Source: Marsupella aquatica
Taxonomy: Eukaryota; Plantae; Marchantiophyta
Reading direction: 5' to 3'
Assembly: GCA_973895155.1 (NCBI GenBank)
Contig: OZ316895.1
Span: forward strand, 17,873,437-17,937,436
Length of the DNA stretch: 64,000 nucleotides
The position numbers and the translations under genes are program-made. Positions within the stretch are counted from its first letter, which is position 1; each line of letters begins with the position of its first letter. The notes beneath the pieces are model-generated. The model had not been told where the DNA came from. It saw nothing but the letters and a program-made list of their open reading frames with translations, and made no database searches. Shown here in pieces: positions 1 through 64,000 of this stretch.

Positions 1-902
1 GAGGACCGGTGGCGAGGTGTGGGGAGGGGGCAGCTGCCAGGCGGCAGAAACTGCGCCGGCCGGCGCTGCATACGAGGTCACGGCCGTGTTGCGGCCTAGA
101 GCTTGCGGGAATACAAGTGGGTAGGAGACGACGGGCGTAAAGGGGAGGTGTCGGGGTCAAGGTGTGTGTATACATACAAAAATGACCCCTCTAAAAGCAA
201 AAAATAACCTTAAGGAAAAATTTGCCCTTACTAACCTTTACCGCTGCTGTTTCAAATGAGAAAACAATGAGTTGTCGACGGGTAATGTTGTCGAATTGCA
301 CTAGCGCTGTTTGCAACTCCAGCACAAATAAAAAACTTCCACCGCAACGCCTTCACTCCGCGTCAAGTACCAATCCCAGGCTCAAAATGACCGCCTCACC
401 CCGAGCAAACCGTTGAGCCGTAGCACTTTGCGTTTCTTCCACCGAGTTGGACGTCACAAAGGGAAACCCGGTTCAGATGGGAACAAGCTCCATAGCTTGT
501 GAAAAAAAACCTAAACTCCCCCGACCTTCTCTCGTTACAACGCACTTGGTAACAACTCGATAGCAACTCAGCTATTGAAACGACCAGCTCGCTTCAACCT
601 TCAACTTGAGCTACAACATGCGACACCTCCCGCACTACATAGCTCACACCGTTGAAAAATGCGAACTCTAGTCTCTCCCCCGAAAACCCGTCGAACACAA
701 ATAAAACCTGAATGACGCAAACTTTGATTCCTCCGCACCACGGATACCGATCAACGAGTTCTAACCACCGTTAGAGAGCCCTCTTACTAACCTATCCGCT
801 CAGCCACACACATTCGAGTTTCATATAATGAAACTCCGAATGTAACACCGACAATGAACGTTGGAAAATTGTCACGAAAAAACCTCGTCTCCTCCCAGGC
901 AT

Positions 903-914
903 GCTCTGATACCA
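903..914 (-). other. Primer-binding site (tRNA-iMet)
   Basis: GCTCTGATACCA on + strand, 2 nt from the LTR end. Confidence 0.85.
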
Positions 915-916
915 CT

Positions 917-1264
917 TGTTGAGCATAGACGACATTCACAACTGCAAGCCCATGAACCATCCAACGTACAAGAGTTGACATAGAGAGATATGTGGTTCAC
1001 CTCCACATGAGGCTACATCCACGGGAACACACAAGAGCTTTACTGCACTCTAGGCCGACCGGCCATACCAAGCATCCACAGCATAAGTTCTCCCTATCTC
1101 TCAACTAGCTCCGTAACAATGAGCCTTACTCCCACCAGGGGCTGCCACCAGCCCTGGCAATAATTATACACAACAACACTACCGCTAACTTAGCTAAGTC
1201 CTTACCCAAGTTAGCCTAACTGTGGTTAGCTCATGAGTCACAAGACTAAGAGCAATACCTAACA
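917..1264 (-). mobile_element. 5' LTR (~348 bp, TG...CA) of an LTR retrotransposon whose internal region runs off the left edge
   Basis: Minus strand reads TGTTAGG...TCAACA, then AG, then PBS TGGTATCAGAGC (903-914). A homologous solo LTR lies at 31150-31493. Confidence 0.85.
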
Positions 1265-2391
1265 CTACCAACTCCAAGACAGTCTCCAGTACTACGGAGC
1301 ATCCGAATACAATGAGGCTCATGTATTCACAATTTTCAAAGAAATTTCAAAAGTAATTGAAGCAAAGAAACAAAGACTGACCTTGAGGGGGTAGCGTTCC
1401 TCGACCTCTCCATAGGCATCAAGAATATTTTGGAGGCTTGAAAGCAAGTGACACTGTTGTGAAAAGTTGAGTCCTTGTCATGGACATCCTGAATAGGATT
1501 GTCAATGGGATCCTCAACAAGATGGTCAATAGGATCATGAACAGGATGCTCAATAAGATGGTCAACATCCTCAACATGAGAAGGATCCTGATGATCACTA
1601 TCTTCATCATCTTGAACTGAGAAGAAACCTGAATTGGATCTTGTACAAGAGGCGGGTCCTCAACTGAAGTATTGTGGACAGGTTCAGATACAATGTTTGG
1701 CTCATCTGGTTGTTTATCAACATCATTTAGCAACAGACCCCACTTCTCAGGCCTAGGCTCATAATCGCTACCGTCAAACGTGTCCTCCCACTCTTCATTT
1801 AGTCCAGCCTACACATGGTTGGGACAAGATGAGAATGAAATGTACAAACAACAAGCAAAGATTGCAAGAAGTAAAATAAAAAGGTCACACCTCTATTTGT
1901 GCAGCTTCAATGGTCATGCCCCGACCTTTGTATTCCTGCAACAAATTGTTAATGGCTGTGGCTATGCTGATAGGCTTTTGCTCTTCTTTCCACTCCTTGT
2001 AGTCTTGGTATGCAGCTTCAAAGTAAACTTCTTTGGGGCCATGCTTCCATTGCAGAAGCGCCCTTTCTGAGTCAAGTAAATCAAGGCATCTAAAGTGAGA
2101 GCCTCTCAAATTGTATCAAACTACATCAGCTCAAGAGGTTGCACCTCCACATCTGGCCGAGAGAAAATGCATGGCAGGACACTACAATCTAGTTGAAGTG
2201 CCTGCAACTTGCGAGTAAAGTTACATCATCAATTATCAGTCGTTTCCATCAGTCAACCTGATATCAGTCACCACATCATCTCAGAGAGGCCGACAAGATG
2301 CGGCGCCAAAAAAAAATGCGGAAAAAAAATATTCATTTTTTTTCTCAAAATTTGATGAAGAAAACAAATTTTGAAATTTTTTTCAATATGG

Positions 2392-2465
2392 GTGTCTGAA
2401 CTGTATGGACATCACTTCTCGACGGGGTTAGTCGAGATGACCAGGTGTCCATACGGTATGGACAC
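2392..2465. repeat. Imperfect palindrome inside an AT-rich region with inverted CTGATATCAG motifs (2225-2715)
   Basis: GTGTCTGAACTGTATGGACA pairs with TGTCCATACGGTATGGACAC; inner TCTCGAC pairs with GTCGAGA. Confidence 0.55.
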
Positions 2466-3199
2466 AAAATTTTGGTGAAATTTTTTTCAATTTTTTTTTT
2501 CGTTTTGAAATTTTCAAGAAAATAAATTTTCAATTTTTTTTCTTCTGTTTTTTTTGTCCACACGCTGATCTTGGCGAGGTCAACTGAGATGCATGGAAGT
2601 GCAATCTCAGCTGCTCAGTTGCTCAGCTGAGATTCAAAAAAAATTCAGCGGAAAAATTGATAACTGATATCAGCGGCTGATATCAGTTATCAGTGGCTGA
2701 TAACTGATGATCCTCGCTACCCCGCAACTTGCGATCTCTAGGTAGAAGTACTGGCAATTCTTGGATTGAAGCAACCCAACAAGACAAAATAGGAGAAATT
2801 GCAGCAGCCGACACAGACTCTTGCAACATCTCATACATCCTGTCATCCAACAAGGATGACCAACCATTAGCCTGCCCTCCACGTATGTGCACTTCCTTGA
2901 TGACACAAATGAGCAATGATTTTGCAGGAACAAGCGGCTGATTTGCGGCAACACCATACTTCTTCTTTAGCATTGTCTTCTTCTGCAACTTTGTTTGTCT
3001 CCATTGAAGTTGCACAATACATGGATCAAAGCCGGTTCCAAGAGGCCTCATTGTTGTCCTTCCTCACATTTGGCCCATGGCCCTTATGTTTGTTGGCAAT
3101 CCAAGTGGAGAAGTTGGATTTTGAGATCAACCAAGGTTTGCCCTCCTCCAATAATGTAGGTGGCAACTCCAATTTGTGTGTCACGTCCATGTGGGTTTG

Positions 3200-4957
3200 A
3201 GTTGCGGAACTCGACTACCTTAACACTTAGCTCCGATGTCGCTGATTCCAACGCCAAGCTCCCTTATGGTCCAGGCCTGGATAGGCCATCCGGGGAGGAC
3301 TTAGCATGGGGAGACTTGTGGGAAATGAGATGTGGCACTAGCAAAGTCAAGACGCCAAGCTGGTGACACACACTAAGGACTTAGACTAGATGAGTGTTTG
3401 ATGGGTCAAGGGGAAAGGGGCCAGGCTCAAGGTCAACCTTCTGGACCCCCAGACGGACTTTGAGTTTTGCGGGCTTGAGTGAGAGCTCCTCTTGGGCCCA
3501 AGGGCAATGGAGTTGACGCCATGGGCAACGGACGCTTGGGACGCAAGTTATGGCTCGATCCGGTTTGGCCGATCGGGGTCCCCAAGCGGCGCTGAGATCT
3601 GAGGGCCTAGGCATGAGCACTGGGTCGGCCCGATCACAACGGGCTAAGGCACTCCGCTTACGGATGTCTAACTAGGAAGTTATGGGCGTTGCTAGTTGGT
3701 GGCGCGCCCAGACATAAGGGATAGGGTCCAGGTTGGGGACCAAAAGTTTGGGGACCAAAATTGTTCCAGGGGTGGCAGGTCTCCAGAAGCGTATATGAGG
3801 GGAGTGGTGTCTCCCTGGGGGCTAAGGGCGAGTTGAAGTCGTAAGCCGCGGCGGTCACGACACTAAAGGAAAATGTCAAATGGAAACGACGATATCTTCC
3901 CAACAGGAAGTCCGTTGGAGGACTTCTTGGATGCGTCAAAAAGCTCTCAAGGAGGGCTATGTCCTCTTGAGATCAACTGGGTCTGGGGGGTCACTATATG
4001 GAGGGCCATACATCGCGTGCAACGTTTTAGGGTTTGACCCCCCTAACTTATAAGTGAAAAAATATTTTTAGCCCTTTTTGTCTTTAAAATTTATCATTTT
4101 TTATTAAAAAACCCCTAAAAACCTTAAAGAAAATATTTTTTGCAATTAAATAGGCCAATGTGTTCTTTAAAGTCGACTAGTCAATAAAACTTGCCCTATG
4201 TGTTCTTCCACCAAACTTTGGAAGTCTTCCGCCACACCCATTTAAATGGGCTTGGGGGCACCGTAGGTACTCAAGGTTTGCGGATGTTATCTTGCCTGCT
4301 TGCCAAATCCCGCCAAAATAGTAGCCAAGCCGCGTTTAGTCTCTTAAGGGAGCTTGCATTGGGGAGGCAAGGCCAAGTAGGCGTGGAGGTTGTGTTCCAA
4401 GGGCACTTGGACCATAGACCATAAGTGGGGCAAGAACCGGGAGTCAATTGCTAAAGTCGGGACCATTATGGTCCCAACGTGTAGGGACAAGCTTTAGGAC
4501 AAGCTATGCTATTTGGGCCATGAACATGTTCGGGGGGCGGGGTGGTCAGTTTGTGATGGATAGGTACGAGGGGGAACCCAGGCTGCGTCCAAGGAAGGAG
4601 TTGTTCTGGACAAATAGTGAGCATCAATTCTAGTTCCGACTTATGGCATCGGGAGGACCTATCGCTGACCTACTTACCAATGTCTGTTGAGCTTGAGTTA
4701 GGATGCTAGACTTGGGGAGATCTAGATTCTGAAGGGTTACTTACCAAGATGCTTGGTTGCTTGTGTAGACAGTGAGGACCGTTGAGTAGCGATCGAGTTG
4801 GAGAGCAAGTGCGGCTTCGTATGGGAGGGGCCGATGGTGGTGCAAAGGGGCACTAGGTTTCTTGCTTGAGGTATTCCGTGGAGGCGTTTGGGCACCAGGG
4901 GCACTTAGGTGTGAGTGCTAGGATTGGTGAGGGTGTTGGTTGGCAAGGTCCACCACT
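3200..4957 (+). repeat. 5' LTR of chromovirus copy 1 (AGT...ACT termini, contains a MITE fragment)
   Basis: Starts AGTTGCGGAACTCGACTACC, ends GGTCCACCACT. Homologous to LTRs at 10220-10714, 13688-32842 and 48933-50334. Confidence 0.9.
3983..4250 (+). mobile_element. Truncated MITE (family A) inserted in the LTR
   Basis: Near-identical to 6859-7135. Right end missing; absent from the other LTR copies. Confidence 0.85.
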
Positions 4958-5187
4958 TGTGGTATCAGAGCGATTGTCTGCATGGACACCGGGCCTGGGT
5001 TGTGCTAAGTTGGAATTCAAAAATCTTAACGGATTTTTGCGAGAACTTAGTGCTTCAGCGTGCCCGACGGGTCGACTGTAGGCAGATTTGGTTATTGGGG
5101 ACATGGCTAAGAATACTCAATCAAAGAGTGACAAGCAGGCTCCCCCCGCCAAGGGGAGAGCCCAAGTTCAAGAAGAAGAAAAGGAGG

Positions 5188-6750
5188 ATGGGTCAACTTC
5201 CCTAGACAAACATTACAACTAGGATGACAAGGATGTGGCGGCCAAACCATCACGTCAAGTGCAAAGCGTCGTTGACTTAAAGAGAAGGAGGTGGCTGATA
5301 CTCCAGAGGACAAGCCAGTTGATGATGGCTTTGACTCAGATGGAAGCGACGACGGTTCAGAGGCTGAATCAGAGGAAGAGGGCCAGGACCCAAAAGTGGA
5401 ACTGATCCCAACCTTGAGAGGGTTGGATGTGGAACCAGAGGATGATGTTGAGTTGGATCTCATTGTAGATAATTTGACCAAGTAGAACCAAGGCGATGTG
5501 GGTGATGCCTCAGCCCCAGGAGGTCATGGTGCCCGCAAGTCGCGGGGGGTGTCACCAAAGTCCATAAGAGAATCTAAGGACAAGCAGCCCGCAAAGAAAA
5601 GATGGTTGGAGGACCGTCCTCATACAACCCGCAAGGGCCCAGCTGCTGACGATGGAGTTGCGAGAGGACTCCTCCTTGCCGTTAACTTGGGAAACCTGGT
5701 TGAGGGTCTCCTGGCTCATTCAACACTAAGTACCCAGAGTGACACGCTCAGAAATGTGTAATGGAGATAAACTTCAGGGGTGATATCCAAAAGTTCATCA
5801 CTTATTACCCAAACCAGTTGTCGTGTATCCTGACAGGGCAAGAGACCCTACAGATGCAACTTCACAACTTTATAGTGAAGCTCCTGCCGTTGCTCAGGGA
5901 AAAGTTGTAGGAAAAGCGTTATGAGTTTAAAAGGCTTCCTGACGCATTCGACAAGGCCACTACGTTGGTGAATAATAGGCCGGACTTGGCGAAGGTGGGT
6001 GGCAAGGGATCCAAGGGGGAAGCTGGGAAAGTGAAATGTCCCGAGAACAAGCGCAAGAAACCTGAGGGGGCGGGGGCTGGTGGTTCGGATCCTGAGCTCC
6101 AAAATGGAGAAGAAGAGCGTAACCGAAAGGCCAGCAACTTCAAGAAAGGAACCTCATTGCTAGCAAACAAAGAAGAAAGAGCTCATGGAGCAGAGACAGG
6201 CTAAAGGTTTGTGCTACACGTGTGCCATGGGCCATCAAAGTAAGGACTGCCCCTCAAAGGGTGGCAAGCCGAGCGAAGATGGACGGCAGAAGGGCATTAA
6301 GGTAAGTATCACTCTAACCAAACCCTTAGTAGTTGACAAGGTCCCAGTAGGGGATGTTTCTACCGGAGAGAAGGGTTGTTGCAAGAGAAGATACCTAAGG
6401 TTAAGATAATGGATCCTAAAAAGCTGATTTTTGTGAATGTCACTTCTAACGGTAATCTGGGTGTTGCTTTGGTGGATACAGGTGTGACTGCCTGCTTCAT
6501 AAGTGGGCAGGCGGCGGCACGTCTTGGGGTGGACGTGCAAGAGTTGCTATAGCCGTTAGTGTGCAAGTTTACCAAGGACACAAAAGGGATAGTGTCAAGA
6601 TTGGTACATAGACTTTGAGTAGAGGTCATAGGCGAACAACAAAATTTTGTTAGTCAGGAGATGTTCTACGTTCTAGACGGTCTAGCCGTAGACTTCATTT
6701 TGTTGGGAGGTTATCTCAGAAAGCACAATCATGTTACCTTGAAACCGGGG
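5188..6750 (+). pseudogene. gag: Chromovirus gag and aspartic protease (fragmented)
   Basis: Degenerate zinc knuckle (GLCYTCAMGHQSKDC), protease motif LVDTGVT, internal deletion near 5653 relative to copy 2. Confidence 0.8.
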
Positions 6751-6858
6751 GATGAGGTGCTCAATTTTCCCAATAAGGGCGGTGAGCCCATCATTGTACA
6801 CAAAATTACCAAAAATAAAGAAAGATTTCTCAAAGTAAGTAAAGTGTCGTGGTTGTCT

Positions 6859-7186
6859 CTCGGGGGGTCACTATATGGAGGGCCATACATCGCGTGGATG
6901 TTTTAGGGTTTGACCCCCCTAACTTATAAGTGAAAAATCTTTTTTTGCAAAGCCCTTTCTTTCTTTAAATTTTATCATTTTTTTATTAAAAAACCCCGAA
7001 AAACTTTAAAGAAAGTATTTTTTGCAATTAAATAGGCCTATGTGTTCTTTAAAGTCAACTAGTCAATAAACATGCCCTATGTGTTCTTCCACCAAACTTT
7101 GGAAGTCTTCCGCCACACACCCATTTAAATGGGCCTATACTTTGTTGCATGTGATGTGCCACTTCCGTGGAAGTGACCCCCCCAAG
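6859..7186 (+). mobile_element. MITE family A, 328 bp, 8-bp TSD GGTTGTCT
   Basis: TIRs CTCGGGGGGTCACT / AGTGACCCCCCCAAG. TSD at 6851-6858 and 7187-7194. Empty site visible in copy 3 near 57322. Confidence 0.9.
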
Positions 7187-7397
7187 GGTTGTCTCCGTGT
7201 GTATTGGTGAAGCAATGGTGCAAAGACTTCGAGGGTGGATATGAATGTTTCTTCTTTCATTTCCACCCAGTTAAAGAGGCTGCTTCGCAGCCGAAGGTTA
7301 AGTCAGCTAAGGTCGGGCCCAATTGCGGTCAAAATCCTGAAATTTTAAAGGAATTCAATGATGTGCTCTTGTAGAAGCTACCTAAAGGTTTACCCCC

Positions 7398-8535
7398 ATG
7401 GGAGAAGTGGATCACCAAGTTGAGTTGGAGCCAGGTTTGGCTCCTCAGGCTCAAGCTCCTTATTGTTTGAACCTGAACCAACAAATGATGTTGAAGAACG
7501 CCTTGGAAGAGTTGATCAACCAAGGGTTCATTTGGCCTAGTAAGAGTCGTTATGGGGCGCCCGCACTGTTTGTGTCCAAAACAGATGGTACTTTGAGATT
7601 GTGCGCAGATTATTGGGCCCTCAATAAGCAAACGGTAAAGAACAAGTACCCATTACCCCATATGGATGACCTCTTCGACTGCCTCTTCGGGGCTAAGAAG
7701 TTTTCCAAGGTGGACTTGCGGTCTGGGTATTACCAGATCCGCATGGCTAAGGGAGACGAGTATAAGACCGCGATGCGCACAAGGTTCGAATCCTATGAAT
7801 TTTTGGTTATGCTATTTAGGTTATGTAATGCAACTGCAATGTTCATGAAGATGATGAATACCATCTTTCATGACTTGTTGGACCAAGGAGTGGACATCTT
7901 TATTGACGACATCCTAATCTACTCAAAAACGTTGGAGGAACATGAGCAATTGCTTAGAGAAGTGTTCTCTCGCCTTTGTAAGGCTCGTCTCTTTGCTAAA
8001 CCTAGCAAGTGCAAGTTTGCAATAAACAAGATTCAGTTCCTCGGCCATATATTTACCCCCGGAGGGGATTATGCCTAGTCAGGACAAGCTTAAGGAGATC
8101 AAAGAATGGGCGCGCCCATCCAATGTAAGGCAGGTTAGAGCCTTCTTAGGATTCATGGGGTTCTATCGGAGATACATGAAAGACTATGCTAGGATTGCGA
8201 GGCCCCTAAATGCGCTAACGTTGAAAAACAAAGTGTTTGTGTGGACACAAGAATGCAAGTTAGCATTCCTAGAACTCAAGCGGCTAATGATAACGCTGCC
8301 GGTTCTAAAGTTACTTGAGATGGGGAAGCCGTTTGAGATTTGGACAGACCCACGTGATTACGCCATTGGCGCCTATCTTCACCAAGATGGGCGTCCTGTG
8401 GCCTTTGAGTCATGTAAGTTGGAAAATCATTGGATCACACCGGAAAGGGAAATGTATGCAATGATCTATGCGTTGAAGAAGTGGGAGATTTACCTTAAGA
8501 ATGGTCCCAAAGTGGTAATACACAGTCACAGATAG
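7398..8535 (+). pseudogene. pol: Ty3/gypsy reverse transcriptase and RNase H (frameshifted)
   Basis: YPLPHMDDLFD, FSKVDLRSGYYQIRM, FIDDILIYS; RNase H motifs FEIWTDPRDYAIG and EREMYAMIYALKKW. Confidence 0.95.
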
Positions 8536-8536
8536 C

Positions 8537-10209
8537 TTGCCGATGGGGTATTTTAGTTCTAAGCCAAGGCTGAACCCCAAGGACATGCGTTGGCAGATGT
8601 TCATGGCGGATTTTAATTTTGAAGTCCGCCATGTTCCTGGGAAGACAAATATGGCAGCTGACGCGTTATCGCGTAGGGACCATCATCGTGTCAATGGGAT
8701 CATGATGCTTGAATCCAAGTGGCCAAGGGTTCTGGGCGAGGCATATGGGGATGACAGGTTAGCCAAGGAATGGCAAAGCAATGGGGGTAACCAAGGCAAG
8801 GTCAGACACGTTTCATTGGGGTTGGATACGATGCATAATGTCCAATTATGGCGATACAAGCAGAGGCGTGTGCACATCCTGGAGTCTCTAAGGTTAGAGG
8901 TTCTGCAAAAGTACCATAACTCGCCCTGGGGAGGGCATGGCGGACAAGCAGCTACCTATCACAGCATGTCACGAGATGTGTATTGGTCAGACATGAAGCA
9001 ATCGGTTCTTCACCACGTGCAAAGTTGTTACTTGTGCCAAAAGAACCGAACGGTCTATAGGGCAAAAGAAGGACTTCTACAACCCTTACCAGTAGTTGCG
9101 GCTCCATGGGAGTCCATCTCCATGGACTTCATTGTTGGGTTACCTGAGTCCCACAACAGTAACTCCATCTTAACAATCGTGGATTGTTTTTCCAAGATGG
9201 CGTATTTCTTGCCAACTGCAAAAATAGTTTCGGCCTGAGAGGTTGTTGGTCTGGTGTTTGACAATGTCTTCCGACAATGGGGATTGCCATTGCATATCTT
9301 GTCCAACCACGATACCAAGTTCACAAGTCATTTCTGGAAGGCGTTGTTTTGGTTATCCGGAACAGACCTTACTAGAGGATCAGCGTATCATCACGAGACA
9401 GATGGCCAAACAAAATGGGTGAATGGTATCGTGGAGGACTACTTGCATCACTTTGTGATGGCCAATCAAAAGGATTGGGCAAAGCACTTAACAATGGCCG
9501 AGTTTAGGTATAACTTGACCAAGCATTTGGAGACGGGGTTTGCGCTGTTTGTGCTGGCCACAGTGAGGACGCCCGCCCTCCTGGTTCATAAATCCGGAAG
9601 CTTGGCGGATGGAAAGCAAGGTTCCTTTTGCGGACAATTTTATTTGAGAGCGGCCCCTAGTTGCGGAAGTGGCTACCAAGGGTATGACCCTTGCCCAAAG
9701 TCGGTAGAAGGAGCAAGGGGATAAACATCGACTCCAGGTACGTAAGCTTTGAAATTGGGAAGAGCGTTTGGTTGCAGTTGAGACCTGAACAATACCATGG
9801 GAACATAAGTAGGAAGCTCGCTCCCAGATATGCGAGGCCCTATTGCATCATACGATGGGCCCACAAGGATAATCCGGTTTTGATGGTGTTGGAGACACCC
9901 AAGGAAATGGGTGTAGGCAAAAGCTACCATGTTAGCCGGCTCAAGAAATTTGTCAAAGACAATGATCCCAACCGGGATCAGGTCTTGCGTTCGGGCGCCC
10001 TGTTGGTGGAGGACGCTAAGGAGTTTGAGGTGGAGGCAATTCTAGACCACCGTTACAAATGCAAGTTGGGAAGGCAAATCTTAGAGTATTTGGTGAAGTG
10101 GGCTGGCTATGATCAGGCCGAGAGTACTTGGGAACCGGAAGAAAATCTGGGTAATGCCCCAAAGATCCTTGGAAGCTATCGTAAGCAAAGCGGCCTACCG
10201 CCATTGTGA
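8537..10209 (+). pseudogene. pol: Integrase (HHCC + core) with C-terminal chromodomain, frameshifted
   Basis: H..GH...CYLC, WESISMDFIVGLP, TDGQT; chromodomain FEVEAILDHR...YLVKWAGY...STWEPEENL. Confidence 0.93.
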
Positions 10210-12395
10210 ATTGGTATAGGCAATGCCCATAACTTTCTTGTTAGGCGTCCGCAAGCCGTGTGCCTTAGCCCGTTGTGATCGGGCCAACCCAGTGCTCATG
10301 CCTAGGCCCTCAGGTCTCATTGCCGCTTGGGGTCCCCGATCAGCCAAACCCAGATCGGGCCATAGCTCATGCCCCAAGCATCCATTGCCCATGGCGTCAA
10401 CTCCATTGGCCTTGGGCCCAAGAGGAGCTCACACTCAAGCCCTCAGAACTCAAAATCCATCTAGGGGTCCGGACGGTCGAACTTGAGTTTGGCCCCTTTT
10501 CCCCTTGACCCGACCAGCTCTCAGCTAGCCTAAGTCCTTAGTGTGTGTCACCAGCTTGGCTCCTTGCCTTTGCTAGCGCCACGTCTCATTGCCCACAAGT
10601 CTCCCCATGCTAAGTCCTCCTCGGATGGCCTATCCGGGCCCGGACCATAAGGGTGCTCGGCATCGGAGCCAACGATGTTGGAGCTAAGTGTTAAGGTAGT
10701 CGAGTTCCATGACTTGCACCCCCCCTTAAAAATGGTCACGTCCTCATGACCTCAGTAAACGTTCCAGCACGCCTAGACCACTTTAGGTCTTAAAATTTTT
10801 ATGAGGTAACAAATGGTTAATTTGCCCATAAGGCTGATGCAAACCAGGTTGATATGCGCATTCCAAACTTAAGAAATTCCAACCTATCCCACTTATCCAA
10901 GTAGGATGCCAGTCCAAGCGGGTAAGCTAAGTCCAAACTTGTTGGACCCATTGTCCTCCCCTTGGGGTACTCCCCTTTGGTTTGAACCAGCCCGCCCACA
11001 GATGTAAGGCGGGCAACATCAACTTCCACTCGCAAAAAGCAAATCGGCCCGCCTAACAACCTCTAGTGCCCACGCAATCCAACCTTATCCTCAAGAGGCC
11101 GGGAGGAGTGAAACTAGGATACAACTCACAAAGGTAGCTACTGTTGCCTCTACCAGTTCACAATGACGGTAGGCCGCTTTGCTTACGATAGCTTCCAAGG
11201 ATCTCATAAGCATTACCCAAATCTTCTTTCGGTTCCCAAGTACTCTTGGCCTGATCATAGCCAACCCACTTCACCAAATACTCTAAGGTTTGCCTTCCCA
11301 ACTTGTGTTTGGAACGATGGTCCATAATTGCCTTCACCTCAAACTCCTCAGCGTCCTCCACTAGCATAGCGTCCGGACCCAAGACCTGATCCCAATTGGA
11401 TCATCGTCTTTGACAAATTTTTTGAGTTGGCTAACATGGTAGCTTTTGCCTACGCCCATTTCCTTGAGTGTCTCCAACACCACCGAAATCGGATTATCCT
11501 TTCGCCGATACACACGGAGACAATCATGACACTATACTTACTTTGAGAAATTTTTCTTTATTTCTGGTAATTTTATGTACAACGATGGGCTCACCACCCT
11601 TATTGGGAAAATCGATGGAGCACCTCATCCCCCGATTTCAATGTAACATTGTGCTTTCTGAGATAACCTACCAACAAAATGAAGTCTACGGCTAGACCGT
11701 CTAGAACGTAGAACATCTCCTGACTAACAAAATTTTGCTGTTCGCCTATGACCTCTACTCAAAGTCTATGTACCACTCTTGACACTATCCCTTTTGTATC
11801 ATTGGCGAACTTGCACACTAATGGTTGTAGCAACTCTTACACGTCCAACCCAAGACGTGCCACCGCCTCTCCACTTATGAAGCAGGCGGTGGCGCCTATA
11901 TCCACCAAAGCAATACCCAAATTACCGTTAGAAGTGACATTCACAAAAATCAACTTTTAAGGATCCATTTTCTTAACTTTAGGTATCTTGTCTCACAACA
12001 ACACCTTCTCTCCGGTGGGAACATCCCCTACAGGGACCTTGTTAGCTACTAAGGGTTTGGTTAGAGCAATCCTTACCTTAATGCTCTCTTGCCCTCCATC
12101 TCCGCTTGGCTTGCCATCTTTTGTGGAACAATCCTTACTTTGATGGCCCATGGCGCCACACGTAAAGCACAAACCTTCAGCCTGACTCTTCCATGAGCAC
12201 CTGCTTCTTTGCTTTCTACGCTGACGAGGTTCCTTTCTTGAAGTTGCCGGCCTTCCGGTTTTGATTTGCTTCTCCATTCTCGGGTTGGGGATCCAAACCA
12301 CCGGCCCCCGCCGCCTCAGGTTGCTTACGCTTATTCACCAACATAGTGGCCTTGTCGAAGGCGTCAAAAAACATTTTAAACTTGTGACGCTTTTC

Positions 12396-12935
12396 CTATA
12401 ACTTTTCCCTGAGCAACAGCGGGAGCTTCACTATAAAGTTGTGAAGCTGCGTATGTAGGATCTCTTGCCCCGCCAACTGGTTTTGGTAATAAGTGATGAC
12501 CTTTTGGATATCACCCCTGAATCTCATCTCCGTTACACATTTTTGAGCGTGTCGCTCCGGGTACTTGGTGGTGACATGAGCATGGAGACCCTCAACCAGG
12601 TTTTCCCAAGTTAACGGCAAGGAGGAGTCCTCTCGCGACTTCTTCCAAGACTTGTACCAAGTCAGGGCATAGTCCTTTAGGTAAGGAGCGGCTGCAGTAG
12701 CCCAAGTGGAACGCTCAACACACGCTTGGAGATGACTCTTCGTTGTGGAGAGCCAACTCAAGAACTTTTTTCCACTTTTCTCATAGGCCCCATCGTAAGT
12801 TGGAGGAGTCGGTAGCTGGTTCACTTGGAACATACTCCGTCCAACTACCATTCCCCCCTCGAGACGCGTTGCACTGACTACCCAGACTAAGTAAGCACTT
12901 AATCTGGGCCCCCTTTTTGTGTTCCAACTGCTCAT
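12396..12935 (-). pseudogene. gag: Retrotransposon gag fragment (copy 2)
   Basis: PPTYDG...FLSWL...APYLKDYALTWY...LTWENL capsid-like motifs. Confidence 0.8.
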
Positions 12936-14915
12936 AAATGAGTTGTTGGTCTTGGGTCAATGGACCCAAACCATCGTCAGCAGCTGGGCCCTTGCGGGTT
13001 GTATGAGGACTGTCCTCCAACCGTCTTTCCTTTGCAGGCCGCCTGTCGTTAGGTTCCTTTGTGGATTTTGGTGACAACCCCCGTGACTTGCGGGCACCAT
13101 GACCTCCCAGGGCTGAGGCATCACCCGCATCGCTCTGGTTTTGCTTGGTCAAACTGTTCACGATGACATCCGGCTCGACATCATCCTTGGTTCAGCATCC
13201 AACCCTCTCAAGGCTGGGATCAGTTCCTCTTTTGGGTCCTGACCCTCTTCCTTCGATTCAACTTCTGCATCTTCGTCGCTTCCATCAAAGTCGGAGCTGT
13301 CGTCGTTTGACCCATCCTCTGAAGGATCGGCCACCTCCTTCCCTTTACGTTGACGACGCTCTGCACTTGACGTGTTTGCTGTGGTGGTAGACGGTTTGGC
13401 CGCCACGTCTTTGTTGTCCTGCTTGTAACATTTGTCTCTAGAGGGAAGTCGACCCATCCTCCTTCTATTCTTCTTGAACTTGGGCTCTCCCCTTGGCGGG
13501 GGGAGCCTGTTTGCCACTCTTTGATCGAGTGTTTTTTGCCATGTCCCTAGCAACCAAATCTGCCCGCATTCAACCTGGCAGGCACGTTGAAGCACTAAGT
13601 CCCCACAAAAATCCGTTAAGAGTTTTGGATTCCGACTTAGCACAACCCCGGCCCGGTGTCTATGCCAACAATCGCTCTGATACCACAAGTGGTGGACCTT
13701 GCCACCTAGCGCCCTCACCAATCCCAGCACCCACGCCTACATCAGGAAATTGGTACCCATACTATTCGACGAGGTTTCATGATGTTTTCATCACAACGTA
13801 TAAGCAATATTGATTTACACACAAAGCACATCAATGATGATTCATCGTTGAAATTTTCAGCATTGAATGAGGTATTTTCACCACAGATGTTTTCTATGTT
13901 TAATCATTGTAGTGTCATCATGGATGGATTCATCACATTTTCATTGCTGATGGGCATCACTTTCCATACACCGAAAATTTTGACAATGCTTAAGCAAGGA
14001 TTCATTGTAAAATAAACAATGATTTTCATTACATTTTCATTGTATTATCAGTATCTGTACAACTTGACAATAATATCTAGTGGTCGTATAATGAATCATC
14101 AGCTATTGATCATCGTTGCACTATTATTGTTTTGGAGTTGACATAGTTGTGGCGTCATCATTGAATCAACATGTTTCAATTGTTGAATACCTTTCATTTC
14201 ATCGATAGTTAATTGTATTTACCTTCAATATTCCGTATTGTGTCATTCATTATGCAATGAATTGTCAATGTTGTTTCCACACTGAAAAAACACATCATGA
14301 ATAGACATTGACTCAACATTGTAAAATCATTGTGATTGTTGTAAACCCTAGTTTACCCCTTAACCATAGGGCGAGAACCCTTAACCATAGGGCGAGAACC
14401 CTTAACCATAGTATGAGAACTCCTAACCATAGGACCAGTATAAGGGCATTTGCCTACCATGTAACCAAGGGGATATATATATCCCCTCATCAATAGTAAT
14501 GGATCTATCTTGTTGGAGTATCTTTGAGTGTTCCTTTAGTTGTCTATTACAACACGTTATCAGCACGAGCCAGTCTCTAAAAATCATTTTTTTTCAAGCA
14601 GATGCAATCGAGTTTTACACGAGGAGAATGCTCGTAAAGTGGCATTTTTTTTTAGAAACTGCCATAACCGTTTTTTTTTCTTGGTCTCCATTCTTTTGCC
14701 TCAGAGTTGAATTTTTTTTACAAAACACGAAATTTCACATAGAGCATCAATTCGGGACCAGCATATCGAGAGTCCAAAGGACTAATACTTTATTGGCATG
14801 ATTGAAAGCTCCCTCAGCTCCATATACAAGCTTCCAACCGGTCAATTGTACAATCGAGATACTTCACTCGATTCAATCTTCACCAAAGTTCTTAAATCAA
14901 CTGACATCCCGAATA

Positions 14916-16001
14916 ATGAATACAGTCGAAAAATTATTATGGCCAGCACTTAAAGTCGACGGATCCAACTATTTGACGTGGATCACAGATGTCGAAACTT
15001 ACTTTACATCACAAGACCTTGAAGACACCTTAGATACCGACATCGATGTCACGCTCAAACAAAAGGCTAAGGCAGCGTTTCTACTCAGGCAACATCTAAC
15101 CCCTCAACTAAAGAATGAGTATATGAACGAAATTAATCCAAGAAAACTATGGGATCTCCTCAAAGCCCGATTTGATCATATGAGGGAGATATGGCTCCCA
15201 GAGGCAAGAAGGGATTGGCATAACCTGCGCGTCATGGACCACACCACAATTGCCAATTACAATAGCGCACTGTGCAGAATTACATCTCAATTAGAAATGT
15301 GTGGACATCCAATAAATGACATAGATAGAATCGATAAGACACTATCGACATTCCCTGAATCTAATATCACATTAGGTACACAATATAGGAACATGCGTTT
15401 CACTAAGTACTCAGATCTGATTGCTCACTTACTTGTGGAAGAGAAGCAACAGATCGTGGCCTTGCAAAACGCCAGAAAGCGCCCAGCAGGATCAGACCCC
15501 CCACCACATCGACCTGAAACCCACTACACCAATTATGAAGACAAACAACGAGGAAATTACCGGGGCGGACGAACTCAATTCAGAGGCGGAAGAAACCAAT
15601 TCAGGGGCGGGAGAAATCAATTCAGAGGACAAGGCAAACCTTATAACCGACCCTCCGGATCCAATAACACGTGGCGCAGAGGCACCATGAATAATAGAGG
15701 AAGAGGACGAAGCAACCAATACGACATTGCAAACAATTCCCAGAAAATGTGTTACCGATGTGGCAAAATTGGCCACATTAGAAACGCATGTGCAGCCACA
15801 GAACAAGAGGCCCACAGATACATAAACGACAGAAATAAGTCCAGACAAAACCCCCAAGGACATTATATGGAGATAGAAGAAGAATTGATTGCCTCTCAGA
15901 GAGAAGAAACACAAGAACAGATAGAAGTACATACCTCTCTTACTGACTGGAAATACCCGACATTAGACGACCCCGATACGGGCATCATCGACAGCAGCTA
16001 A
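14916..16001 (+). CDS. gag: Copia Gag, ending at the start of a deleted protease
   Basis: LKVDGSNYLTW, LWDLLKARFDH, RGG-rich region, CYRCGKIGHIRNAC zinc knuckle; ends IIDSS-stop. Confidence 0.9.
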   Translation: MNTVEKLLWPALKVDGSNYLTWITDVETYFTSQDLEDTLDTDIDVTLKQKAKAAFLLRQHLTPQLKNEYMNEINPRKLWDLLKARFDHMREIWLPEARRDWHNLRVMDHTTIANYNSALCRITSQLEMCGHPINDIDRIDKTLSTFPESNITLGTQYRNMRFTKYSDLIAHLLVEEKQQIVALQNARKRPAGSDPPPHRPETHYTNYEDKQRGNYRGGRTQFRGGRNQFRGGRNQFRGQGKPYNRPSGSNNTWRRGTMNNRGRGRSNQYDIANNSQKMCYRCGKIGHIRNACAATEQEAHRYINDRNKSRQNPQGHYMEIEEELIASQREETQEQIEVHTSLTDWKYPTLDDPDTGIIDSS

Positions 16002-16125
16002 TGCGCCATCGCGAGTACAAACCTCCTCGACACCGGCCAATGTAACAGCCCCCAGAGCAAAGCGAGGCAGACCACCAGGGATCAAGGACTCCCAGCCTCG
16101 CCAACGTAAAACTCCAGCAGCAAAC

Positions 16126-18066
16126 TTGGGTACACCCGCGCTGGAACCAGCGATCACACTTAACGTGACAGCGATAAATCAAAACGACCCACTGAGTGAA
16201 GAAAACGAGGAAATGTCAATCACATACATGCAAACAGGTAACATATATAAACGACCGACAACCCAAATTGATGAACAATTTGCCTATAACGTAATACAGG
16301 AAATCACCAACGATATTCCTGATCCGCTCACTATAAACGAGGCAAAGAAACAACCAGATTGGCCAAAGTGGCAAGCAGCAATACATACCGAGATGGACGC
16401 CCTCATCAAGCGACAAGTATTCGGACCATTTAAAATGGCATTACCAGGTACACATTACACCGACTCTCGATTTACATTCTTGAAAAAACGAAATGAGAAA
16501 GGCATAGTAGTAAGATATCGAGCCCGGCTAGTAGCCAAAGGCTACACACAAATCCCGGGCAGGGACTACGATTTAACATACTCACCAGTAATGGACGCTA
16601 CTACATATCGCTATCTCACAACACATTCAGTCCACCATAAACTGGTTAATAACCTTATGGACGTGGTAACCGCGTACCTTTACGGCACACTCGATACTGA
16701 GATATACATGACTGCCCCCCCGGAACTGATAGAGAGGGTCAAGCAGCACATTCAGGGGGAGACGTCCCAGAACCTGAATACAGAGATTAAAAAGGGCATC
16801 AGCCAAATAATACCTGATGGGGATACAAAGGCCCTCTTGATGCAAAGTGGAAATACACAGGCAATGCATACCAGAGGAAAGAAATTAACAACAAAACTTA
16901 CAGTCCAAGTGTTACGTTCCATCAACGGACTTAAACAGAGCGGCAAAATCTGGTATCAGAAATTCCAGACAGAGATGCTCGCCCTCGGATTTACAAATAG
17001 CGGACTGGCCCCCTGCATCTTCATCAAAAAGCATATGGACGAAGTCCTGATACTAGCACTGTACGTGGACGATGTGAACTTATTCGGGACTAAACAGATG
17101 ATGAAAGACACAATACATACACTGAAAGGAGTCTTCGAGATGAAGGACCTTGGAAGACCCAACCACTGCCTAGGCCTGCAGATCGAACACTTAGAAACAG
17201 GCATATTCCTTTACCAATCGACATACACGCAGAAGATACTTCATCAATTCAACATGCAGAAATCCTACCCTGTCCCCACCCCGATGGAACTCAGATCTCT
17301 AGACCCGATCAAAGATATGTTTCGGAAGCGCCAAGAAGACGAACCCATACTGGGATCAGAAAAACCGTACCTATCAGCGGTGGGCGCCCTTATGTATCTA
17401 GCGAACCAGACGAGACCTGACATATCGTTCGCCGTCAGTCTCTTAGCGAGACACAGCGCACAGCCCACCATCAGGCATTGGAACGGCATCAAGAGGATCA
17501 TGAGATACCTACAAGGGACGATCGACCTTGGACTATTCTTTCCTAAGAATAGCCCCGATACGCTTACCGGTTACACTGATGCCGGCTACCTGTCGGACCC
17601 CCAGGACTCCAAATCACAGACTGGGTACATGTTCTTACAGGGGACGACAGCAATATCTTGGCGAAGTTCAAAGCAAACAATGACCACAACGTCATCCAAC
17701 CACTCGGAAATCATAGCGTTATACGAGGCGTGCAGAGAAGCTGTATGGCTACGAAGCATTATCAATCATATTAGGTCCAGCACCGGTAAACCACAGATAA
17801 CAGAGCCAACCACAATCTACGAAGACAATAAGGCGTGTATCGACCAGATAACCAACGGAATCCTGAAGACCGAGAGGACCAAGCATATTGACCCCAAGTA
17901 TTTCTTCACGCAAGAACAACAAGGGAAAAGTATCAATGTTGCATGGATCAAATCTCAGGACAATCGAGCAGACATGTTTACGAAACCACTACCAGCCGGA
18001 TTGCACAGAGCGCACCTCGAAGGCATAGGCATGAGCAGATTGTCCACGATCAAGCCCACCTCATAA
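16126..18066 (+). CDS. pol: Copia reverse transcriptase + RNase H (open frame; first ATG is downstream of the TTG called)
   Basis: RYRARLVAKGYTQ, MDVVTAYLYG, GLKQSG, LYVDD, YTDAGY, RTKHIDPKYF, ADMFTKPL. Confidence 0.93.
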   Translation: MGTPALEPAITLNVTAINQNDPLSEENEEMSITYMQTGNIYKRPTTQIDEQFAYNVIQEITNDIPDPLTINEAKKQPDWPKWQAAIHTEMDALIKRQVFGPFKMALPGTHYTDSRFTFLKKRNEKGIVVRYRARLVAKGYTQIPGRDYDLTYSPVMDATTYRYLTTHSVHHKLVNNLMDVVTAYLYGTLDTEIYMTAPPELIERVKQHIQGETSQNLNTEIKKGISQIIPDGDTKALLMQSGNTQAMHTRGKKLTTKLTVQVLRSINGLKQSGKIWYQKFQTEMLALGFTNSGLAPCIFIKKHMDEVLILALYVDDVNLFGTKQMMKDTIHTLKGVFEMKDLGRPNHCLGLQIEHLETGIFLYQSTYTQKILHQFNMQKSYPVPTPMELRSLDPIKDMFRKRQEDEPILGSEKPYLSAVGALMYLANQTRPDISFAVSLLARHSAQPTIRHWNGIKRIMRYLQGTIDLGLFFPKNSPDTLTGYTDAGYLSDPQDSKSQTGYMFLQGTTAISWRSSKQTMTTTSSNHSEIIALYEACREAVWLRSIINHIRSSTGKPQITEPTTIYEDNKACIDQITNGILKTERTKHIDPKYFFTQEQQGKSINVAWIKSQDNRADMFTKPLPAGLHRAHLEGIGMSRLSTIKPTS

Positions 18067-19393
18067 CACTGAAGCTCGAAAGGATTACCCAACGACGAAG
18101 CTGTCGCCCGATGAAGCCGCCTCCAGATGCCCGACCACCACACTCGGCGAGCGCCACACCACATCCCCGACGTGAAACAACGCAAACCAACGCAAAAACG
18201 CCCGACTTGGCCTCACTAACCCAAAGCACAACACGAAGCGAAGCGCAATACGCAAAACGACATGAAGAACAACACGAGGCGCACACCAGGCAACGAGCTG
18301 AGGGGGAGACTAGACACCCATTAGGAACATTCACATAACCCCACTTAGCACATACGATTAACACTAACTAAGACATGGCAAAAAGGCTTAACCAGGACAT
18401 TAGATATGGGAAACCACCTATATAAGTGATGGTAGCACTCTTTCCTCGAGAAGAAAGCGGCGAGGTTTTAATGAGGCTACATCACACAGGTGGACCCCTA
18501 AACCGGATTATACCCTAGGTTCAAGAGATGTGGTTACTTTATGCTCCTCCATAAACTAACCAAGGGGGAGTGTTGTAAACCCTAGTTTACCCCTTAACCA
18601 TAGGGCGAGAACCCTTAACCATAGGGCGAGAACCCTTAACCATAGTATGAGAACTCCTAACCATAGGACCAGTATAAGGGCATTTGCCTACCATGTAACC
18701 AAGGGGATATATATATCCCCTCATCAATAGTAATGGATCTATCTTGTTGGAGTATCTTTGAGTGTTCCTTTAGTTGTCTATTACAACAGTGATTTCATTG
18801 TTGAATTGTTGTGACATCACTATTGATTTAGATTGGACTCTGAAATAGTTTTGTGTTGTTTCATTGCCCTTTCAATACCATTTCATCAACTAATCATTCT
18901 CATTTCAAGCAACACATTTCCCCAGTTTGGACCTGTGCGACAAATGAGGGGTCTGGTGCCCTACATCTGACACATGTCACACCCCGTCATCCCGACGGGC
19001 CCACACCCAGCCCAACCCTGCCACGACCCCGGCCCCGACTTCAGTGTCCTGGCCTGACCCCGACCTGTTCCACTCGGCTAGGGAATATACTGAGTGGATA
19101 TGTGACATTTGACCCCTTTTAAAGCCGACAGATAACAACTTGTCGCGTTGGACATCACGACAATGTGTTCGTCAGTCCAAAACTGACATTTCCATTGATA
19201 TTTGTTCATTATGTTTTTTAATGACAATGCTAACTTACAAAGGTGTTTCCTCTCACTTGGTGTTAACTAGCCTGAAGCCCAGACATTGTTTTCCTCCTCT
19301 CTCCTCCTCCCAGGCACCCTGTCCCCTCACCCTCTAGCTTCCCTTTCCCTCCCAAGATCCCCCTCCATGACTGTTTCCTCCCCCTGACTGTTT

Positions 19394-19523
19394 GCCTCCC
19401 CCTTGCTCAACATGCCCTGCCCACCCTAACACAGGCTGCCTCCCCCTTGCTCAACATGCCCTGCCCACCCTAACACAGGCTGCCTCCCCCTTGCTCAACA
19501 TGCCCTGCTCACCCTAACACAGG
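19394..19523. repeat. Tandem repeat, ~42-bp unit x3
   Basis: GCCTCCCCCTTGCTCAACATGCCCTGCCCACCCTAACACAGGCT repeated. Confidence 0.9.
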
Positions 19524-19745
19524 CCACTTGGGGCGGACTGTGTCAAACATCCTTGCCTCACTTATTCATTTGCGCCAGCTTTGCTAGTAAATAAGACGTT
19601 TGTCCCTTCAACAGTAGGTGAATCCCATATCGAGGGGTCTCACAGTGGATTTGTGACGGGCCACGAAGAGGAGAGGATTCCGAGTGCAGCTCGAGTAATC
19701 ACTATAGTGACGACGATTGTGTCGAACTCGAATTCGAAGCCTCGC

Positions 19746-20140
19746 ATGGGAGCGTCGACAAATGACCAACGATTTCTGCCGGTGTTCATTCTTGGAACGT
19801 ACTTCGGGCCCGATGTGCGCGAGGAGGTGCCAAGAAAATTGGCGCTGCAGCGAGAGGCGGAGCAGTTGCCTGGCTATGCGGCGGAATTGTTGGGAGGGTA
19901 TGTGTGCAAGCTGTCGGAAAGCGAGAGCGTGTATTACTACCTGCTGCGGAATTCACATCCCAGCGCGAAGGTAAAGCTGCAATCGCTGTGCAAGTTTCTG
20001 CAGGGGCATCGATCTGGCGCCCCCGGTGAAGGAGACTCTGGAAGATGACCGCCAATTCCCGAGCTTCTTCCCTCCGCATTTGCATTGGCATGCTCGGTAC
20101 AAAGGAACGTACAAAGTAGTCGAGAACATAGTGTTTATTG
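19746..20140 (+). pseudogene. Captured N-terminal fragment of an IDM2/IDM3-like (increased DNA methylation, alpha-crystallin-domain family) gene
   Basis: DQRFLPVFILGTYFGPDV..PRKLALQR..LPGY..ESVYYYLLRNSHPS..KFLQG; after a frameshift, DDRQFPSFFPPHLH..YKVVENIVFI. Resembles IDM2/IDM3 N-termini as I recall them. Confidence 0.7.
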
Positions 20141-21369
20141 TCATGGAGGGGTGATTCGGAATTGCTGATCTGGTCTGGTGTAGTAGTTGTGGTGGTAATG
20201 GTGATGGTGCTCTCCTTCCTCTGATGTATGTTCCCATTGGGGAGGGTCGCAAAGAGAAAGATGGCGAGTTCAGGAACTGTTTATGGTGCGAGGTCAGGGA
20301 AGACAAGGTGTGAGATGTGCTTGGAACGTGGGAGCGACCGAATTGCGCATTTTAGGTCATGGGATTGAGTGACGAGATGAGCAACGCGGGGCGGAGGTTG
20401 GAGGAAGGTAGTAGTTGAGTTTAGTTGGAGTTTGTTGATGCAAACATGCCAAAGGTAGGGATCATTATTAGGGTTTTGGTTTCCGCTTCGGTTCGATTCG
20501 ATCCCTTCTCGAGGGAGTGGGAGTGACAGAAAGGGATTGACTGCTGCTTCTATTTGTTGGACGAGATGCATGGCTTTCTATCTTCCAGGTAATGCATTGC
20601 GTCTCTTCTCCCTCTCTTCGCCTCTCGTCTGGTCTTTCAATCTCCTCTGTTCTCTACTATATGCCACTCCTCACTACTCCTTTCTGCTAAGGATTTGGTG
20701 CGAGATTTTGATTTACTTCTCCAAGAACTCATTTGGAGTTATGGTAATTTGGATGTATCGGAGTGCTCCTGAGCGCCGATGCCAAGCTATGCGGGAGGTT
20801 CGATGAGTTGCAACAGAGATTGAACGTTCGCTTTCCTTGCTGTTGAAAGAAACGTACCTTGCTTTACATTACAGATTTACAGTGCTGCACTGTCAGATCC
20901 CTCCAACGGACGACGGATCCAACCGACCACAGCACACCGCTCACTCTGGATGCGGAGTATCTCACGAACGACAAGCTGTTTAAGTTTGCAACGGGACGGC
21001 AGACAGTAAAGTAGACGGATAGGTGTACAAGACAGCACGTTATGGAGCATTGACGTGACTTCTTGAGTCGCAGAAGCAACCCCGAGTTCCTGTCGGTATC
21101 ACATTGAGACACATGAGATGTTATTCATTTACTCAACGTGTATGTACATCCTTACGGACGAAGTTAGGTTGACACGGAATTTCACTCTACCCAGTCAAGT
21201 TAGTCCAAGTTACTATTACAAATAATATCATTCCTGGTTATTACTTGTGTATTTATGGAAATTCAGAAGAACGGCCTTGATCTAAGCTAGAAGATTACGG
21301 ACTGTTTTGTAAACGTGGTCAATTTTCGTTTATGGACGAAGCCTCTAGATGGACGAAGAGGAGAGAAGA

Positions 21370-21407
21370 GAGGACAGGACAGGACAGGACAGGACAGGAC
21401 AGGACAG
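21370..21407. repeat. (GGACA)n microsatellite
   Basis: About 7 direct copies. Confidence 0.9.
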
Positions 21408-22099
21408 AGTGGTGGAATGAAGTCGAGTCAGAGTGGTGGAACGAGTCGAGTCAGCAGATCACTAACAAACCGCGCCACGGTTCCCTAGTTGCGTAGGTAA
21501 AACGATCGCTCTTCTGACCGAGCCATTATTTTGTCCGGCTACGTTACGTTACGCATTCATTCATACGTCAATCAATCAGGTTGAAGGTGAGTTCTGATCA
21601 AATTGTGCGTTCTTCCTCCATTGTAATTTCACAATGAAAGGCTATTGAATGTAGACATTCGTCAGTAGCCAGGTTAAATTTTGAATATTGAGTGAGAATA
21701 ACTACAGTAGCTACTAAATATTTACTAGTCAGACTTCTGAACGACACTGTCCTGCATGTGCTGAATAATAGCGTGACAGGTTATTTTTCGGTCAACTAGT
21801 AGAACATGCTTTGCCAAGTTTGACTAGTTTATATTCAGAAGCTACGAGAAGTTCTCTCGGAACTTCTGTGGTAAGAACAGAAGTCTCGATTTGTGGTGGT
21901 CTTTCGGCCCGCATCTTTTCAGTCCCTACAGGTTAGAACGTCTCTCATATCACAGCATCCAAAACCATTCCGAGTACCAGTAGGATCCTTATGCTGCAGT
22001 GCATAGTGTGTAACAGTCAGTATGACTACTTATATTAGACTAATCTTCCATGGTCTCTTGTTATTATGATTTCAGGATAGAGAATCGGTCGGAAGTGTT

Positions 22100-22742
22100 G
22101 CCCTTCCGGTATCGTCAAGCTGGGGGAAATTCCGATTCATGGCAGCACTTGGGGCCAGGTTCTGCTGCCTCATTTGCGTGGGAAGACCTTCAAAGAGACC
22201 GCATGCTATAACTTCTCGTTTTTTTCTGAGTGAAGCGGACTACTGGTGAAGCGAACTACTGCAATCGCCATCGTGGTCATCGTCGCCTCCTCCTCCTGAG
22301 GCGCCTTTGCCATTGAGGTCATCATCGCCTCCTCCTCCGCCGCAGCTGCAGCAGCGGCAGTCCTATCCCTACCTCGAGTACAATGCTGCTCGAGTCCTCG
22401 GCCGTTTCTCAAGAAGGTCCCGCAACGAGAAGCTTCTCAGGGTCCAGAAATCTTGACCTCCTCCTCAGCTTGTGCGAGTGCTCCATCCCTACCCTTCCCA
22501 GGCCTCCGTGCCCCCACAATTTGCTGCAATCTCCTCCCAGGCGCTGAACCCTTCGGTGCCACGAAGATGGCTCCCGAACGTCTTGAAGACCACCTGCTGC
22601 TGCTAACCAGGCCCGATTGTGATTTCATATCCAAGCATGTTGCGGCTGCTGGAACGGAGGAGGAGCTCGACGTGTAGCCCGAGCTCGAGCTCCTGTCATG
22701 GGCCAGTAGCAGCGAGAGCTGGGAGCTGAACGCGGTAGCCAT
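22100..22742 (-). pseudogene. Captured 5' exon of a plastid-targeted protein gene (possibly PPR)
   Basis: MATAFSSQLS... S/R/A-rich transit-peptide-like N-terminus. Reading frame continues past a TGA at 22437; later a degenerate PPR-like stretch (HAVSLKVF..MRQQNLAP). Confidence 0.5.
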
Positions 22743-25123
22743 GGCGAATTTCCTTTGAGAGCGAGCGAAAGGAGAGGGGTCGGGACGTGATTTTGATAAG
22801 GTCCTGAACTTCTACTGTATTCTTTTCGACGAAGGCAAAAACTGAGGAATGCTTTCTCAAGGGAAAAAGGTCAGAATTCCATGAAAGGGAAATTTATTTG
22901 TTATGCGGTCTCTGACACTATCGTTCGTTCAGTGTTGCAACTCAAACCAGTTTATGATGTTGTCAAACAAGCGCTACAGCACCGGATCATTGATGCAAGG
23001 ATGCATCGACGCTGTACATTGAGGTTGCCCGCCAACAATTCAAGAAGATGTGGACCCTCCATTTCTAAGACTTTCTCTCGTTTTCCCTTTGCTTTTTGGC
23101 TTGTTCTGTTGTCGATTAGACAAAAGAAATTTCAAAACAAAAGCACAACAAGGATTATATATAATTGATGCATGACGAGACCTCGCGGAGGACCACTCTA
23201 CGCGTTGGGCTCCATCCGCTTGCGACTGGAGACATATTCCAGCTTTGGATCGATATGGTAGTGCCTTTTAATCAATGAATTGACGTAATGAACCATCTAT
23301 CTGCGATCTTAATTGTCCCTCGGATCTGCTGCGGTGCCCTCCTTGGGACCCAAGCTGGAGATCCTCAATATCAGATCAGATTCATATGGACAGGGAACCA
23401 CGCGGCTTGGATGGTTGAAAATATGCTCTCTTTTTTCCTACTACAGGCCCCAAGTCTGAGCGGAAGGGGTCACCATGCATCCCGAATTGAAGGTAAAGGT
23501 ATGTGCAGTTCATGCTTGCGTAGTTATCTTGCAGTCCTAATTTCTAGCCCAATGGTCCAGTTCTGAGATACAGCTTAATGAAGTTGGCTTGCCTGCTTAC
23601 AAGAGTGATTAAGTACTAGCTAGCTCTGCACTTCGTAACATATCAGCTATCATCAACAAAAACTAAATACATGTTGGATTGGGGCTGGCAGGCTCTTAGT
23701 GAAGGGTGATCGATGAAACACTTCCTGGGTGACAGAGTCAATGGCATCATGGATCGCAGTCGTAGCACATATCTGGTTCCAAACTGCATCTGACAGGTGC
23801 GTGTCCTCCATACTGGTTTCATAGCACTGGAGTTGGATCTTGTGGCGTCCAAACTTTTTCTCTAGGAATGCACAACTTCATTAATATTGCTCCTCCATCT
23901 GCTGTCGCTTCGTCCAGTCGGTTCTGTATCTCATATCGAGGTCTAGATGTGGAAATAGGGTGGACCTTCCAAGTAACATTTTAAACTGGCGATCCTGAAA
24001 AATGGCTGCGCTTATTTAGCTACAGTAGTGATCATGGAATTGGGGCGAATAGGACTCTGGCCTAATGAACACCCCGCTATATGGATCTCTGCCTAGATGT
24101 GAAATTTGGTGCTAATGTAGTGCCGCAATGGCTTTCAATCGTTGGAGGTCCCGCAACTAAATGATCGTGCTCAGCGTCATCGATCTTGATCATGCTTATA
24201 AACTTCCTGATGTGTATCATGCAACAAAGTTTAATACTGAACTCTCTTGAACACATTTGGTGTGTAACTTTATCGACATTGAAGGGAACCGGTAGTTGAC
24301 ATGCAAATTCTTCTGGTACAGGTTTGCAAGACTGGAAATCCTTACGGAATTGCGGAGGAGATAGTGTTTAGTATGCCGTGCAGGTTTAAGGTAGCTAATC
24401 ATATCTTCATTTTATTGGTATCTTAGGATTTCTAAAAGATTGTATGCTTGTCTTAAAGATTGTTGTCAGATTGACTTCCTCCGTAAAATCTGACTTCATC
24501 TGAATATGTAAGCCATGTTGGCAATGCTAATTAAGGAATTGTAGGTTACCCTGGTTTTAAAACCATTTTGGCTTTCATTTACACGTGTTCAGCCCATCCC
24601 AGGGTGGACATCATTCTTCTCACAGCTCATGCCAGAGTGCGAGAAGAATCATGATGAAAATCTAAATGTGAGAGAAAAAAAGTAAGTTCAAATAAGCATT
24701 CACTGTGCAAGGGGTTTTTGACATTAGTAGGGTTTGTCATGAGTAATAAATTACCTAAGAACGGATGAGGATGCAGCTAATATACCGTTGCTGCTAAATG
24801 TAGGCTGCTCTGAAGACGTGCTCGAGCTGTTTCTTCTCATTTATCCCTGGATTTTTCTAGCTGCTTTACACCTGACCTCCCAGACCCCATTACTGTACTA
24901 CAGACGTTGATCAGAATCATAGGGCAGACGAAAGGAAACACGGTGAGAAGGAGAGTGGAGGGAGAGGATCACGAGGAACCACACTCGAGGGTGGTTAATG
25001 AAACGAGGAGGCAGGTTGGGCACTTAGAATTGGATACTTGTCCAGAAGAAGAGGAAGATTTCGGAGGGATTTCGTCTATTCCAAAGAAGACAAGTACATG
25101 TCTCATTTTCCATTTTGCACAAT

Positions 25124-27622
25124 ATGATGTATGACTGTGACATTTGTGGATGTAAGGGTTTCAAAAACCCTGGGGGCTTAGCATCACATAAGGCAACCAG
25201 TCGTGCTTGCAAATTGGCTGGTGTTTGCAAGAAGAACACTGACATGGGACCCCAACGGGAGATTGAACAAACCTGTGATTTGGAACAACAGACGGCAGAT
25301 GATTTTATTAACTTGATGGATCCATTAGCATCTAAGTTTTCTACGCCAGAAGCCAACGATGTTGAAGATGTGATGTGTACTCCGTTCAGTGAGTTTTGTA
25401 AAGGTAGCAAACCGAAGCATCGGTTTGATTCTACATTACGTCTTGTGGCCTTTATACGACAATGTAGAAATACCATGGGCCTTTCTGTGAAAGACATTAG
25501 AAGGCTGTTAGGGCTGCTTTTCCATCCCAAGTTTTGTTTGGATGGTATCACTGTAAAAAATGCAAGTGATCTTCTTAAGTATGAGAAGCAGATGGCGAGA
25601 ACTCATTGTACAGAATGGAACCAAGTGATAGTCCGAGAGAGGGATGAACGTGTGCCGGAGTTGACACTACACTATCAAGATCCAATCGAAGCATTGTCCC
25701 TGTTATTCTCAAATGCATGCAACAAAGAGGATTTTAAATTGGGTCCTACTAGAGCAAACTCAAGAGGTTCTTACAGTACTCCAGACACTGGACAGTGGTG
25801 GAGTAAAATGCAGGTGAGCTTTCATACTTTGGAATACATTTCTTGGGTTGGATTTTATAATCAGCTTCATGATAATAACACTATGTCTCTCTTTGTGATC
25901 GGCATGTAGGATGAAATTGATAAGAAGTGCCCTGGCGGAGTCATTGCAGCGGTGATTCTTTACTCTGACCAAACACCATTGTCAAATAACCAAAGAGTCA
26001 GTGGGTACCCATTGATGATGTCTTTGGCAAACATTGCATGTGCTGGAAGACGTGAGAAGTTTGGTAATGCCTTGTTGGCCATACTCCCTACGTATGGAGC
26101 CTGCGATCCAGATATTACAAATGCAACCAATCCGACTCTTCTCAAATCTTCTTTGCTACACAAGTGCTTGAGTATAGTGTTGGCACCATTGAAAGAACTG
26201 AGTTACATGTAAGTGATCAAACTGAGAAACTGAGTTACATGTAAGTGTTCAAACTGAGTTACGTGTAAGTGATCGAAGTGGCTATCTATTTGATGAAGAC
26301 TTGAAATTCTGCTGCACTAATGCATCAATGTTGTATCTGTTTCAGAGGTTTGCCATTGGAAGATCCTAGCGGATCACAGAAGTGGGTGTTTCCATTGATT
26401 TATGGATATATTGGGGACCATCCAGAAACCTGCAAGGTGACATGCACCTTTGATTCAAATCGATGTAATTTCCCTTGCAGTGTTTGCTTGTGTCCTAAAG
26501 ATCAGCTGAATGCAGTGGCATTGAGACATGAGTACAGAGAAGAAGCTCAAATGAAAACTATTCATCGTGAGATGATCAGTTTACCTACAAATATGACTAA
26601 TGAAGTATCCAGACTAAATTCAATACATCCGGTTGAGGTATGTTAACAAGTCCTTCTCTTTTTGTACCTAGCAGTCTGTTTTTACATCAATATTGATATT
26701 TGAGTCTTTTCCTATAGGTCAATTTTGACACTTGTGATTGATTGTGATGTGCAGTGTGCCTTGTGGGATTTTTTTGGTGGAAATACTATCCTTGGGAATC
26801 CCTATAGGTCTGTTCATCCCGATAAAATGCACCAATTTGACTTAGGATTATTCAAAACTTTTATTAGCATTCTCAAAGCGATGGCAGTTGAAGTGCCGAG
26901 AGTAACCTTCAAGCATAAAGCATTGGACATCTTAGATAAAAGGATGGCTTTAGTTGCACTTAATCATAGGTATCCAGAATTCAGATTGCCTGCTTGTAAG
27001 GGGAGAACTGGATATTTTACATCTAACGCCACATTCCAAGCATTTGAGCACCGTTCGGTGTTCCAAGTTATTATTCCGTTACTGCTGGGAGTGTATCCAA
27101 CACCCGTCATCATCAACGATTACTTGCCATTGGTAAAAAAGATTGCACACCCACAGACCTTGAAAGCTCTCGTGAAAGGGAAACTGCTCTTGATAAGGTA
27201 AGTATGAGCATGGAAGTTCATATTCTTGTTAAAGTTCAAATAGACTTTAGATAGAAAAATGTGTGAACAAAATACTCTTTATGAAGTAAGTCTGATTGAA
27301 ACTCCGAAGTCAAATACTTCTGCGGTGTATAGCAAGTTTTTATGTAGCTATGTAATGAATATAATTATACCAATAGTTCTGTTGCCCGGGCCCAAGTGTT
27401 TGACAAGTGGAATTTTTGTTCTTGGATTTGCAGGCTGTACGTTCAGGAGCTAGTGTGTTGATGGGCTTGAAATTACGTTTCCAAATGGAATGGTTACAAA
27501 GAAGACCTGAAGATGTACCTTCCCGTGGAAAGGGTCTTCTGACTGCACAACCTGAAATTAGAACGAATCTGAAAATGACTGTTGAAACCTATTGTAGAGA
27601 AAACGATTTACATGATTTGGAG
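25124..27622 (+). pseudogene. Plavaka-type transposase, intron-containing, apparently internally deleted (exons ~25124-25813, 25910-26208, 26346-26637, 26755-27197, 27433-27621)
   Basis: N-terminal C2H2-like finger; VILYSDQT..GYPLMMSLANI; PLIYGYIGDHPETC; PDKMHQFDLGLFK. The first three GT-AG introns preserve the frame. Confidence 0.85.
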
Positions 27623-27663
27623 GTACAAACTTTCTCACCTTTGTATTCATCAATTCATCAATT

Positions 27664-27790
27664 CTGAGGGCACCATGCGCTTGTACCAATCCGGCTTCTC
27701 ACCGTAGCACCGCATGTTGATTTTCTCCACTTGGTAATTGATCTGCTTCTCCTCCAGCTGAAGCCACACCCGCTCACAGTAAGGGTGTGT
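27664..27790 (-). pseudogene. Captured glutathione S-transferase N-terminal fragment (Iota-class-like)
   Basis: [40 protein letters not shown]. Confidence 0.75.
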
Positions 27791-30059
27791 TGCTTTGGGG
27801 TTTGGATGGAAGATCTTCTCATACTTTTTCTTCTCAAAACTTGTAGTTTTGATTCTCAAGTTTTGATGGCAAAGCTGGGATGATTCGTAAAAGAGTCCAG
27901 CAGGAGGAATTGATCCTGGAGAAGATACCGCTACTGCTATGCTTCTAGGGCTTCCTCCAACTGTTACGCTGAGCTGAGATTCCTCTGCCCGGGCAAGGTT
28001 TCCCCAACAGAGCCTTCGCGTAATGAATATTCTTTCCTTAGTCCATGGGAAGGAAAGATGAGACTTGAAATTTGAGGGGTCTGCAAGATTGCACTACTTA
28101 GACTGATTTGAACCTTTGTCAAACAGGTAAGATTGTATTTCTCAAAACTGTACCATTGAGCTCCGTATTCCCGACACGGGAACGGAGCTGACTCGATGGA
28201 ACTTTTGGATATGGACCGCTTTAGGCAACAGTCCTCAGCCAGGTATGATTAATTTTGTATGAATGTCATTTTGTTGGATTTGATGTGACCAAACAACCTT
28301 GAATACATTCTCAACAAAGACGTTTGATTTGCAGAGTTTATCCTTCATCTTCCGGTTTGATTGGTATTGGCATCCGCCATTGTTCTTGTACACGGCCTTC
28401 AGGTAATGAGACTGAAGAGCGATTTCAACGTTATGCGTGCCTACTTTTAAACAGAAACTCTTGTTCCAGCACCACGGTGTGACATTTATAGTTGCGGGAA
28501 TTTCCTGCTATGAGGCTTATGTGATCAAGACTTGAGTTGAACTTCAAGTTTGATTCCTTTTTCGTGTTAAGAAGCACAGGGTGGGTGGGAGGGGAGGGGA
28601 GGGGAGGGGAGGGGAGGCTGTTACATTCATGTTGTATGTGTCTCTTCACGGATTGTATAAGAGCCAAGTTTAAGAATGATGGATAGCCTTTATTTCTGGA
28701 TTGTAGGAGAGGGAGGGAAGCGCTTTCACGTTCATGTCATCTGTGTCTAATCACGATGGATTGTACAGATGATGGCTAGGCTTTATTTCTAAGTAGTCTC
28801 TTTTCAGAAACCTGAGATTCTGGTTTGTGTATAGCGCAGAAAGGACAGTGTAGGCAACTTACAAATGAACGCCTGTCAAGATGCCCTAAGAGTCTGTCCT
28901 TTACACAACCCAAGGATAACATGTGACTTCTGGCTGAAGTATTTTAGTACCAATTCGACAGGCTTTTGACTCTGTACTTTCTGTGGGTACAGTGAAATAC
29001 GGGAGAAGGAACGAGCTTCTTGATACCTGGATATGCCTTTCACAATTGTTTCAATATTCTATTCTAAGATCATTGCATTCTTGACAGATAGCCGGTACTC
29101 TCAGTTGGAAAGGAGTCATTTAACTTTTGCAAGTTATCCGGACTCCGAAACAGTTTCTCGGTCCCACCGTATTTATGTTGGAGGAGGACGCGTAGTGCAG
29201 ATTAGAAGACAAGTAGGAATGGAAAGAAGGGATGCGGTGCGGGATGCGGTGCGGAGAGATGGATGTGTGATTTTAAGAATTTGCTGAAGCAGTGGTAGCA
29301 GGAGGCAGGGAGGGTGGCGGGGAGGGAGCAGGGAGTGTCGTCAATGAACATCAGTTGCTCGCAATCGGTGCGTGTGGATGGGGACTTGGCCGCCCCGTGT
29401 GGCGTCACGGTTTCTTGCAGACAAGGCACGTCATTGCTTGTTGGTGTGCTCTGTTGTTCCTTGTTTGGTGGAATTTACATACTATGACAACATTTTCCGT
29501 GATGGATCTTCGAGAATTATGGTTGCCTTCGCACTTTTTCTGGTCTTGTCATGCCATATTTTAAATTATTTCAACGGGGCGAGATGGATGGTATCCGAAT
29601 CCAGGTGAGAGAAGATTCTTGCGGAAGTCATGCAATGTAGCCAGGTGGACGGAGTGCCGAGAAAAAGAGTGGTCAATGTGTCTGAAGATGGGATCGCTCG
29701 GATTTGCGTGTGGGCTCTGCGCTGGCTCTCACATGTATGAAGAGAGTGGCAGGATAGGTCGGCAAGCACCAGAAAAACAAGTCTTCTCCCAAGATTTAGA
29801 GCTCTGGACTAGCCCAAGTTAATCTTAAATTAGGAAAGTTCTCTTATGATTCTCTAGGACAAACTGTCATGATTGGAATCCAGCGGTAACATATTTGTTA
29901 AAACTTTGATAACTCTAGCTCTAGTCGACCTTTAATATGGAGACGAATATTTGACTACATAGCTCAAATTTCTTTTGCATCTTGATCAAAAGTTCATTGG
30001 AAACATTTAAAGTGAGCTTTTGAAATAGGTTGCGAAAGTGTATTCAAATTGGAAACATT

Positions 30060-31079
30060 GGGATACCCCAAAAAATTTATCTATTCAATGATAGTTGTGA
30101 TGCATCAACAACAAATCATTGTCTCTGTCAACAACATTGATGAGCTTAAGGGAGATTGATGAAATAACAATGGAATAACAACTTCTCACCAATAAGATGA
30201 CAATGCAAATACAAGGAAATGATAATGAGAAAATAGTATTGAAATGCTAATGAAATGACATTAAATTGACATAGATTCAACGAGGAACTGAAAAAGAATC
30301 TGTAATGAAAAAATGACAAATAAATCACGAGGAACTGAAAAAGAATCTGTAATGAAAAAATGACAAATAAATCACACTGGTGATATTCTGAAAACTATGT
30401 TGAACTAACAACAAATCAACTACAAAAACACTGTTGTTTATCGAGTACCAAATGATGACCAATGTCACAATGAAATGGCACTGAAATGACAATTTAACAG
30501 ATGATGAAATAATGATAAACTCATGATACAATATGGCACTGAAATGACAATTTAACAGATGATGAAATAATGATAAACTCATGATACAATATGATGGAAA
30601 TCATGATGATGGATCAATGGAATGGTATTGGATCAATATTGACTGAATGACAATGGACAAATGATATAGGTTCATGATGAAAGGACAATGATTTGTCAAT
30701 GAAGTGATAATGAATAAGCAATGAAACATGAATGATCCTTCAATGAAAATATGGCTTTTACACAATGAAAACACAATGATTACACACTAATGTGGCATTG
30801 ATATATTGATAATTCAACATGCTAGACCAATGATGAATCAATGCAAATTCTTTGTTTATTATTTTGAAATTGAATCAATGTTGATCATACAATGGATAAT
30901 TGATGAATCAATTTAAAAAAAATACAAAACAATGAATCAATGAGTAAACATTGTAAATTCAACAATGACATGTCAGCGTGTAATAAGCAATGACACATTA
31001 CTTGGTCAATATCGTACCCCGCACAGTCAATTTCATTGATGATTATTTGATGAATATTCTTCACCCCATTTTCCTGATG
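30060..31079. repeat. AT-rich subterminal region of the Plavaka element with many short CAATGA/TCATTG motifs and local duplications
   Basis: Mirror-image composition of 13740-14336 and 18789-18910; duplications at 30279-30375 and 30470-30592. Confidence 0.7.
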
Positions 31080-31149
31080 TAAGTGCCCCTGGTGCCCGAA
31101 CGCCTCCATGGAATACTTCGAGCAAGCCACTTAGTGCCCCTTGCACCCA

Positions 31150-31493
31150 TGTTAGATATTGCTCTAGTCTTGTGACTCATGGACTAACCATAGTTAGTCT
31201 AACTTGGGTTAGGACTTAGCTAATGTTAGCGGTAGTGCTGTTGTGCATATAGTCAGGGCTGATGCTAGACCCTGGTGAAACTTAGGCTCATTGTTACGGA
31301 GCTAGTTGAGAGATAGGAAGAGCTTGCGCTGTGGATGCTTGGTATGGCCAGTCGGCCTAGAGTGCAGTAAAGCTCTTGTGTGTTCCCGTGGACGTAGCCT
31401 CATGTGGAGGTGAACCACATATTTTTCTGTGTCAGCTATTGTGCGTTGGATGGTTCATGGGCTTGCCGTTACGAATGTCGTCTATGATCAACA
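31150..31493 (+). mobile_element. Solo LTR (344 bp), same family as 917-1264
   Basis: TGTTAG...TCAACA with TSD ACCCA at 31145-31149 and 31494-31498. Confidence 0.9.
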
Positions 31494-34400
31494 ACCCACC
31501 CGTGGCCCCTCCCATAGGAAGCCTCTCCAATACGACCGTTACTCAACGGTCATCACTGTCTGCACAAACAACCAAGAGCCTTGGTAAGTAACCTCTCAGG
31601 ATCTAGAACTCGCCAAGTCTAGCATCCTAACTCAAACTCAACAGATATTGGTAAATAGGTCAGCGATTGGTCCTCCCGATGCCATAAGCCGGAACTAGAA
31701 CCCACGCCCATTGTTCATGATCCAGAATAGCTCCTTCCTTGGGCGTGACCCGAGTTCTCCCTTGTACCTATCCATCAATGCCCTGACCCCAGGACATGCT
31801 CATGGCCCAAATAGCGTAGCTTGTCCCAACACGTCGGGACCAAAATGACCCCCAGTCTAGCAACCAACTCCCGGTTCTCACCCCATTGATGGTCTAGGGG
31901 CCAAGCACCCTTGGAACTCAACCTCCACACCTACTTGGCCTTGCCTCCCCAACGCAAGCTCCCTTGGGAGACTACATGCGGCTTGGCTGCTGTTCGGCAG
32001 GATTTTGGCCAGCGGGTGAGCTAACACTCGCAAACCTCAAGAACCCATGGCTCCCCTAGACCCAGATGAGCTCAGGAGGATGTAGCCCTCCTTAAGAGAT
32101 TTCCAACGCACCCAAGAAGTCCTCCAACGGACTTCCCGTTGGGAAGATATCGCCGTTTCCGTTTAACATTTTTCCTTAGTGTCGCGATTGCCGCGGCTCA
32201 CGACTTCGGTTCGCCCTTGGCCCCCAGGGAGACACCGCTCCTCTCATATATGCTTTTGGAGACCTGCCACCCCCGGACCAGCATTGGTCCCTAAACATTT
32301 GGCCTCCAACCCGAATTCTATCGCGCATACTGGGCGCGCCATCAACTGGCAACGCCCATAATTTTCTCGTTAGGCGTCCGCAAGCGGAGTGCCTTAGCCT
32401 GTTGTGATCGGGCCAACCTAGTGCTCATGCCTAGGCCCTCAGGTCTCATTGCCGCTCGGGGTTCCCGATCAGCCAAACCCGGATCGGGCCATAGCTCACG
32501 CCCCAAGCGTCCGTTGCCCATGGCGTCAACTCAATTGACCTTGGGCCCAAGAGGAGCTCACACTCAAGCCCTCAAAACTCAAGTCCGTCTAGGGGTCCGG
32601 ATGGTCGACCTTGAGTTCGGCCCCTTTTCCCCTTGACCCGACCAGTTCTCAGCTAGCCTAAGTCCTTAGTGTATGTCACCAGCTTGGCTCCTTGCCTTTG
32701 CTAGCGCCATGTCTCATTGCCCACAAGTCTCCCCATGCTAAGTCCTCCCCATATGGCCTATCCGTTCCTTGACCATAAGGGAGCTCGGCATCGGAGTCAG
32801 CAACGCCGGAGCTAAGTGTTAAGGTAGTCGAGTTCCGCGACTGGAGACGACCATGCGTGGTGGCATGGCTGAAAACTGTGAAATATGGCCTTACACGGGG
32901 AACAAGGGTACGGGCCATAATGAGGGGGCTGATCAAATAAAGTTTCTGGTAGAAGGGGTCTATTGAGCATATCCCTCTTCATAAATACATCTACAAGGCA
33001 TTGCTGTAAGGAAGCTAGAAAGCTTCATAGTCTGGCAGAATTTTTTGTTAAAAGGTTATACAGAAGGTTGAGAAGCTGTTGTATGTGTTTTATATGAGTT
33101 GCAATGGTCCGGGGGACGTCCAGAGCCAGAACTTTCACCCTCGGACGTGGCTATTGAGGCATATTTAGGCACAAACTTCTCACGCACTAATACGGTCCCA
33201 GACCGTCGACTTCGGATCGCAAAGTGAAGGGCCGGGACACCTGAGGGTCAAGTGTTATTACCTGAACCATATTTGCGCGGACCTATCTGTTTGTCGTATT
33301 GCTCGAGCATTGCGTCGTCCCATTAGGGTTACACCAGCCACTGCCGTCGAGTCTCCTGCACGTTTAGGTTACGGTAGCCGTGAGGTTGGGAACTGTGGTT
33401 GCTGAATGAGTGAGATTTGCGGAAATGTGAAAAGACTTTAGAGCTACCAATTGTAGGATTCTTGTCTACCAATTGTAGGATTCTTGTCCTGGAGTGATGG
33501 CATGACTGTGTCAATCGGAGCTTTCGTTTGGTATCTTGAAATCGGGTAGAGCGAGGCTGGGCTCGTCGAAGCGCTGAGAGCACGGGTACTGGCGCTGGTT
33601 TCAGTTGATGTGTGAGATCGTGGTCATATGTTGTTGTACAAGAAACTTGGAGAGCATGATGCTGGGCTAGAGTTTCTCAGTGAATGTTTGTTCGAGTGGT
33701 TGATATTCTTGCTGCTCTGTTCGTCAAATCGACGGTGCGTGCAGTTTGCTGCACTAGGAACTCGGGGAGCATTATGTCGAAGTAGATCTTCTCAATGATA
33801 TTCATGCTCCTCGGTCCCCAGAATTTACATTGCATTCAGTTTGGCGTACAGCAAACTGGGAGAGCATGATGCTAAACTAGAGTTTTTCAGTGAATGTTTG
33901 TTTTAGTGGTTGAGATTCTTGTTGCTTTGTCCTTCGAATCTACGTTGTTTTCAGTTTGTGAAAGCCATCGGTCCACGGCGCAGCATTCAGGGTTGGCATG
34001 TTTTCGATGATTATACACTTGTTCTATCTCAGATATATCGTGGTGATCTATATATCCGTTGTATGAGAATAGCACGCCAGCCACTGATGCACTTGTCGCG
34101 GTCCATGCCTTTCTTCAACTCGCTTTGTCTTCCCGTCCTTGTGACGTTCTCATTCTGGTCTGTATTTCTTCGAGTTTGTCACTTAGTCCGAGGTGAGAGA
34201 ATCACTCTGTATATATTTCGATACGGGTGAGTAAATGTCACCTAGTGGTCTCATGACTATGTTTCGCTAGCCATACAGCCGTTCTCGCATTTCTCGGTCT
34301 GCAAGGAGGAGCTGGGTACTTGTCGCTATGAACCCTACATCTTGAAGACTTCACCCCCAAGCCTACAATGACTCGATCAGGTCACGCTTACTGAAACTAA

Positions 34401-34559
34401 GGGTCTGGCGACGAAATGCGGTTTGCCCTTTGAATCACCATATCCTGAGAAGGCTTTGCTGAGAGGCGATCCGACTTTCGACATGTGTACGTTAGCGGGT
34501 ATTTGATAACCTTTAAAGAACTGACTGAACATCTTCCATGTCATCGTCAGTGCCATCAC

Positions 34560-34720
34560 TGCTCTCATCTGTTGGACTCAAAGCAGCATTTGATGGTCGC
34601 AAGAGGACATCCTCTCGTCTGTTAAACTCAAGGCAGCATTTGATGGTCTCAAGAGGACAAGAGGACATCGTCTCGTCTGTTAGACTCAAAGCAGCATTTG
34701 CTTGTCTCAAGAGGACATCT
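34560..34720. repeat. Degenerate tandem repeat, ~50-60-bp unit x3
   Basis: CTCGTCTGTTAGACTCAAAGCAGCATTTGATGGTCTCAAGAGGACA variants. Confidence 0.75.
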
Positions 34721-35384
34721 CTCAGCTCTTGCTTTGCACCGTGAAATGCATCCAACCTGACCTGCCCTTCCTGAAATCCAAGCCATCCTTGAAGCTCACT
34801 CTTCTTGCCCTCCAGGCACTTGCTTCTTCTGCGCGGATTGGTTCCGGCCCTTCTGGTCCGTCGTTGATGTAAGTAAGTGGTCAAAATACATCTCTAGCGT
34901 CAAGGAATTCTCCCCCTTCTTCAAAATCTCGGGGCAGAAAAGAATGATTTCCCAAATCCGAACGCCCGGCTCTTCAGTTTTTGGCTTCCTATTGTCCTTG
35001 TGGGACTGTGGCACTGTGAGGTGCTGTTCTCCGTGTTCCCAGGGAGAGAACCATCGACACAGAATAAAACATGTGTGTTCTGGAAATGGCCGAGAGACTG
35101 CATGACACTGCACCACATAAGGTGGCTCCAAACAGTGAACGTGTGAGCTTATAACCTTCATCGCCCATTCGCCACCTAATCAAAATGCTCTGAAGTGTTT
35201 CGTGTGCTTTACTCGTCTTTCGCCCAAATAAGTCTGGTAAGTGAGGGTGTCGGGGTGTGCACGGTAGAATTTATCCTTATTTCCTAGTATTTGTCCACTT
35301 TCTCTGCGCAGCTTGCCCAACAATCTGACATTCCTCTCGCCCGCCTTGGCAGGCATGGCGATTTTCCTTCACGATGTAGAACAT

Positions 35385-35692
35385 GTTCTGTATCATCTCT
35401 CAAAGATACATAGATGTATTCGCTCCCAACACATTCTGTATATCTCATCAAAGATACATGATGCACTTCGTTCTGTATCATCTCTCAAAGATACATAGAT
35501 GCATTCGCTCCCAACACATTCTGTATGATCTCATCAAAGATACATGATGCACTTCTGGGAGAGATCAAGAGAGCTATCGGCCCAAGGGTAGATACATGAT
35601 GCACTTCTGGGAGAGATCAAGAGAGCTATCGGCCCAAGGGTAGATACATGATGCACTTCTGGGGAGAGATCAAGAGAGCTATCCGCCCAAGG
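35385..35692. repeat. Two adjacent minisatellites (~85 bp x2 and ~53 bp x3)
   Basis: TCTGTATCATCTCTCAAAGATACATAGATG... and AGATACATGATGCACTTCTGGGAGAGATCAAGAGAGCTATCGGCCCAAGGGT repeats. Confidence 0.85.
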
Positions 35693-36014
35693 GTTTAGGG
35701 TTGAAACAATTGTTGACAACTGCTGTCGACACTTTCTTGAAAAATTATATCGAATGAAAGTCCAAACGTCGACTCATTTTTTAAATTGGAGCACGACACG
35801 GTCGTTTGTCAATAGATAAAACATGGTTTCTATGCTTGATTGAGGTCTTTTGTTGCGCGATTGGACCCGCATAACAATCAGCTTCGTCGCAGAGCAGCGG
35901 TGTTCGAAGAGGTCGACCTCGAAGATTCGACGCGGTTAACATCACTTACGAAGCATCCGCCAGAATCCGTTTCCAGTTTTTGGCAAGAGTGCAAGTTTGT
36001 CAGGAGTACTAGTT

Positions 36015-36800
36015 TCAGAAATTAATGACGTAGCCCGTTTTGATCCACAGTGACCAAAGGTACTCGCTTCGAATTCCTCCATCGTCCAGTAAGTTGTAGA
36101 GAGCTGATATGCGTACTGTAAACATTCCATGTTCTTGAAGGTGCAAGAGCATTGTAACACGGCCTAAACCTTCCCAAAGTCTCACCGGGACCACTGGTGA
36201 CTTCTTGGGAACATTGACAAGATGTTCTCTCCAGAGGCTTTGGTCATTCACGTCCTCTTAACTCAAGTAACGACCAAGTAATTCGAGCGAGAATTTTTTT
36301 CGCAAAAAATTAGGTCTCGTGATTGATTGTTTCCTAGAAAACTGACTCGGAAGTCTTCGCCTGGGAGCCAAGCCGAGAATCACTTGTGGTCACAACGAGT
36401 TGACAGTTGCTCACCTTCAGCCAAGTATCTGTGACCAAAGCATCTAGTTCTGATTGTGGCTGTACATTGTTAAGAACGATCAAAACTTCTTTTCCTTTGA
36501 AGTATGATGTGGCACATCGGATTATGCTTTTGACATGTTTTTTCAATGCCCTTTCTCAAAACCGCTTCGCTGCTTTTTGAATGTGCTTCACAATTGTCCA
36601 GATATATGGAGCACGTAATAGCAAAGGTAGATATATGGAGCACGTAATAGCAAAGGTAGATATATGGAGCACGTAATAGCAAAGGTGTCAGAATGTCGTG
36701 GAAGACGTGCTAAGCTAAACTCGGAGTTAAATACACTAATGGGCACTGAGCGTCACTCACCCGTGAACATGCCGAGTCCAACCTCGTTGGTTTGATTAGT
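36015..36800 (-). pseudogene. NB-ARC (NLR-like) pseudogene fragment
   Basis: FKGKEVLIVLNNV (kinase-2/Walker B), LVVTTSDS (RNBS-B), SLELLGRYL..W (post-GLPL), degenerate SLA*HVFHDI after the P-loop position. Disrupted by a 29-bp x3 repeat at 36600-36686. Confidence 0.7.
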
Positions 36801-39204
36801 GACTGAATCGTAGGAAATTGTTACGACGGGAGCTTTGGGAAATGATTGCACTAACCATGTCTTTGGCCACACCTTAGTTGTCCTGTGACATCCATGTTAC
36901 AATGTGTGCTGTGTTGTTTCGCGGCATTGAAATTTCAGACCATGGATGAACAAAATTCCAGTTCTGGCTTCTTGTGGCGGGTTGTAAACTTCACACACCC
37001 TGCCACGAAGATGCATGGCATGCAATGAATATTAATAATACGGTAAACAAAAATCCATGTATCACAGACAGCGACATCAGATCTAAGCTCTTTGAACGTT
37101 CACGGCAAACTTGATGAAAGGATTTCATGAAGCGCATGGTTTCTTAGTACCTCCATAAGGTTGAGTGGAACCACTGCGCAACTCGAACTTTCGGCAAATC
37201 CAAATATTCCTTGAAGCTTGTTCGACAGATCAAAGAGTCAGTTCGACAAAGCTTCAGTCATATTTGAGATTTGTCATTTGCAAGAAAAATGATGAGTGAA
37301 ATAATTAGATGTCCAGGCGAACAGCAAAGGCGGTGCACTCATATCTGAAAAGCAACGCTGAAGTCAGTAAGTGGGTAGCTGGAAGGGAGTTGGAGTAAGG
37401 AAATTGTGTTGGTATAACTGGATTCGTGCGATAAATACATCCACACGGCATAAAATCATGAAAATGTGTAGGAAACAAGTTGCGAGCTTTACACAATCAA
37501 CTCTCTCTTCAGTTCTTCAAGCAAAGCTTACCTCCACAGCGAGTATTTACGCCACATTCATTTCCTTCTCATCTTGTCTCCCTTCACTCCAACTTCTTCG
37601 GTTCTTCCTTGGCTTATATATCTGCTGGCCCTGCAGGCGTTCATGTTGTCATTTTGGCGGAACACTGGCAATATCCAAGCTGAGAGCTCATACTGCATAG
37701 GGAAGTAGTCGGAGATTTATATCCTTGGCATGGAGACATCCGTCTGCCAAGGCAAACTTCATTCTAAGACCCGAATAATGCTAGTCAACTGAACGCACCA
37801 GATCTACGCGGCGAAACGAAAGTGAAGTTTTTGCCTGGACATGGGTGGTATTCAAACTAAGGTAAAATGCTCGCACCACAAAATGGAAGCAGGAACGACA
37901 GGACATAAGTAAGATCCAATTTGAAGGCATACTTTGACATCGGAAATTTACGACAACCGAGGAAGGAGACAATTGGAATTTGAATCTCTCAATGGTACAA
38001 TCGGCACCTCCGAAATGGCTTCAGCGGTCCCAGAGTATAAGTCGTTCCCTGTTTGACCTCAGCGACTCTGTACGATCGAGTGTGTTTGTTGTTAGGGAAA
38101 GACACCATTGCAGCCGAGATTTTCTCTCGTGATTGGGCTCACGCCGAGCTCACAAGAGTCGTGAGGCTGCAAGAAGACTAGGAGTGTAAGTAACACCGTT
38201 GCAGTCTCAGTGTCCATATCCTCGAAAGTGGACCGGGGTCACCGAACTCAATATTCCACCATTCAATCCTTTACTTCACTTCTGGGTGGCCACGATGCCT
38301 GTTCGATTGACGACATTTCTTTGAAATCATAGTTGTAGTCCCGGGTTGCAGTCAGGCCGGTGCAGCCCGGCACAGAACGTGTGCGGTCTTTTGCTCCTCA
38401 ATCTGTTGTCGTCTCCTCTACCTTATTGGGGGCCTCGAAGAGAGGTGAAAAGAGTCTCGCCGGCGGCCAACTACAATTAAATAGAGGACTACGACGGGGG
38501 CAGGAAGGATGCGTATGAACTTCTTGTCACGCGGTTCTGAAAATGTGAGGACTATGACATTCAACCCAAGGTTTTGCGCACACATTTTTTCAAAGTATGG
38601 CGGCACGTACAGGCTTAAGAATCACTCGACTTCAGGAACAATTAATCCGGTTTTCATCACTATTAGTTTCCGGTTGCAACCTTGAGGCCCACCTTGAGGA
38701 TTGAGCAAGGAAGAGACAGGGACTTCAAATCAAGTCTGAATCGTTAACCGGCCCTCCGATCTACTGTAGCTTTCAGAATGACAAATAATGGCATAACATG
38801 TTCGTTGAACTCGGTTAAACATCAATATCCAAGGAACCCTTTAGATCTTTTGCCAGAGCTACGCTTCGACAGAGTGCAAGTTGTTTTAAAGCTGTACATT
38901 GCCGGGCGGACAGCCCGCAGGGATCAGAGGTTCGTTTGAGGGGTCTTCACTCGCCAGACACGGTCGAGGAGCTACTGTGGGCCGATTTGATCAATACAAT
39001 TTAATGCTGATCATGGACGAACAAGACGGAAGGATATACAGCTCGAGAGCTCGAGAACCCGGCCCGTCATTGAGAGTTGCGAGGAATCACCACTGAATGA
39101 ACATGTTACTCAATGCAACCTTGTTCGTTTTCCGGCATTCATGGATTGAAAGAAAAAAACTAGATTATCACGGTATGCACGGGTGCCCCATTCGTTTTGA
39201 TCCC

Positions 39205-39874
39205 TATTTTTTTTTTCCTTGAAACATCTAATTGAATTCCATTCAAAGAGACAAAGTACAACAGGGTGGCCCACAACAAGGGGGGACAACATCCAAGGGG
39301 ACCAGAGGTCAAGTCCCAGGAACTGGGGGGCAGGACCAAGGTAGAGGCCAGGCCTCCAAGGAGAGGCAGCCAAACAGGACATTCAACTATTGTAGGGGGA
39401 GCCGCACACACCCAAGACCGGCCAGTGAAACAGCCCCGGCTGGGGGCCACTCAGTGAGTCCGAGACAAAAGGAGACTCGTCAATCTAATCTACAGGTCAC
39501 AACTTCTACCTTGAACAACAGAAACATTTCACGGGGGTCTAGGGGGCACTGGGGGAACCTGAAGGATGTCAGCGTGGACCTCCTAGAGGCCAGCGTAAGC
39601 ACAGTAGTCAAAGCACATATCCGAAAAAATGCTATTATCAGATGCCTTCCCTGCTCTCAACTTCTGTCTAAGAGAGCCTAGTCCCTATGCATGTAAACAG
39701 TGAGCCTATGCCAAAATTTCCTAATAACCACATAAGGGTCAGAGCTGGTGTGTTCGATAAAGTAGCGCTCCTGTCCTTCCAAATATTCCAATAAACAAGT
39801 GCCCTGAGGATGTCCCAGAGCCTTTGGGACACATCCCATTCATCAGGCACATCTAGGCCTGTGTGGGGTCCCTT
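39205..39874 (-). mobile_element. 5'-truncated LINE (3' end of ORF2 + 3' UTR + poly(A))
   Basis: WDILRALVYWNIWKDRS motif; poly(T) on + at ~39207-39216; TSD GTTTTGATCCC at 39194-39204 and 39875-39885. Confidence 0.85.
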
Positions 39875-40115
39875 GTTTTGATCCCGGTTTTGATACGAGT
39901 ATTAAGGATATGGTTGTCGCACGTGACCCCTAAAGTCTGTCAAAATGTCACCTTTCGAGACAAAAAAACAAGTGGTGTAAAGTATTATGATCAAACTTCA
40001 CCACCTACCCTACAGTAGCTATCATTGTGACATTCTGTTACACCCTGCCGTTCAATGAAGTTCTTCAATTAGACTGACCAGAATGATCCCACTCGCAGAA
40101 TAATATTAAGTACAG

Positions 40116-40250
40116 CACGTAGTCTCATACTGTAACCTAGAGTCTACATTTAAGCTGTACCACGTAGTCTCATACTGTAACCTAGAGTCTACATTTAAGC
40201 TTGGTACAGCACGTAGTCTCATACTGTAATCTAGAGTCTACATTTAAGCT
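40116..40250. repeat. Tandem repeat, ~45-49-bp unit x3
   Basis: CACGTAGTCTCATACTGTAACCTAGAGTCTACATTTAAGC repeated. Confidence 0.9.
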
Positions 40251-40396
40251 TAGCAACAGGCATGAATTTTTGGGCAAATTCTTGTGGATGCTGTGAAATT
40301 TGTTTTACTTGAGAGCCTCAAAACAGGGCAGTAAGGAAAAGGTAGGGGACATCAATTGTTTCATAAAACACCTTATAACCAGACTTTATGGGCCAT

Positions 40397-40700
40397 TAGG
40401 GCGTGTCAAAGTTCTCCCCTAACCAAAGTGTTACGGCTGAATTTTTTGGACAAATCACCCATATGGGATACTCAGTTTGGTAGTCTATAGTGATTTTGTC
40501 GTGACAGTAAGAGCATTTCATGTCCTAAGCTGTAATTGAGTTACAATTGTTGTAACTCAATTACAACTCAGGACATAAACTGCTTCTATGGCCAAGTCAA
40601 AATCACTATGGGAGACCAAAATATCTATCCCATAAGCATTTTACATCCAAACATCCACAGCAGTAAGACTCTGCTTACGGGAGAGTTTTGACACCCTCTA
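40397..40700. repeat. ~300-bp imperfect palindrome (fold-back MITE-like)
   Basis: Core GTAATTGAGTTACAA-ttg-TTGTAACTCAATTAC; outer TAGGGCGTGTCAAA...TTTGACACCCTCTA. Confidence 0.8.
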
Positions 40701-42154
40701 TTGGTTTGAGTGGATATGCATTGACGCATGTCATAAGGGATGAGTTATGAGTACTCTTGGAGTAAGTGCTTTTGACCCTTAACCCTGTTGGAGTAGCCCA
40801 AGTGTATTACCTCAACAGACAATCATGATAGCATTCTAATAATACACAGAGACTGGCCCTGGATGATGCAATGTAGCATGACACTATGTTGTGATGACAT
40901 GAATTCAAAGTTAAAAGTCCAGATTTTGGCTGGTGACCATGATATTTCCTTACTGAAGCCAAATTTGGCTTTCCACAACTTTCATGGCTGTTCTTGCAAC
41001 TCAGCCCTTAAGGCCAACTCAACTTGTTCGGGCTCCACTTTGAGGCTGGGCTTTGAGACTCCCTATTGATACTGCTCTGCTCTATCCTGACCTAACAACC
41101 TGGCATGTCAGACAGGAACGTTCATGGCCCCACCATTTCCGGGTCCCATGAAACCGTCTACACTCTACAGGTCCCTATCAAAGGTCATTCGGGTCGCCTC
41201 TCTGCCAGCTATAGTAGTGGGAAGGCAAGTTGGTCAAATTAATGTCATAAAGTGCCCACGAGAGGCCCACCCGAGAGCCAGAGATCATTCATCAACTTAT
41301 CCACTGGCAAAAGCTGGTTCGCGATCAACGGCGGTGGCTGTGAGTTTGCACGGATGCGCACATCGCTAGATTAGTCAGAAGACGTCGCGCCAATTCAACC
41401 GCAATTAGAGGGAAGCATCGATCCGCCACTAGGTAAGAAAGCTGGGCCGACCATTACCATATTGCATATCCTGTCCGAATACATCACTTCGGATTCGGAT
41501 GCGGAGAAGATAATATCCTGTCGCTAAAATTGTAGTGAGTGCTTGATCGTCTTTGGGTTCCACGGCAAAAATGAATTTCAAAGTGTCACAGTGTCCTGCC
41601 CTCCACAAGAATTGCAATTCGTCTGCCGAGCATCTTCCTTATTATACTGTAAACGATAGAATAATGAAACAAACACGAGCACCCTCGTCCATGCAAATCC
41701 ACCACATTATGCTGACGATAGAGACGAATACTGTACTTATCTGAGTAAAATCCCGGGGTCAAATTACGGATCCCAATGCCCTGGATGACCTACTGTAGTA
41801 TTTATGAAGATTTGCCTATTAAGTTTGGCATCTACGCCATTGAGAAAATGATGATCATTCCACACGAACAACACTGAGGGACACCTACCCAAGTATCATC
41901 GCCACTGTTCGTTTGACTGGGGATTCAGAAGAGTGCGGGTCTGGAGATGCTTTCTGCGCAGATCGGCAACCAGTAGCAAGTCATAAGCCAGTACAAGATT
42001 GATGCAAATCCATTCTTTCAGTGCGAGCATACGGACACAAAACACCTGAATGATTTGGTTTAAGTGCGAACCCTCGAGCTCAACAGCAGAAGCAAAAATA
42101 GTAGGTAGTCATTTACTTGAGTTGCACTAAATTCTAGAAACGGTTCAAGCGGTG

Positions 42155-42912
42155 TTAGTTACCGCGGATGCTGGCTACTCCCTCGGACAAATAGGCCACC
42201 GCAGCCCAGATTATGCCTGGACTGCCAACAATTTGCAAGCTGGACTTGATAAACGGTAGGAGCCTGTAATCGTCGCGAGATTCTTCGTACATAATCGCCA
42301 CGACGGAAAACGCGAGTGCCAACAACCGATCCTCAATAGAAGACCGAGCGACCGAAAGAATGATAGACGAGTTCCTATCCCGTTTCTGGAACTTCAAGAA
42401 CTGTTCGATATGTGGAAGTGTGTACCTTGCTGAGATCAATCCCGAGGAGCAAGAACAAGTATTGCAAGTAATAATCTCCACCAGTGCCCGTCTACAATGT
42501 CCTCCCCTCTCTAGCCCTACCCAGCGAGGCCGGGACGGTCATCGCTCTCCTGTCTCTTCCATTGAACACCCTCCGCGGACATTCGTCCACTTTCGCTACT
42601 TCTGCTCCTCTGCAATCCTCTAAGCGTCCGCTCTCTTGCGACTACTACTGCTTTTGTTGCGAACTCTTTTCTGCCAAATTCGTTGTCCTTCGTCGTTGTC
42701 ATTATTTTTTTTGCCGCTGTCCTATAATCTTCTCTACTGAGCTCGCTCACCTGTTGCTGCGTCTGCTTAGACCTCACTGAGAGTAGGTGTTGTTTTGGGT
42801 ATCTCGGACACGAAGTGGGAGCGTTAAAACCAATCGCAGTCACAAGGAGCACTGCGAGCAGTAGAGTCAGAGCAGATGAAAGGAAGGCTACGTGCGCCAG
42901 CTGAGAAGCCAT
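42155..42912 (-). pseudogene. Frameshifted gene fragment with N-terminal signal/TM anchor (type II membrane or secreted protein-like)
   Basis: MASQLAHVAFLSSALTLLLAVLLVTAIGF hydrophobic N-terminus; second frame 42155-42481 ends near a possible GT donor. Confidence 0.35.
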
Positions 42913-42944
42913 GAATAAAGTTAGTGCGCCAATGGACGACGCTT

Positions 42945-44410
42945 AACATGTGTTAATACCGATCAAATGCACAGAATGGCGGGCCAGCCCGGCCAGGTCA
43001 CGATCCGTCTCATACATTCTGCTCAAACCTCTTCTACTTTACGCAATACCTGCAGCTTGTTGTTTCTTGTTTCCCTGTCGTGACTGCTTTCCTTTCCTTT
43101 CCTTTCCTTTCCTTTCCTTTCCTTTCCTTTCCTTGTTCCTTCCGCGTGCACCGAGCGATCCCTCAACGATAGATTCACAGGAAATTCCGCGTGCACCGAG
43201 CGATCCCTCAACGATAGATTCACAGGAAATTGACTGGCTATACTTTACATCAGCCTAACATGTGTGACCACCAATCAAATGCGACGGGATCGCGGGCCAG
43301 GCCACGATCCCTCTCATCCCTCCTGCTCGAACCATTCAATCCTATTGTATTGTATGCAACACCTACTGTTCGTTTCTTCTCTCCTCGTAACTTCTTTCCT
43401 TTCCTTCCCTTCCTTTTCCTTCTACCTTTCAAGTGGAGCAAGCGATCCCTCAACAATATCTTCACAGGAAATTGAATGGCTATACTTTACAGCCGGTCTA
43501 ACATGTGTGAACATCGATCATATGCGACGGAATCGCGGGCCAGGCCACGATCCCTCTTATCCCTCTTGCTCAAACCATTCGATGCTGTTGTATTGTATGC
43601 GATACCTGCTCTTCGTTTCTTCTGTCCTTCTCGTGACTCCTTCCCTTCTACCTTTCCCTTGTAGCAAGCGGTCCCTTAACAATAAGTTCACTCAAATTAA
43701 CTGGCTACACTTTACAACCTGCCTAACATGTGTGAACATCTACCATTTGCGACGGAATCGCGGGCCAGGCCTCCCTCATCAAACCATTCGATCCTTTTGT
43801 ATTGCCTGCCATATCTGCTCTTCGTTTCTGCTCCCCTTCTCTTGTCTCCTTCCCTTCCCTTCCCTTCCCTTCCCTTCTTCCTCTCCCGTGTAGCAAGCAA
43901 TCCCTCGACAATATGTTCACTGGAAATTAACTGCCTACACCTAAACTCTACAACCGGGCTAACATGTGTGGACACCGATCAAATGCGACGGAATCGCGGG
44001 CCAGATCACGATCCCCCTCATCCCTCCTGCTCAAACCATTCGATTCTATTGTACTGCGTGCAATACATGCGCTTCGTTTCTTCTCTCCTTCTCGTGATGT
44101 CTTTCCTTCCCTTTCCTTCTTCCTTTCTCATGGAGCAAGCGATCCGACCTCTCAACAATATATTAACCTGAAATAAACTGCCTATACTTTACCGTCAGCC
44201 TACCATGGGTGATCACCGATGAAATGCGACGGAATCGTGGGCCAGGCCACGATACCACTGATACCCCCTGCTCAAATCATTCGATCCAACATTATTGCAA
44301 CACCTGCCCTTCATTTCTTCTCTCCTTCTCGTGATTTCTAGCCTTCATCCTTTCCCGTGTAGCAAGCGATCTCTCAATAGTACGTTCACAGGAGAGTGAC
44401 TGGCTATACT
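42945..44410. repeat. Tandem satellite, ~230-310-bp unit x6, with embedded (TTTCC)n/(TTCCC)n tracts
   Basis: AACATGTGTG..ATGCGACGGAATCGCGGGCCAGG..TGCTCAAACCATTCGA..AGCAAGCGATCCCTCAAC..TTCACAGGAAATT recurs at ~42945, 43258, 43500, 43726, 43961 and 44203. Confidence 0.9.
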
Positions 44411-45139
44411 TGACAATCGAGCAGTCTTGAATGTGAAAAAAGCAACCAATCTGGTCGGATCCGGTGGGGTCCCGGGAGTACAGTATCTTTGTGCCACTTG
44501 ACCACCAGGACAAAAATAATATATTGTTTGTTTGGCCGGAACGGTAAATTTTAGATTTTAGCGAGTGTACGGTGGCTTGACAAGAAATAGGGGGCCATTG
44601 CTTTTTGCTTTGTCCCCGTATGATTAAATATTGACCTTATAATGAGTAGAATGACAGCAAGATTAATATGGACTTTACAATGAGTAGAATTAGTTACAGG
44701 TGGCTTTGCAAAAACTCCCGGCCCATTCAGGTATGATGTCCACCCATCCTGCATGACAAACAATGCATGGGCTGGGTGTCCATAAATAATGGAAAATGTT
44801 AAATAAAAGATACCTTACCAAATATGTTATTGTGCCAAAAATGTCTCGATGGAAGTCATTGAAGGAAAGACCTGTCTTGGAGGCAAGGTGAAATTTTGAG
44901 CCCTATACCCATGCATTGCATAATTATCATTGTGAGTGTGTTGTGCTTGTGGTTGGGTTGGGGCAGTTATGCTGTGGTTGTTGAAAGTCAACTTTTGTCG
45001 TCATGGTGGCCCATTGATTGTTGTGCAAGTGTTATCATTGGTTGTGTCATCTTATCATCTATGTAATCATGTTGTGGTTGTGGAAGTGTCTTATAATCTA
45101 TGTAATCATTTTAGGCCTCTTCCCTCTAAAATGTAAGAA

Positions 45140-45352
45140 AAAACAATTATTTTTCAACCCCTATAAAGTTGGAATATTCTTGGCATATTCTAAAATTTTG
45201 GTTTTCTAATGTTCTTATAAGTCTCAAAATTGGATTTGAAAAACCATATTGTTCTTTTGACAAAATTCTTAAGTCTTCTCTTTGAACCAATAAAATGACC
45301 ATATCCTTTGTCGCACGTGATGTGTCATTTTTGTGGAAGTGAAACCCCCGAG
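45140..45352 (+). mobile_element. Right end of an element related to MITE families A/B
   Basis: GCACGTGATGTGTC..GAAGTGAAACCCCCGAG matches the MITE right-end motif; no TSD found. Confidence 0.55.
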
Positions 45353-45611
45353 GGTAACCCCCAAACTGATCATTAATCATAACTGGCTCTCAAACATTTT
45401 TTATTACTATATTGTCCTCCAAATAATATACGAGTTTGAGTAACCTGTATTCATGCCACGAGAGTGCCTGGTCGGTCCTCCATCGACCCGCTCCCCTCCA
45501 ATCGCGCTCCCATTTTGGACATGGTAAAGCTACGGTTAGTCCAATGGTTGAGTCACTTCCTCACTTTTCCGAATAGAAATGTAGTAACATGCGAGGGCTA
45601 GAGCTTATAGC

Positions 45612-45906
45612 CCCAAGGTCCTCACTTCTTTTCTTGCGACCCATCATGCGCAAATAAGTATAGGGTTTTTTATTGGATTTAGTGAAATACTTTTAAATTT
45701 TTGTTGAAGAACATTAGTGTTATTTTAATCCAATCTTAAGAATTATAAGAATCATAGGGTTTTTTAAAATCAAATTTGGGAATATTCCATTAAGTTAGGG
45801 TTATAAAAATTCCTCAAAAAAACTTTATTGACTTAAGTTTTAGGGTGTTTATTCCCCCAAAACTATGTGCGTGATATGGAACACCCCTTGGACTGAGGCC
45901 CCAGAG
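45612..45906 (-). mobile_element. MITE family B, 295 bp, 8-bp TSD CTTATAGC
   Basis: Reverse complement of 47892-48195; TSD at 45604-45611 and 45907-45914. Confidence 0.88.
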
Positions 45907-47891
45907 CTTATAGCCAATAGGGCATCCAAGATACTCCATGTTTTCACCAGCCTGGGCCAGGCTACAGCCAATTTCATCGAGCCATTCAGGGTACACACCA
46001 TCCACAAGATACAACAAGATGATCTTGGACTTCCTCACGTTAAGGAGAGCTCCGGACAAGGTCTCGTACCTATGTATAGTAGCCCTTGCAGTTTTGAATT
46101 CTTGGTAAGTGGCATCTAGAAACATCCTCGTATCGTTTGCAAACAGTTGGTGACATACTTGGCTATCCTCTTGAATCTGCAGGCCTTTTAGGCTTCCCTC
46201 CTAGAGCTTCTTCTTTATCAGGGCCATCAGCGGCTGGGTGGTAAGGACAAAAAGGAGAGAGGATAGAGGACATCCTTGCCTGACTCCTCTGCTGAGTGTG
46301 ATAGGGTTAGTGAATTGGCCATTGATGTGCACCTTAGATTGAGTGCCCTCAACCAGCCCCCGAATGAGGTTTATCAAGCAATCATCAAAGTTCATAGCTC
46401 TTAAGACAGCCCAAAGGAACGAGTGCTCAACCCTGTCATACACCTTGGTAAAGTCCAATTTCAGTAAAGTAGCGGCTTCTTTTAAATTGTTGCAAAGTCT
46501 TGCAAAGTCTTGAATGTCATGATGTTTTCAAGAATGTCCATGCCCACCAAGAATCCAGACTGTTGGTGGTCAACAAGTTTGCTCGCTACCAGTTTGATCC
46601 GGTTGGCAAGGATCTTGGCAACTAGTTTCTCAGTCAGAGTGAGCATTGTCAGTGGTCTCCAATCGCTCAGGTCTAAGACTTCCATATTCTTTGGGATAAG
46701 CTTAATAACCCTAGCAGAAGCACGAGAGGTCATCGTACCATCCTTCCAGAATGCACAAACCATAGCCTAACAGGCATCCTTCATGTATGGCCATCCCCTA
46801 CAAAGCACCTCAGCAGTTACTCTGTCAATCCTCTGTAGGTTCTGTTGCAAGTGCCTGATTGTCTGCTTGAGTTATCTTAACGTCAATCAGATCCTGAATC
46901 TCCTTTTGTGCCTCATTGTGAGCAAGGACAAGTGGGTCTTTGGCGTAGAGGTCCGACTATAACTTGGTGATTTTATGTAACATCTGGTCCTTGTCTTTGC
47001 TGATCTCTCCCGTGGCGAGTTTGAGTTGTTTGATGTTTTCCTTGGCATGCTTCACTTTTAGTTGGTTGAAAAAGTATTTAGTGGGCGCATCACCCAACTG
47101 CAACCATCTAATTCCCCATCTAATTTGGCTCTTTCTCCTGAGTTTGGCAGCTTCCTCATGTGTGAGCTTCTTTGTATGTTCAGTTTCCTGCCTCAATGCA
47201 TCCGCGTTTACAGCTTGGGGGGTGATGCCAGCGTTGATTCTCAGCTCCTGTAACTCATTCCCTGGGTGGTGTAAATAGAAGTTTGCTTGTCATCTCCTCT
47301 TCTCAGCTTGCAGGAATTTCTTGATGCCTCCCCATGCAAGGTCCCAATTCACCTTTGGATCCCTATCTATAACCATGTGGTGGCCCCAGATTTCCTCCAT
47401 CTCCTAGTCCATCTCAGGCATGTCAATTATGGAAGCATCCATTTTGAAGAAGGTGGATTTCCGTTGATTGCACGGGGGACCTTGCTTCTCAGGACCATGG
47501 TAGTCGAGACTGGATATGATCAGAGAGGGTCTCCCTGCCATCGTGCTCACAGGATTCCACGTATTCTCACCAGTTATTTTGATTGCTGCTATAGCTCCGG
47601 TCCAGTCTAGACTGGTCTAAGCGAGTGGAGTGGGCTACTTGCCTTGTATAAGTCGGTCCGGTTCTTGTTCTAGCACAAAGAGAGTTGTCTACCAGGTCAA
47701 GATGGTCCACCAGTTTATTCCAAGCCCTGTTTTCTGATCTGTGCATAAGTGCATGTGGCCCCACTACATCATCCCACACTTTGGTCATGTTCCAATCCCC
47801 ACATATGAGCCAATTCAATTTTGGTAGCTTTTGTTTGAGCCACTTCCATAGGTTGATGCGCTCTCTTCTTTCGTTTGGTGCATAGACAGAG

Positions 47892-48195
47892 CTCGGGGGC
47901 CTCAATCCAAGGGGTGTCCCATATCACGCTCAGTTTTGGGGGAATAAACACCCTAAAAGTTAAGTCAATAAAGTTTCTTTTAGGAATTTTTTTACCCCTA
48001 ACTTAATAGAATATTCCAAGAATATTCCCATATTTGATTTAAAAAACCCTATGATTCTTAGAATTCTCAAAATTGGATTAAAATAACCCTAATGTTCTTC
48101 AACAAAAATTTAAAAGTATTTCACTAAACCCAATAAAAAAACCCTATACTTATTCGCGTGTGATGGGTCGGAAGAAAAGAAGTGAGGACCCCGGG
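47892..48195 (+). mobile_element. MITE family B, 304 bp, 8-bp TSD AGACAGAG
   Basis: TIRs CTCGGGGGCCTCA / TGAGGACCCCGGG. Removal restores the LINE endonuclease sequence IGSVYAPN. Confidence 0.9.
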
Positions 48196-48932
48196 AGACA
48201 GAGCCAATGCATATGGCTCCAACCACGGTCTGGATCATGGCCCACACAAAATGTTTGCCCCATTTGCTTCCGTGCTCCAGAATCTGAACAAATGCCGGAA
48301 GCAGCAAGGCCGTCCCCACCCAATCATTCTCATCGTTGTCCATCAGAATGGTTGCATCCCGATCGAGCACCCTCAATTGAAATTGTGCTTTGCTTCATTC
48401 ACCTTCAGTTCCTGTATCGAGTTTTCATGTTGGTTTCTCCTTTGCCATCTTCCAATCTGTTTCAGTTTCAAGGGGTCATTGAGGACCCTAACATTCCACT
48501 GACAAACCTTTAGTTTGTCATTCATCATCATCGGTGGGTCATTTGGTTCCCATTCGGGTACCTCCAAGCTTCTCACCTTTTTGTCTCTTCGTTTTTGTGT
48601 TGTTTGCAGCCAAGAAGTTTGGTTCGTGCCTACATTGATTTCTCGTGGCATTGTTGCTCAACTATTCTCCCCCACCATAATTGCTCCCAGTAGTGTCTTT
48701 TTTTCCCCCTGTTGTGCCAATTAGATTGTATGGAGTCTCTTCTAGCACTACTTCCTTCATGCGCTTATCGCTGGCAAAAGTCAGTGTAGGGCCCGGGTTC
48801 AGGGTTTTTTGTTTTCTTTGGAGGATGTCTAGGAGTGGATTCCCTTCTCGTGGGTGAGCCAACTTTCCGTGTCTCCCATCCCTGACTGGGCAATGCCTCA
48901 GCTTTCCTGGCATTTTTAGTTGCATCTGTTTT

Positions 48933-50334
48933 AGTGGTTGACCTTGCCACCCAGCGCCCTCACCAATTATCCCAACACTCACGCCTAAGTGCCCCTGGTG
49001 CCCAAACGCCTCCATGGAATACCTCAAGCGAGCACCCTAGTGCCCCGTGCACCACCAGCGGCCCCTCCCATACAAAGTTGCACTTGCTTTCCAACCCGAC
49101 CGCTACTCAATGGTCCTCATTGTCTGCACAAGCAATCAAGCGTCTTGGTAAGTAACCCTTCAGGATCTAGATCTCCCAAGTCTAGCATCCTAACTCAAGC
49201 TCAACAGACATTGGTAAGTAGGTCAGCAATAGGTCCTCCCGATGCCATAAGCCGGAACCAGAATTGATGCCCACTGTTTGTCCAGAACAACTCCTTCCTT
49301 GGGCGCGGCCCGGGTTCCCTCTCGTACCTATCCATCACCAACTGACCGCCTTGCCCCAAGGACATGCTCATGGCCCAAATTGCGTAGCTTGTCCTAAAGC
49401 TTGTCCCTACACACCGAGACCAGAATGGCCTCGACTCTAGCAACCAACTCTCGGTTCTTGCCCCACTAATGGTCTAGGGGCCAAGTGCCCTTTGAACTCA
49501 ACCTCCACGCCTACTTGGCCTTGCCTCCCCAACGTAAGCTCCTTTGAGAGACTGAACGCGGCTTGGCTGCTATTTCGGCAGGATTTGGCAAGCGGGCGAG
49601 ATAGCACCCACAAACCTTGAGAACATACGGCGTCCCAGATCTAGCTGAGCTCAGGAGGATGTAGCCCTCCTCGAGAGCTTTCCAACATACCCAAGAAGTC
49701 CCCCAATGGACTTCTCGTTGGGAAGTTATTGTCGTTTCCGTTTGATGTTTTCCCTTAATGTCGTGACCGCCGCGGCTCATGACTTTGGCTCGCCCTTAGC
49801 CCCCCAAGGAGACACCACTCCCCTTATATATGCTTCTGGATACCTGTCACCCCCGGATCAACTTTGGTCCCCAAACTTTTGGTCCCCAACCCGGACCAAC
49901 TAGCAACGCTCATAACTTCCTAGTTAGGTGTCTGCAAGCAGAGTGCCTTAGCCCATTGTGATCGAGCTAACCCAGTGCTCATGCCTAGGCCCTCAGCTCT
50001 CATTGTCGCTTGGGGCCATAACTCGTGCCCCAAGCGTCCGTTGTCCATGGAGTCAACTCCATTGGCCTTGGACCCAAGAGGGGCTTTCACTCAAGCCCGA
50101 CCCTTTTCCCTTGCCTAACCAGCTCTCAGCTAGTCTAAGTCCTTAGTGTGTATCACCAGCTTGGCGCCTTGCCTTCGCCAGTGCCACATCTCATTGCCCA
50201 CAAGTCTCCCCGTGCTAAGTCCTCCCCGAATGGCCTTTCCGGGCCTGGACCATAAGGGAGCTCGGCATTGGAGTCAGCGACGTTGGAGTCAGCGACGCCG
50301 GAGCTAAGTGTTAAGGTAGTCAAGTTCCACGACT
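48933..50334 (-). mobile_element. Solo LTR of the AGT...ACT chromovirus family (~1.4 kb) inserted in LINE ORF1
   Basis: Full-length homology to 3200-4957 minus the MITE; flanks GTTTT/ATTTC may be a decayed 5-bp TSD. Confidence 0.88.
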
Positions 50335-52018
50335 ATTTCCATTGAGTCATGTGGCTCTTGTTCCCAATTGATGATTGTGGGCAGGCTTGGGTCAATTCCT
50401 AGGCGTCTCAATCTCATTTTGAGTGATAGCAAGGGGGGTAGTAGTGTCCATGTCCTTTGAATTGGCAGCGTTGGGGGTTTCTCCCAACTCATAAGTTTGT
50501 TTTGCATGTTCCTTCACGCCCTTAGTAGTGTGCTCTTTCTTCCAAGCGTATGTTGAGCGATCCACTTGGACTACCACAACTGCTCCTTACCTGAAGGCTT
50601 GTGGCATCGGGAGAACCTATTGCTTCCACAACTAGGCGTTGCTCTTGAATAAAATTGTCCGCAGAAGGAACCTTGCTTTCCGTGTGCCAAGCTTCAGGAT
50701 TTATGAACCAGGAGGGCGGGCGTCCTCCCTGTGGCCAACACAAATGGCGCAAACTCCATTGCCAAATGCTTGGTCAAGTTATACCTAAACTTGGCCATTG
50801 TTAAGTGTTTTGCCCAATCCTTTTGATTGGCCATCACAAAGTGACGCAAGTAGTCCTTCATGATACCATTCACCCATTTTGTTTGGCCATCTATCTCGTG
50901 ATGATACGTTGATCCTCTAGTAAGGTATGTTCCAGATAACTAGAACAACGCCTTCCAGAAATGGCTTGTAAACTTGGTATCGTGGTTGGACAGGATATGC
51001 AACGACAATCCCCATTGTCAAAAGACATTGTCAAACACCAGACCGACAACCTCTCGGGCCAAAACCATTTTTGTAGTCGGCAAGAAATACACCATCTTGG
51101 AAAAACAATCCACGATTGTTAAGATGGAGTTATTGCCATGGGACTCCGGTAACCCAACAATGAAGTCCATGGAGATGGACTCCCATGGAGCCGCAGCTAC
51201 TGGTAAGGATTGCAGAAGTCCTCCTTTTTCCCTATAGACCGTTTAGTTCTTTTGGCACGAGTAACAACTTTGCACGTGGCGAAGAACCAATTGCTTCATG
51301 TCCAGCCAATACACATCTCGTAACATGCTGCGATAGGTAGCTGCTTGTCCGCCATGCCCTCCCCAGGGCGAGTCGTGGTACTTTTGCAGAACCTCTAACC
51401 TTAGAGACTCCAAGATGTACACATGCCTCTGCTTGTATTGTCATAACTGGACATTATGTGTCGTATCCAACCCCAATGAAACGTGCCTGACCTTGCCTTG
51501 CATGGTTACCCCATTGCTTTGCCATTCCTTGGCTAACCTGTCATCCCCATATACACCTCGGCCAGAACCCTTGGCCACTCGGATTTGAGCATCGTGATCC
51601 CTTTGACACGATGATGGTCCCTATGCAATAACGCGTCAGCTACCATATTTGTCTTCCCAGGAACATGGCAGACTTCAAAATTGAAATCCGCCAAGAACAT
51701 CTACCAACGCATTTCCTTGGGGTTCAGCCTTGGCTTAGAACTGAAATACCCCATCGGCAAGCTATCTATGATTGTGTATTACCACTTTGGGACCATTCTT
51801 GAGGTAAATCTCCCACTTCTTTAATGCGTAGATCACTGCATACATTTCCCTTTCCGGTGTGATCCAATGATTTTCCAACTCACATGACTCAAAGGCCACA
51901 GGACGCCCATCTTGGTGAACACAGACGCCAATGGCGTAATCACTTGCATCTGTCCAAATCTCAAATGCTTCCCCATCTCAGGTAACTTTAGAACCGACAG
52001 CGTTATCATTAGCCGCTT

Positions 52019-55000
52019 TGTCACCTGCTTATCAAACGATTTACACGACAAATACCTATTTCCTCCTACTAAAATCATTTGTTATCGTATGACGGGAACG
52101 TGGAGGGACGCTATTCGGATTCTATTGCATGTAGGATGAGTATGTTTATTTCCGCTCCCAGAAATGTAGTTTTTGATCAAGTCTACCGACTAGTCCCACT
52201 ACTTTTGATCAAGTCCCATGGACTACACCACCCACACTCCTACTGGTCGTTGGTGGAGTGCTGTCACCACCCCCTACTCACATGGTTGACCAAACCGTGC
52301 AAGGATTCCTTAGACGCTTCTTGGGAAAGAACACAATCGTGAACCAAAAAAAATAACAACACACCAAAAATTGAGGAATCAAACCAAATCCATATCTTTT
52401 GGCAAAACGTCGTAACACATTGCAAGGACAACCCGGCCTCTTGCCGTCTGCCCAGCTACTGCCTCACTGGGGCAAGTGCTACACCTCTACCTCACTACTC
52501 TGGCTTGATTCCCTCTTCTGGCTATGAGCTAACTTCCCTAAGCAAACACTAGACTGAGTTCCCCACCGATTCACTATGGGGATCCCCCCCTAAATACTCA
52601 AAACAACCCACCAAAGCACCCCTCACGGGGTCACAAGGATGGCGGCTTACCCTAGCGGCGCCGCTAAACCCTTCACTAAGAAACCCCTAAACTAAAAGCA
52701 TGCGGCACACACATGCTTCTAAAACCCTAAACCTTAAACTAAAAATTGGGCCGATGGTGCCTTCGATGGCGCCCCAACGTTACTCCGTGAACCGTGAAAT
52801 TGCAAGGAACCCCACAATGGCCAAAACTAGGCGCCCTTCCACTTGCACTTCTGAGTTCACCCTTGGATATCCCTCCTCCTCCTGATCATGAATCACTCAA
52901 CTGCTCTTGAAACGGACATCAGACGACCAAGTTATGGCCGTTTCAGTATCCCGTAAACCCAACTTCGCCGGACCCTAACTTGCTCATCCTAGCTCCGTTT
53001 GAGTAGCGCCACCTCTTGTTGGAATCAGCTCCGCGAGCTCTTTCCAACAAGCCCATGAGTGACCCCTCACAAAAAATTTGGAAAGTCAAGGGGCCGTACA
53101 ACCACGTCCGTACGACCACTCTAATCCTCATCCTCTTCACTCACGGTGCCCTGGCTTGAGCCCCGTGAGTGGGCCTCCTCATCACTCTCCACTGGAGTGA
53201 GTGCCACTTCACTCCTCTTCTTCTTCACCGGGGTACTCCTTGTGCTAGTGCTCCCCTGCTTCCTCAAATTGGCCAAGGCCTGCCACGCCTTAATGTACCC
53301 CTCACCAATGGTGTCCTTCCATAAGGCTGCCTCTTCACCGGACCGCAACTCCAACGGTAAAACCTGCCCGGTGACCATGGGAGTCCCAAGGGTGACAGAT
53401 CGGGGTGGCATCCCCGGGGTCCTCGTGTTGACCTGAGCTTCTTGTAACGATTTATGTACCTCCCTGAGCTTCTTCTCTAAGCTCTTGCTCTTCTCTTGAC
53501 TCTTCTTGGCTGCATCCAACAGGGGTCCATACTTCCCACTGACTTCCTTCACCACCATCTCAATGGCCCTGGAGATCAAATCCGGGGAAAGTGTGGAGCT
53601 AGGTGTGCAGGGGCTCTTCTGTTTCCCCAGACTCAAGGCCTCACTCCTCTTAGCCCTTGTCTCAAAGATCACCATTTGACTCCATAGTGCTCCCACCTGG
53701 GCTCTTAACTCCACCACTTCTCCAGAATTCTGCTTCTCTTTGGCCAATGCCTGTTTCAATACTCCAACCTCTTCCGCTTCCTTGGCCTTGGTGGACAAGG
53801 CTCCCTTCAAGTTAGAGATCTCTACGTGAGCTGCTTGGAGAAGTTTAACCTTCTCATGAATGGCCTCCTCCTTGGCCTTGATCACCTCCTTCATAGACAG
53901 GGCACTCTGCTCCAAAGTCTCTACTCTGGCGGTGGCCTGCTTGAGAGAATCTCTCAATGCGTGGACTAGCTTGAGTCCCTCATGGACTCCCTCCCGGAAT
54001 TCCCGTAACTCTGCCAGGTAGACATCAGGAATGTCGTAGACCAGGGGCTCCTCCGGATCTCCCACAAGTGATTCAAGCCACTCCAATGTGGAGTCCTCAT
54101 CCTGGTTTTTTTCCTCTCTATTATCATCCCCAACCGCTGACGATGATCCCTCCGTTAGTTTCCCCACGATGGTAGTGGCAATACTCCTGATTTCCGTGGT
54201 AAGGGATGATCCAGAGTCTTCCTGTCCCGGGGAAACAATCCACCCTTCTGCTCTAGCCAGCAAAAATGACCCCATCAAGTGTACAGCCCCACGTGGTTTC
54301 ACACTCCCGGGATTGGCGTCCAATAGCTTCTTCAACCCATAGTACCACCATCCGTACACATGGGCTGGATAGTTCTTGATGTCCATAGCTACCACGAAAT
54401 GCTCTCCATTCACCACCCCGGATTGCACGTTACCTAGGACCCGTTGATGAACTTTGGCCAGAAATCCCTTGTGCTCAGCATCCTTGACGGCGGAAAGAGG
54501 AATGGAAGTAGTGGAGATGGGATTAATCACCCAACCGGCCACCATTGTCAACGTGAGTTCTCCCCTTATGTTCCAAGGTGTGAATGAGAATTGTTGGTTC
54601 TCCAGAAACAGAAGCTTAGCTAACTCCACATGGGGCACTACCCATTGGAGACATTCAAAGTAGATTCCTTCCGTACGTAACTCCATTCCGGCCTCAATGT
54701 TCCAACTCTTCCCCGAAGGGATTGTAATCTCCACCTTCATGAACTCCGTGAGCCTGGTGGCTTGAAAAATATTCCTACAATCCTCCATCACCTTGGCGGA
54801 GGTTTTGGGATAAATTCGACGGAAAACCCTCCTACTCACCGGTGCAGAACTTGCCGCCAGTCCAGTACTCATCATAGCTTCTCTCTCTTCTCTCTCTCTT
54901 GCAATCAAAGTCTCAATGTAGTCACGATAAGCAGCCTTGTATCTCCGAATGCGTGCCGCACTAAACTCCGGTTGATCTAGCAACCATGCATCCAGAAATC

Positions 55001-56214
55001 AAATCCTCAATCACCAAATCTTGTCACCCGTAGCAATGTCAATTCCCTGGCCCGAAACGGCCCCTGTATCCTGATCAATCAATTACCCTCAATTCCCTCA
55101 GAAGCCACCCCGTGCTGCTGCCGCTAATGCCCAGAAGAATCGTGCCAACAAGCCTCAACAATTGACCATGAGAAAGAGCTTCCAAAATAATTGCAAAATG
55201 TGGAGCGAGCTTTCGGCAAGAGTTGAGAGAGAGCCCAAGTTTTTGCTTTTGGCAATGAGTGGGTCTTGCAAAAGAGAGGAAGTGAGAAAATAGGAAGGAG
55301 AAAAAAAACCCTGTGGCTCCTTCATGCCATGCGCCCCGGCTGCCCTGGTACCCTGGTACCCTGGCTCGCCTCCCTACGCCCTCCTCTCACCAACTTGCGG
55401 GAGCCACCCGATAGCACGTGGCCCTATGCAGGGCTCGCACTGCGCCCTGTTACCTCCAAGGCCCAGGGATTTAATTCCCCCCCCCCTCTTTTTTTCTACA
55501 CGCTGCCCTATGCAGCGCCTCGTGTATCGGCAGCCCTGCGCCCTTCTCCTGGCTCGTGGGAGGGTTTAATACCCCCCCTTACTCGCCCCTCTCTTTGGGG
55601 CACGGCTCCCGGTACGCCTTCCGTAGCGCTCCCCTCGGTATGGGGAATTAAATTCCCCCCCCCTCCCAACTCCACTCACGGGAGAGTTAATACTTCCCCC
55701 GACTCCTTCCTCCTCCTCGGCTGTGGCCCGGCTGCCCTCGCCCCGGCTGCCCTGGCTCCAGCTGACCTTCGCGCCCAGCTCGCTCCGCGCCCGGCTGACC
55801 TGCACCCCGGTTGACCTTCAAAGATGCCAGGTGGCGTCCACAGGGGCTGCCCCTTATGGACCCCTTTACTCCAACAACTTAACCTCTCAAAAGAACTCAT
55901 TCTCTTCTTTTGGCCCTTGTTGTGGTTATACCCATTTAACCCCAAAAAGAAAAGTTAACCTCTTGGACTTATAGGGGGAACTTGACAATGGTTCAAGCGA
56001 AAAGGCCAGGCCACCTATTTGCCCCCCCTCTAGGTTGCCGTGACCGTTTAGAACAATTCTGAGAAGGAAATAAAGTAAAGTCCTCCTGGCAGCACCAACT
56101 TGAAAGGACGGAATTAACTCAAAAATTAAAAAATGGCTTATTTACAGTGGTTATTTACATCGCACAACCCAGTAAACAATTATTGAGGATTTTCGGTGAC
56201 AGGAACCAATCACA
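52019..56214 (-). mobile_element. 4.2-kb TG...CA insert (putative giant solo LTR) containing a long ORF
   Basis: TGTCACC...ATCACA; TSD CGCTT at 52014-52018 and 56215-56219; no internal direct repeat or pol domains seen. Confidence 0.85.
53121..54983 (-). CDS. 620-aa retroelement accessory protein: globular N-domain, long coiled coil, basic NLS-like and acidic tail
   Basis: Uninterrupted ORF; heptad-rich LKQATARVETLEQSALSMKEVIKAKEE...; PVKKKRS. True start uncertain. Confidence 0.7.
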   Translation of the reverse strand: MLDQPEFSAARIRRYKAAYRDYIETLIAREREEREAMMSTGLAASSAPVSRRVFRRIYPKTSAKVMEDCRNIFQATRLTEFMKVEITIPSGKSWNIEAGMELRTEGIYFECLQWVVPHVELAKLLFLENQQFSFTPWNIRGELTLTMVAGWVINPISTTSIPLSAVKDAEHKGFLAKVHQRVLGNVQSGVVNGEHFVVAMDIKNYPAHVYGWWYYGLKKLLDANPGSVKPRGAVHLMGSFLLARAEGWIVSPGQEDSGSSLTTEIRSIATTIVGKLTEGSSSAVGDDNREEKNQDEDSTLEWLESLVGDPEEPLVYDIPDVYLAELREFREGVHEGLKLVHALRDSLKQATARVETLEQSALSMKEVIKAKEEAIHEKVKLLQAAHVEISNLKGALSTKAKEAEEVGVLKQALAKEKQNSGEVVELRAQVGALWSQMVIFETRAKRSEALSLGKQKSPCTPSSTLSPDLISRAIEMVVKEVSGKYGPLLDAAKKSQEKSKSLEKKLREVHKSLQEAQVNTRTPGMPPRSVTLGTPMVTGQVLPLELRSGEEAALWKDTIGEGYIKAWQALANLRKQGSTSTRSTPVKKKRSEVALTPVESDEEAHSRGSSQGTVSEEDED

Positions 56215-57476
56215 CGCTTGAGTTCTAGGAATGCTAACTTGCATTCCTGTGTCCACACAAACACTTTGTTTTTCAACATTAGCGTGTCTAGGGGCCTCGC
56301 GATCCTCGCATAGTCTTTCATGTATCTCTGATAGAACCCCGTGAATCCTAAGAAGGCTCTAACCTGCCTTACATTGGATGGGCGCGCCCATTCTTTGATG
56401 TCCTTAAGCTTGTCCTGACTAGGCATAATCCCCTCCGGGAGTAAAGGTATAGCCGAGGAACTGAATCTCATTCATCACAAACTTACTATTGCTAGGTTTA
56501 GCAAAGAGACGAGCCTTACAAAGGCAAGAGAACACTTCTCTGAGCAACTGCTCATGTTCCTCCAACGTTTTCGAGTAGATTAGGATGTCGTCAATAAAGA
56601 CGACCACTCCTTGGTCCAAAAAATCATGAAAGATGGTATCGGGGATGGTATTCATCATCTTCATGAACGTTGCGGTTGCATTACACAACCCGAATGGCAT
56701 AACCAAAAATTCATAGGATCCAAACCTTGTGCGCATCGCGGTCTTATACTTGTCTCCCTTAGCCATGCGGAGCTAGTAATACCTAGACCGCAAGTCCACC
56801 TTTGAAAACTTCTTAGCCCCGGAGAGGCAATCAAAGAGGTCATCCATATGAGGTAACGAGTACTTGTTCTTTACCGTCTGCTTATCGAGGGCCCAATAAT
56901 CTAGACGCACAATCTCAAAGTACCATCCTTTTTGGACACAAACAACATGGGCGCCCCATAAGGACTCTTACTAGGACAAATGAACCCTTGGTTGATCAAC
57001 TCTTCCAAGGCGTTCTTCAACATCATTTGTTCATTCAGGTTTAGACGATAAGGAGCTTTAGCCTAAGGAGCCAAACTTGGCTCCAACTCAACTTGGTGAT
57101 CCACTTCTCTCTGCGGGGGTAAACCTTTAGGTAGCTTCTACAAGAGCACGTCATTGAATTCCTCTAAAATTTCAGGAATTCAACCGCAGTCGGGCCCAAC
57201 CTTAGCTGCCTTAACCTTCGGTTGCGAAGTAGCCTCCTTAACTAGGTGGATCGAGATGAAAGAAGAAACATTCATGTCCACCTTTGAAGTCTTTCCACCA
57301 TTGCTTCACCGATACACACGGAGACAACCACGACACTTTACTTACTTTGAGAAATCTTTCTTTATTTTCGGTAATTTTGTGTACAACGATGAGCTCATCG
57401 CCCTTATTGGGACAATGGAGCACCTCATCCCCAGGCTTCAAGGTAACACTGTGATTTCTGAGATATATAACCTACC

Positions 57477-58091
57477 CCTGGCCCCCCACTCCCAGTAAAA
57501 AATCTCTACCTCCTGTGAACGGACCCCCCTCTAGTACCCCAAGCTGTTATTATTTTTGAAACAATAAAAATTTGTCTTCTTATTTAGAAAAAAAACACAT
57601 TTTGACAATACTTAATATCATTGATATAATTATAAAGTCCAGATTTGAGAATTTGTATATAGGCTTCATTAGTTACATTTTCTTTTATTCAAAGATCTTC
57701 CCTCCCTCATATCCAATGGGCAGGGATTTTCCCCATGTGTTTCCTCATAGGGCAGTTCAAAAAACCCACCCTAAACTCCTCAACATACCCTACCCTAAAC
57801 CCCAGAACCCCGCCCACAACTTACAACGGCATAGACATGTGTACCTATTAGATGATGCCACATGTACCACTAAGCTGATGCCGTGTGGCGAAGATGATTT
57901 TATACCCCCTTCCCCAAAATAAATGAGAGCGGAATATCAAGTGCCCTTCCTTATTTGGAAAGTGACATTTGTATAAAAGAGTGGGTTGCTTAGTTACAAG
58001 CCAATTCTAAAAATTACTTCAATATGAATGAAGTCAACCCTTGAATCGTTCTCACGTCCAACCCATTTTACCTAAGAGTGGAGGCCCAAGG
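57477..58091. mobile_element. 615-bp non-autonomous DNA element, 8-bp TSD AACCTACC
   Basis: TIRs CCTGGCCCCCACTC / GAGTGGAGGCCCAAGG; TSD at 57469-57476 and 58092-58099; empty site in copy 2 near 11665. Confidence 0.85.
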
Positions 58092-60547
58092 AACCTACCG
58101 ACAAAATGAAGTCTATGGCTTGACCATCTAGAACGTAGAACATCTCTTGACACACAAAATTTTGTTGTTCGCCTATGACCTCTACTCAAAGTCTATGTAC
58201 CACTCTCGACACTATCCCTTTTGTGTCGTTGACGAACTTGCACACTAACAATTGTAGTAATTAACTCTTGCACGTCCACCCCAAGACGTGTCACCGCCTG
58301 CCCACTTATGAAGCAGGCGGTCGTCCCTGTATCTACCAAAGGAACACCCAAATTACCGTTAGAAGTGACATTCACAAAAATTAGCTTTTCAGGATCCATT
58401 GTCTTAACCTTAGGTGTCTTCTCTTGCAACAATACCTTCTCTCCGGCAGGAATATTCCCTACAGGATTCTTGTCAGCTACTAAGGGTTTGGTTAGAGCGA
58501 TACTTACCTTAATGCCCTTCTACCGTCCATCTCCGCTTGGCTTGCCACCTTTTGTGGAACAATCCTTACTTTGATGGCCTATAGCGCCACACGTAAAGCA
58601 CAAACCTTTAGCCCGCCTATGCTCCGTGAGCGCTGCTTCTTGGCTTTCTGTGCCAATGAGGTTTCTTTCTTGAAGTTTCCGGCCTTCCGGTTTCACTTTG
58701 CTTCTCCGTTCTGGGGCAGGGGATCCAAACCACCGGCCCCCGCCCCCTCAGGTTGCTTACGCTTATTCCCAGGACCTTTTGCTTTCCTAGCTTCCCCCTT
58801 GGATCCCTTCCCACCCACCTTGGCCAAGCCCGACTGGTTATTCACCAACGTAGTGGCCTTGTCAAAGGCGTCCGAAAGCATTTTAAACTCATGACGCTTT
58901 TCCTATAACTTTTCCCTGAGCAATGGCGGGAGCTTCACTATAAAGTTGTGAAGTTGTGTATGTAGGGTCTCTTGTCCCGCTGGGATACACACCAACTGGT
59001 TTTGGTAATAAGTGATGAACTTTTGGATATCACCCTTGAAGCTCATCTCCGTTACACATTTTTGAGCGTGCTGCTTTGGGTACTTAGTGGTGACATGAGC
59101 ACGGAGACCCTCAACCAGGTTTTCCCAAGTCAACGGCAAGGAGGAGTCCTCTAGCAACTTCTTCCAAGTCAAGGCATAGTCATTCAGGTAAGGAGCAACT
59201 ACAGTAGCCCAAGTGGATTGCTCAACACACGCGTGGAGATGAATCTCCATTGTGGAGAGCCAACTCAGGAACTTTTGTCCACTTTGGTCATAGGCCCCGT
59301 TATAAGTTGGAGGAGTCGGTAGCTGTCACGTCGTCAGCCTAGGCCTTAACCCAGGCTTCGGCTTAGACAGGCACATCCTTCGTCAAAATGAGGGTTCGGG
59401 CAGGAAGGGATGCACGGAATGCACCTAACTCATGTAAACTAGCGCTAAGTGCGCCTATTGTCATATACGGACACCTCCTAGGTATGGTTTGTGTTCCACC
59501 ACCGGAACGTACCTTAGTCGATAGCAGGATCGACCCCGGCTTACGGGCTTCTAAGCCTTCGTGTTGTCCGCCTTCGATCTGGATTCGATGATATAGGTAC
59601 TCAACCCGGGCTCGCAACCACTACCCGCAAGCTGCACCCCGTGCCCGACTTGGGTAACACGTTTGGCCAAGCGTTGGCACCTATACATGAGATTCACACA
59701 TACATACGCGCACAAGCATACAATCTCGATTTACACGAAGGAAATAATGGGGAAGGATTTTACTACATAGGAGACATATGCGTACACTTAGTTGACCCGA
59801 AAGCTCCAGAATGAACAGGTCCAAGGCCGAGGGTGTACACTACAACGGAGCCCGGCTTCGCGCTCGCCCAGCGAGATTAGTCCCACACCCTCCCCTCGAT
59901 ACTCTTTCACTCCCAGAGGTCGGGACTCCCCGCACATACCGCGGATGTCCAACACTGAGACTAAAAACCCTCCCTTGCCTCTACCGAGGGGTGCACTAAA
60001 TACTAAGGGCCGAGGAACGAAGTGCCCTTGCGCCCAAAGATTCGCTAACTAAGGTCCTAACTAAGCTGGCTGTCAGGCCGGAAAACGGCTTGTCTTATTA
60101 GAAGATCCTAATCTACGCTGATGGTACAGCATGGCAGTGCTGCTCTAACTAGGGTAGGTACTTGTCCCTATAGCCTAATTGAGCTATTCCTAACTCTACT
60201 CTAATCCTACTCCGCCGCTAATGTCTGGCACGCTTGCCAGAACCGCCTGAGTGGGAGCGGCTATCCCGCTGCCTTCTGAGTCTGTCGGCGTCCTACTTGA
60301 GTAGCTGGACCTGGTCCAGCAGAGATTCGTTTTCCCGCTTTGCCGCGTCTACCTCTTCCGCGGCCTCCTAGCATGCCTCCTCCAGTTGTTGGGTGTCGCT
60401 TGTCAGCTTGTCCACCAACTGGGCCTGTTTAGTGGCTTCTCCTTGAAGCCATGCCACCTCTGCCTTCAGGGCGTCAATCTCGGCTGTGTCCCGTTGAGAC
60501 CTGGAATCAGCTTCCTCCAGATCCTTTTGCCAACTGACGGCTTGCCC

Positions 60548-62743
60548 CTACAAACTGTGAATCTTGGTTTGGAGCCGTGCAATCTTGGCGTCCTTTCTGA
60601 GCCCGACCTGTACTGCCAACGCTGCTTGGGCTCTAGCCTCGGCAACCTGGTCCTCCATGGCCGTTACCTGAGGCCGTAGTTGCTGGAGTTCAGCCTCCAA
60701 GGTTGCCACTTTGTCCTTCAGGTAGGCAGACTCAACCCGATATCGCTCTATTCTCTGTGCAGTCTCTGCCTGCGCATGTCCTGCCCTTATTGCCGCAACC
60801 AACTCCTGGTTGAAGAAGTAGGCCACCCTCCGGGCCATGTATTCCCCGGTGTCCCGAGAGATCTGTTGCGAGAAATCTCCCAACAACCCGTTCATAAAAG
60901 TGCCCGGCGCAAAGAGTTCCGGATGGTCTAGACTGTGTCCCTCTGGATTCGGGCACGGACAGACTCCAACCCGTGCGGGAGTAGGAGTGGACACATCCAG
61001 CCCTTGAGGTAAGTCGGTCGAAGGGGCTGGTTCCACTGGAGGTGGGTGGTTCTCCTGCTCCACCGCGGGGGGTGGCGGAATCTCCCCGACCACCGTGGTA
61101 TCTGCTTCGGGTACGGCTTCATCCGGCCCAGCTTCGACGGCATCGTCCCGATTGATCACGTCTAAGGTCGCAATGATGTCAATGGGTATGCCTGGCGGGG
61201 CGGCAGCGGCGGGTTGCGGGGCCGGGGTAGCAGGACTTGCAATTGCCAGACTTCGGGCCTCGGGCTGCGGTCGCCTTACTTGGGCTGGGAACACCCATTT
61301 TGGTGGGGTCAGCTCGGTCTCATTGAGACGCGGGAGGCTCCGGCGGTCGAAATGAGCGTACCACTCGAGGATGATTTCGACGTGGCTAGAGAAGTACGCC
61401 CTCCCACCAAGGTACAAAGTTTTCCTTCTTCGCTCCATCTCCTCGTGGAACTTCTTGACGAAGAAGGACGCCCACTTCCTGGGCCGATAGTTCTCCACCT
61501 GGATAACCTGAGCGGCCGATATTTCTCCTCTAGGTTCCATCATGTGGAGGGCATACCGCTGAAACTCTAGGTGTTCTGCTACCTCTGGGATGAGGCACGT
61601 CCTCATTAAGAACCCATTGTCCACTACCCCTTCGGTCGGGAAGCTAGATGACTGGTATTTAGCTCCCTTGCCCCCAGGAGCCCGCGACTCTACCCGGTTT
61701 ATTCCCTCGGGTAGGCCGAAAATCATCTTCAGACGTGCCTCATCGAGACACATCACTCTCCCGTGCGCTCGAGTTTGTTGACAGGCCTCGTCGAAGTTCT
61801 GAATGAACTCCGACATATCCTGTCCGTAATACCTGCTTCCGTTCCAAGGGAGAGAGGCAAGGTGCTCAAACCCTTGGGTCTTCAGATAGCATGCATGCTT
61901 GGGGTGGAGGATGTTCTTGTGAACGTTGTCCCCCATGCGATGCATGGTCAGCTTGGCTACTGCAACCGTGGCCAAAGGCAACCCAGATACGGCTGCGGGC
62001 TCCTTCCTCTTCCTACCCCGAGACTGATTCCCGGGGTGACTAGAAGAAGGGGACATCTCTCCATCCTCTCGGTCAGGTAGTAGTAGCGCGACTGCCATGA
62101 GTATTGGTGCCGGGGCTGCTAGCGTTACCGTGTTGTCCCCTCGGGCTTGCTGGGGTGGTGCGGGGTTGTTCATACCCCGCGGTCGTCGATTCAGAGGAGG
62201 GTGAGCCTCCTCGTCCTCGGAGCTGATATGTACCGCATTCACCACGGATCGTACTCGGAGAGGTGGTGGAACCGGTGGCGGGGACCGGCTTGGCTGAGGC
62301 CGAGGAGGTGCAGGTGCAGGTACAGGCACAGTTTGGCAGGCACTGGTCGTTGAGGGTAGAGTTGCCATGAAGTTCTGCAAGTGCAGGTGGAGATTTTCCG
62401 ACGCAAGTGAAGATGGTCCTGTCGACCGGGTAGTGTTGAATTCACCATTGATGATAGCCCGGACCCGAGCGGGGATGTGGTCAAAGTGCTGCCGCTGTAA
62501 GTCAATCATGCCCGGGATATTGAAGACCTCATCCAGAAGCCGAAGCAGTGCCTCCCAGAAGCCGATGTATTTGCCTCCGTCGAAGAAGTACCCTGATACC
62601 TCTTCGGGTTGGTAAAGCTTGCTCTGGGACGGGTACTGAAAGTTAAGGAGATAGTGGTGGCGGCCTGCTAGGCGGATGGTTCTCTCGTATTCGCGTTCGA
62701 TCTCATATCGGTGCGGATTGGCATGTTTCAATGAGTCAGCCAA
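60548..62743 (-). CDS. 731-aa accessory protein (original ORF probably ~62814-60218) with an Athila/Tat extra-ORF-like domain and C-terminal coiled coil
   Basis: SEFIQNF..AHGRVMCLDEARLKMIFGLP resembles plant transposon extra-ORF domains (Transposase_32-like). Frame continues past isolated TAG codons on both sides. Confidence 0.7.
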   Translation of the reverse strand: MADSLKHANPHRYEIEREYERTIRLAGRHHYLLNFQYPSQSKLYQPEEVSGYFFDGGKYIGFWEALLRLLDEVFNIPGMIDLQRQHFDHIPARVRAIINGEFNTTRSTGPSSLASENLHLHLQNFMATLPSTTSACQTVPVPAPAPPRPQPSRSPPPVPPPLRVRSVVNAVHISSEDEEAHPPLNRRPRGMNNPAPPQQARGDNTVTLAAPAPILMAVALLLPDREDGEMSPSSSHPGNQSRGRKRKEPAAVSGLPLATVAVAKLTMHRMGDNVHKNILHPKHACYLKTQGFEHLASLPWNGSRYYGQDMSEFIQNFDEACQQTRAHGRVMCLDEARLKMIFGLPEGINRVESRAPGGKGAKYQSSSFPTEGVVDNGFLMRTCLIPEVAEHLEFQRYALHMMEPRGEISAAQVIQVENYRPRKWASFFVKKFHEEMERRRKTLYLGGRAYFSSHVEIILEWYAHFDRRSLPRLNETELTPPKWVFPAQVRRPQPEARSLAIASPATPAPQPAAAAPPGIPIDIIATLDVINRDDAVEAGPDEAVPEADTTVVGEIPPPPAVEQENHPPPVEPAPSTDLPQGLDVSTPTPARVGVCPCPNPEGHSLDHPELFAPGTFMNGLLGDFSQQISRDTGEYMARRVAYFFNQELVAAIRAGHAQAETAQRIERYRVESAYLKDKVATLEAELQQLRPQVTAMEDQVAEARAQAALAVQVGLRKDAKIARLQTKIHSL

Positions 62744-62910
62744 GTGCCCTCCGATAGATAGGAACTGAGTCTAGAATCGTATGGCCAAACTGGAAAGGAT
62801 CATGTGCGACATTCAGGGGAGATAGCAGCTGACTAAGGAAAAGCGAGAGAGTTGGGATCGAAGCTGGCGCGGGAACTGGAGAGCTTGGTGCACTGCAAAG
62901 GATCGGCTCC

Positions 62911-62920
62911 CTTTTATACC
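62911..62920 (-). promoter_or_regulatory. Putative TATA box upstream of the insert ORF
   Basis: GGTATAAAAG on the minus strand about 100 nt upstream of the inferred ATG. Confidence 0.45.
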
Positions 62921-63593
62921 CTGAGAGCTCGTTGATCGCCCGACGCCTCCTCGTCGATTATAGGTCAAGCGTTTCACGCTCGCAGTGTACCGGCCCCTTC
63001 TCCAGTCCGGGTCAGCTCATGTGCGTGGCCGCCTCTCGGAGTTCATTATATGGACCCGAGGGAGGGGGAAAAAGGGCCCATTACACGCTCGCAACCCGGG
63101 CGTGCGAATGGCGACCCGCCGCCAGCCCGAACATGAATTCCCCTTATTGACTAATGATTTCCTACTCATAATGCCTACCTAAATAATGTCGTTATGCTAA
63201 TAATAATGGCCTAAGATACCCCTAACGCGCGTGCTAAGCGCGGTTAGACCGAATTACTCATTACCCGCTGTACCAACGGCGTCACAGTAGCTGGTTCACT
63301 TGGAACATACTCCGTCCAACTACCATTCCCCCCTCGGGACGCGTCGCACTCTGACTACTTGGACTAAGTAAGTACTTAATCTGGGCCCCTTTGTGGTGTT
63401 CGAACTGCTCATAAATGAGTCGTTGGTCTTGAGTCAACGGACCCAAACCTTTGTCAGCGGTTGGGCCCTTGCGGGTTGTATGAGGACGGTCCTCCAACCA
63501 TCTTTCCTTTGCGGGCCACCTGTCCTTAGGTTCCTTTGTGGATTTTGGTGACACCCCCGCGACCTACGGGCACCATGACCTCAGCAAACGTTC

Positions 63594-64000
63594 TAGCACG
63601 CCTAGACCACTTTAGGTCTTGAAATTTTTATGTGGTAACAAATGGTTTGCCCATAAGGCTCATGCAAACCAGGTTGGTATGCGCATTCCAGACTTAGGAG
63701 ATTCCAACCTATCCCACTTATCCAAGTAGGATGCTAGTCCAAGCGGGTAAGCTAACTCCAAACTAGTTAGACCCATTGTTCTCTCCTTGGGGTACTCCCC
63801 TTTGGTTTGAACCAGCCCGCCCACAGATGTGAGGCGGGCACCATCAACTTCCACTTGCAAAAAGCAAATTGGCCGCCCAACAACCTCTAGCGCCCACGCA
63901 ATCCAACTTTATCCTCAAGAGGCCTTGAGGAGTGAAACTAGGATACAACTCACAAAGTTAGCTACAACTGCCTGTACTAGTTCACAACGGCGGTAGGCCG
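63594..64000 (-). mobile_element. Chromovirus copy 4: end of chromodomain and 3' UTR, runs off the right edge
   Basis: Colinear with 10754-11176. Confidence 0.88.

What the first reader, a model, noticed from the sequence alone, without database searches (positions are those of the whole stretch)
13740..31079. Giant cargo-carrying Plavaka-type transposon with exact ends (CATCAGGAAA TIR, TA duplication)
Seen: a chromovirus LTR breaks at ...CACGCC-TA (13739) and resumes 17,340 bp later at TA-AGTGCCCC (31080), matching the uninterrupted LTR at ~48980. The insert has 14-bp TIRs with one mismatch, long AT-rich subterminal regions, a spliced transposase with Plavaka motifs, and several unrelated host-gene fragments on both strands. 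Known: Plavaka transposases were described mainly in fungi (CMC/CACTA-related, linked to TET/JBP genes); Pack-type gene capture is known mostly for MULE, CACTA and Helitron elements. Inference: this is a 'Pack-Plavaka' of ~12.9 kb (excluding the nested copia) that moved as one unit after the chromovirus inserted. It defines termini and TSD for a poorly characterised plant family.
Basis: partly seen in the sequence, partly recalled or inferred. Interest (0 to 1): 0.88.

Follow-up and report, generated by a model that had tools for sequence, protein, structure and literature searches.

The report
Liverwort Plavaka transposon carrying host-gene fragments
A 17-kb cut-and-paste transposon of the Plavaka kind, with exact ends and a broken transposase gene, sits inside a retrotransposon of what is likely a liverwort and holds dead pieces of at least four host genes that it probably carried along, which would extend gene-fragment shuffling to a transposon group described mainly in fungi and algae.

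Summary
Window 13740-31079 (17,340 bp; 12,883 without a nested copia) interrupts a chromovirus LTR, has a TA duplication, 13/14-bp TIRs and TCAT-rich arms; empty sites exist in two window paralogs and 4 of 4 sequencing runs. The spliced transposase hits Pfam Plavaka and is 43% identical to a Calypogeia protein, but a ~105-codon deletion with frameshift removes the region holding the last catalytic motifs, so this copy is likely non-autonomous. Dead fragments of four host genes were identified: an alpha-crystallin-domain protein, VPS13, NADP-malate dehydrogenase and a glutathione transferase. Read depth suggests about six copies with variable interiors; a 1.5-kb block appears 33-51 times and likely came from another repeat family. 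The ends are not new: fungal PlavakaB has CATCA..TGATG ends and 2-3-bp duplications, and 6-24 kb is normal. New is a bounded PlavakaB in a land plant working like Pack-CACTA. Paired ends at other loci were not tested (no genome). The scan noted a fungal 'Pack-Plavaka' before on other DNA (unchecked).

The parts
13738..13739 (.). Left copy of the TA target-site duplication
   Evidence: Single TA in empty sites
13740..13753 (+). Left terminal inverted repeat (PlavakaB-type)
   Evidence: 13/14 match to right end; same start as fungal PlavakaB families
13754..14336 (.). Left AT-rich subterminal arm with oriented TCAT motifs (continues 18794 to about 18900)
   Evidence: depth about 6x the single-copy level in run X1
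14337..18788 (+). Nested young copia retrotransposon, identical 218-bp LTRs, GTGAT duplication (14332-14336, 18789-18793), integrase region missing
   Evidence: copia-free joint 14331-18789 in 3 of 4 runs and 1,460-bp gap against a 5,370-bp contig
19393..19524 (+). Three tandem 44-bp units; a one-unit form exists in another copy
19641..20139 (+). Dead N-terminal fragment (residues about 12-174) of a host SHSP/alpha-crystallin-domain protein gene; frameshift near 20010
   Evidence: 86-90% identical to liverwort proteins, tblastn, 4 of 55 invariant residues changed
22077..22220 (+). VPS13 exon fragment behind an intron acceptor, with an in-frame stop near its end
22209..22811 (-). Unidentified coding-like stretch that resembles the start of a gene with a transit peptide (resemblance is my reading, no database hit)
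24322..24390 (+). Chloroplast NADP-malate dehydrogenase exon with both splice sites
   Evidence: E 1.2e-7 to PDB 7mdh; AG/GT borders; a donor-like single-depth contig about 90% identical over 24265-24556
25124..27114 (+). Plavaka transposase exons 1-4 (25124-25813, 25910-26208, 26346-26637, 26755-27114), 547 codons open
   Evidence: PF18759 hits; 43% identity to P0001 residues 1-536, GT-AG introns
27115..27622 (+). Out-of-frame transposase remnant after a ~105-codon deletion (exon remnant 27434-27622); C-terminal exons absent
   Evidence: same sequence, no gap, in a 2,825-bp contig of X1
27664..29138 (.). High-copy block from another repeat family, with further exon-like pieces (left border approximate)
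   Evidence: 33-51x in X1, about 100-146x in X4; other copies continue differently after 29138
27665..27784 (-). Glutathione-transferase N-terminal exon fragment, closest to cyanobacterial Sll1902
   Evidence: GST_N_2 36.2 bits; E 5e-15 to PDB 9r0w
29139..30050 (.). Right inner region shared by most copies, unidentified
   Evidence: About 5.5x depth in X1; no Pfam, NCBIfam or PDB identification
30050..31065 (.). Right AT-rich subterminal arm with inverted TCAT motifs
31066..31079 (-). Right terminal inverted repeat
31080..31081 (.). Right copy of the TA target-site duplication
13690..13737 (-). End of the interrupted chromovirus LTR, next to the primer-binding site (the LTR continues 31082 to about 32842)

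Best explanation
This is a PlavakaB-type cut-and-paste DNA transposon with a broken transposase gene and dead host-gene fragments inside, which likely moved with its cargo using transposase supplied by an intact relative, as Pack-CACTA elements do. Shown: ends, TA duplication, insertion into an older chromovirus LTR, Plavaka exons, the deletion and frameshift, four identified fragments, a nested copia. Inferred: the transposase binds the short TIRs and the TCAT arrays of the arms, cuts the element out and inserts it with a 2-bp stagger; the family (about six copies in run X1) picked up genomic pieces with their introns, by repair at the excision gap or by joining the ends of neighbouring copies; pieces then decayed and were deleted differently in different copies; a 1.5-kb block from another, much more numerous gene-capturing repeat replaced the 3' end of the transposase; the copia landed in this copy's left arm last.
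For: Junctions, TSD and empty sites. Ends match published PlavakaB. PF18759 on 3 of 5 transposase pieces, 2 above the cut-off; 229 of 531 aligned residues identical to the Calypogeia Plavaka protein P0001. Fragments of four unrelated genes, two with intron borders. Summed contig depth in X1 against 16.4 over the transposase: arms 93-103, left cargo 37-61; in X4 against 21-25: arms 143-205, left cargo 74-122. Copia-free form at depth 77 in X1, about five copies' worth. Other copies show internal deletions within the cargo (21327-21624 and 21851-22990 in both X1 and X4). A zero-difference contig over the decayed ACD piece has twice the single-copy depth in X2 (72.8 vs 36.5). Single-depth contigs about 89-90% identical to cargo exons and running on into other sequence look like the donor genes (X2 record 13, X1 record 6).
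Against: No listed contig spans the element or links both ends at another locus; loose ends at the TIRs were not among the rows shown (141 hidden). The tool warns that summed contig depth is no copy number, and donor genes add to exon depth. X1 may be the sample the window came from; the four runs are two studies. In X1 the transposase and the 24.1-25.3 kb cargo are near single depth, so this exact arrangement may never have moved again. No intact transposase was found. Much of the interior is unidentified (no convincing hit among 124 further ORF pieces). The capture mechanism is borrowed from Arabidopsis Pack-CACTA; no internal TIR remnant was found above chance.
Confidence: 0.8

Rival explanations
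1. The ends are a real Plavaka insertion, but the interior is a junk pile: gene fragments arrived after the jump, as pieces of other gene-capturing elements or by rearrangement, and Plavaka itself does not capture genes.
For: The 27664-29138 block is far more abundant than the arms and continues differently in other copies; the copia is nested; the transposase and MDH region are near single depth in X1.
Against: The left cargo, non-coding parts included, is at 2.3-3.7x (X1) and about 3-5x (X4), below the arms, with deletion variants in both runs, as expected of sister copies; no TSD or element ends were found around the left-cargo pieces.
Confidence: 0.12
2. It is an autonomous giant Plavaka whose extra genes are working accessory genes, as in red algae (PAG1-3) and fungi (TET/JBP).
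For: Size and ends fit those elements; the largest fragment comes from an alpha-crystallin-domain family that has an 'Increased DNA methylation 3' cluster as a weak look-alike (score 0.85, lead only).
Against: Transposase deleted and frameshifted; the ACD piece lacks the crystallin domain, is frameshifted and has 4 radical changes at 55 invariant sites where the four named liverwort homologs have none; the others are single exons.
Confidence: 0.04
3. The extra copies are segmental duplications of one old insertion, not new jumps.
For: Flanks are too repetitive for depth to tell; no second insertion site was seen.
Against: Copies differ by several percent in the arms and in content, and most lack the copia.
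Confidence: 0.03
4. The structure is an assembly join.
For: No listed contig spans the whole stretch.
Against: Both flanks continue the same LTR base for base with a TA duplication and TIRs at the breakpoints; zero-difference contigs tile 24218-27693 in X1 and parts in X4.
Confidence: 0.01

Closest known systems
PlavakaB DNA transposons of Agaricomycotina, CMCT clade (Kojima 2025, PMC12730594)
   Same: CATCA..TGATG ends (15 bases identical to PlavakaB-1_SLL at the left end, 13 to PlavakaB-3_ScCi at the right), 2-bp TSD, PF18759 transposase, size in the 6-24 kb range.
   Different: Land-plant host; no TET/JBP gene; interior made of dead fragments of unrelated host genes; transposase broken.
Giant Plavaka elements of red algae (Bostrychia, bioRxiv 10.1101/2025.02.11.637652)
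   Same: Plavaka transposase plus extra coding DNA, 17-19 kb.
   Different: Those carry three conserved accessory genes and fill a third of the genome; this family looks low-copy and its cargo is decayed host exons.
Pack-CACTA of Arabidopsis (PMC6379663) and soybean Tgm-Express1 (PMC1947982)
   Same: EnSpm-related short TIRs, non-autonomous, several unrelated host-gene fragments with introns between the ends.
   Different: CACTA ends and 3-bp TSD there, CATCA ends and 2-bp TSD here; this copy keeps two thirds of its transposase; mobility and transcripts are shown there, not here.
Plavaka transposase candidates in Archaeplastida (Spirogyra genome, PMC13519894)
   Same: Plavaka transposase in streptophytes, including a moss.
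   Different: [quoted passage not shown]

Membership tests
PlavakaB (CMCT clade) | Transposase of the Plavaka family (PF18759) | tested here: met
   48.3 and 33.5 bits on two exons, cut-off 26.3; exon 1 at 16 bits, below cut-off; P0001 127.7 bits
PlavakaB (CMCT clade) | Termini 5'-CATCA..TGATG-3' | tested here: met
PlavakaB (CMCT clade) | 2- or 3-bp target-site duplication | tested here: met
   TA at this one site; whether TA is a rule was not tested
PlavakaB (CMCT clade) | [quoted passage not shown] | tested here: inconclusive
   C(2)C and an [M/L]H-like motif present; the stretch that holds HAMSH and E615 in P0001 is deleted here. Which residues are catalytic is assigned from the recalled CMC pattern and the motif order in PMC12730594 and PMC4079192, not from an alignment or a usable model
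PlavakaB (CMCT clade) | Transposase groups with the PlavakaB lineage in a tree | not tested
   No fungal Plavaka proteins were retrieved (searches gave only P0001); Atlas look-alikes of P0001 are Plavaka clusters
Autonomous accessory-gene Plavaka (red algal PAG, fungal TET+) | Intact transposase | tested here: not met
   Deletion, frameshift, stops from codon 584, C-terminal exons absent
Autonomous accessory-gene Plavaka (red algal PAG, fungal TET+) | Complete conserved accessory genes | tested here: not met
   Only fragments; no SET, methylase or TET/JBP hit among 145 pieces scanned
Pack-TYPE TIR elements (packFinder definition) | TIR pair with TSD, 300-15,000 bp apart | tested here: met
   12,883 bp without the copia; 17,340 bp with it, above the limit
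Pack-TYPE TIR elements (packFinder definition) | Interior matches host coding sequence | tested here: met
   Four genes identified at protein level
Pack-TYPE TIR elements (packFinder definition) | No transposase match longer than 250 bp | tested here: not met
   1,641 coding bases of transposase remain; so it works like a Pack element but is not filed as one
Pack-TYPE TIR elements (packFinder definition) | Repeated in the genome | tested here: inconclusive
   Depth and copia-free joints point to sister copies; no second locus with paired ends could be read (no genome)

The most novel reading that the evidence does not exclude
Liverworts keep a recently active PlavakaB lineage that shuffles host exons and relays cargo between transposon families: a 1.5-kb gene-fragment block amplified by another element was handed to Plavaka, and in some sister copy the captured N-terminal half of the alpha-crystallin (IDM-like) gene is intact and works as a decoy or small-RNA source that alters silencing, the plant counterpart of TET/JBP in fungal Plavaka. 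The relay half alone is about even odds; the functional half is what makes the whole unlikely.
Probability: 0.06. Interest if true: 0.75.

Novelty: new variant of a known kind. Interest (0 to 1): 0.42.

Why it matters
It gives a land-plant Plavaka with base-exact ends, so the family can be searched and annotated in bryophyte genomes, and it runs against the statement that Plavaka was lost in land plants. It adds Plavaka to the DNA-transposon groups that appear to capture host exons and extends that behaviour to bryophytes. Terminal sequence shared over 15 bases with a mushroom family makes vertical conservation against plant-fungus transfer a testable question. The individual ingredients (PlavakaB ends, giant Plavakas, Pack-type capture in CACTA relatives) are all known, so a specialist would find it useful, not startling.

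Tried and rejected
No whole genome is held, so the genome-wide search for paired ends could not be run. A pattern merging both termini found 0 matches in JGI metagenome contigs; a transposase-exon scan gave 1 weak locus of 158 candidates (L001, 36% over 33 residues, GC 0.60, not pursued). A search with P0001 returned only itself among 7,993 candidates, so no tree was built. A single-sequence fold of P0001 was unusable (pLDDT 34) and no fold search followed; P0001 has no PDB sequence match. One search used a wrong exon-3 start and was redone. No RNA holder was listed, so nothing is said on expression. The second read-laying did not show loose ends at the TIRs among the rows printed. Internal CATCAGGAAA-like sites are at chance level (6 found, 7.0 expected). 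Unidentified cargo pieces gave nothing usable in Pfam, NCBIfam, PDB or plasmids; the ArsB, TadF and VIR_N hits are sub-threshold and were dropped. Orthology of the ACD donor to Arabidopsis IDM2/IDM3 could not be shown. The class name 'iota' for the GST is recalled and was not confirmed. My first idea that the host has a 120-bp LTR in tandem arrays was rejected: the LTR is about 1.47 kb and a solo LTR interrupts it. X2 has almost no cover over 26214-27481, but only 57% of that run was read, so this is not used.

Full report
Boundaries. The left flank ends CACGCC-TA at 13739 and the insert starts CATCAGGAAA; it ends TTTCCTGATG at 31079, followed by TA-AGTGCCCC. Two paralogous LTRs in the window carry the same sequence with one TA. 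Contigs from 4 of 4 laid public runs join 13737 to 31080 with a two-base overlap; these are paralogous LTRs, which is all an empty-site test needs. The TIR is 10 bases perfect, 13 of 14, and the exact 10-mer occurs only at the two breakpoints. Both arms are AT-rich with inward-oriented TCAT motifs far above base-shuffled controls. The host is a chromovirus whose two LTR parts that can be compared are 91.9% identical (455 of 495), so it is older than the insert if they are a pair.

Nested copia. 14337-18788 has identical 218-bp LTRs and a GTGAT duplication, gag and RT hits and a 1,460-bp gap against a 5,370-bp contig. A copia-free joint, 14331 to 18789, is present in 3 of 4 runs. Net element size is 12,883 bp.

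Transposase. Of 21 pieces scanned, three of the five transposase pieces hit PF18759, two above the cut-off. The only relative found is P0001 from the liverwort Calypogeia fissa. Four GT-AG-separated exons give 547 open codons, 229 of 531 aligned residues identical to P0001 residues 1-536. Homology then jumps to about residue 640 in another frame; stops follow from codon 584; residues 537-645 and 730-840 of P0001 have no convincing match among 826 six-frame pieces of the element. The lost part holds KVHAMSH and NMYEQLH in P0001. [quoted passage not shown] A 2,825-bp contig of run X1 has the same sequence with no difference or gap, so the deletion is in the DNA. This copy is therefore very likely non-autonomous.

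Cargo. Four donors are identified. (1) 19641-20139: the N-terminal 174 residues of an SHSP/alpha-crystallin-domain protein, 83-90% identical to the five best hits, four of them named liverwort proteins, frameshifted, lacking the crystallin domain, with 4 of 55 invariant residues changed in the first frame and 0 of 24 in the second (leave-one-out counts were 0 for 7 of the 11 homologs and 2-6 for the other four). (2) 22077-22220: a VPS13 exon (28 hits, best 83%). (3) 24322-24390: an NADP-malate dehydrogenase exon with both splice sites. (4) 27665-27784, minus strand: a glutathione-transferase N-terminal exon. Intron borders point to capture from DNA. The rest is unidentified: 124 more ORF pieces gave no convincing Pfam hit, 24 none in NCBIfam. 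The liverwort assignment rests on these best hits and is an inference.

Copy structure. Summed contig depth is not a copy number, but long zero-difference pieces give a baseline (16.4 in X1, 21-25 in X4). In X1 the arms are about 6x, the left cargo 2.3-3.7x, the transposase 1x, the copia 25x and 27.66-29.14 kb 33-51x; in X4 the arms are 6-9x, the left cargo 3-5x, the transposase 2-3x and the block about 100-146x. The copia-free joint carries 4.7x in X1, matching one copy with the copia and about five without. Both runs show deletion variants inside the cargo. Single-depth contigs about 89-90% identical to cargo exons and running on into other sequence are probably donor genes. The high-copy block continues differently after 29138 in 2 contigs of X1 and 3 of X4, so it is likely a piece of another repeat family. 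Against all this: no contig spans the element, no second insertion site was read, X1 may be the source sample, and the four runs come from two studies.

Mechanism. Best reading (0.8): a PlavakaB element moved in trans by an intact relative, which captured genomic fragments as Pack-CACTA does, either at repaired excision gaps or through hybrid elements formed from neighbouring insertions (PMC6379663, passages). Order: chromovirus first (shown by the split LTR and TSD), Plavaka next, copia probably last (identical LTRs, absent from sisters). When the high-copy block arrived relative to the last jump is open.

Comparison with print. PMC12730594 (first seventh of the text, passages, and supplement searches; Figure S2 itself not seen) gives PlavakaB ends and TSDs, and its supplement lists families starting CATCAG(C/G)AAA with lengths of about 6-24 kb. 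bioRxiv 10.1101/2025.02.11.637652 (passages; supplements not seen) describes 17.4-19.1-kb red-algal Plavakas with three accessory genes. [quoted passage not shown] PMC8903248 (passages and section 15) shows Pack elements in all main TIR superfamilies of maize and rice; PMC1947982 (abstract) describes a CACTA with five host fragments; the 2026 review PMC13317346 (passages) has 0 mentions of Plavaka, bryophyte or Marchantia. Yuan and Wessler 2011 was not held. I found no paper on a bounded land-plant Plavaka or on host-fragment capture by Plavaka in searches 13 (20 papers with the word, 16 listed, three read), 43, 68, 80, 87 and 104; subscription journals and Repbase were not searched. The scan's own notes hold many giant fungal Plavakas and a fungal 'Pack-Plavaka', none on a liverwort element; these are unchecked.

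Verdict. Real feature; PlavakaB by transposase family, ends and TSD (tree not tested); works like Pack-CACTA but fails the strict no-transposase rule. New variant of a known kind, interest 0.42.

Noticed in passing
window 31150-31493: A solo LTR of another family (TG...CA, 344 bp, ACCCA duplication) sits in the same chromovirus LTR about 70 bp from the Plavaka insertion; a related LTR lies at 916-1264 next to a primer-binding site.
   Followed up: partly
window 28243-28334: A GT..AG intron in the high-copy block is skipped in one contig in each of 4 runs; the runs look genomic but their kind is not on record, so this may be an intron-less copy.
   Followed up: no
window 13739/31079 joint: Run X3 has a host-LTR variant reading TA-AG-TA at the empty site (depth 168). 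It could be an excision footprint, but a 4-bp tandem duplication in a paralogous LTR explains it equally.
   Followed up: no
window 52019-56214 and 59326-63286: Two 4-kb insertions split chromovirus copies and hold long ORFs (53121-54998, 625 aa; 60548-62770, 740 aa; both minus strand) with no Pfam hit.
   Followed up: no
window 45617-45908 and 47890-48190: Inverted repeat pair of about 300 bp, 88% identical, possibly a long-TIR DNA element.
   Followed up: no
window 42941-44416: Degenerate tandem array of about 240-bp units with pyrimidine microsatellites.
   Followed up: no
window 26196-26282: The exon-2 splice donor of the transposase is triplicated as a ~31-bp tandem repeat.
   Followed up: no
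window 25306-27621: Runs of organism B (X3, X4) show 2-3x depth with variant letters over the transposase, so other transposase-bearing copies, perhaps intact, exist there.
   Followed up: partly

Follow-up and report, generated by a model that had tools for sequence, protein, structure and literature searches.

What is the 4-kb segment with TG..CA ends at 59324–63286 in this 64,000-nucleotide stretch of the Marsupella aquatica genome (hereafter the window), and what might the gene that occupies two thirds of it do? A preliminary description had proposed a solo LTR that carries its own accessory gene. The segment and its surroundings are as follows.

59324–63286, minus strand: TG..CA unit of 3963 bp, likely a solo LTR, with its TGTGAC start at 63286 and its GTGACA end at 59324
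59319–59323, plus strand: TSD GTAGC, left copy; one copy only at the paralogous empty site near 12812
63287–63291, plus strand: TSD GTAGC, right copy, at the unit's right border
58903–59318, minus strand: gag of the host, a chromodomain-type Ty3/gypsy element, the part downstream of the insertion (blastn and profile)

The TSD is real, since the paralogous gag copy (~12812–12816) holds a single GTAGC and continues into the right flank of the unit. The inverted ends were also recovered, with TGTCACGTCGTC at the start of the unit and TGTGACGCCGTT at the opposite end, read inward, alike at 9 of 12 positions. The same scan, however, finds 32 pairs in the window with a 9/12 terminal match and a TSD, so that these two features alone are not above chance and would also be compatible with an accidentally open frame, or with a captured host gene that happens to lie between fortuitous TG..CA ends. 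The boundaries are proven instead by the empty site in the gag paralogue, by contigs joining 59318 directly to 63287 in three of four public runs (5, 2 and 6 contigs), and by a sharp break at 59324, where 12, 15, 18 and 18 contigs of the four runs (63 in total) diverge from the unit. Together with homology of the ORF to its relatives over its full length, the empty sites and the sharp family boundary refute capture or chance. Contigs of the public runs show that the family spans the whole 4 kb; at the right end, among the contigs listed, one extends 324 letters past the unit. Its TG..CA ends and 5-bp target duplication thus belong to a dispersed repeat.

In the host gag, a match to Ty3_capsid (E 7e-5) lies below the cut-off, and a Chromo domain (E 6e-17) is present in the host paralogue at 9688–10209. 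The pol of the same host contains a further insertion, absent from the preliminary description.

52019–56214, minus strand: second unit, built like the first, 4196 bp long, with TG..CA ends and TSD CGCTT
53121–54998, minus strand: stop-free 625-codon frame with a coiled coil, in the second unit

The empty site of this second unit lies in a paralogue near 8278. Blastn finds no match between the two units, and the 625-codon ORF shows no homology to the gene of the first unit by BLASTP, profile or phmmer; its single-sequence model (pLDDT 36.6) was too poor for a fold search. Both units in the window are solo. Within 59324–63286 a PBS, gag, pol and a second repeat are all absent, in agreement with the original claim that an internal LTR pair and pol are missing: when the window was searched with the unit by blastn (word 9, E ≤ 0.01), the sole match was the unit itself, which leaves neither a direct repeat inside it nor another copy in the window, and tblastn with Ty3/gypsy pol matches host copies only.

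60218–62812, minus strand: 865-codon gene, TAG-broken at codons 14, 755, 815 and 840

The proposed minus-strand frame does reach 60218 and is interrupted by isolated TAGs only, the last of which, codon 865 (60220–60218), closes it; the ATG is at 62812, not at 62814. Between the TAGs at codons 14 and 755 lie 740 open codons, against 68–69 stops listed per frame for the remaining two minus-strand frames (unit plus 300 bp per flank). With four in-frame TAGs this gene copy is dead. Such stops belong to the class of change that deamination of methylated C at CAG or TGG codons would produce. Among the best-supported 40 of 689 rows, 16 family-versus-window differences are listed in the ORF (codon positions 6/6/4); they are mostly private to the window copy, and for these reasons no selection estimate is drawn from them.

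A word-indexed search with the 740-aa frame scored none of 7996 candidates, longer forms (1587–4530 aa only) were found in 0 of 2429, and a degenerate pattern of the conserved motif hit no locus in viral contigs. The same motif's five loci in metagenome contigs are attributable to chance, as neither tblastn nor blastn aligned any of the five with the window. The Calypogeia accession neighbours CAM6101869/70 and 79/80 were considered as an LTR pair and rejected, their order being mirrored.

62912–62918, minus strand: TATAAAA, likely gene promoter by its motif, 106 bases before the ATG, with a CT-rich leader after it
63044–63263, both strands: seven CATTA words upstream of the TATA (three on plus, four on minus), candidate binding sites
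59324–60217, minus strand: non-coding 3' part of 894 bp, which its motifs make a candidate for the end of U3 together with R and U5

The TATA box placed at ~62915 was found at 62918–62912 and is likely the gene's own promoter, judging from its sequence and position; the gene would then lie in the sense strand, probably within U3. CATTA occurs seven times upstream against 0.74 expected, and any 5-mer is so frequent in 4 of 500 shuffles, in one of eight tests for which region and word length were picked after inspection. No target-motif array is present in this copy, in which we found no tandem repeat and no enriched 7–9-mer, only the dispersed two-strand 5-mer. The last 0.9 kb, which may represent R and U5, holds AGTATTTAG at 60004–59996 (minus strand) and a TGTA/T-rich tract near 59770–59680. 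That AGTATTTAG is common to the 3' parts of both units is within chance (7 shared 9-mers against 4.6 in shuffles), and a 12-base word common to both is within or near chance.

TG..CA ends with a 5-bp TSD are the signature of a retroviral integrase, and a solo LTR is the reading of the unit that we hold with good confidence. Its minus orientation we infer from the ORF, the TATA and the gene model P0048, which is the pol of a relative with no chromodomain listed. An integrase would have placed the element in another element's gag, where ends, TSD and empty site are observed, and recombination between two identical LTRs would then have excised gag-pol, so that a single LTR stayed behind, flanked by the TSDs. 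Everything tested is compatible with the original idea of an accessory gene that sits in the LTR and persists with it in the solo state. No shared flank could be read from the contig ends: beyond the 59324 break, flanks in the 63 contigs agree at only 0.40–0.41.

These unlike flanks, and the solo state of both window units, would also suit an LTR-less, non-autonomous 4-kb element with its own gene, whose TGTGAC/GTGACA ends are recognised by a DDE integrase or transposase that mobilises it in trans. We regard this as improbable, since the unit has nothing by which it could be copied (neither a PBS, nor a PPT plus repeat, nor a long terminal inverted repeat), its ends and TSD are of the retroviral type, and P0048 links a relative to pol; moreover, solo LTRs are often more numerous than full elements (among sag contigs, 490 of 527; PMC4667437, extract).

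Marginally less probable still is that an Athila-like element with short LTRs and a sense 3' ORF between them lost part of its sequence and spread as a non-autonomous derivative; a deletion product of this kind is what the preliminary description had named as the finding that would overturn its proposal. Extra ORFs of this class are indeed usually found in the interior of the element (PMC7264820, PMC6317226), and the left 1 kb has a higher summed contig depth, which is not a copy number, in two of four runs. A purine, PPT-like run followed by TGTG near 59890 on the minus strand resembles a short-LTR start, but was rejected as such because the opposite end of the unit is unlike it. A short-LTR derivative should keep two like ends, the common direct repeat that it needs to retrotranspose, and blastn found none; the deletion product is therefore unsupported. 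In addition, the family covers the whole 4 kb, and the same odd deletion would be required twice, in two unrelated units.

Structure prediction, which the preliminary description had called for, yielded a VANC21-like core.

62429–62812, minus strand: conserved N-terminal domain of ~125 residues, no known family (profile search)
61349–61969, minus strand: central domain, predicted VANC21 (PMD-like) fold (structure prediction and comparison)
60269–60778, minus strand: C-terminal coiled coil, residues ~679–848 (crude custom heptad score; Pfam matches all below cut-offs)

The N-terminal domain recurs in P0043 (iE 9e-9) and, with iE 2e-5 to 4e-4, in Calypogeia proteins, all recovered by a profile made from this ORF together with P0009 and P0033. 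An NLS-like basic patch, RGRKRK (residues 265–270), precedes the central domain, and a basic GKRAR end, common to the ORF and P0033, follows the coiled coil. The predicted fold matches VANC21 (PDB 9LNK, 9LNJ) over 201 residues at 9% identity. In the viral structure library nothing matched at E ≤ 0.001, the best TM being 0.22; Pfam PMD, Transposase_32, ATHILA and DUF1985 gave no profile match at curated cut-offs, and two profile matches to solved sequences (E 0.65–0.77) were rejected, both lying on the coiled-coil part. An Atlas feature search started from two Calypogeia relatives ranked the clusters Transposase_32 (0.84), ATHILA (0.83) and DUF1985 (0.81), scores that, being under 0.9, are leads only. 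The product is thus predicted to have the VANC/PMD fold in its core; homology adds the conserved N-terminal domain, the NLS-like patch and a coiled coil that would serve oligomerisation.

By analogy with VANC, such a protein may bind the LTRs of its own family through its core, block their silencing and act in trans. We propose anti-silencing as its function tentatively, at a little under even chance. The sole solved-structure match of the central domain is an anti-silencer bound to DNA, and rapid divergence between families (two unalignable window units, relatives at 22–50%) fits VANC-type family-specific recognition (PMC5735166, extract). It is possible, if rather doubtful, that the solo LTR instead encodes an activator of transcription, a chromatin factor or one that targets integration, or else a self-limiting repressor of the MAIN/MAIL1 kind: the unit contains no motif array, the N-terminal domain has no nameable counterpart, host silencing proteins have the same fold (PMC13547354, PMC5418596), and VANCs proper are described as dicot-specific (PMC13547354, extract). 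Overall, we consider it fairly probable that the unit is a solo LTR of a non-chromovirus Ty3/gypsy family with the whole accessory gene in its 4-kb LTR, and that the product is VANC21-like and likely anti-silencing.

To our knowledge, the thousands of extra ORFs in plant LTR retrotransposons are described in the internal region and have no known function; a VANC-like fold would suggest a testable one, sequence-specific counter-silencing. The literature outside subscription journals and Repbase yielded no account of a gene inside a plant retrotransposon LTR. The unit adds a further distinct family, its spread defined by its ends, plus a second unit with an unrelated ORF. A gene within the LTR would alter the arithmetic of host defence, as solo-LTR recombination would remove gag-pol and spare the gene, and every intact LTR left behind would retain a gene of its own that likely counters silencing. 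A speculative extension, which we consider unlikely, is that the move of a VANC-fold anti-silencing gene into a giant LTR took place in several unrelated Ty3/gypsy families of liverworts; each solo LTR that the host's removal mechanism leaves would then remain an independent gene, protecting its family from silencing in trans. If true, retrotransposon anti-silencers of this fold would long predate dicot VANCs. A liverwort retrotransposon with a VANC fold also bears on whether PMD/VANC arose in hosts or in Gypsy elements, left undecided by PMC5418596; capture of MAIN has been proposed (PMC13547354).

Among known systems, the gene resembles the accessory ORFs that non-chromovirus Ty3/gypsy elements carry, namely Athila ORF-1 (PF03078)/Transposase_32 (PF20167), Ogre PMD (PF10536) and Retand Transposase_28 (PF04195). 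Those ORFs combine a globular domain, an NLS-like patch and an SMC-like coiled coil (PMC7264820; PMC11963269, PMC6317226, PMC11728184, extracts). They are described in the internal region, whereas the ORF here fills a TSD-flanked unit that has none; it gives no Pfam match by sequence and has an additional N-terminal domain. Transposase_28 is described as restricted to flowering plants (PMC11963269), whereas the present unit is from a liverwort. MAIN and MAIL1, plant mobile domain proteins structurally homologous to VANC (PMC13547354), would belong to one fold class with our product by transitivity, but are host genes that promote silencing and show no sequence match to it. VANC21 of Arabidopsis VANDAL21 is likewise TE-encoded and shares the predicted fold, the coiled coil and a conserved core with variable linkers. 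It resides in a Mutator-like DNA transposon, whereas our gene, at 9% identity, lies in a retrotransposon-type unit with a 5-bp TSD, TG..CA ends and no transposase; VANC requires dense arrays of a 9-base motif (PMC5735166), and none was found in the unit. The sag gene of MMTV-type betaretroviruses also lies within the LTR, has a U3 promoter and survives mostly as solo LTRs (PMC4667437, extract); protein and host are unrelated, and the LTR here would be ~4 kb long, with an 865-codon protein of nuclear type.

The 3963-bp unit at 59324-63286 begins with TGTCAC, ends with GTCACA and is flanked on both sides by GTAGC. Because chance alone often yields a 9/12 terminal match next to a 5-bp duplication (an end scan returned 32 such pairs in the window), its boundaries were checked by other means. 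A paralogous host gag near 12812 provides an empty site, with one GTAGC followed by the right-flank sequence, and contigs from three of four public runs join 59318 to 63287, giving a unit-free junction. For the left end, the four runs contribute 12, 15, 18 and 18 contigs whose match stops exactly at 59324, and the outer letters of these contigs agree at only 0.40-0.41. Such unlike letters at a common break indicate many separate insertions with the same terminus. These observations support the TG...CA unit with target-site duplication (TSD) GTAGC proposed in the preliminary description. Each run gave between 6205 and 10624 contigs matching the unit or its 300-bp host margins, which is not a copy number, and 30/30 bins were covered; the runs come from two studies, and the window's own sample may be among them. 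The unit is a real feature, and plainly a repeat family over its entire length. A search for a second copy within the window, an internal direct repeat or pol found none, in keeping with the earlier claim that it holds no LTR pair or pol.

The target of both 4-kb units in the window is a minus-strand copy of a chromodomain-bearing Ty3/gypsy family, several nested copies of which (86-92% alike) occupy about 49600-64000 and 5500-13100. The chromodomain ORF end near 10190 recurs in the last bases of the window, a hint that the copies are arranged in tandem or permuted. The second unit sits in the same host element, has an empty site near 8278 and shows no relationship to the first in DNA or protein:

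52019-56214, frame on minus strand: second unit, 4196 bp, TG...CA, TSD CGCTT, ends TGTCAC and TGTGA
53121-54998, minus strand: its frame, stop-free, 625 codons, coiled coil

Its upstream region carries, by eye, four G-run/TAA/C-run words (about 55700-55480), and a 15-bp tandem repeat lies at 55727-55810. Elsewhere, 14334-18788 is a young Ty1/copia element with long, open gag and pol frames and 221-bp repeats 99.5% alike (14334-14554, 18568-18788). Fragments at 25028-27201 weakly resemble a Plavaka transposase (E 0.008, which does not reach the cut-off). The end scan also returned a 4178-bp TG..AT/CA-type candidate at 40892-45069 with TGTTG on both sides, which may be chance; it contains a degenerate, roughly 230-bp tandem array (42940-44416).

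On the minus strand of the first unit, TATAAAA (62918) comes first, then a CT-rich leader and, at 62812, the ATG of an 865-codon frame that ends at 60218, much as had been read from the sequence before, with isolated TAGs at codons 14, 755, 815, 840 and 865. The gene takes up 65% of the unit, and its full protein cannot be made by the copy in the window. The layout of the protein is as follows:

N-terminal domain, about 125 residues: conserved, present in Calypogeia proteins too
Linker 1: proline-rich, RGRKRK at its end
Residues about 285-490: central conserved domain
Linker 2: proline-rich, between central domain and coiled coil
Residues about 679-848: coiled coil
C-terminal end, after the coiled coil: basic

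A search of 1.84 billion representatives returned 32 relatives with an E of 0.001 or less; an organism name was attached to 9 of the 30 proteins looked up, in all nine cases the liverwort Calypogeia fissa, which makes a liverwort the probable source of the window as well. An intact relative of 906 aa (P0033) aligns end to end, with 258/916 identical positions (E 7e-83). Two split copies of a relative lie in mirrored order on one Calypogeia contig (P0037-P0041; CAM6101869/70, CAM6101879/80), suggesting an inverted duplication. A metagenome scan for the family gave chance loci only, which were rejected as relatives. One metagenome contig unrelated to the unit (L001:1-5573) forms an inverted repeat with itself from end to end (92%) and is probably an artefact of assembly or of long reads. 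A Pfam search of the protein returned no family at its cut-off, and a VANC21-like fold is predicted for the central domain with a borderline fold score.

We consider the first unit likely to be a gene-bearing solo LTR. The TG...CA ends, the 5-bp TSD and the lack of an internal repeat favour an LTR, and its size falls within the range described for non-chromovirus LTRs, which reach about 5 kb (PMC6317226). To this extent the evidence fits the earlier proposal of an accessory gene inside the LTR; the paired-LTR layout did not emerge, and the flanks of contigs breaking at 59324 held no readable PBS or PPT. P0048, one automated Calypogeia gene model, encodes RT, RNase H and integrase and then, in the same orientation, the final portion of the unit's domain, an order that places a relative of this domain downstream of a Ty3/gypsy pol, either as 3' LTR or as internal 3' ORF. 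The preliminary description had set against its own proposal a deletion product of a short-LTR element; such a product is expected to have two like ends, but these were sought and none is present.

In the proposed working, an integrase would have inserted a full element into the host gag, and recombination between its two LTRs would have removed all but one LTR, still framed by the TSDs. If the element is read on the minus strand, U3 would contain the gene together with its own TATA, the last 0.9 kb of the unit would contain main promoter, R and U5, and the poly(A) region would correspond to a TGTA/T-rich tract near 59770-59680; the positions of U3, R and U5 are those we infer. Alternatively, the main promoter could be the TATA at 62918, which would put the gene in R/U5. 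A TATA-like AGTATTTAG common to both units is within chance.

The protein would move into the nucleus and form oligomers via its coiled coil; by analogy with VANC21, it would bind the family's LTR and counter silencing. VANC21, the anti-silencing protein of Arabidopsis VANDAL21, is described as acting on YAGTATTAY arrays (PMC5735166); a motif array was looked for in the window's copy and none was found. Upstream of the TATA, CATTA occurs seven times against 0.74 expected (4/500 shuffles as extreme, region and word having been picked after looking), and these words are the only candidate binding motif in the unit. Since MAIN and MAIL1, host plant mobile domain proteins, are described as using the same fold for silencing (PMC5418596), the protein may act for or against it.

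The layout would be surprising and the proposed function is testable, offset by the broken copy and the borderline fold score. Extra ORFs of plant elements are described as internal (PMC7264820; PMC11963269; PMC11728184), and our literature search found no paper that reports a gene within the LTR of a plant retrotransposon, although related cases may exist in Repbase. The unit is not a VANC, as it belongs to a different element class and has no motif array, and at sequence level its protein falls in no Pfam family. In build, the protein resembles the extra ORF of Athila/Ogre/Retand. In gene placement, the proposed layout resembles MMTV sag, described as a gene in U3 with a promoter inside U3, surviving mostly in solo LTRs (PMC4667437).
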